Counted from the stretch's first letter, positions 1-32,000 are shown. The stretch: DNA of 32,000 nucleotides from Dickeya solani IPO 2222 (GCF_001644705.1 NZ_CP015137.1:1980001-2012000); one strand, 5' to 3'. Notes: generated by a model from the letters alone, not told the origin. Numbers and translations: made by a program.

Positions 1-2
1 TG

Positions 3-170
3 CCTAATGTAAGAGTCGTGGGTACTGATGTCGACCCTGTCTGCGTCAACCTGTATATGGTGTTGGGCAAAAGAAGCCCGCAACACCTCGTCAGTTGCTA
101 TGTGCAGGAAGACGGTGCCTGGAAGCTGCGCTCAGTGACGGATCTGAACGAGATGTTTACCAAAAAATAA
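3..170 (+). CDS. 3' end of an unidentified CDS that starts upstream of the window (...SCYVQEDGAWKLRSVTDLNEMFTKK*)
   Basis: Read by hand, frame 3 is open from the window edge to TAA 168-170 (56 codons). It is absent from the ORF track because it has no long in-window start. A strong terminator follows about 40 nt later. I do not recognise the product. Confidence 0.4.
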   Translation, partial: PNVRVVGTDVDPVCVNLYMVLGKRSPQHLVSCYVQEDGAWKLRSVTDLNEMFTKK

Positions 171-208
171 CTGATGCTGGCGAAAGCCGCTCAGCCGATC
201 CTGCGTAT

Positions 209-247
209 AAAAAACGGCCCCGGTTTTAATCGGGGCCGTTTTTGTTT
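209..247. terminator. Bidirectional rho-independent terminator between the upstream gene and dppF
   Basis: 12-bp stem aaaacggccccg (211-222) / cggggccgtttt (231-242) with an 8-nt loop. It is flanked by an A-run on the left and a T-run on the right, so it reads as hairpin plus U-tract on both strands. Confidence 0.75.
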
Positions 248-274
248 CACTACCGATGTTACTTACCACAGACG

Positions 275-1282
275 TCAGCTTACCTGACTGTCCTCCTGCT
301 CCACCGCAAAGCAGGCGACCAGTTGCTCGCCGTGCGGTTTCAGCTGCGGCTGCAGCTGGGTGCAGGTGCCGAAGCGGTGCTGGCAGCGGGCGTTGAAAGC
401 GCAGCCCGGCGGCGGACTGAGCGGGCTTGGCAGCTCGCCGGTCAGCTTGATGCGTTCGCGGCGAGCGTCCGGGTTCAGACGCGGCGTAGCGGACAACAGC
501 GCCTGGGTGTACGGGTGGCGCGGGTTGCTGAAAATCGCGTCTTTGCTGCCTTTCTCCACACAGCGGCCCAGATACATCACCATCACTTCATCGGCGATGT
601 GCTCCACCACCGACAGGTCGTGCGAGATGAACACGTAAGACAGCCCCAGATCCTGCTGCAAATCCATCATCAGGTTCAGCACCTGCGCGCGCACCGACAC
701 GTCCAGCGCGGACACCGGTTCGTCGGCGATCACCACGTCCGGGTCGAGCATCAGCCCGCGGGCGATGGCGATACGCTGGCGCTGGCCGCCGGAAAACATG
801 TGCGGATAGCGGTCGTAGTGCTCGGTTTTCAGGCCCACTTTCGCCATCATCGCCAGCGCTTTCTCGCGGCGTTCCGCCTTGCTGAGATCGGTGTTGATCA
901 CCAGCGGCTCTTCCAGGATCTGGCCGACCTTTTTACGCGGATTAAGCGACGCATACGGATTCTGGAACACGATCTGAATTTTCTGCCGGCGCAGCTTCTG
1001 CGCCGCCGGGTCCGGCTTGAGCAGGTCCTGCCCCTGATAATACAACTCACCGTGCGACGGGGTTTCAATCATGGTCAGCAAGCGGCCCAGCGTGGACTTG
1101 CCACAGCCGGACTCACCCACCACCGCCAGCGTTTTGCCGCGCTCCAGCGTGAAAGACACGCCGTCCAGCGCCTTTACCAGCCGCTCCGGCGCGAACAACC
1201 CTTTTTTCACCGGGTAGTGTTTTTTCAAATCAATCGCCTGCAGCAGATACGGCTGCCCGGCGGCATTCATGGTCTGGCTCAT
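275..1282 (-). CDS. dppF: Dipeptide ABC transporter ATP-binding protein DppF
   Basis: 335 codons. Walker [10 protein letters not shown], signature [15 protein letters not shown] and Walker [13 protein letters not shown], plus the C-terminal oligopeptide/dipeptide ABC extension. Its ATG overlaps the dppD stop (ATGA). It is the last gene of a dppABCDF-ordered operon. Confidence 0.93.
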
Positions 1283-2259
1283 ACGGTTGGCCTCCCCGCA
1301 TCATCCAGCGGTGTATGACATTTCACCTGACGACCGGGGATGTCCCGCATCTCAGGCTCTTCCTGACGGCAACGGTCGCTGGCGTACGGGCAACGCGGAT
1401 TGAGCAGGCAGCCGTTCGGCCGGTCGTATTTGCCCGGCACCACGCCCGGCAGCGACGCCAGGCGGGACTTGTCCACCGCGAATTCCGGCAGCGCGCGCAG
1501 CAACGCCTGGGTATAAGGGTGACGCGGGGCGCGGAAAATGTCCGACGCCTTACCGGATTCCACCACCTGCCCGGCGTACATCACGATGATGTGGTGCGCC
1601 GCTTCCGCCACCAGCGCCAGATCATGGGTAATCAGGATCAGCGCCATGTTCTCTTTCTGCTGCAACTCCAGCAGCAGTTCGATGATCTGCGCCTGAATGG
1701 TCACGTCCAGCGCCGTCGTCGGTTCATCGGCGATCAGCAGCTTCGGCCGACAGGCGATCGCCATCGCGATCATCACGCGCTGGCTCATCCCACCCGACAG
1801 TTGATGCGGATACACATCCAGCCGCGATTCCGGGTCGGGAATACCCACCTGATTCAACAGGTCGATCGCCCGCTGACGGCGGGTTTTGCGGTTGCCGCCC
1901 TGATGCACCTTGATGGCTTCCATAATCTGGAAACCCACGGTGTAGCAGGGATTGAGGCTGGTCATCGGGTCCTGGAAGATCATCGCCACTTCCGCCCCCA
2001 CCAGCTGACGCCGTTCCTTATCGGACAGCGTCTGCAGGTCGCGCTGGTTGAACTCCAGCCGGTCGGCCATCACCTTGCCGGGGAAATCAATCAACCCCAT
2101 GATCGCCAGCGAACTGACGGACTTGCCGGAGCCGGACTCGCCGACGATGCCGACCACCTGCCCTTGCTCCACCTGATAGCTGATGCGGTCTACCGCGCGA
2201 AACGGCAGACCCTCATCGCCAAAGTGAACGGACAGTTTCTCTACGTTGAGTAACGCCAT
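1279..2259 (-). CDS. dppD: Dipeptide ABC transporter ATP-binding protein DppD
   Basis: Walker A GESGSGKS, signature [14 protein letters not shown] and Walker [14 protein letters not shown] moved the start from the ORF-track 2304 to ATG 2259 ([13 protein letters not shown]...). That start has a purine-rich RBS (cagaggtagagag) and does not overlap dppC. Confidence 0.9.
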
Positions 2260-2272
2260 CTCTCTACCTCTG

Positions 2273-3175
2273 TTACTGCTTGAGTTTGGGGTCGAGAGCA
2301 TCACGCAGGCCGTCCCCCATCAGGTTAAATGCCAATACCGTCAGCAGAATCGCCAGACCGGGGAACGTCACCACCCACCAGGCGCTCTGCGCAAACTGCA
2401 GCACGTCGGAGAGCATGGTGCCCCATTCCGGTGTGGGCGGCTGTGCGCCCATGCCGAGGAACCCAAGCGCAGCCATGTCGAGAATGGCGTTGGAAAATCC
2501 CATCGATGCCTGCACGATCAACGGCGCCAGGCAGTTAGGGAGAATGTTGACGAACATCTGGCGTAGCGGACCGGCGCCCGCCACCCGCGAGGCGGTGACG
2601 TAGTCGCGGTTGACTTCCACCAGCACCGCGGCGCGGGTCAGGCGCACATAGTGCGGCAGTGACACGAAGGTCAACGCCAGCGACGCATTGACGATGGACG
2701 GCCCAAAAATCGCCACCAGCACCAGCGCCAGCAGCAGGCTCGGCAGCGCCAGCATGATATCCACCAGACGCATGATGGCGGCATCGACCGCGCCGCCGAA
2801 GTAACCGGCGACCAGACCGAAGACGACGCCGAGGATCAGCGACATCAACACCACCAGACAGCCCACCAGCAGCGACAGGCGCGCGCCGTACATCAGGCGC
2901 GACAGAACGTCGCGGCCCACGTCGTCGGTGCCGAAGATGTACTGCCAGCTGCCGCCTTCCTGCCATACCGGCGGTTTCAGCAGCGCGTCGCGGAACTGCT
3001 CGGCCGGCGAATGCGGCGCCAGCACGCTGGCGCCAATCGCCACCACCAGCATCAGAATGATGTAGACCAGGCCGACCACGGCCCCTTTATTACGTTTGAA
3101 ATAGTGCCAGAACTCCTGCAGCGGGGTCATCGGCTTCGGCGCAGTCGTCGCTGCGGATTCGGTAACGTGAGTCAT
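2273..3175 (-). CDS. dppC: Dipeptide ABC transporter permease DppC
   Basis: 300 codons and multi-TM. It has a binding-protein-dependent transport permease EAA-type loop ([23 protein letters not shown]) and lies between dppB and dppD. Confidence 0.93.
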
Positions 3176-3187
3176 CTCCGCTTCCCC

Positions 3188-4207
3188 TTATTTCTTGTGC
3201 CGGATGCGCGGGTTCACCACGCCATAAAGCAGATCCACCAGCAGGTTCACCATAATGATCATGGTGGCGACCAGCAGCACCCCGCTCTGCACCACCGGAT
3301 AGTCGCGGCGCTGCAGCGCGTCGATCAGCCAGCGGCCCAGCCCCGGCCAGGAGAAGATGGTCTCGGTGAGGATCGCCCCGGCCAGCATGGTGCCGACCTG
3401 CAGACCAATCACCGTCACCACCGGCAGCATAGCGTTGCGCAATGCATGCACCACAATCACCCGCAGGCGGCTCAGGCCCTTGGCGCGGGCGGTGCGGATA
3501 TAATCCTCGCCCAGCACTTCCAGCATCGCCGAGCGTGTCATACGCACAATTACCGCCAGCGGAATGGTGCCGAGCACCACAGCCGGCAACACCATGTGCA
3601 TCACGGCGTCTTTGAAGTCGCCCTCCGCACCCCAGATCAAGGTATCGATCAGCATAAAGCCGGTCAGCGGCAGGGAGTCATCCAGAAACACGGTGTCGCC
3701 CACCCGGCCGGATACCGGCGTCAGGTTAAGCTGCACCGACACCAGCATGATCAACATCATGCCCCACCAGAAAATCGGCATGGAGTAGCCGGTCAATGCC
3801 AGACTGACCGAGGTATGATCGAACACGGAACCACGCTTGACCGCCGCCAGCACCCCGATCGGAATACCGACGATCACCGCGAAAATCATCGCGCAGACGC
3901 CCAGTTCCAGCGTGGCTTTGAAACGCGGCACGAATTCGTCCCAGACCGGCATGCGGCTCTTCAGGGACATGCCCAGATCGCCGTGCAACACACCGTTGAT
4001 GTAGTGGAGGTATTGCTCCCAGAGAGGCTTGTCCAGCCCCAGTTCCGCCATCAGCTGCGCGTGGCGCTCCGGAGAAATACCGCGCTCTCCTACCATGATC
4101 ATCACCGGGTCGCCGGGGATCAAGTGTACGAAAGCGAAAGTCAGTAGGGTAATACCGATAAACGTTGGGATAACCAGCCCCAAACGACGGAGTATGAACT
4201 GCAACAT
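3188..4207 (-). CDS. dppB: Dipeptide ABC transporter permease DppB
   Basis: 339 codons and multi-TM, with the EAA-type loop YIRTARAKGLSRLRVIVVHALRNAMLP. It is the second gene of the operon. Confidence 0.93.
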   Translation of the reverse strand: MLQFILRRLGLVIPTFIGITLLTFAFVHLIPGDPVMIMVGERGISPERHAQLMAELGLDKPLWEQYLHYINGVLHGDLGMSLKSRMPVWDEFVPRFKATLELGVCAMIFAVIVGIPIGVLAAVKRGSVFDHTSVSLALTGYSMPIFWWGMMLIMLVSVQLNLTPVSGRVGDTVFLDDSLPLTGFMLIDTLIWGAEGDFKDAVMHMVLPAVVLGTIPLAVIVRMTRSAMLEVLGEDYIRTARAKGLSRLRVIVVHALRNAMLPVVTVIGLQVGTMLAGAILTETIFSWPGLGRWLIDALQRRDYPVVQSGVLLVATMIIMVNLLVDLLYGVVNPRIRHKK

Positions 4208-4307
4208 ATCCCGAACTCTCTGTGCTTTCTCTTATAGAGATATAAAGGGCCCGATGGCGCTCACCATCGAGCCTGACATTGCTCACTGCTTAAAACAGAC
4301 GTTGAAG

Positions 4308-4360
4308 CGCCCCCTGTTGTTCTCCTACAGAAACACTTTCCTCTAGAAACAACAGGGGCG
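4308..4360 (-). promoter_or_regulatory. Intercistronic stem-loop between dppA and dppB (possible mRNA stabiliser or partial terminator)
   Basis: 11-bp perfect stem cccctgttgtt (4311-4321) / aacaacagggg (4348-4358) plus 2 outer GC pairs, with a 26-nt loop. It sits in the 195-bp dppA-dppB gap. Only a weak U-tract follows on the minus strand. Confidence 0.45.
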
Positions 4361-4402
4361 ACAGCGCTGCCATCGCCCATAAATGTGACGTGATAGATAG
4401 TC

Positions 4403-6010
4403 TTAATCTACTGATACGTGATTGAAGCTGTGCACGCCGCGCGGCTCGATGACGTAGCCTTTCACGTTTTTACGGATCGGTTCATACACGGTGGAGTGCG
4501 CCACAATCAGCGCCGGAGCCTGATCGTGCATCACAACCTGAGCCTGCTTGTACAGTTCGATACGTTTAGCCTGATCGGACACCGCACGAGCCGGCTGGAT
4601 CAGATCTTCAAACGGCTTGTAACACCACTTGGAGTAGTTGGAGCCTTTCTTCGCCGCGTCGCAGCTGAACAGGGTGGCCAGGAAGTTATCCGGATCCCCG
4701 TTGTCGCCGGTCCAGCCCATCAGCACCGTCTGGTGTTCACCGGCTTTAGCGCGTTTGAGGTACTCGCCCCACTCGTAGGTGACGATCTTGGCTTTCACGC
4801 CCACTTTCGCCCAGTCAGCCTGAATCATCTCCGCCATACGGCGGGCATTCGGGTTGTACGGACGCTGTACCGGCATCGCCCACAGGTCGATTTCGAACCC
4901 GCTTTCCAGACCCGCTTCTTTCAGCAGTTCCTTAGCTTTGGCCGGATCGTAAGCGTAATCTTTAACGTCGTCGTTATAGCCCCACATGGTCGGCGGAATC
5001 AGGTTTTTCGCGGCCTGACCGGCACCCTGATAAACCGCTTCGATGATCGCCTGCTTGTTCACCGCGTAAGTCAGCGCCTGACGCACTTTCACGTTATCCA
5101 GCGGTTTCTTCTCGACGTTGAACGACAGATAACCCACGTTCAGGCCCGGCTTCTGCAGCAGTTCAATGTTCTTGTCCTGCTTCATGCTGGCCAGATCGGC
5201 CGGGTTCGGGTACGGCATCACCTGACATTCGTCTTTCTGCAGCTTGGCGTAACGCACGGACGCATCCGGCGTAATAGAGAACACCAGACGATCGATGCCC
5301 GGCTTGGTGCCCCAGAAGCTGTCAAAACGTTTGTAGAGGATGCGGGAGTCTTTCTGGTACTGCTGCAACTGGAACGGACCGGTGCCGATCGGGTCCAGGT
5401 CGATTTTCTCCGGCGAACCGGCTTTCAGCATTTTGTCGCCATACTCGGCGGACATGATGGAGGCAAAGTCCATCGCCAGGTCGGCCAGGAACGGCGCTTC
5501 GGCGCGGGTCAGTTGGAAACGGACGGTATAGTCGTCCACTTTCTCGATTTTGCCGATCAATTCCGGCATACCCATGCCTTCAAAGTATTCGTAGCTGCCG
5601 CCGGAAACTTTGTGGAACGGGTGATTGGCGTCCATCTGGCGCTGGAAGGAGAACAGCACGTCGTCAGCGTTGAACGTACGGCTCGGTTTGAACTCTTTGC
5701 TGTCCTGCCACTTCACGCCTTTGCGCAGATGGAACGTATACGTTTTGCCGTCGGCGCTGATATCCCATTTTTCGGCCAGACCCGGTTCAATTTCCGTGGT
5801 GCCGTTTTTGAATTCAACCAGACGGTTGTAAATAGGAATGGAGCTGGCGTCAAAGGTGGTACCGGACGTGAACAGCTGCGGGTTAAAACCTTCCGGAGAA
5901 CCTTCTGAGCAATACACCAGGGTTTTTGCCTGTACGCCAGCGGCAACGGACAGCGCCAGCAAACCAAGGCTGAATTTCAGCACCCTTGATTTCATCAGGG
6001 ATTTAGCCAT
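4403..6010 (-). CDS. dppA: Periplasmic dipeptide-binding protein DppA (SBP family 5)
   Basis: 535 codons. Sec signal peptide MAKSLMKSRVLKFSLGLLALSVAAGVQA followed by KTLVYCSEGSPEGFNPQLF, typical of DppA. GGAG SD lies 8 nt upstream of the ATG. It is the first gene of dppABCDF. Confidence 0.95.
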   Translation of the reverse strand: MAKSLMKSRVLKFSLGLLALSVAAGVQAKTLVYCSEGSPEGFNPQLFTSGTTFDASSIPIYNRLVEFKNGTTEIEPGLAEKWDISADGKTYTFHLRKGVKWQDSKEFKPSRTFNADDVLFSFQRQMDANHPFHKVSGGSYEYFEGMGMPELIGKIEKVDDYTVRFQLTRAEAPFLADLAMDFASIMSAEYGDKMLKAGSPEKIDLDPIGTGPFQLQQYQKDSRILYKRFDSFWGTKPGIDRLVFSITPDASVRYAKLQKDECQVMPYPNPADLASMKQDKNIELLQKPGLNVGYLSFNVEKKPLDNVKVRQALTYAVNKQAIIEAVYQGAGQAAKNLIPPTMWGYNDDVKDYAYDPAKAKELLKEAGLESGFEIDLWAMPVQRPYNPNARRMAEMIQADWAKVGVKAKIVTYEWGEYLKRAKAGEHQTVLMGWTGDNGDPDNFLATLFSCDAAKKGSNYSKWCYKPFEDLIQPARAVSDQAKRIELYKQAQVVMHDQAPALIVAHSTVYEPIRKNVKGYVIEPRGVHSFNHVSVD

Positions 6011-6050
6011 TACATGAACTCCATTGTGGATGTTGTGTGTCAGTCAGACC

Positions 6051-6171
6051 TGTTGTTGTCGTCGCAATTGTTGTCATCGCAATTTTTTCATCGCGATTGT
6101 TGTTATCACGACTGTTGTCATTGCAACGTTGCTATCGCGATTGGGATTATCGCGACGATTTTTATCGCGGT
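6051..6171. repeat. Array of eight degenerate ~15-bp tandem repeats 40-160 nt upstream of the dppA ATG
   Basis: Units on the + strand: 6051 tgttgttgtcgtcgcaat, 6069 tgttgtcatcgcaat, 6084 tttttcatcgcgat, 6098 tgttgttatcacgac, 6113 tgttgtcattgcaac, 6128 gttgctatcgcgat, 6142 tgggattatcgcgac, 6157 gatttttatcgcggt. In dppA sense the consensus is about AUYGCGAUGACAACA. Confidence 0.85.
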
Positions 6172-7261
6172 GGTCTGTACTTTTCTCTGTTTCAGCCCGA
6201 GGAACGCGTCCGGAGACTGATGCAATACTAAGCAGGGAGAGACAACAGTGCGGGACAAGCAGGAAAACCCCCGCTAGCCCTGTCGGATCAACCATAATGA
6301 TTCCAGGTATTCTGCCGCCCTCCTCCTTGTGACGCCCACAATGTGTCAACAGATCACAATCGCGTCAATATAACCTGTTAGGATTTACAAACAAAAACCA
6401 CAGAATCATCATGGTATAAAGTTAGCGTAAATCACCACTTTATTGGTGATAAAGTCCGCAAAATAACAAAAGAACAACAGGCAGCACCACAAAAACAGCA
6501 TCAGACAATAATTATCACCACGCAAGAACTCATAGGAAAATCCTCTCGAATGGTGAATTACCGCACAATAAAGCGTGTTAAAAAGGTTAAAATCAGGTGA
6601 AAATACTGACAAAACCCTGACAGGGATGATGTATTCCTATCATCCCTGATGTCCATTCTCTAACTATTTGCGCACTATAAAAAAACTTTATACCACCGCG
6701 GCAAAAGCACCGAGCGTAGAGCACGCCGTTCGGACAGTCACCACATTACGCCCGCTGGTTTCTTCCCTGCTTGCCACAGTATGGCAGAAAAATGGCGGTT
6801 CTGTCGGATAGCAAAACCTTGCCGGCCTATTCCGGCCGCACTCCCATCGCCCTGAAATTTTATTTATATAACTTTTTAAATTTTATTTTTTCTTTATCCC
6901 TGCCGTGTTATTTCTAATAGCTAAATTCAACCACCTCTCTAAATAATCCCACCACAAACACTCACAAATTAATTTTAATTACAAAACTACGAATTAAGTT
7001 ATTTAAAGACGAATTGCTGTAAGGTTCACAATTCTTTCACGTTTGTAGTGAATGGCTATTATTTTTAACATTTACCCATGCTAGATTACCTAAAGAACAT
7101 ACTGCAATAAAAATAACATCGCCTTTTTCTTTTGATGGTGTGTCGCATGGCTACTGTACTGAACACCTATAACTTAACTGTGCGCCCATAACGCAATTTT
7201 CCACGTCTTGCAGAGCAAGTTGCTTATCTCTGTCCTATGCCGCTACAACAGGGTGAATATA

Positions 7262-8605
7262 ATGAAAAATATTGAAACTGAAATCATGAGCGATAACGCG
7301 CTCACCACCGCCACACCATCAGGTCTACTGGAAAGCCTAAATAAAACGCGCATTGGATCAGTGCCGTTTATTCTTTTCCTGGTCATTTCCGCCGTTGTAT
7401 TTATTGCGTCCTATGCCAGTTATTTGCCTAAAAACATGATCGGCGGATTCGCTGTTATTATGACCATGGGATTCCTGTTGGCTTATATCGGCCAGCGTAT
7501 TCCGGTGCTGAAAGAAATCGGCGGTCCGGCGATTCTTTGCCTGATGGTACCGTCCATTCTGGTGTATTTCCATCTGTTCAACGCCAACACGCTGGATACC
7601 GTCAAGCTGTTGATGAAAGACGCCAACTTCCTCTACTTCGTCATCGCCAGTCTGGTGGTGGGCAGCATTCTCGGCATGAACCGCGTCATCCTGATTCAGG
7701 GCATGATCCGCATGTTCATTCCGCTGGTGATAGGCACCGCCACAGCGGTGGTGACCGGCCTGCTGGTGGGTAAACTGTTTGGCTACAGCTTCTATCACAC
7801 CTTCTTCTTCATCATCGTGCCGATCATCGGCGGCGGCATCGGCGAAGGCATCCTGCCGCTATCGCTGGCCTATTCCGCCATCCTCGGCCAGGCGCCGGAC
7901 GTGTACGTCGCCCAGTTGGTGCCTGCCGCCGTTGTCGGCAACATCTTCGCCATCATCTGCGCCGGCGTGCTGGCCCGCATCGGCGTATGGCGCAGCGACC
8001 TGAACGGTAACGGCAATCTGGTGCGCAACGAAGCCGATAACGCGCTGTTTGCGGTGAAAGACGCGCCGAAAACGGTGGATTTCCATCTGATGGGCGGCGG
8101 TCTGCTGCTGATCTGCACCTTCTTCATCGTCGGCGGACTGTTTGAAAAAGTGCTGCATATCCCCGGCCCGGTGCTGATGATTCTGATCGCGGTGCTGTGC
8201 AAATACGGTCGTGTTATCCCATCCAGCATGGAAACCGGCGCCAACAGCTTCTACAAGTTCGTGTCCAGTTCGCTGGTGTGGCCGCTGATGATCGGTCTGG
8301 GCATGCTGTACGTGCCGCTGGAAAGCGTGGTGGCGGTGTTCTCCGTCGGTTACGTGGTGGTGTGCGGTTCCGTGGTGCTCTCAATGGCGCTGATCAGCTT
8401 CTTCATCGCGCCGTACCTGAAGATGTACCCGATTGAAGCCTCCATCGTGACCAGCTGCCACAGCGGTCTGGGCGGCACGGGCGACGTGGCGATCCTGTCC
8501 GCTTCCAACCGCATGTCGTTGATGCCGTTCGCGCAAATCGCCACCCGTATCGGCGGCGCTTCTACCGTGATCGCCGCCACCCTGCTGCTCGGCTGGCTGG
8601 TGTAA
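7262..8605 (+). CDS. citS: 2-hydroxycarboxylate transporter family carrier (CitS-like citrate/Na+ symporter)
   Basis: About 447 codons and multi-TM. The C-terminal motif GLGGTGDVAILSASNRMSLMPFAQIATRIGG resembles the CitS GGSGDLEVLSACNRMNLISYAQISSRLGG region as I recall it. It lies next to a CitA/CitB-type two-component system. I chose ATG 7262 (GGGTGA RBS) over the TTG at 7208. Substrate (citrate or malate) is not decidable here. Confidence 0.8.
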   Translation: MKNIETEIMSDNALTTATPSGLLESLNKTRIGSVPFILFLVISAVVFIASYASYLPKNMIGGFAVIMTMGFLLAYIGQRIPVLKEIGGPAILCLMVPSILVYFHLFNANTLDTVKLLMKDANFLYFVIASLVVGSILGMNRVILIQGMIRMFIPLVIGTATAVVTGLLVGKLFGYSFYHTFFFIIVPIIGGGIGEGILPLSLAYSAILGQAPDVYVAQLVPAAVVGNIFAIICAGVLARIGVWRSDLNGNGNLVRNEADNALFAVKDAPKTVDFHLMGGGLLLICTFFIVGGLFEKVLHIPGPVLMILIAVLCKYGRVIPSSMETGANSFYKFVSSSLVWPLMIGLGMLYVPLESVVAVFSVGYVVVCGSVVLSMALISFFIAPYLKMYPIEASIVTSCHSGLGGTGDVAILSASNRMSLMPFAQIATRIGGASTVIAATLLLGWLV

Positions 8606-8630
8606 TTCTTCATCGGATTTATATGCGACC

Positions 8631-8660
8631 AGGCCACGGATTCCGTGGCCTTTTTCGTTT
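8631..8660 (+). terminator. Rho-independent terminator of the citS-like gene
   Basis: Hairpin aggccacg-gattc-cgtggcct followed by ttttcgtttt, 25 nt after the stop codon. Confidence 0.75.
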
Positions 8661-8671
8661 TACACGCCTGA

Positions 8672-8698
8672 TAAAAAAGCCACGCTGATCGTGGCTTT
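8672..8698 (-). terminator. Rho-independent terminator of citB
   Basis: The minus strand reads aaagccacg-atcag-cgtggcttt followed by tttttat. It starts 13 nt after the citB stop. Confidence 0.75.
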
Positions 8699-8710
8699 GT
8701 CGTTTCGGCG

Positions 8711-9433
8711 TTATTCGCAGTACTGGCGCAGCGCGTCCTGTTTCTCCGGTAGCAATCGGTAGAGATAGACCGGGCGGCCGGTGGAGCCGTAGAGAATGTT
8801 GGTGTCGAGAATGCCGGTGTCAGCCAAATAGATCAGATATTTACGGCAAGACACGCGGGAGATGCCAATGGCGTTGGCCAGCATCTCGGTGGAGAACTCC
8901 GCCCCCTGATTGCTCTCGACCCATTCGCAGACGGTGCGCAGCGTCAGGCTGGTCAGCCCTTTCGGCAGTTTCTTGCGCTCCACCGTCGGGGTCCCGCTGG
9001 TGCGGCGAATCAGATTATCGATGTCCGACTGCGCCACGAACTCACGGTGTTTGAGCAGATTGGCCTCTTCCCGATAGGCGGTCAACGCCTGCTCGAAACG
9101 GGCAAACTGGAACGGCTTGATCAGGTAGTCCACCACGCCGTAATGCAGCGCTTTTTTGATGGTATACACATCGCTGGCCGACGAAATGATAATCACGTCC
9201 GTGTGTTCGCTGAATTCACGGATCGTGGGCAGCAAATCCAGACCATTATCCTGCTGCATGTAGATATCCAGCAGCACCAGATCAATCTCGCAGTCCGGCT
9301 GCATCAGCAGATTTCGCGCCTGCTGCAGCGTCGGCACCGTCGCGTAGCAGCTAAACCCGGAAATCTGATTCAGATAACACTTATTCAACTCCGCCACCAT
9401 GGCGTCATCATCGACGATCAGTACATTTATCAT
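8711..9433 (-). CDS. citB: CitB/DpiA-type response regulator
   Basis: Receiver domain (INVLIVDDD..., phospho-acceptor context LVLLDIYM, ...IKP) plus a C-terminal HTH (TEMLANAIGISRVSCRKYLIYL), as in CitB/DcuR-family regulators. I prefer ATG 9433 to the TTG 9439 used by the ORF track. Confidence 0.85.
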   Translation of the reverse strand: MINVLIVDDDAMVAELNKCYLNQISGFSCYATVPTLQQARNLLMQPDCEIDLVLLDIYMQQDNGLDLLPTIREFSEHTDVIIISSASDVYTIKKALHYGVVDYLIKPFQFARFEQALTAYREEANLLKHREFVAQSDIDNLIRRTSGTPTVERKKLPKGLTSLTLRTVCEWVESNQGAEFSTEMLANAIGISRVSCRKYLIYLADTGILDTNILYGSTGRPVYLYRLLPEKQDALRQYCE

Positions 9434-9468
9434 GGTCAAACTGCCTTAATCATGGTCAAACTGCCTTG
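9429..9468. repeat. 20-bp tandem duplication (19/20 identical) spanning the citA stop and citB start
   Basis: 9429-9448 atcatggtcaaactgcctta and 9449-9468 atcatggtcaaactgccttg are directly adjacent. The single difference creates the citA TAA stop (9446-9448). Confidence 0.95.
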
Positions 9469-11059
9469 CTTGATACGGGATATTCACGAAAAACTGGGTG
9501 TAAACGTCCGGTTCGGATTCAAAATCAATCGTACCGCCGATTTTTTCCAGACTCTGCCGGGTGAGATACAGGCCAATGCCGCGTCCGGAGCCTTTGGTGG
9601 AAAATCCCTCCTGGTAAATGCGCTGCTGGATATCCGGTGCAATGCCCGGCCCATCGTCGCTCACCGTGCAGTGTAACTGCCCATCCTGATGATGGAAGGT
9701 CACGCTAATCTCGCGATTTTCCAGACCAGACAAGGCATCCATCGCGTTTTCGATCAGGTTGCCCAGCACGGTGATCAGCTCATTGGTGGCCTGGGAGTCG
9801 TCGGTATCCGGCAACAGACTGTCTTCGCTGATCGACAACGTCACGCCCAAATCCCGTGCCCGATTGATTTTACCCAACAGGAACCCGGCAATCACCGGAG
9901 ATTTTACTTTTCGGATAATCGAGCCGATTTCCGCCTGATAATTATTGGCGGTTTTTAAAATATATTCTTCCAACTGCGGGTAATATTTCAAATGCAGCAT
10001 GCCGAGAATCACATGCAGCTTGTTCATGAATTCGTGTGACTGGGCGCGCAGGGCATCGGCGTAATACGACATCCCGGTCAGGCGCTGCAGCAGTTGGCTG
10101 ACTTCCGTTTTATCGCGGAAGGTGGCGATGGTGCCGATGATATCGCCCTTCACCACCACCGGCACGGTGTTGATCAGCAACAGGTTGCCGTTGAAATTGA
10201 TTTCCTCGTCCTGCCGCGGCGCACCGGTTTCCAGCACCTTTTCCAGATTCATCAGCGCCGGCCAACAGCTAATGGTGCTGCCGATCGCCAGCGTTTCGCC
10301 GGACCCATGCTGGCTGAAAAACCGCTTGGCTTCGTCGTTGATGATGGTGACACGCAGGTCGGTATCCACCGCGATCACCCCCTCCTTGATTTGTTTGAGC
10401 ATCGCGTTGCGTTGTTCGAACAGATTGGAGATTTCAAACGGTTCAAAACCCAGCATGATGCGCTTGAGGGTTTTCACCAGGAAATAGGTGCCGAGCAGGC
10501 CGACCAGCGCGCCGAACAGGATGGTCCAGGGAATAATCCAGCGGTTTTCATTAATGACCGACTGCACGCTGGACAGCGAAATCCCCACCGCCACCACCCC
10601 GAGCTGCCGGTTATTTTCGTCAAAAACCGGCGTGAACACACGTAGCGCCGGGTCCAGCACCCCACGGTTCACCGCAGTATTCTCCAGCCCCAGCAGCGCC
10701 GGATAGAGGTCATCGCCGATAAAATGGCGGCCAATCTGCCCCGGTTCCGGATGGGAATGACGAATACCGTCCATATCGGTAACGATCACAAATAGCAGGT
10801 GGTTGCGGCTTTTTACGTCCTCGGAAAAACGCTGTACCCGCATCGGGTCGCCGATGCCTCTCAGGTCGTCCACTACGATCGGCGAATTAGCGACAGTGCG
10901 GGCGATGGCGAAGGCTTTGTCCTTGAGGTGAGTTTCGGTCAGTTCGGTGATACGGAAAAACAGCAGCGCGTAAACCACCAGCAACACCGAACCAATCACC
11001 GCCGACACCATCAGAATGATCGACGTGCTCAGTTTCAGCGGTGTCTTTTTCTTACTCAT
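9446..11059 (-). CDS. citA: CitA/DpiB-type sensor histidine kinase
   Basis: Two TM segments flank a periplasmic PAS-like domain, followed by a cytoplasmic PAS. H-box RAQSHEFMNKLHVILGML, N-box LGNLIENAMDA, G-boxes DDGPGI and GSGRGIGL. I chose ATG 11059 (MSKKKTPLKL...) because GGAG lies about 8 nt upstream. The ORF-track start at 11083 is possible. Confidence 0.85.
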   Translation of the reverse strand: MSKKKTPLKLSTSIILMVSAVIGSVLLVVYALLFFRITELTETHLKDKAFAIARTVANSPIVVDDLRGIGDPMRVQRFSEDVKSRNHLLFVIVTDMDGIRHSHPEPGQIGRHFIGDDLYPALLGLENTAVNRGVLDPALRVFTPVFDENNRQLGVVAVGISLSSVQSVINENRWIIPWTILFGALVGLLGTYFLVKTLKRIMLGFEPFEISNLFEQRNAMLKQIKEGVIAVDTDLRVTIINDEAKRFFSQHGSGETLAIGSTISCWPALMNLEKVLETGAPRQDEEINFNGNLLLINTVPVVVKGDIIGTIATFRDKTEVSQLLQRLTGMSYYADALRAQSHEFMNKLHVILGMLHLKYYPQLEEYILKTANNYQAEIGSIIRKVKSPVIAGFLLGKINRARDLGVTLSISEDSLLPDTDDSQATNELITVLGNLIENAMDALSGLENREISVTFHHQDGQLHCTVSDDGPGIAPDIQQRIYQEGFSTKGSGRGIGLYLTRQSLEKIGGTIDFESEPDVYTQFFVNIPYQARQFDHD

Positions 11060-11137
11060 CTCTCGCTCCGGAATTCGCATCATCGATCCCGCTATCTTAA
11101 CCTGTTCGCACTATTTCTGCGCCATTTCCGCGCGCAG

Positions 11138-11169
11138 AGAACAAAACCGCCGCCCATATCCGGCGGCGG
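11138..11169 (-). terminator. Terminator after the DASS carrier gene
   Basis: The minus strand reads ccgccgcc-ggatatg-ggcggcgg followed by ttttgttctct. It lies 50 nt after the stop at 11219 and upstream of citA. Confidence 0.6.
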
Positions 11170-11218
11170 CGAATCAAACAGATAGGCAAAAAGACGATCA
11201 CCACATCCCCAGCACTTA

Positions 11219-12631
11219 TTACCACATCCCTAAAACTTTCCACCACAGGCTACCGATGCCCAGCCAGATGGGAATGACCACCAGCCCAACCAGGAAACCG
11301 ATCTTCCACCAGGTTCCCAGCGACACATAGCCGCAGCCGAACATGATCGGGGCTGGGCCGCCGGAGTAGTGCGTGGTCGCCATAAACAGGTTACTGAAAG
11401 CGGCAAACGCCAGCACCGTCAGCACCGGCGGCGCGCCCGCCGCGATGGCGATCGACACGAAAATGGCGTACATGGCGCTGATGTGCGCCACCGCGCTGGC
11501 CATAAAATAGTGGCTGTAGTAGTACACCAGCAGCAACAGGCCCACCATCGGCAGCCAGTGCATCCCGGCGACGGCGTGGCCGGCAATGCCGCCCAGCCAG
11601 GCGATCAGCCCCATCTTGTTCAACTGGGTCGCCAGCATCATCAACACCGCGAACCACACTACGGTGTGCCAGGCTTCTTTCTCGCCGGTTACGTCTTCCC
11701 AGCTCAACGCGCGGGTCAACAACAGCACGCTCAGGCCGCCCAGCGCGGTCAGGGTGGCGTCGATATTCAGCGCCGACCCCAACACCCAAAACACCACCAG
11801 CCCCAGAAACACGCACAGCACAATCCATTCGTTGCGGCTCATCGGCCCCATTTCGTGCAGGCGAGCCTTCGCCAGCTCGCGCATTTCCGGGGTTTTCTTC
11901 AGTTCCGGCGGGTAGAAACGATAGAGCACCAGCGGGATCACGATCAACGACAGCAGCCCCGGCACCAGCGTCGCCGCAGCCCATTCGGTCCAGGTCAGGT
12001 GAACGCCAAACTGGGTCGCCAGTTTGCTGATCAGCGGGTTACCGGCCATAGACGTCATGAACATCGCCGACGTGATGGCGTTGCACTGGAAAATGGTTTG
12101 CACCAGAAATGAGCCGATACGGCGCTGGGTGCCCTGCTCCGGCGTCGAACCGTACGCTTCGGCGATCGAGCGGAACAGCGGGGTGATAATGCCGCCGCAA
12201 CGTGCGGACGTTGACGGCATCGCCGGGGAAAACAGCAGGTCGGTGAACACCAGACCATATGCCAGCCCCAGGCTGCTGTTACCGAGTTTGCTGATGAACA
12301 GAAACCCGATGCGACGGCCGAAACCGGTTTTGATAAAGCTGCGCGAAATGAAAAAGGCGCACGCAATCATCCAGATAGTGGGGTCGCCAAACCCGACCAG
12401 CACATCCTTGACCGGCAGCAAACCAAGCGCCGAGACGGCGGTGATACTGAAAATGGCAATAGCGCCAAGGGGGTAAGGCGAGAGAATCAGACCGATGACC
12501 GTAGCAATAAATATCGCCAGCAGATGCCATGCGGTAGGACTGACGCCTTCAGGAACAGGAACAAACCAAAATATAACGGCTATGCCGAGGATAATAAGAA
12601 GCTTCACTAACCTGCTGTTATTTGCAGACAT
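11219..12631 (-). CDS. DASS (divalent anion:Na+ symporter / CitT-YbhI type) di-/tricarboxylate carrier
   Basis: About 470 codons and multi-TM. N-terminal ...FWFVPVPEGVSPTAWHLLAIFIATVIG... is colinear with the CitT/TtdT N-termini as I recall them. The paired hairpin motifs PSTSARCGGII and HYSGGPAPIMFGCGY are typical of DASS carriers. The start is uncertain: ATG 12631 versus TTG 12646. Confidence 0.8.
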   Translation of the reverse strand: MSANNSRLVKLLIILGIAVIFWFVPVPEGVSPTAWHLLAIFIATVIGLILSPYPLGAIAIFSITAVSALGLLPVKDVLVGFGDPTIWMIACAFFISRSFIKTGFGRRIGFLFISKLGNSSLGLAYGLVFTDLLFSPAMPSTSARCGGIITPLFRSIAEAYGSTPEQGTQRRIGSFLVQTIFQCNAITSAMFMTSMAGNPLISKLATQFGVHLTWTEWAAATLVPGLLSLIVIPLVLYRFYPPELKKTPEMRELAKARLHEMGPMSRNEWIVLCVFLGLVVFWVLGSALNIDATLTALGGLSVLLLTRALSWEDVTGEKEAWHTVVWFAVLMMLATQLNKMGLIAWLGGIAGHAVAGMHWLPMVGLLLLVYYYSHYFMASAVAHISAMYAIFVSIAIAAGAPPVLTVLAFAAFSNLFMATTHYSGGPAPIMFGCGYVSLGTWWKIGFLVGLVVIPIWLGIGSLWWKVLGMW

Positions 12632-12826
12632 ACCAACACCACTCAAGATTAAAACGAAATCAGCCGCTTTTACCGGACGTCCCGTGTTACGAGTGGAGGA
12701 GTTTTTTTATTTCTTCATCACCCTTATTCCGCCGTCCGACAATGCAGACAGCGAGTTTTCCGGCGCGCCATCGCCATTTTCCATGGCGGGATACAGCCTG
12801 ACAAACACAACGGGTACAGCATCAGC

Positions 12827-12871
12827 AAAAAAAAGACGAGAAAACGAAAAGAACAAGGTGCTTTTCTCGTC
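12827..12871 (-). terminator. Orphan rho-independent terminator in the AT-rich spacer, ~200 nt upstream of the DASS gene start
   Basis: The minus strand reads gacgagaaaa-(17-nt loop)-ttttctcgtc followed by T8 (complement of A8 at 12827-12834). No annotated gene ends here. Confidence 0.6.
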
Positions 12872-13258
12872 CCATCAAAATCAAGTGAAGTGATCAACTG
12901 AAAAAATAGTATTATAAAAGTGAAATCCACTACTGTTATTTTAATTACTAAATAGATTTAATAATTTACTTTTGAAAATAAAAACGCCATTTCAAAAATA
13001 AATAAACCAAAACATTCGTCACAAAATAACAATTATGGAACATGAAGTTAACGAGGATGTTAATAATAATCCATTAATGAATTAAAATTTCATCACCGCT
13101 ATTTATCGGTTTATTTCATTAGATTCAGGCAGGAAATAAAATAATTCTGAAGTGTTTTTCGATATTTTCCCTTTAAATGCAGAAAAATAGCTATCAGAAA
13201 CTAATGTAAATAATCGCCAGCGCCGGATAACGGGCTGGGGATAACGGGAATAAATGTT

Positions 13259-13287
13259 AAAAAAATGCCCGCGAGCATCTCGCGGGC
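13259..13287 (-). terminator. Rho-independent terminator of ibpB
   Basis: The minus strand reads gcccgcgag-atg-ctcgcgggc followed by attttttt. It lies 17 nt after the ibpB stop. Confidence 0.8.
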
Positions 13288-13303
13288 GGTCGATTATGGC
13301 CGG

Positions 13304-13753
13304 TTAAGCCTGTTCATCCGGCGCCTTCTCGTGAAGCTCGGGCACACGGCGGCCGATGGCGATACGCTGCGGTTGCAACGCCTGCGGCACGTCACGAATC
13401 AGGTCAATATGCAACAGCCCGAGCTGGAACTGCGCGTCGGACACATGCAGATGTTCAGCCAGAGTGAAGCTCAGCGAGAACGGCTTGAACACCAGTCCCT
13501 GATGCAGGTACTGCGCCTTTTTCTCCGGCAGCGTCGGCGCGCCCTTCACGGTCAGGCGCTGGCCTTCCACTTCAATATTCAGCTCCGACTGGCGGAAGCC
13601 GGCCAGTGCCAGCGTAATACGGTAATGGTTATCATCGACTTTTTCGATGTTGTACGGCGGGAACTCCACCGCCTCCTGACTGCCCATAGCGCTGGCGAGT
13701 TTGTCAAAGCCAATCCACTGACGCAGCAGGGGGGATAAATCGTAGTTGCGCAT
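13304..13753 (-). CDS. ibpB: Small heat-shock protein IbpB
   Basis: [20 protein letters not shown]...[24 protein letters not shown]...GLLHIDLIR matches IbpB almost colinearly, as I recall the E. coli protein. I set the start at ATG 13753 (AAGGAG 8 nt upstream), not the ORF-track 13870. Confidence 0.93.
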
Positions 13754-13761
13754 ACTCATAA

Positions 13762-13779
13762 CTCCTTCTGTGAAGCGAG
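13762..13779 (-). promoter_or_regulatory. ROSE-like SD-masking hairpin (candidate RNA thermometer) in the ibpA-ibpB spacer
   Basis: mRNA CUCGCUUC-ACA-GAAGGAG. The UCGCU anti-SD pairs with the ibpB SD, leaving a single bulged G (7 bp). RNA thermometers are established for enterobacterial ibpA and ibpB. Confidence 0.5.
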
Positions 13780-13903
13780 ATAACGGTTTCCAGCGGTAGC
13801 CGGGTCGTCCCCATTCGGCGGACGAACAGATGCAATCACTCAGAGAGACCCCTGAGATCGGTTCACTCATCGCCGCGGCGTCGCGCGCCGGCGGCCATCA
13901 CGA

Positions 13904-14317
13904 TTATTTGATTTCGATACGACGCGGTTTCAGCGTTTCCGGGATCACCCGTTGCAAGTCGATAAACAGCAAGCCGTTTTCCAGATTGGCGCCGTTAATC
14001 TGAATGTGTTCCGCCAGCTGGAATTTGCGTTCAAAATTGCGCTCGGCAATACCCTGATAGAGGTAATTGCGCGGGGTGACGTCGCCGCTGTGCGAGCCTT
14101 TGACAATCAGCACATTGTCGTGCGCGGTGATCTCCAGTTCGCTTTCGGCAAAACCGGCCACGGCAATCGCAATGCGATACTGGTTTTCGTCAACCAACTC
14201 AACGTTATACGGGGGGTATCCGCCATTGCCCTGGCTCTGGCCGGCTTCCAGCAGATTAAACAGACGATCAAAACCAATAGCGGAGCGATACAGCGGAGAA
14301 AAATCGGGATTACGCAT
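13904..14317 (-). CDS. ibpA: Small heat-shock protein IbpA
   Basis: [24 protein letters not shown]...[34 protein letters not shown]...RRIEIK, 137 codons, essentially IbpA. AGGAGG SD precedes ATG 14317. Confidence 0.95.
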
Positions 14318-14323
14318 AAACTG

Positions 14324-14343
14324 CCTCCTAACATGCAGCGAGG
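14324..14343 (-). promoter_or_regulatory. ROSE-like RNA thermometer hairpin occluding the ibpA SD
   Basis: mRNA CCUCGCUG-CAUGU-UAGGAGG. The conserved U(U/C)GCU motif (UCGCU, 14337-14341) pairs with AGGAG, leaving one bulged G. This is the hallmark of ROSE-type thermometers. Confidence 0.6.
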
Positions 14344-14428
14344 TCGAAAGATAACCGCCCTCCATTCGGACAGGCGTCTGGCGCGGGAGAAATACCCTCT
14401 CGGCGTATTTCCGTCTTGCCTGATATCA

Positions 14429-14456
14429 ATATGGTGACCCACTTCCGCTTTTCAAC
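14429..14456 (-). promoter_or_regulatory. Sigma32 (RpoH) heat-shock promoter of ibpAB
   Basis: The minus strand reads GTTGAAA-N13-CACCATAT, compared with the consensus CTTGAAA-N13-15-CCCCATNT. It predicts a 5' UTR of about 100 nt. Confidence 0.65.
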
Positions 14457-14621
14457 ACAGCGAGTGAAGGAAAATTCTCTTATTCTTTTCCCGGTTCCGG
14501 TGTAATCACATACACTGGACAGCAAGCACATTTTGCTAAAGCATGTGAAGGCCGTAACCCATGCGCAGGTCGATGTACGCGCAGTCAACCACGTAACCGG
14601 GAAAACGCTCCTCAAGGTAAC

Positions 14622-14996
14622 ATGATGACCATACTGAAAAATGCCTCATTGTCGTTCGTACTGTCAGGCGGGATACTGGCGACATGCGGCGGCTGCTCTA
14701 GCGTGATGACCCACTCTGGCGGCGAGCAGGGGTATTATTCCGGCACCCAATCCAGCATGACCACGCTGAAAGACGAGGACACCAGTTGGGCGATGATGCC
14801 GATGGTGGCGCTTGATGTTCCCTTCTCCGCCATGCTGGATACGCTACTGTTACCCTATGACTATTACCGCACCCACAGCGACCACCACAGTACTTCGGCG
14901 CGCGACCGGCTGGAAGAATACGAACGCCGCAAACCGGCGGGCGACCCACCCCGGCCAGCGTTAATACCTGTCTCGGCGAATAACGCCGGTCAGTGA
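14622..14996 (+). CDS. yidQ: YceK/YidQ-family (DUF1375) lipoprotein
   Basis: Signal peptide with lipobox-like ILATCGGC. The motif ALDVPFSAMLDTLLLPYDYY matches the YceK LDLPFSLVFDTLLLPID region. It is divergent from ibpA, as yidQ is in E. coli. AAGG RBS. Confidence 0.75.
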   Translation: MMTILKNASLSFVLSGGILATCGGCSSVMTHSGGEQGYYSGTQSSMTTLKDEDTSWAMMPMVALDVPFSAMLDTLLLPYDYYRTHSDHHSTSARDRLEEYERRKPAGDPPRPALIPVSANNAGQ

Positions 14997-15994
14997 CGTT
15001 CAGCCTGACGGCGATGGATCAGCGTCATAGGGATTATCGCTTTGTGCGGCTGCGCATCGCCGTTTAGCGCTTGCTGCATCGCCTCAAACGCCTGCCCGGC
15101 CCACGCATCCTCGTTCTGGCGCATCGACCACAAGGTATTCGGCAAAAATCCCAGCATGGCGTGTTCATCGAAGGTGCCGATATTAATGTGCGCCGGAATA
15201 TAGCCATAGCGCTCGCGCACCACGCTTAACATCCCTTCCAGCACCGGCAGTGACGACGCGATGAACGCCGGCGGCGGCGCGTCATGCTGGCGCAAAAACT
15301 GCTCCATCATCAACATGCCGTCTTCACGCCGGTTATGGCTGGCTTCCAACACCGCCGGGGTCAGCCCGGCCTGCTGCACCGACTGGTGATACCCGCGCAA
15401 ACGGTCACGAATCGCCGGCTGCTGTACGTCGCCGGCCATGAAAAACAGCGGCGCGGCAGGCTGGGCGGTCAGCATCGCTTCGGTCAGCGCCGCCCCGCCC
15501 TGCAAGTTGTCACTCATTACCAGCGGCAGTTGATCGATGCCGAAGTCGCGGTCCAGCAGCACCAGCGGCTTTTTCACCACCTTCGCGTGGTGCTGAGCCG
15601 CCTGCAGCGACGACGGCACCACGAACAGCCCGTCGACATTACGCTGCAACAGCGCTTCCACCAGCCGATTTTCGTACTGCGGATCGCTGTAAGAACAGCT
15701 GATCATCAGCTGATAGCCCACCTCGCGGCAACGGGTTTCGAGCTTTTCAGCCAGCGTCGAGAAAAACAGGTTGGATAATCGGGGCACGATCAGCCCCAGC
15801 GTTTCGGTTTTGTTCAGCTTCAGGCTGCGGGCGACGTGATTGACGGTGTAACCGTACTCGGTCACGTACTGATGGATGCGTTGCTGGGTTTTGGCACTGA
15901 TCCGATACTGTTCTGCTTTTCCATTCAGCACCAGACGCACCGTGGTCACGGACAGCTTCAAGGCACTGGCAATCTGTTCAATTGTTTTCGCCAT
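14990..15994 (-). CDS. LacI-family transcriptional regulator
   Basis: N-terminal HTH TIEQIASALKLSVTTVRLVLNG followed by a periplasmic-binding-fold sugar-binding domain (334 codons). Its 3' end overlaps the yidQ 3' end by 7 bp (convergent). Confidence 0.88.
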   Translation of the reverse strand: MAKTIEQIASALKLSVTTVRLVLNGKAEQYRISAKTQQRIHQYVTEYGYTVNHVARSLKLNKTETLGLIVPRLSNLFFSTLAEKLETRCREVGYQLMISCSYSDPQYENRLVEALLQRNVDGLFVVPSSLQAAQHHAKVVKKPLVLLDRDFGIDQLPLVMSDNLQGGAALTEAMLTAQPAAPLFFMAGDVQQPAIRDRLRGYHQSVQQAGLTPAVLEASHNRREDGMLMMEQFLRQHDAPPPAFIASSLPVLEGMLSVVRERYGYIPAHINIGTFDEHAMLGFLPNTLWSMRQNEDAWAGQAFEAMQQALNGDAQPHKAIIPMTLIHRRQAERH

Positions 15995-16042
15995 GAAACA
16001 GAATATCCCTGTGAGAACTGAAAGATAGCCAGTGTAGCGTAA

Positions 16043-16062
16043 TAACTAACTCGACGCAGCTA
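16043..16062. promoter_or_regulatory. Possible weaker second operator (half-site copy) upstream of the LacI-family gene
   Basis: It contains ctaactcgac (16046-16055), identical to one arm plus centre of the palindrome at 22138-22157. The second arm is degenerate. Confidence 0.3.
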
Positions 16063-16094
16063 AAGCGCGGCCGACCCTGGCCGCGATCAATAAA

Positions 16095-17447
16095 TCACAC
16101 ATCTTTGGTCATATCACGGTGCGAAGTTTCCGGCGCTTTCCAGGCGGCGAACGCCGCCACCAGCGCCGCTACCGTGACGTAGGTCGCCACCAGCGTCCAG
16201 GACTCGTTATCCATCGCGGTGAGTCCCTTGGCGATAAACGGGGTGAAACCGCCCGCCACAATCGCCCCCAGCTGTGCGCCGATGGACGCGCCGCTGTAAC
16301 GCACTTTCGGTCCGAACAGTTCGGTAAAGAACGCCGGCTGCACCGCATTAATGGAGTTGTGGGCAATATTAATCAACAGAATGTATCCCAGCACCATCAG
16401 ACCAAAGGAACCGCTTTCCAGCAGATAGAAGAACGGGAACGCCATCGCCGCGGCGCACAGCGCCCCGAAGATATAGATCGGACGGCGGCCGACCCGGTCG
16501 GACAGCGCGCCGAACAGCGCATGCATCGGGAACGCCATCACGCAGGTCGCCATGATCACGTTAAGCATGGTCTGTTTGGGCACGCCCAGCTGTACGGTAG
16601 CGTAGGACACCGCGAACACGGTCGCCATGAAGAACGGCACGCTTTCCGCGAAGCGCAGCACCATGATCAGGCAGACGCTGCGCCACTGTTTACGCAGCAC
16701 TTCCACCACCGGGCTTTGACGACGCACCGGCTCTTGCTCACGCGCCTGCTGTTGCTGCTGTTGTTGCTGGACTTGCTGGAACACCGGCGTTTCATCCACC
16801 TTGCGGCGCATATACAGCCCCACCAGCACCAGCGCTACGCTCAGCATGAACGGCACGCGCCAGCCCCAGGACATCAGTTGATCTTCCGGCAACGTCGACA
16901 CCATGGCGAATATCGCCGTCGCCAGCAACTGTCCGGAAAAACCGCCGGTCTGAGGGATGGATCCCAGCAGGCCGCGACGATTGGCGGGCGCGGTTTCCAC
17001 CACCATCAGCATCGCGCCGCCCCACTCGCCGCCCACCAGAAAGCCTTGCACGAAACGCAACACCACCAGCAGCACCGGCGCCCAAACGCCAATCTGGTGA
17101 TAGGTGGGCAGACAGCCGATCAGAAACGTCGCCATCCCCATACCACCGAGGGTAATCAGCAGCGTCAGCTTGCGCCCCAGCGTGTCGCCCATGTGGCCGA
17201 AGAAGATGCCGCCCAGCGGGCGGGCAATGAACCCCACGCCAAAGGTGGCGAACGACGCCAGCATCGCCGCCATCGGGCTGACGGTGGGAAAGAACAGTTT
17301 GCCAAACACCAGCGCGCTCGCCAGTCCGTAGAGCAGGAAATCGTAAAACTCGATGGTGTTGCCAATCCAACTGGAGATCACCACGCGGCGGATATTGGAT
17401 TTATTGTGCATCGCCTGGTGTTGGGATAATTCCACGGAAATCGACAT
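16095..17447 (-). CDS. MFS transporter, metabolite:H+ symporter (MHS) family
   Basis: 450 codons and 12 TM-like. MHS-type N-terminus SSWIGNTIEFYDFLLYG and loop motif RPLGGIFFGHMGDTLGRK, as in KgtP/ShiA/ProP-type carboxylate carriers. GAGGAA RBS. The central loop carries QQVQQQQQQQQ. Confidence 0.88.
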   Translation of the reverse strand: MSISVELSQHQAMHNKSNIRRVVISSWIGNTIEFYDFLLYGLASALVFGKLFFPTVSPMAAMLASFATFGVGFIARPLGGIFFGHMGDTLGRKLTLLITLGGMGMATFLIGCLPTYHQIGVWAPVLLVVLRFVQGFLVGGEWGGAMLMVVETAPANRRGLLGSIPQTGGFSGQLLATAIFAMVSTLPEDQLMSWGWRVPFMLSVALVLVGLYMRRKVDETPVFQQVQQQQQQQQAREQEPVRRQSPVVEVLRKQWRSVCLIMVLRFAESVPFFMATVFAVSYATVQLGVPKQTMLNVIMATCVMAFPMHALFGALSDRVGRRPIYIFGALCAAAMAFPFFYLLESGSFGLMVLGYILLINIAHNSINAVQPAFFTELFGPKVRYSGASIGAQLGAIVAGGFTPFIAKGLTAMDNESWTLVATYVTVAALVAAFAAWKAPETSHRDMTKDV

Positions 17448-17560
17448 GATGTTCCTCGCTTTATGATTTTATCGCCCTTCAGGCAAAGCCATCCGGGCGC
17501 CGCCGTACCCGGAGGTCGGCGGGGGGTGTAGGGTACAGGTTTTTTTGAGTGCGACAACGA

Positions 17561-17839
17561 CTACCCGCTGAATATCAGCGCGCAGTAAACGATATTTTTT
17601 CGATTCCAGGTGTAGGTCACATGTAACGTGTCGCCATCGGCAATAATGGCGGGATAAAAGAACTCGCCGGGTTCCTGCTCAAGATCGAGGCCGCTTTCCC
17701 AGTGCTCGCCGTTATCGGCGGAACAGGCCACCCGCAGCTGCCCGTCCGGCAATGCCGCCACGGTTGAGGCGTGGCAGTTGCCGAAACAGTCATGCCCTCC
17801 GGGCAGGACGAATTGCTGTGTTGTCGTTGTCAGCCTCAT
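17561..17839 (-). pseudogene. Remnant of a BNR/sialidase-fold (exo-alpha-sialidase-like) gene with a large in-frame internal deletion
   Basis: In these 92 codons, the first ~35 aa (FVLPGGHDCFGNCHASTVAALPDGQL) look like the N-terminus of BNR-repeat-like proteins. The last ~55 aa (SADNGEHW = a BNR Sx[DN]xGxxW repeat; GEFFYPAIIADGDTLHVTYTWNRKNI) look like the C-terminus of the same family, which is usually 350-400 aa. Only 407 bp separate the flanking genes, so the propeller core is missing. A good SD (GAAGGA) is retained. Confidence 0.55.
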
Positions 17840-17854
17840 CAGGATGTCCTTCAG

Positions 17855-18814
17855 TTACCGGAGCGATGCCGGGAGCTGCGTCTCCAGCGTCTGGCCCAGC
17901 CGGAGCATGCTCTCAATCGCCTGCGGGAAGAAACTCTCGCCGTAAGCCGCGCTGTTGCGCACCCGGCAAACGTGGGTCGAGAACGTACCGGATTGCTGCT
18001 GATAGAACTTGGCGCAGGCCGGATAATCGAGAAACTCCACCAGCGCCGCCGTACCGAGATAGTCCGCCAACTGCTGTGCCGCCGCCGGATGCTCGCGCCA
18101 GTGCTCGAACAGCCACACGTACAGCTGCGGATGGAAGTTGGCCATCACCCCGCTATAAGCCTGACAACCGGCCTGCAGCGACGCCAGCAACGTCTGGCTG
18201 TTGGCATTCGCCAGATGCAGGCGCGAGCCCTGCGCCAGTTGTAACCGCCGGCGAATAGTCGGCAGATCGCAACAGGTGTCTTTAATGAAGGTGTAACGCC
18301 CGCTGCGCGCGCACCAGGCGACCGTCTCGTCAGACAGCAGCCGTTTGTAAGGGTAAGGACATTCGTAGATGCCCAGATCCACCTGTGCGGGCAGTTGCGC
18401 CGTCAATGCCTGCAACCGTACCAGCGCCTGTTCGTCCGGCTCGCCCGCCAGCGCCAGCCGGTTGCTGATCAGGATCACGCCGTCCACGCCGGTTTCCGCC
18501 ACGCCGTTCAGTTGGTCCACCTGCTGGCTGAACGCGCTGGCGGTATGGCCCGAGGCCACCACCGGCACCCGACCGTCCACCTGCGCCACGATAAAGCGCA
18601 CCAGTTCACGGGTTTCCGTATCGCTTAAGAAAAACATCTCGCTGGACTGACAGGCGGCGAACAGCCCGTGCACGCCGGCATCCAGATACCACTCCACCAG
18701 CCGCGCCAGCGAGGCATAGTCGATTTCGCCGCGCGCGTCGAACGGGGTGAGCATCACCGGCCAGATGCCGGCGTACTTGCTTTCATCGTTAAAAGATGGG
18801 TTGTCGTCATTCAT
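17855..18814 (-). CDS. DapA/NanA-family (class I, Schiff-base) pyruvate aldolase/lyase-like protein
   Basis: 319 codons. N-terminus WPVMLTPFDARGEIDYASLARLVEWYLDAGVHGLF is of the DHDPS/NAL type. The candidate catalytic Lys lies in YTFIKDTC. The ATG lies 3 nt after the isomerase stop, with GGAG upstream (translational coupling). Confidence 0.8.
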   Translation of the reverse strand: MNDDNPSFNDESKYAGIWPVMLTPFDARGEIDYASLARLVEWYLDAGVHGLFAACQSSEMFFLSDTETRELVRFIVAQVDGRVPVVASGHTASAFSQQVDQLNGVAETGVDGVILISNRLALAGEPDEQALVRLQALTAQLPAQVDLGIYECPYPYKRLLSDETVAWCARSGRYTFIKDTCCDLPTIRRRLQLAQGSRLHLANANSQTLLASLQAGCQAYSGVMANFHPQLYVWLFEHWREHPAAAQQLADYLGTAALVEFLDYPACAKFYQQQSGTFSTHVCRVRNSAAYGESFFPQAIESMLRLGQTLETQLPASLR

Positions 18815-18817
18815 GAT

Positions 18818-20488
18818 TTACTCCGCCAGCAACCGGTGAGCGTCGCCCGCCGTCCATACCTGAATATGCTGCGTCAGCGCCTGTGCGACAAAAGCTTTCA
18901 GCACCTCGGTGAGCTTATCCTCGTCCACATACGCCACCGTCAGGTGGTTGCTCTGGTGGCCCGCCATCAGGTCGTCGCGGGTGACGCCGTCCAGCACCGC
19001 GTTGAGCAGCGGCCACTCGTAGTTGGTGGCGCGGCGGCGGCGTTCGAACTCGTCGGCGGGCAATTCCACCGCCGTGCCGGTGCCGACATGCATCATCACC
19101 TGCGTCCCTTCGTAATGCGCGCGCGCCCAGACAAAACGCCCCGCCTTGCCCTGCCCGGCGATGGTGGAACCGCCGTACGGGAAGAACATCGGCGGCTGAC
19201 GATAGCCGGTGGCGCCGGCGATGCCGCCTTTGAGATGAGCGAACGGCACCGCGCCGGAAATTTCCAGATCCCAATAGAAGATGCCCTGATGCTCACTGCC
19301 CCAGCGAATATCGTGCAGCGTGGTTTCCGCCGGCAATCCCAGGCCGTGCAGCAGGTGCCACAACATCACCTGCGGAATGGCGCTGCCCATGTCCACCTCG
19401 TTGATACAGGGGATGGCGACATCGGGACGAATCGGCTCGCCCTGTTCATCCGTCAGTGGAAAGCGCTCCGCGTTGCCGATGGCCCCTTCGGCGAAATCGG
19501 ACGCGGCGCAGCTGTCCTTCAGCCCTTGCTGGTACTGCACCCCGACCGCCGCCAGCCCGAAACGCTGCGTAAAGCGCGCCATAGCGATCATCATCGCGCA
19601 CTGTTCCAGCACCTGGTCGCGCGTCAGCTGGCGACTGCCGTCATCACCGAACTCAAACCGCATGCCGCGCTGCTCATACCACGCCAGACAGCTTTCCCGC
19701 AGGGCGTACGGCACTTTCGCCATCTCCACCAGCAATGCCGACTGAGACAACGATTCGATCGGCATACCGATAGTCACCATCGCCTGCTGCGGGAACACGC
19801 CGTTGATCATCCCCATACAGAAGGTGTCGAACAGCCCGATAATCGCCTTATGCCGCAGAATGTATTCCCCGACCTGACGGCCAATCTGACCGGCCGGGGT
19901 CGCCAGCACCGGGGGAGACGCCGCCACCGGACGCAGATAGCCGGTCTTGTGACTCACCGCGCCGTCGCGCAGCCAGGTCGCCAGCCCCTGACGGAACGCA
20001 TCATCTTCGAACGTCGCCGACCACAACCGGGAATAGGTACGCCCGAGGCTGGTCAGGCAGCCCGCCATGCACAGCATGCCCACCAGCCCCGGCCAGGTGC
20101 CGTCGAAGTTGGCCAGCAGCAGCACCGGGCCGCGGTGGTGCACCAGCGACGGTGCGATATGGTGGGAATACTGCCAGGCGGTCAGCAGCACGATGACCGG
20201 CGCGTCGGGATCGAGCGCGGCGAACACGTCGCTGCCCTCCCGCTGGCTGCTGATGAAGCCGTGCCCGCAGGCATTATCCACCGCATGGGCGCGCGTCATG
20301 CGGTATCCCAGTTGCTCCAGCGCGCTCTGCAGGCGGCTTTCAAACTGCTGCTGGGTCGGCCAGCAAGTCAAGTTGGCGGATTCCCGCAGATCCGCATTGG
20401 TAACCAGCAAAACCTCGCGTTCGCCGACGGAAAGCCGACGGGGTGAAGCGGGAAGATTCAGTGTCAACGAAACACATTGTTCCAACAT
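18818..20488 (-). CDS. L-fucose/D-arabinose isomerase-like sugar isomerase (divergent FucI-family)
   Basis: 556 codons. The overall layout and C-terminal half (…CINEVDMGSAIPQ…, …TNYEWPLL…, …AGHQSNHLTVAY…) resemble the FucI catalytic domain as I recall it. The assignment is at family level only. AGGAG RBS. Confidence 0.65.
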   Translation of the reverse strand: MLEQCVSLTLNLPASPRRLSVGEREVLLVTNADLRESANLTCWPTQQQFESRLQSALEQLGYRMTRAHAVDNACGHGFISSQREGSDVFAALDPDAPVIVLLTAWQYSHHIAPSLVHHRGPVLLLANFDGTWPGLVGMLCMAGCLTSLGRTYSRLWSATFEDDAFRQGLATWLRDGAVSHKTGYLRPVAASPPVLATPAGQIGRQVGEYILRHKAIIGLFDTFCMGMINGVFPQQAMVTIGMPIESLSQSALLVEMAKVPYALRESCLAWYEQRGMRFEFGDDGSRQLTRDQVLEQCAMMIAMARFTQRFGLAAVGVQYQQGLKDSCAASDFAEGAIGNAERFPLTDEQGEPIRPDVAIPCINEVDMGSAIPQVMLWHLLHGLGLPAETTLHDIRWGSEHQGIFYWDLEISGAVPFAHLKGGIAGATGYRQPPMFFPYGGSTIAGQGKAGRFVWARAHYEGTQVMMHVGTGTAVELPADEFERRRRATNYEWPLLNAVLDGVTRDDLMAGHQSNHLTVAYVDEDKLTEVLKAFVAQALTQHIQVWTAGDAHRLLAE

Positions 20489-20538
20489 AGTATGCTCCTG
20501 GTGTCCTCTCCGGCCTGCGCCGGAAGAAAATGCGGCTA

Positions 20539-22125
20539 TCAGTGACGGCTCATCTGTTGCTGGGCGGCCTGCTGGTAGTCATACATCTGTAAATAAATCT
20601 GGTATTTGGCGTCGTGGAACGGTTGATTGCGGCGATCGGCGCGAATAAGCAGACCGGGCTGCACCATCGCCTGCGCCGCTTGCGGCAGTGAGGGATACGC
20701 GCCGCAAGCCACCGCCCCCAGCAACGCGGCACCGAGCGTGACCGCGTCTTCCTCGCTCGCCAGTTGAATATCGCAACCGGTGATGGCGGCATACTCCCGC
20801 AGCCACAACGGATTTTTGGTGGCACCGCCGCACATCGTCAGCCGGGTAATCTGATGACCGGCCTGATTCAACGCCTCGATAATGTGCCGGGTGCCGTAGG
20901 CGATCGCCTGCAATGTCGCCAGATACAGCCGCGCCAACGCATCCGGCCCTTGCTCCAGCGTCAGCCCCATCACCACACCGCGCGCATCCGGGTTGGCGCG
21001 TGGCGAGCGGTTGCCGTGGTGATCCGCCAACACGTGCAGATGACGAGTCGGCAACGGCTCGCGCCGCTCCAGCGACGTCACCCATTCGTTCAACAATGCA
21101 TACGGGCTGCAATGCTGCCGCTCCGCCTGCGCGGCCAACACCGGCCACTGCGCATGCTGGCGCAATGTCCATTCCACCAGCGCGCCCGCCGCGCTCTGCC
21201 CGCCTTCGTTAAGCCACCACTGCGGCAGCATCGCCCCCCAGTACGGCCCCCACACGCCGGGAACCTCGACCGGCTGGCGGCTGACCAGCATATGGCAATT
21301 AGACGTCCCGCTGATGACGGCAAGGCTGCCCTGTGGTTCGCTGCCCACCAGCGCCAGCCCGCCGGCGTGGGCGTCAATGATGCCGCCGGCCACCACCACG
21401 TTTTCCGGCAACCCCCAGTCGCGTGCCACGTCAGCGGCCAGCAGCCCGGCGGCGTCACCCAGTTGCAGGATACGCGGCGGGATTTTCTGCGGTAGATCGG
21501 CCAGCCCGACCGCCTGCAACAGACCGTCGCTAAAGCGGTTTTCGTGCGCCAGATAGTTCCACTTGCAGGTCAGCGTGCAGACGCTGGCTGCGTCCGTGCC
21601 GGTGGCACGCCACACCAGATAGTCCGCCAGATCGAAAAAGCGCCACACCTGTTGATAACGTGCCGGGAAATGGCGCTTCAACCACAGGATCTTGGGCAGT
21701 TCCATCTCAATGCTGACTTCACCGCCCACATAGCGTAGCGCCTCGTCGCCGGTGGCGTTGATGTCGGCGGTTTCGGCGGCGGCGCGGTGATCCATCCACA
21801 TGATGATGTCCCGCTGCGGGTCGTGCTGCTCGGCCACCGACACCGGCTGCCCTTGCGGCCCGACCGCTACCAACGAGCAGGTGGCGTCAAAGCCGATGGC
21901 GCGCACCAACGCAGGAGCAACCGCCGCTACGCTCAGCGCCTCGCGCACACAAGCGCCGACCGCCTGCCAGATATTCACCGATGACTGCTCCACCACGTGG
22001 GTGCGGGGATGAAACTGTTCGATAGGCCGCACCGCAAACGCCAGGCGTTGGCCATTGCCGTCAAACACCCCGGCCCTGACGCTGGCCGACCCGACATCCA
22101 CACCGATAAAGCAATCGCTTTTCAT
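20539..22125 (-). CDS. FGGY-family carbohydrate kinase, pentulose (D-ribulokinase-like) subgroup
   Basis: 528 codons. The N-terminus CFIGVDVGSASVRAGVFD...VEQSSVNIWQAV is characteristic of the FGGY pentulose-kinase subgroup, and the C-terminal actin-fold motif is MCGGATKNPLW. It is the first gene of the operon. Confidence 0.85.
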   Translation of the reverse strand: MKSDCFIGVDVGSASVRAGVFDGNGQRLAFAVRPIEQFHPRTHVVEQSSVNIWQAVGACVREALSVAAVAPALVRAIGFDATCSLVAVGPQGQPVSVAEQHDPQRDIIMWMDHRAAAETADINATGDEALRYVGGEVSIEMELPKILWLKRHFPARYQQVWRFFDLADYLVWRATGTDAASVCTLTCKWNYLAHENRFSDGLLQAVGLADLPQKIPPRILQLGDAAGLLAADVARDWGLPENVVVAGGIIDAHAGGLALVGSEPQGSLAVISGTSNCHMLVSRQPVEVPGVWGPYWGAMLPQWWLNEGGQSAAGALVEWTLRQHAQWPVLAAQAERQHCSPYALLNEWVTSLERREPLPTRHLHVLADHHGNRSPRANPDARGVVMGLTLEQGPDALARLYLATLQAIAYGTRHIIEALNQAGHQITRLTMCGGATKNPLWLREYAAITGCDIQLASEEDAVTLGAALLGAVACGAYPSLPQAAQAMVQPGLLIRADRRNQPFHDAKYQIYLQMYDYQQAAQQQMSRH

Positions 22126-22137
22126 GCTGAAATCTCT

Positions 22138-22157
22138 TTGCTAAGTCGAGTTAGCAA
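22138..22157. promoter_or_regulatory. Candidate LacI-family operator (20-bp palindrome) in front of the kinase gene
   Basis: ttgctaagtc|gagttagcaa has 9/10 symmetric positions around a central TCGA. It lies 13-32 nt upstream of the kinase ATG and abuts the predicted -10. Confidence 0.5.
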
Positions 22158-22185
22158 TGTATTTTAAGCACAAAGCCGGTGACAA
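22156..22185 (-). promoter_or_regulatory. Putative sigma70 promoter of the kinase-isomerase-aldolase-transporter operon
   Basis: The minus strand reads TTGTCA-N18-TACATT. The predicted TSS falls inside the palindromic operator. Confidence 0.35.
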
Positions 22186-22488
22186 TGTTTTTTGCTGTGA
22201 ACTGTGAGGCGGATCGGTGAATAAAAAGTAATCGTTTGAAAGGAAACAGTTTTATTGGGCAATCAAAATAGCGGATCGGTGAAAGCCATGAGGGAACGGC
22301 GGAAGAGGGGATCGCCGGCCAGGTTGATGTGCCGCCGACTCAGCGGTGACAAGTACTGCAACAGGACGTGATTGACGGCTTGTCCATGGTCACGCAAGGC
22401 GAGGCGGGAGGTAAGTCCCACCTCACCTAACTGCTAATCTGTCAATACTGGATCCATCTTGAGAAAGCGCTGCAACGACCTTTTTAAG

Positions 22489-23253
22489 TTAAGAAGTCAC
22501 AGGCCACGTAGGATTGTTGATTAGGCGCTGGATGCTGACCATTCTTTCACGCGTCGGTACTCCACCTAAGAACGTTCCCAAATGAGCCAGAAAATAGTCA
22601 CGGTTTTTTTCCGGAACCCCTTTAATAGCGGCGGCGAGAGCCGCACGAAGTTGCTCAGCGTCAAAATCGCAGGAGTAGCACGGAGAACCCGGCTGTTGCC
22701 GCCAGGAATCATCCAGAGAGCCAGCATCAACCGGATCGAAACCCACTTCATTCACAATACGCATGGCCGTTTTCTTTTGCTCGGCGTCATCCCCTGCAAC
22801 CGCGATTGCAAGACGACCAGCAGCGCCCTCTGGCTTAGCAGCCTGCTCAACCGTTTCTGAGAAAAGAATATTGAATGCCTTGATGACGGGCCGGCCGATT
22901 TGTTCTGAAACCCAAACGCTTTCGGTCTTTCCGGCATTAATTTCCGGAACGCTGGGATCCCGGACATTCGGATAATAGTTGCCCGTATCGATGATCGTGG
23001 CACTGCTGGACAGGTTGTCAAAAAGGCCCTTGGGTAACTGTTGAACAGCAGAATAAGGGATGGAGAGTACCACTACATCCACACCGTCAACGGCACCTTT
23101 CACATCCGTCGCTGTTGCGCCAATTTTATTTGCAAAATCCCTGACGGCTTCCGCGCCACGTGAGTTTGCCACGCGGACTTCATGACCCGTTGTGACCAGT
23201 CGTCGGGCAATAACGCCACCGATTGCACCAATACCAATTACGCCGATTTTCAT
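22489..23253 (-). CDS. NAD(P)-binding oxidoreductase (F420_oxidored / NADP oxidoreductase coenzyme F420-dependent-like family)
   Basis: Start reassigned to ATG 23253 (MKIGVIGIGAIGGVIARRL...). It has a Rossmann GxGxxG motif, about 254 codons and a GAAGG RBS. It is divergent from an HxlR regulator. Confidence 0.8.
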   Translation of the reverse strand: MKIGVIGIGAIGGVIARRLVTTGHEVRVANSRGAEAVRDFANKIGATATDVKGAVDGVDVVVLSIPYSAVQQLPKGLFDNLSSSATIIDTGNYYPNVRDPSVPEINAGKTESVWVSEQIGRPVIKAFNILFSETVEQAAKPEGAAGRLAIAVAGDDAEQKKTAMRIVNEVGFDPVDAGSLDDSWRQQPGSPCYSCDFDAEQLRAALAAAIKGVPEKNRDYFLAHLGTFLGGVPTRERMVSIQRLINNPTWPVTS

Positions 23254-23406
23254 GAGAGAACCTTCTCGATAAGTGAATAGAGCTATATGTACCGGCAAGC
23301 AACTCATCAACGATGAATATCTACCAGCAGTTGGCAATGTACGCCCAAGCTGTTATAAACGGAAGTACTGACAATTTAGTATGTAACCAACTAAAAGGTA
23401 AGAATA

Positions 23407-23802
23407 ATGAGCAAACCGTGTGAAGATCATAACAACAGGTTAGGCTGGGCTGCCGCCATCAGTTCCGCGCTACGCGTACTCGAAGGCAAATGGAAAATCG
23501 TCATCGTTAATGAACTGATGCATGCCGCTGGCACGCCACTAAGATTTTCACAATTAGAAAGGCTCGTGCCAGGTGTAACGCAGAAAATGTTGATCCAGCA
23601 GCTCAAGGAACTCGGACGGGACGGCATTGTCCAGCGGACTGTCTATCCGCAGGTTCCTCCCAAGGTCGAATACACCCTGACGGAGTTGGGGCAACGACTG
23701 CGGCCTGCCATGAAGGCACTGATCGAGTGGGCGGAGTTTCGCAATGACCACCAGGGGGTTCTGTCCTCCGCACCAAAATTTGAAGACACTACTGATGCGT
23801 AA
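23407..23802 (+). CDS. HxlR-family winged-helix transcriptional regulator
   Basis: LRVLEGKWKIVIVNEL...RFSQLERLVPGVTQKMLIQQLKELGRDGIVQRTVYPQVPPKVEYTLTELG is a textbook HxlR domain. 131 codons. Confidence 0.88.
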   Translation: MSKPCEDHNNRLGWAAAISSALRVLEGKWKIVIVNELMHAAGTPLRFSQLERLVPGVTQKMLIQQLKELGRDGIVQRTVYPQVPPKVEYTLTELGQRLRPAMKALIEWAEFRNDHQGVLSSAPKFEDTTDA

Positions 23803-24016
23803 CCGATGCGTTGAGCGGCCTTGCTGTCAATGGCTCTGAACCAGGTGCTCTTGACGGCACAAATGCCGCTGCACGGGCTTCGCGTCGAAATAGGACCTAC
23901 CTGGCGCATGCCCTTAGCGCGCTTTATTTTCCGTTTTCTGAGACGCCCCCAAGAGAGGCAAGCCATGGGCGGCGGGTCAATCGGACACGCGCCGCCCGTC
24001 AGGAAAAACACCGTCG

Positions 24017-25303
24017 TTAACGCATCACCGTCACCACGAAAATCTGGTTGTAGCCATCAATATCCCGCAGATAGGCGATGCGATCGCCATCCGGCGAAAA
24101 CACCACCGCGTCTCCCACCGGCGGCGTTTCGCGGCGCGCGGTCTGGCGAATCAACCGGCCAGATTCGGCTTCGCACAGCATCACGCTGTTGTCGCCAATG
24201 AACGCCAGGTGCCCGCCATCCGGATGCCAGTTGAACGCCGACTGCACCGGCCAGTCGCCCTGCGTCACCTGACGCGGCGCGCCGCCGTTCGGCGATACCG
24301 TCCACAACTGCACTACGCCTCGGTCGTCTTTCATCAGAAATGCAATTTGGCTGCCGTCCGGCGAACTGCGTAACCAGTGGCGCGGCTGATTGACCACGCC
24401 GGGATGCGGCCTGTCGGCGGTGAAGGTGAGCCGTCGCTGACGCACGCCGGCCGGCGGAGCGGGTAAGCGATCGTCGGTGCCGCCCAGCGGCCGATCGCCG
24501 GGGCGGGCATAGTCGTCCAGCAGTTCCGGCAAATCGACGATGAACACCTCCGGCACTTTCTCGCCGCACGCCGACAGCGTATCGCCGATAAACGCCAGCG
24601 CCCAGCGTTGGCGGCGGCCATCCGGGCGCAGGTAGCCGGCGGTTCCCACCCAACCTTCCTCGTAGGCGCGGTTGATGTCATCGCTGCCGGGCCGCGGCTG
24701 CGGCGTGGTGTCGCTCACCAGCACGCAGAAATGGCTGCCGTCGTGCTCGCGCGGATGACGGTGCGGTGCGTCCACCGGATGCAGCGGCACCGCCACCCCG
24801 ACGTTGCGCAGATCCAGCGCCGGGTCGCGCTCGTGCAACACATGGTCGTTGTAGGTAAAGCTCAGCCGGCTACCGTCCGGGCTGAACACATGCACATGGG
24901 AACCGCCGCGCAGCGCGCCGGCCAGATACGGGGCCGTCAGCACGCAGGCATCCAGCGTCGCCGCTTGCTGGCGGTCGTCATCGCGCATCACCACGCCGCG
25001 GCGGTGATGGAAATCGTACCGCCAGTGTTCATCGGGATTTTCCGGGCCGTGGATAAACACATAACGCTGCGGCGCCACCGGGCTGCCGGTCGCCACGCCG
25101 ACATGCGCGCCCTGCCCGGCACGGTAAAGCACCTCGCATTGCCGGGTTTCCACGTTAACGCGTTCGATGGTCAATCCCGTGAATGAAGATCCATGCGGCC
25201 GAACGTCATAAATCAACCATTTGCCATCACATGACCAGATGTTTATATTGGTTAACTGATGTGAAAAAGCATTACGTGTTATCTGACTGTCTTCATTCTT
25301 CAC
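24017..25303 (-). CDS. yidR: YidR-like DUF3748 protein (TolB-like beta-propeller C-terminus)
   Basis: Long colinear resemblance to E. coli YidR as I recall it (FIHGPENPDEHWRYDFHHRRG, GGSHVHVFSPDGSRLSFTYNDHV, DLRNVGVA, INRAYEEGWVG, LPAPPAGVRQRRLTF). I chose GTG 25303 (VKNEDSQITRNAF...) by analogy with the YidR N-terminus, with a GAAGG RBS. The ORF-track ATG 25417 is the alternative. Confidence 0.75.
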   Translation of the reverse strand: MKNEDSQITRNAFSHQLTNINIWSCDGKWLIYDVRPHGSSFTGLTIERVNVETRQCEVLYRAGQGAHVGVATGSPVAPQRYVFIHGPENPDEHWRYDFHHRRGVVMRDDDRQQAATLDACVLTAPYLAGALRGGSHVHVFSPDGSRLSFTYNDHVLHERDPALDLRNVGVAVPLHPVDAPHRHPREHDGSHFCVLVSDTTPQPRPGSDDINRAYEEGWVGTAGYLRPDGRRQRWALAFIGDTLSACGEKVPEVFIVDLPELLDDYARPGDRPLGGTDDRLPAPPAGVRQRRLTFTADRPHPGVVNQPRHWLRSSPDGSQIAFLMKDDRGVVQLWTVSPNGGAPRQVTQGDWPVQSAFNWHPDGGHLAFIGDNSVMLCEAESGRLIRQTARRETPPVGDAVVFSPDGDRIAYLRDIDGYNQIFVVTVMR

Positions 25304-25496
25304 AGATTTTTCGCCTTCTTGACATAACTTGGCATATCCTAAAAAATCGCTCAAAAAATAACAAAGACAATAAAAATCATTGAGTTGTTTTCCATTCCTG
25401 ACTGTATTTCCCATCAAAAAAATAGAAAGATATCTTCAACAACCTCCGTTTTCCACGAAGGCTAACAGGGCGTAACCTTTCCGTTATCGAAAGGAC

Positions 25497-25620
25497 ATAC
25501 CCAAAATAATTCGAGTTGCAGAAAGGCGGCAACCGAGTGAATCCCCAGGAGCTTACATCAGAAGTGACTGGGGTGAGCGAGGACAGCCAACGCACCTATA
25601 ACTTGAAGTATGACGGGTAT
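25497..25620 (+). repeat. ERIC (enterobacterial repetitive intergenic consensus / IRU) element
   Basis: It contains gtgaatccccaggagcttacat, the exact complement of the ERIC1R primer, and agtgactggggtgagcg, the core of the ERIC2 primer. Imperfectly palindromic ends: atacccaaaataattcgagttgcag ... ctataacttgaagtatgacgggtat. Confidence 0.9.
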
Positions 25621-25659
25621 AAGCGCCTTTCAACCCAGTTACCAAAGAAGGAAAGAGAC

Positions 25660-25917
25660 ATGAAAAACGTTAAAACCATCGCTATCGCCGCTACCCTTGC
25701 CACCCTCTCTTTTGGCGCTTTCGCCGCTCAGAGCGTCAGCTATGATCAGGCCCAGCAGTTGGAGAAAATTGGTTCCGTTTCCGCCACCGCTAACGACCTG
25801 AGCTCGCTGCAAGCCAAACTGGCCCATCAGGCTGAAGCCGCGGGCGCTTCCGCTTACACCATCACCTATGCCAGCGGCGACAACACGCTGCGGGGCAACG
25901 CGGTGATCTATAAATAA
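25660..25917 (+). CDS. DUF1471 (YdgH/BhsA/McbA family) small periplasmic stress protein
   Basis: 85 codons. Signal peptide MKNVKTIAIAATLATLSFGAFA, and a mature part ending ...AGASAYTITYASGDNTLRGNAVIYK, typical of this family. AAGGA RBS. The ORF-track start at 25516 lies inside the ERIC element. Confidence 0.85.
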   Translation: MKNVKTIAIAATLATLSFGAFAAQSVSYDQAQQLEKIGSVSATANDLSSLQAKLAHQAEAAGASAYTITYASGDNTLRGNAVIYK

Positions 25918-25941
25918 TCGCCCGCGCTCATCATTACCCTC

Positions 25942-25975
25942 AACCCCGGTGCCTGTGTCCCCCCGGGGTTTTTTT
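25942..25975 (+). terminator. Rho-independent terminator of the DUF1471 gene
   Basis: aaccccgg-(13-nt loop)-ccggggtt followed by tttttat. Confidence 0.8.
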
Positions 25976-25994
25976 ATGCCTGGCGAAACGTCGT

Positions 25995-26690
25995 CTACTT
26001 ATCGCCGCTGAACAGATGGTCGTACACATGCTGGAGATGGCGCTCCATGCTGGCGCGCGCCCGGGCCGGGTCGCGCGCGACGATGGCCTCAGCGATATCG
26101 GCGTGGTCCTGATTCATGGTGCGGGGAAAATCGGAGTCGGCGTAAAGCGTTTCCAGCCGCACAAACCGGCTGCTCTGACGCTTGTTCCACAGGTAATCCA
26201 TCATGTCCTGCAACACTTCATTGCCGGACATCTCGCTGATCAGCAGGTGGAACCGCTTGTCTTCATGCAGAAACTGCGCGTCATTGACGTGCAGGCGAGA
26301 CAGGTCGCGGGTGATATCCTGCAACGCGGCGCGCTGCTCGTCGGTGGCATGTACCGCCGCCAGTTCCGCCATCATCGCCTCGTAGACCTGGCGGGCCTGA
26401 ATAAACGCCCGCAAGCTGAATTCCTCTTCCGGCAGCGCGGCGGGCGGCGCGTCCGGTAGCGGATCGTTGACGTACACGCCATTGCCGGTGCGAATCTCCA
26501 CCCAGCCGGTGATCTCCAGCGCAATCAGCGCCTCGCGGATGGATGAGCGGCTCACCCCCAGCTGTTTCGCCAGTTCACGCTCTGAGGGCAGCAGTTGCCC
26601 GGCCGCAAACTGACCGTTCCTGATGCAGTTAATCAGCAGGTTGGATATTTGCCGGTACAGCCGCTCAACTTTCAGTGTGGGTAACACCAT
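25995..26690 (-). CDS. GntR-family (FadR/FCD subfamily) regulator, candidate local regulator of uxuA
   Basis: Start reassigned to ATG 26690 (MVLPTLKVERLYRQISNLL...; GGAGG RBS). Winged HTH LPSERELAKQLGVSRSSIREALIALEITGWVEIRTGNGVYV plus an FCD-type C-terminal domain. It is divergent from uxuA. Confidence 0.85.
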   Translation of the reverse strand: MVLPTLKVERLYRQISNLLINCIRNGQFAAGQLLPSERELAKQLGVSRSSIREALIALEITGWVEIRTGNGVYVNDPLPDAPPAALPEEEFSLRAFIQARQVYEAMMAELAAVHATDEQRAALQDITRDLSRLHVNDAQFLHEDKRFHLLISEMSGNEVLQDMMDYLWNKRQSSRFVRLETLYADSDFPRTMNQDHADIAEAIVARDPARARASMERHLQHVYDHLFSGDK

Positions 26691-26828
26691 ATCCCCTCCG
26701 GATCCCCCGTCAGTCGTGTCCTGTCTGTCAATAACAGCCCGCAGCTTATCATAGCCGCCAAAACGCCAGAAAATTAAATGCCGACGCCTCACCTCCGGGC
26801 GCGACGCTAACTTCCAGCCTGGCGTTTA

Positions 26829-26844
26829 CGTGATCTAAATCACA
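26829..26844. promoter_or_regulatory. CRP-binding site candidate upstream of uxuA
   Basis: cgtga-tctaaa-tcaca matches 9/10 of TGTGA-N6-TCACA. Its centre is about 120 bp upstream of the uxuA ATG. Confidence 0.55.
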
Positions 26845-26850
26845 GAAATA

Positions 26851-26866
26851 TCACCACAGGTGGTGA
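26851..26866. promoter_or_regulatory. 16-bp perfect-arm palindrome (candidate operator) in the GntR/uxuA divergent region
   Basis: tcaccac-ag-gtggtga, with 7-bp perfect arms. Confidence 0.4.
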
Positions 26867-26872
26867 ATAGTG

Positions 26873-26905
26873 AATCGGTCTGGTGGCCTGACCACCGGAC
26901 CGATT
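26873..26905. promoter_or_regulatory. 33-bp imperfect palindrome (candidate operator or 5'-UTR hairpin) ~50 nt upstream of uxuA
   Basis: aatcggtctggtgg-cctga-ccaccggaccgatt, with 13 of 14 arm positions complementary. Confidence 0.4.
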
Positions 26906-26955
26906 AGTCGTCGTTCTTGATTATGACCCAAGTCTATAGCTTAAGGAGCTGCTTT

Positions 26956-28140
26956 ATGGAACACACCTGGCGCTGGTACGGCCCCAACGATCCGGTGTCG
27001 CTGGATGATGCCCGCCAGGCGGGCGCGACCGGTATCGTCACCGCCCTGCATCACATCCCGAATGGCGAAGTGTGGAGCATTGAAGAGATTAAGAAACGTC
27101 AGGCGCAGTTGGCCGAAAAAGGGTTGATCTGGTCGGTGGTGGAAAGCGTGCCGGTGCATGAATCCATCAAAACCCAGACCGGCGACTACCGCCAGTACAT
27201 CGCCAACTATCAGCAGTCGCTGCGCAATCTGGGCGCCTGCGGCATCGATACCGTGTGCTACAACTTCATGCCTGTGCTGGACTGGACCCGTACCGATCTG
27301 GAATACCCGCTGCCGGACGGCTCCCGGGCGTTACGTTTTGACCATACCGCTTTCGCGGCGTTTGAGCTACACCTGCTAAAACGTGACGGTGCCGCTGCCG
27401 ACTACACCGATGAAGAGCAACGTCAGGCCGCCGCCTATTTCGCCGCCATGACCGATGCCGACAAAGACAAGCTGACCCGTAATATCATCGCCGGCCTGCC
27501 GGGCGCCGAAGAAGGTTACACACTGGACCAGTTCCGCGCCCAGCTGGCGCAGTACGACGGCATCGATAAGGCGAAACTGCGTGAACATATGGCAGAATTC
27601 TTGCGGGCGATCGTGCCGGTGGCGCAAGAAGTCGGCATCGTGCTGGCGGTCCATCCGGACGATCCGCCGCGCCCGATTCTCGGCCTGCCGCGCATTGTTT
27701 CCACCATTGAGGATATGCAGTGGCTGAAAGACGCCGTGGACAGCATCCATAACGGATTCACCATGTGCACCGGGTCTTACGGCGTGCGGGCGGACAACGA
27801 TTTGGTGAAGATGATCGAAACCTTCGCCGACCGCATCCACTTCACCCATTTGCGCGCCACCTGCCGCGAGGACAACCCGAAAAGTTTCCACGAAGCGGCT
27901 CACCTGCATGGCGATGTGGACATGGTGAAGGTGGTGAAAGCGATTCTGGCGGAAGAGTACCGCCGCCGTCAGCAGGGTAATACCCGCGCCATTCCGATGC
28001 GCCCGGATCACGGCCATCAGATGCTGGATGACCTGAAGAAGAAAACCAACCCCGGCTATTCCGCCATCGGGCGGCTGAAAGGGTTGGCGGAAGTGCGCGG
28101 CGTCGAACTGGCAATCAAACAGACGTTCTTTAACGACTGA
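26956..28140 (+). CDS. uxuA: Mannonate dehydratase UxuA
   Basis: [41 protein letters not shown]...[16 protein letters not shown]...[40 protein letters not shown] is near-colinear with E. coli UxuA. 394 codons, with an AAGGAG SD. The ORF-track start at 26917 is rejected. Confidence 0.95.
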
Positions 28141-28159
28141 CCCGCACACTCGCCTACAC

Positions 28160-28181
28160 GTCTGGCCCGTACGGGTCAGAC
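28160..28181. terminator. Hairpin between convergent uxuA and yidA (weak or bidirectional terminator candidate)
   Basis: gtctggcccg-ta-cgggtcagac has 10 positions including one G-U. It overlaps the yidA stop codon and has no clear U-tract on either strand. Confidence 0.35.
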
Positions 28182-28991
28182 ATTCAACACAAACTTCTCG
28201 ATAGCGTAAGCCACGCCGTCTTCACTGTTGGATCGAGTAACAAACTGGCTTGCCGCCTTGACGGCGTCGATAGCATTGCCCATCGCCACACCCAGCCCGG
28301 CAAACTCGATCATCGCCAGATCGTTTTCCTGATCGCCCAACGCCATCACTTCATCCCGCTCAAGGCCAAGATGTTGCGCCAGCATGTTCACCCCTTCGCC
28401 TTTGTTCACGCGCTTGTCCAGAATCTCCAGATAGAAAGCGGCGCTTTTCATGATGGTGTAACGCGTGAAATCCTCGCGCGGAATGCGGGCGATAGCGGCA
28501 TCCAGCACTTCAGGCTCGTCAATCATCATCACTTTTGGGAAACGCAGGCTGGGGTCCATTTCCTCCACCGCCCGGTATTTCAGCGGCATACTGGTCAGGT
28601 GGGACTCATGCACCGTGTAGGCGCTGATATCTTTGTTGGCGGTGTAAACGTAATTGAAATCAAGCGCATGGAAGTGCACGCCCAACTCACGCGACAGCGC
28701 CTCGAAGTGGCGATAGTCGTCGAAGCTTAGCGTAGTTTGCGCCACGCATTCGCCCGTCGCCGTGCGCTGCACCAGCGCGCCGTTATTGGTGATGCAGTAA
28801 TGTCCTTCCTGCTGTAGCCCCAGCTGTTTCAGATAGCGTTCGACGCCGATGAACGGACGGCCGGTAGCCAGCGCCACATAGACACCTTTTTCACGGGCGG
28901 CGACAATCGCCTGTTTCACCGCTGGCGAGATTTGATTTTCCGGCGTCAACAGCGTGCCGTCCATATCAATCGCAATCAGTTTTATCGCCAT
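28176..28991 (-). CDS. yidA: Cof-type HAD sugar phosphatase YidA
   Basis: MAIKLIAIDMDGTLLTPENQISPAVKQAI...ILDKRVNKGEGV...GDQENDLAMIEFAGLGVAMGNA...NSEDGVAYAIEKFVLN is near-colinear with E. coli YidA. I set the start at ATG 28991 (271 codons), not the ORF-track 29231. Confidence 0.92.
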   Translation of the reverse strand: MAIKLIAIDMDGTLLTPENQISPAVKQAIVAAREKGVYVALATGRPFIGVERYLKQLGLQQEGHYCITNNGALVQRTATGECVAQTTLSFDDYRHFEALSRELGVHFHALDFNYVYTANKDISAYTVHESHLTSMPLKYRAVEEMDPSLRFPKVMMIDEPEVLDAAIARIPREDFTRYTIMKSAAFYLEILDKRVNKGEGVNMLAQHLGLERDEVMALGDQENDLAMIEFAGLGVAMGNAIDAVKAASQFVTRSNSEDGVAYAIEKFVLNV

Positions 28992-29086
28992 GAATTTCCC
29001 CAATAATAAGTTCAACTCCCCGCATGCTAACGCGATTTCGCCGGGCGAAGCCAGAAAAACAGCGCCAGTTTTATGAGGCTCCAGAT

Positions 29087-29113
29087 TAAAGAACCCCCTA
29101 CGCAGGCCGATAT
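29087..29113 (+). promoter_or_regulatory. Sigma28 (FliA) promoter of the chemoreceptor gene
   Basis: TAAAGAAC-N11-GCCGATAT compared with the consensus TAAAGTTT-N11-GCCGATAA. It lies about 110 nt upstream of the MCP ATG. Confidence 0.7.
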
Positions 29114-29119
29114 TATAAA

Positions 29120-29135
29120 TGTGATGTAGTTCACA
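29120..29135. promoter_or_regulatory. Consensus-core CRP-binding site
   Basis: tgtga-tgtagt-tcaca is a perfect 10/10 core with AT-rich flanks (aaatgtgatgtagttcacaata). It starts 7 nt after the sigma28 -10 element. Confidence 0.6.
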
Positions 29136-29223
29136 ATAAGGACATGTTTCAGGCTGCACACGTTCACCTGCTGTTGATTTTTCTTTCATCCATTGAACGG
29201 CTTCACACAGGGGAGTTCTCATC

Positions 29224-31230
29224 ATGTCCACTGAGCTGATTTCCTATCCTTCCTCTATTCAGACGCCGCAGGTCTCGCCCTCCGCCACTGGGAAGAAAAC
29301 ACTCTCTACCCGCGCGCTGGTGCTGATTACCACGGTTTTCATCATTACCTGTGGCTTTATCCTCACTATCGGTTTTCTGCTGTGGCAATCCGGCCAGCAA
29401 CAAAAAACCACCGCCCAACAATTACTGGAGCAGACGGCCTACACCAGCGCTTATTCGGTGCAGAACCGGCTCGACGTAGCGCTGTTTGCCGCCCGCGACC
29501 TGGTGCAGAGCGTTATCAGCCTGCGGGAAGCCGGCGCGCCGGACCGCGCCACCGCCGAGCAGTTGCTGAAAAACGCGCTCAAGAGCCACCCGGATTTGCT
29601 GTCGATGTCGCTGGCGTGGGAGCCGAACGCCTTTGACGGCAAAGACCAGCAGTATGTCAGCCAGCCGGAACAGGACCCGAAGGGCCGGTTTGTGCGTTAC
29701 GTTGACCGTGACAACACCGGTAAGGTGGCGCTGCACAACCTGACCGATTACGAAACGCCCGGCAGCGGCGATTACTATCTGCTGCCGCGTAAGCTGCAAA
29801 AAGAAGTGATTCTCGAACCCTATAGCTACCCCTATAACGGCGTCGACGTGCTGCTGACCTCAATTGCGGTGCCGATCATGATTGACGGCAAATTTTACGG
29901 CTCGGTAACCGCCGATTTTTCGCTCGATACGCTGCAACAGATGGTCAACGGCATTAAGCCTTATCAGGGCGCCGGCTACGCCACGATGCTTTCCGCCTCC
30001 GGCGCGTACATCGCCCACCCGGACAAAACGCGCATCTCCAAAAAGCTGGAAGGCGACCCGCCGCTGATGGACAGCATTACCGCAGGCAAACCCTATACCC
30101 GGCAGCGTTTCAACAGCTTCACTAACGCCGAGATGATGAACGCCTACGTGCCTGTCACCATCGGCAATACCGGCACGCCGTGGATGCTGGGGGTGAGCGT
30201 GCCGGAGCAGGTGGTGATGGCCGAATCGGTGCGGCTGCGTTACATCGGCGCCCTCATGACCCTGTTTAGCATTCTGGTGGTGTCCGGGGTGATCGGCCTG
30301 ATCTTCACCCGTAAGGTGCTGCGCCCGGTGGGCGGCGAACCGGCCGACGCCGCGGCGATCGCGCTGGCGGTGGCGCAAGGCGACCTAACGCTCCACATCC
30401 CGGTACAACCCAAGGATACCAGCAGCATTTTCTACGCGATGTCGGAAATGCAGCAGCAGCTGCGCACTATCGTGGAACAACTGATGAGCACCAGCGAATC
30501 GGTCAGTCACGGCGCGGTGGAGATTTCAGCCGGCAACGTCGACCTGGCGTCCCGTACCGAACAGCAGGCGGCAGCGCTGGAAGAAACCGCCGCCAGCATG
30601 GAACAGATCACCGCCACCGTGAAGCAGAACGCCGATAACGCGCACAGCGCCACCCGGCTGACGCAAAACGCGGCGCACATCGCCCAGCGCGGCGACGAGA
30701 TCGTAAGCCAGGTGGTCACGGTAATGGGCAGCATTGATGAAAGTTCGAAGAAAATCAGCGAGATCACCAGCATCATCAGCAGCATCGCGTTCCAGACCAA
30801 TATTCTGGCGCTCAACGCGGCGGTGGAAGCAGCCCGCGCCGGCGAGCAGGGTCGCGGTTTCGCCGTCGTGGCCGGCGAGGTGCGCAGTCTGGCTCAACGC
30901 AGCGCCAGCGCGGTGAAAGACATCACCGCGCTGATTGGTGAATCCGCCGAACGGGTCAGTCATGGGGTCGGGATGGTGGAAAACGCCGGGAAAACCATGC
31001 GGGATATGCTGACCGCCGTTACCTCGGTCAACGACATCATGAGCGAGATTGTCGCCGCATCCGACGAGCAATCCCGCGGCATTAGTCAGGTGACGCAGGC
31101 GGTGCATGAAATGGACGGCGTCACCCAGCAAAACGCCGCGCTGGTGCAGCAAGCCACCGCCGCCGCCGCGTCACTGGAAGATCAGGCCCGGCAACTGGCG
31201 CAGCTGGTGCAGGTGTTCCGTATTCATTGA
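29224..31230 (+). CDS. Methyl-accepting chemotaxis protein with periplasmic dCache-type sensor
   Basis: 668 codons. TM1 is around residues 32-55, followed by a ~280-aa periplasmic domain with Cache-like features, TM2 ([22 protein letters not shown]) and a HAMP domain. The signalling domain is conserved ([21 protein letters not shown]; [41 protein letters not shown]). There is no C-terminal NWETF-type pentapeptide. GGAG RBS. Confidence 0.92.
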
Positions 31231-31257
31231 TAACGATAACGGGTCGTCATAACGCAA

Positions 31258-31282
31258 AAGGCATAGCCGATGGCTATGCCTT
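31258..31282 (-). terminator. Terminator hairpin between convergent MCP gene and uspA
   Basis: 11-bp perfect stem aaggcatagcc / ggctatgcctt with a 3-nt loop. On the minus strand it is followed by ttttgcgtt, a good uspA terminator. On the plus strand only tt follows. Confidence 0.6.
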
Positions 31283-31329
31283 GGTATCCGCCTAATCATC
31301 CGACCCATATCAGAGCCGCTTCAGGCGGC

Positions 31330-31764
31330 TTACTCCTCTTCTTCACGCAGCGGCACAATCAGCATGTCGATGTGGACGGTATTGATCAGCTGGCGCGCGG
31401 ACGACATCAGTTTGCTCCAGAAATCCTGATGATGACCGCACAACACCAGGTCGACATCATACTTGCGGATAGCGTCAACCAGCACCTGGCCCAAATCACC
31501 GCTGCCGCTCAGGGTTTCCGAGATCGGATAGCCGGCGTTGTCCGCCAGTTCCTTCAGGGCGTTCTGGGTTTCTTCGGAAATACGTTGCTGCATGTCGCCC
31601 AGGTTGACATCGATCAGCCCGGTGTAGAGATCGGAGTAATTCACATCAACATGGATCAAAGAGACTTTGGCATCATACGGCCGCGCCATGGAGACCGCTT
31701 TTTCCACTAACACCTTACTTTCCGGTGACAGGTCAACCGCGATAAGGATGTGTTTGTAAGCCAT
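31330..31764 (-). CDS. uspA: Universal stress protein A
   Basis: [30 protein letters not shown]...[41 protein letters not shown], 144 codons, essentially identical in layout to E. coli UspA. Confidence 0.95.
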
Positions 31765-32000
31765 GATAAGCTCCTTCCGTAATGACTAACTGATGGGTCA
31801 GCAGATATTTCTCCTGCCAGTCTGATAACCGATGGCTGCGATGAGCATAACACCCCCCCGATTCAGGGTTATGTTCAACAGATCACAACGCCACATATTT
31901 TGTAACGGTTCTGCAGGTACTGGTAACCACTTGCCCTGAAGCGACCGTTCATCCACGCCGATACTATCTACAACGGTGAAACTATCTACAATGGTGACAC

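Follow-up and report, generated by a model that had tools for sequence, protein, structure and literature searches.

The 32,000-nucleotide window of the Dickeya solani IPO 2222 genome holds a string of six genes, all on the minus strand and all reading in one direction, that spans positions 14990 to 22125. In the order of the string these are an FGGY kinase gene, predicted to encode a D-ribulokinase (20539–22125, 528 amino acids); a gene for an AraA/FucI-superfamily protein and predicted D-arabinose isomerase (18818–20488, 556 amino acids); a gene for a DHDPS/NAL-family class I aldolase, predicted to act on 3-deoxy-D-manno-octulosonate (Kdo) (17855–18814, 319 amino acids); the remnant of a cytoplasmic sialidase-fold (BNR_2) gene (17561–17839, 92 amino acids); a gene for a ShiA-like, MHS-family MFS carrier, predicted to be a Kdo:H+ symporter (16095–17447, 450 amino acids); and a gene for a LacI-family (FruR/ScrR-like) repressor (14990–15994, 334 amino acids). 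From kinase to LacI the intergenic gaps are 50, 3, 15, 113, and 100 nt. A first-pass annotation of this DNA had described the co-directional string, and all six open reading frames (ORFs) lie where it placed them; the 3 nt that it counted between the isomerase stop and the aldolase ATG is likewise correct when the gap is computed. The five ORFs other than the remnant are full length, and four of these are 55–75% identical to Proteus orthologues.

A consensus scan places a sigma-70-like promoter before the kinase gene (22156–22185, minus strand, 9/12 matches), with a -35 element TTGTCA at 22185–22180, an 18-nt spacer, and a -10 element TACATT at 22161–22156. The promoter call is weak by itself, since the region contains three promoter-like sites against 2.4 expected in shuffles; however, it is supported by its placement, the operator and the first gene following directly downstream. 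The operator is the 20-bp LacI-type palindrome TTGCTAAGTCGAGTTAGCAA (22138–22157, no strand assigned), which lies 13 nt 5' of the kinase ATG and abuts the promoter. It is the sole match in the window when two mismatches are allowed (0.05 expected), and it overlaps the promoter as the earlier annotation had proposed. The motif is kept across roughly 70 loci: almost every related locus has it 31–56 nt 5' of its first gene, and the dar locus of E. coli BL21 carries two copies. At the other end of the string, a pattern scan finds a terminator-like hairpin with a T-rich tail (14925–14939, minus strand), 50 nt 3' of the LacI stop—weak evidence, as shuffles contain more terminator-like sites (7.0, vs 4 here).

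The product of the downstream LacI-family gene, already noted in the first reading, scores above the cutoff of the LacI helix-turn-helix model (PF00356, 27.7 bits vs 27.0) and also contains periplasmic-binding-protein-like domains; its match to TIGR02417 (255 bits) falls below cutoff. Orthologues that are 53–64% identical occur in all cluster types, and the protein is 57% identical to the product of the LacI gene adjoining darK in E. coli BL21. We predict that it is a repressor acting at the promoter palindrome.

Of the enzymes, the kinase can be placed by homology. Both FGGY_N (PF00370) and FGGY_C (PF02782) domains are present, the sequence matches structures 3gg4/3l0q in the PDB with E = 3e-139, and the call of a pentulose-type FGGY kinase is borne out by the TIGR01315 model (549.7 bits, above the cutoff of 408.7) and by 61% identity over 516 amino acids, the full length, to DarK, the D-ribulokinase of E. 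coli B (in strain BL21 DarK was recognised by its position in the fuc locus). Identity to AraB and FucK is 29% and 23%, respectively. Conversion of D-ribulose to D-ribulose-5-phosphate is therefore a function well supported by homology, though predicted.

The isomerase-like protein is more distant from known enzymes. Its Fucose_iso_C match reaches 28.0 bits, under the gathering score of 29.3; the Pfam search returned no N-terminal FucI domains, NCBIfam gave no match, and no PDB sequence was matched even by profile. Judged by these searches, the protein is outside the curated FucI/AraA sequence families and forms part of an uncharacterised family of its own within the superfamily, comprising approximately 1,280 clusters at 50% identity. 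Its name at NCBI is 'signal transduction protein'. An AF2 model (pLDDT 76, pTM 0.79) shows the three-domain AraA/FucI fold: all 41 Foldseek matches at E ≤ 0.001 are AraA, FucI, D-arabinose isomerase, or engineered arabinose isomerase hybrids, the best at about 1e-15, with the next fold at 2.5e-3. Hence the earlier label of FucI-like isomerase stands for the fold and fails for membership of the curated families. We take the Mn2+-binding and catalytic residues of FucI to be E337, D361, and H528; in an hhalign alignment to E. coli FucI with a probability of only 54%, E337 pairs with E364 and D361 with D393, and pairing the histidine with H515 needs a one-residue shift. E364, D393, and H515 are invariant in close members and kept in 14–16 of 20 distant ones. 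The protein is at least 71% identical across phyla, and its gene adjoins the kinase gene in most of the 80 loci surveyed. Fold, catalytic residues, and linkage together lead us to predict a D-arabinose isomerase.

The aldolase belongs to the DHDPS family (PF00701, 79.1 bits vs 22.1), a family that includes dehydratases too. All 26 sequences compared, a NanA-like outgroup among them, keep K178, Y150, S57, and E59, and the Schiff-base lysine and catalytic tyrosine align with those of YagE and DHDPS. Scores against the equivalog models are 33.8 and 37.9 bits for NanA (cutoffs 382 and 281), 57.7 for DapA (cutoff 206), and 63.1 for KdgD (cutoff 374). Assignment as NanA, DapA, or KdgD was rejected, all scores being far under the cutoffs; the earlier call of a DapA/NanA-family aldolase thus holds for the family and its lysine and tyrosine, and does not extend to either equivalog. 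Every one of the homologues bears a generic name only. The substrate has been deduced solely from the needs of the neighbouring genes, and on that basis we predict a Kdo aldolase (Kdo to pyruvate and D-arabinose).

The remnant retains the first strand and last blade of a sialidase-fold protein. It aligns to residues 1–31 and 293–347 of an intact 350-amino-acid Proteus orthologue, so about 260 codons have been lost in frame; only the C-terminal blade matches BNR_2, at 27.6 bits (below the cutoff of 31.4), and the product is presumably non-functional. Among the matches listed, the 92-amino-acid form comes from D. solani only, on 35 contigs, and the other Dickeya have BNR_2 proteins of 348–369 amino acids; within that set the sequences point to an in-frame deletion peculiar to D. 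solani, the other Dickeya having kept the gene whole. The survey for intact versions proposed in the first-pass annotation finds them in most relatives, with a sialidase fold. An intact orthologue, modelled at pLDDT 89, is a six-bladed beta-propeller with four S-x-D-x-G-x-x-W (Asp-box) motifs visible, and its best Foldseek matches are all GH33 sialidases (TM 0.70–0.76). By alignment, R233 and R290 correspond to Arg2 and Arg3 of the sialidase triad, and the invariant Y320 to the nucleophile tyrosine; the candidates for its partner Glu (E222) and for the acid/base Asp (D50) show at least 90% conservation but are replaced in the Proteus clade. The FRIP arginine (Arg1) is absent from the intact proteins, which have an invariant 'CHAST' with His23 at the position that we equate with the Neu2 YRIPAL motif. 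The sialidase-fold claim is therefore upheld by the GH33-like fold, but the label of Kdo hydrolase is not established for a protein without the first arginine of the triad. The intact protein is cytoplasmic.

The carrier is clearly MHS-like and, by its scores, not ShiA: it reaches 431.3 bits against the MHS model TIGR00883, just below the cutoff of 443.45, and 433.5 bits against the shikimate transporter (ShiA) equivalog (cutoff 538). The proposed MHS-family carrier accordingly keeps its MHS-like character. TctCBA takes its place in other genomes, and TRAP systems lie near the locus in Betaproteobacteria; MHS, TctCBA, and TRAP families typically carry carboxylates. We predict a Kdo:H+ symporter. 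Across the locus, every family call of the first reading was upheld at the superfamily level.

The survey covered 80 species-level loci. Alpha-, Beta-, and Gammaproteobacteria all have examples of the gene set, some of them in another order, and the kinase, isomerase, and regulator of every cluster type are orthologues. The aldolase type of 17855–18814, here DHDPS1, adjoins the isomerase gene in 53 of the 80 loci and BNR_2 does so in 39; BNR_2 is present in 34/34 loci that have the Tct transporter. Rhodovastum has the same operon layout with BNR_2 intact and a carrier orthologue 69% identical, Consotaella has the same gene set in changed order, and four other MHS-type operons are naturally without BNR_2. 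Nine betaproteobacterial loci carry DUF386/YhcH or RbsD/FucU mutarotase genes before the kinase; the DUF386/YhcH family also occurs in the sialic-acid operon of E. coli. In a sister cluster the same core is paired with another aldolase, a NanA-like one, which means that Kdo is not specified by the core alone. Within Dickeya, the isomerase-bearing species among the matches listed (solani, dadantii, zeae, oryzae, fangzhongdai, undicola, and poaceiphila) all grow weakly on D-arabinose, and none of the four D-arabinose-negative species appears among the isomerase-cluster members listed, a correlation that rests on 15 of 76 members.

We lean towards reading this locus as an operon, under repressor control, for the catabolism of Kdo, a sugar acid of bacteria and plants, or of a close derivative of it. 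The MHS carrier would import the acid and, in relatives, the cytoplasmic sialidase-fold enzyme may free Kdo from a glycoside or from an anhydro or unsaturated form, a step whose gene is destroyed in D. solani. The class I aldolase would then cleave Kdo to pyruvate and D-arabinose (EC 4.1.2.23), the FucI-superfamily protein would convert D-arabinose to D-ribulose, and the DarK-like kinase would deliver D-ribulose-5-phosphate to the pentose-phosphate pathway, with the LacI protein binding the palindrome over the promoter. Each step of this route, which the first-pass annotation had proposed for a plant-associated bacterium—the host is indeed a plant pathogen—gained independent support. The substrate we infer from an imported acid, a class I aldolase, and an isomerase and kinase directed at D-arabinose: pyruvate and D-arabinose are the retro-aldol pair of Kdo, and we know of no other natural acid that gives this pair by a class I aldolase. 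Induction by Kdo is not implied, since loci that lack this aldolase are under the same regulator and operator; being common to such loci, the regulator probably responds to D-ribulose, D-ribulose-5-phosphate, or D-arabinose rather than to Kdo.

Several known systems help to place the operon. The dar system of E. coli B, within the fuc locus, uses FucI as D-arabinose isomerase and DarK, with an ABC transporter and a LacI regulator. It shares with Dickeya the kinase and LacI protein (at the identities given above), the same 20-bp operator, and the predicted chemistry from D-arabinose through D-ribulose to D-ribulose-5-phosphate; however, the Dickeya isomerase is not FucI but a separate family of the superfamily, and Dickeya has a carboxylate-type carrier and DHDPS-family aldolase where dar has an ABC transporter and neither an aldolase nor a sialidase-fold gene. 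In its predicted logic the operon matches nan operons: import of a 2-ulosonic acid, optional release by a sialidase-fold protein, cleavage by a DHDPS/NAL-family class I lyase to pyruvate and an aldose, and phosphorylation of a derivative of that aldose, with a DUF386/YhcH-family gene in some versions of the cluster. Unlike nan operons, it has an aldolase that is not NanA, a sialidase-fold family that is cytoplasmic and without the FRIP arginine, pentose-specific downstream enzymes, and no NanE, NanK, or NanR. The reaction predicted for the 17855–18814 protein is that of the Kdo aldolase reportedly described by Ghalambor and Heath in 1966 from Aerobacter cloacae (EC 4.1.2.23); to our knowledge the purified enzyme was never connected with a sequence, which leaves an orphan activity. 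The Rbl locus of Citrobacter rodentium (RblABCD, RblK, RblI) is another dedicated, D-ribulokinase-centred locus of an enterobacterium, with induction that depends on D-ribulose metabolism; it differs in importing D-ribulose directly by an ABC system and in having a KpsF-like isomerase, no aldolase, and no cognate regulator (PMC12307932).

It is fairly unlikely, in our estimate, that the isomerase, kinase, and regulator form a D-arabinose/D-ribulose module merely fused to an unrelated acid-sugar module, with the DHDPS enzyme acting as an aldolase or dehydratase on another 2-keto-3-deoxy acid and yielding a product other than D-arabinose. Regulator, operator, and kinase do occur without an aldolase, as in the dar locus of E. 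coli B, and also beside an aldolase module that is not orthologous; 16 of the 80 loci have the isomerase gene with neither DHDPS type nearby, and the best NCBIfam matches of the aldolase, to dehydratase models (KdgD), are weak. Yet DHDPS1 starts 3 nt past the isomerase stop, and the 53 of 80 loci in which it lies beside the isomerase gene span three classes of Proteobacteria and include one with a changed gene order; type I operons have no dehydratase, dehydrogenase, or semialdehyde-handling gene for another acid-sugar route; and there is no neutral-sugar transporter for D-arabinose, on which growth is only weak.

We also regard as improbable a substrate other than Kdo itself—a modified octulosonate (Ko, 8-amino-Kdo, anhydro- or 2,3-dehydro-Kdo), KDN or sialic acid, the DHA of RG-II, or a 3-deoxy-heptulosonate. 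The non-canonical BNR_2, with histidine for Arg1, always accompanies the Tct transporter, a hint that what is imported is a derivative and has to be converted, and in one locus a GFO/IDH/MocA oxidoreductase adjoins BNR_2, as in anhydro-sialic acid routes. However, the DarK-like kinase and FucI-like isomerase require a D-arabino C5 aldose, whereas cleavage of KDN or Neu5Ac would yield hexoses, that of DHA a C4 uronate, and that of heptulosonates a tetrose, and no NanE, NanK, or NagA/B-type gene is present; octulosonate derivatives would still have to go by way of Kdo and so refine the Kdo reading rather than contradict it. Very little weight falls on the view that the locus is decaying in D. 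solani, with the BNR deletion—fixed across the 35 contigs—marking loss of function and the other genes as relics: the remaining ORFs are full length and mostly well conserved relative to Proteus, promoter and operator are intact, natural absence of BNR_2 has precedent in the four MHS-type operons, and D. solani still grows weakly on D-arabinose.

In published work, no gene is annotated for Kdo aldolase (PMC10619137), and RG-II degraders secrete free Kdo, pathways for which 'have not been confirmed' (bioRxiv 10.64898/2026.03.13.711244). Our search of the literature to mid-2026 turned up no gene assigned either to Kdo aldolase or to the catabolism of Kdo, in agreement with the first-pass annotation, which was aware of no firmly assigned gene for the activity. 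If the Kdo reading is true, this operon would provide the first genes for Kdo aldolase, an activity known since 1966 and never tied to a gene.

We class the operon with the nan-like operons for ulosonic acids, here built from enzyme families that are new, and on balance we favor Kdo, or a Kdo derivative, as the compound that it catabolizes. It consists of six minus-strand genes, encoding an FGGY kinase (20539-22125, 528 aa), an isomerase-like protein (18818-20488, 556 aa), a DHDPS-family aldolase (17855-18814, 319 aa), a BNR sialidase-fold remnant (17561-17839, 92 aa), an MFS carrier (16095-17447, 450 aa), and a LacI regulator (14990-15994, 334 aa); in this order the intergenic gaps are 50, 3, 15, 113, and 100 nt. 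The open reading frames were found where the first-pass annotation placed them, and profile searches upheld its gene families—for the kinase and aldolase outright, and for the isomerase-like protein and carrier just under the cutoffs. Its proposed route, from Kdo to pyruvate and D-arabinose and on through D-ribulose to D-ribulose-5-P, is supported by independent comparative evidence. A GC-rich hairpin in the 113-nt gap that separates the transporter gene from the BNR remnant is no more stable than shuffled sequences (z = -1.2).

The operon is flanked on one side by ibpAB and a DUF1375 gene, and on the other by F420-oxidoreductase/HxlR, DUF3748, and uxuR/uxuA genes; none of these flanking genes showed a functional relation to it. 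The DUF3748 gene (24017-25417) encodes a yidR-like PD40 beta-propeller protein of 466 aa with a GC content of 0.67, adjoins the pair of HxlR regulator and F420-type oxidoreductase, and appears unrelated to the operon. The upstream context (275-12646) contains a dppABCDF-like peptide ABC system (275-6010) and a citrate-type block with a 2HCT carrier (7208-8605), a DpiA/DpiB-like two-component pair (8711-11083), and a possibly CitT-like carrier of the Na_sulph_symp family (11219-12646); GC is low (0.425) around 6001-7000.

The kinase step is the best anchored part of the route. The kinase scores 550 bits against the pentulose-kinase profile TIGR01315 (cutoff 409), and a DNA search for distant matches in E. 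coli genomes located in the BL21 fuc locus the dar insertion of ABC transporter, kinase, and LacI genes. This kinase is DarK, the D-ribulokinase of D-arabinose catabolism in E. coli B, as cited in PMC12307932. Over its full length, the Dickeya kinase shares 61% identity with DarK; the figures for AraB and FucK are 29% and 23%. The Dickeya LacI is 57% identical to the dar-linked regulator. The palindrome TTGCTAAGTCGAGTTAGCAA at 22138-22157 abuts a sigma-70-like promoter, is the sole copy in the window (0.05 expected), and is kept almost everywhere among the loci compared, 31-56 nt 5' of the first gene. Its motif occurs twice in BL21 between fucI and the ABC-transporter gene (L088:734-753 and 973-992), as TTGCTAACTCGAGTTAGCTT and TCGCTAACTCGAGTTAGCAA, upstream of the ABC-transporter-darK-lacI insertion. 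Judged from sequence, one regulator/operator family appears to cover both the Dickeya operon and the D-ribulokinase locus of E. coli B; because of the DarK identity, the LacI identity, and the motif in dar, the predicted conversion of D-ribulose to D-ribulose-5-P is strongly supported. The effector of the LacI regulator is probably a D-ribulose-level metabolite and not Kdo.

The isomerase-like protein falls just under the Fucose_iso_C cutoff (28.0 against 29.3 bits), and no PDB relative was found by sequence with either the single sequence or the family profile—fold comparison alone worked. At E <= 0.001, the only matches of its AF2 model (pLDDT 76) are isomerases for L-arabinose, L-fucose, and D-arabinose; the best has an E-value of 1e-15, and the next fold follows at 2.5e-3. 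In a profile alignment with E. coli FucI, the catalytic and Mn-binding E337 and D361 pair with E364 and D393, and the His ligand pairs with H515 only after a one-residue shift; E364, D393, and H515 do not vary among close members, and 14-16 of 20 distant members have them. An hhalign comparison with E. coli AraA was uninformative (probability 1.8%). In E. coli B the DarK module lies beside FucI, which supplies D-arabinose isomerase activity, whereas in Dickeya the same DarK-type module adjoins this FucI-superfamily protein instead. We read this, by analogy, as a displacement of FucI within one superfamily and infer the reaction D-arabinose to D-ribulose, a step with good support. The NCBI family name is 'signal transduction protein', which neither fold nor genomic context supports; some D. 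solani records read 'L-fucose isomerase'. The protein encoded here matches D. solani proteins exactly, those of IPO 2222 among them.

The aldolase passes the Pfam DHDPS profile, lies far under the DapA, NanA, and KdgD equivalog cutoffs, and has only generically named proteins among its best 120 homologues. Its Schiff-base K178, Y150, and S57/E59 carboxylate motif are invariant and also align in a NanA-like outgroup. The retro-aldol products of Kdo are pyruvate and D-arabinose (EC 4.1.2.23). Kdo is proposed as the substrate because the operon imports a carboxylate, has no dehydratase or dehydrogenase gene, and needs D-arabinose for the next step; operon context and retro-aldol chemistry thus give moderate support to a Kdo-cleaving aldolase.

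Several other substrates were weighed and discarded. A nan-type sialic acid operon would be expected to carry NanA, NanE, and NanK, all of which are missing here, and KDN, DHA, and heptulosonate have the wrong carbon number for a DarK-like kinase. An L-fucose operon fits neither the low identity of the kinase to FucK (23%) nor the absence of a class II aldolase.

Carboxylate uptake, which we assign to the MHS/ShiA-like carrier, has good support; the carrier scores just under profile cutoffs. Inside its gene, a short CTG/TTG repeat (16746-16769) specifies a poly-glutamine run, QQVQQQQQQQQAREQE, which lies in the carrier's central cytoplasmic loop and may vary in length. The 92-aa remnant joins in frame residues 1-31 and the last blade (293-347) of a 350-aa sialidase-family protein; among the members listed this form is confined to D. 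solani, and versions of 348-369 aa occur in D. dadantii, zeae, oryzae, fangzhongdai, undicola, and poaceiphila. Intact genes, which the first-pass annotation proposed to look for, are thus found in other Dickeya species, and also in Rhodovastum. The intact protein (BNR_2) has no signal peptide by inspection, and its model (pLDDT 89) best matches GH33 sialidases (TM 0.70-0.76). Y320 corresponds in the alignment to the nucleophile Tyr, and R233 and R290 to Arg2 and Arg3; an invariant His takes the place of the FRIP arginine, and members of the Proteus clade differ at the candidate Asp and Glu positions. BNR_2 is present in 34/34 operons with a TctCBA transporter and in 3/7 MHS-type operons, and is a candidate converter of a Tct-imported compound (a Kdo glycoside, anhydro- or dehydro-Kdo) to Kdo. 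MHS-type operons, that of D. solani included, would import free Kdo, and could for this reason lose BNR_2.

Conservation of the isomerase-like family is unusually high—members from Enterobacterales, Rhodocyclaceae, Rhizobiales, and Holophagaceae share 71% identity or more, in a survey that covers isomerase genes at this identity or above, the genome scan having used a closer alignment because the diverse family alignment was too divergent. Classification of 80 species-level loci by tblastn with reference proteins gave 34 with kinase, isomerase-like gene, DHDPS1 (the Dickeya aldolase type), BNR_2, and TctCBA, and seven with kinase, isomerase-like gene, and DHDPS1 alongside an MHS carrier (three with BNR_2, one of these without the kinase). 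Twelve had the isomerase-like gene and DHDPS1 without a detected Tct or MHS carrier linked to them (ten with the kinase, mostly Betaproteobacteria; two with BNR_2), 11 paired the isomerase-like gene with a NanA-like/MR_MLE/SDR module, and 16 had neither DHDPS type nearby, several being truncated contigs. Kinase, isomerase, and LacI are orthologous in all cluster types, the two aldolases being only 25% identical to each other. Rhodovastum has the exact Dickeya layout, with a carrier 69% identical; Consotaella has the identical gene set in another order, and Conservatibacter the order ISO-DHDPS-BNR_2-TctCBA-LacI, where ISO is the isomerase-like gene. TRAP systems lie nearby in Betaproteobacteria, where a DUF386 (YhcH/YjgK/YiaL) gene directly precedes the kinase at seven loci (L065:7366-7845, L069, L071, L074:7718-8197, L078, L079, L081) and an RbsD/FucU mutarotase gene at two (L072 and L085:7715-8161); neither query matched in the Enterobacterales operons surveyed.

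In the Firmicute Peribacillus glennii (L090:2119-11693), BNR_2 (58%) and TctCBA (49-58%) are the only orthologous genes; they accompany a non-orthologous DHDPS (29%) and an AraB-like kinase (35% to AraB), without an isomerase-like gene. Its FAD_oxidored (PF12831) protein is 53% identical to that of Martelella alba (L035:12766-14280), and this combination may represent an alternative downstream route. Directly upstream of BNR_2 in a Propionivibrio MAG (L061:3748-8645) are TRAP transporter genes, an oxidoreductase gene of the GFO/IDH/MocA type, and a TIM-barrel gene that is xylose-isomerase-like, an arrangement similar to the 2,7-anhydro-sialic acid oxidoreductase route.

The cluster with the NanA-like module shares kinase, isomerase, regulator, and operator with the operon, in the order FGGY - isomerase-like - MFS - MR_MLE - SDR - NanA-like DHDPS - GlcG - LacI (L005:7318-16586 in E. 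coli FDAARGOS_536; also L013, L017-L019, L021, L022, L024, L026, L031, L052, and L080); six of these sister loci are missing the kinase gene. Of 5,426 complete E. coli genomes 82 carry it, and it is also present in Klebsiella, Citrobacter, Kluyvera, Mixta, and Gilliamella. The DHDPS of this cluster scores 274 bits against a cutoff of 281, and MR_MLE and SDR find their best matches in unassigned racemase-like proteins, L-talarate/galactarate dehydratase, and generic SDRs; one idea for the substrate is Ko (D-glycero-D-talo-octulosonate), which would be reduced and dehydrated to Kdo. Comparative genomics thus describes a regulon built on a D-ribulokinase, fed by interchangeable carboxylate-type uptake and a dedicated class I aldolase. 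Perfect second operators in Sodalis, Acerihabitans, and Pantoea rwandensis (L015:14300, L016:14348, L030:12143, L054:14132) precede modules of SDR, MHS-like carrier, and a third DHDPS type, which suggests more acid-sugar feeder modules in the same regulon.

Weak growth on D-arabinose is recorded for D. solani, dadantii, fangzhongdai, undicola, poaceiphila, oryzae, parazeae, zeae, and Musicola, and D. dianthicola, chrysanthemi, aquatica, and lacustris are negative (PMC10319131, Table 8). Among the isomerase-cluster members listed (15/76), all come from positive species, a suggestive association of the operon with growth. Prodigiosinella has the operon and also tests positive, and a single locus in the set comes from the generally negative Pectobacterium. 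From Dickeya, the scan of species-representative genomes gave D. oryzae alone though other species carry the gene, and it is no guide to absence in D-arabinose-negative species. Weak growth fits D-arabinose as an intermediate without its own carrier.

Kdo occurs in almost all Gram-negative LPS, many capsules, and plant rhamnogalacturonan-II (RG-II), and a Kdo aldolase activity was reportedly purified in 1966. The literature searched (to mid-2026) gave no assignment of Kdo catabolism, a Kdo aldolase gene, or this gene combination: no Kdo aldolase was annotated as of 2023 (PMC10619137), and a 2025 paper still cites only enzymology from 1966 and 1990 (PMC12199768). A 2026 preprint describes B. 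thetaiotaomicron and Flavobacterium secreting free D-Kdo during RG-II breakdown, and such degraders (Bacteroides, Flavobacterium) leave it unconsumed (bioRxiv 10.64898/2026.03.13.711244).

Read jointly—a tentative reading that we place somewhat short of an even chance—the operon would be the first genetically defined Kdo catabolic pathway, with three unassigned enzyme families and a D-ribulose-type LacI regulon. The orphan Kdo aldolase would be a distinct DHDPS-family clade; the mis-named protein would found a new D-arabinose isomerase family, distant from FucI; and the sialidase-fold enzyme of relatives, cytoplasmic and with a His-Arg-Arg site, would turn an imported Kdo derivative (glycoside, anhydro-/dehydro-Kdo) into Kdo. 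The same regulon would also drive the sister cluster, with its NanA-like lyase, MR_MLE, and SDR, for another D-arabinose-ending acid, possibly Ko.

The gene set makes a 60-year-old orphan activity directly testable and would close an orphan EC number; the aldolase would be of interest for Kdo-analogue synthesis, and a misleading label on thousands of sequences would be corrected. The classical D-arabinose trait that separates Dickeya species and biovars would possibly be explained. Since the cluster spans Proteus, Klebsiella, Serratia, soft-rot Pectobacteriaceae, bee-gut Gilliamella, and Accumulibacter relatives, Kdo cross-feeding would become traceable in gut, rhizosphere, and wastewater communities.
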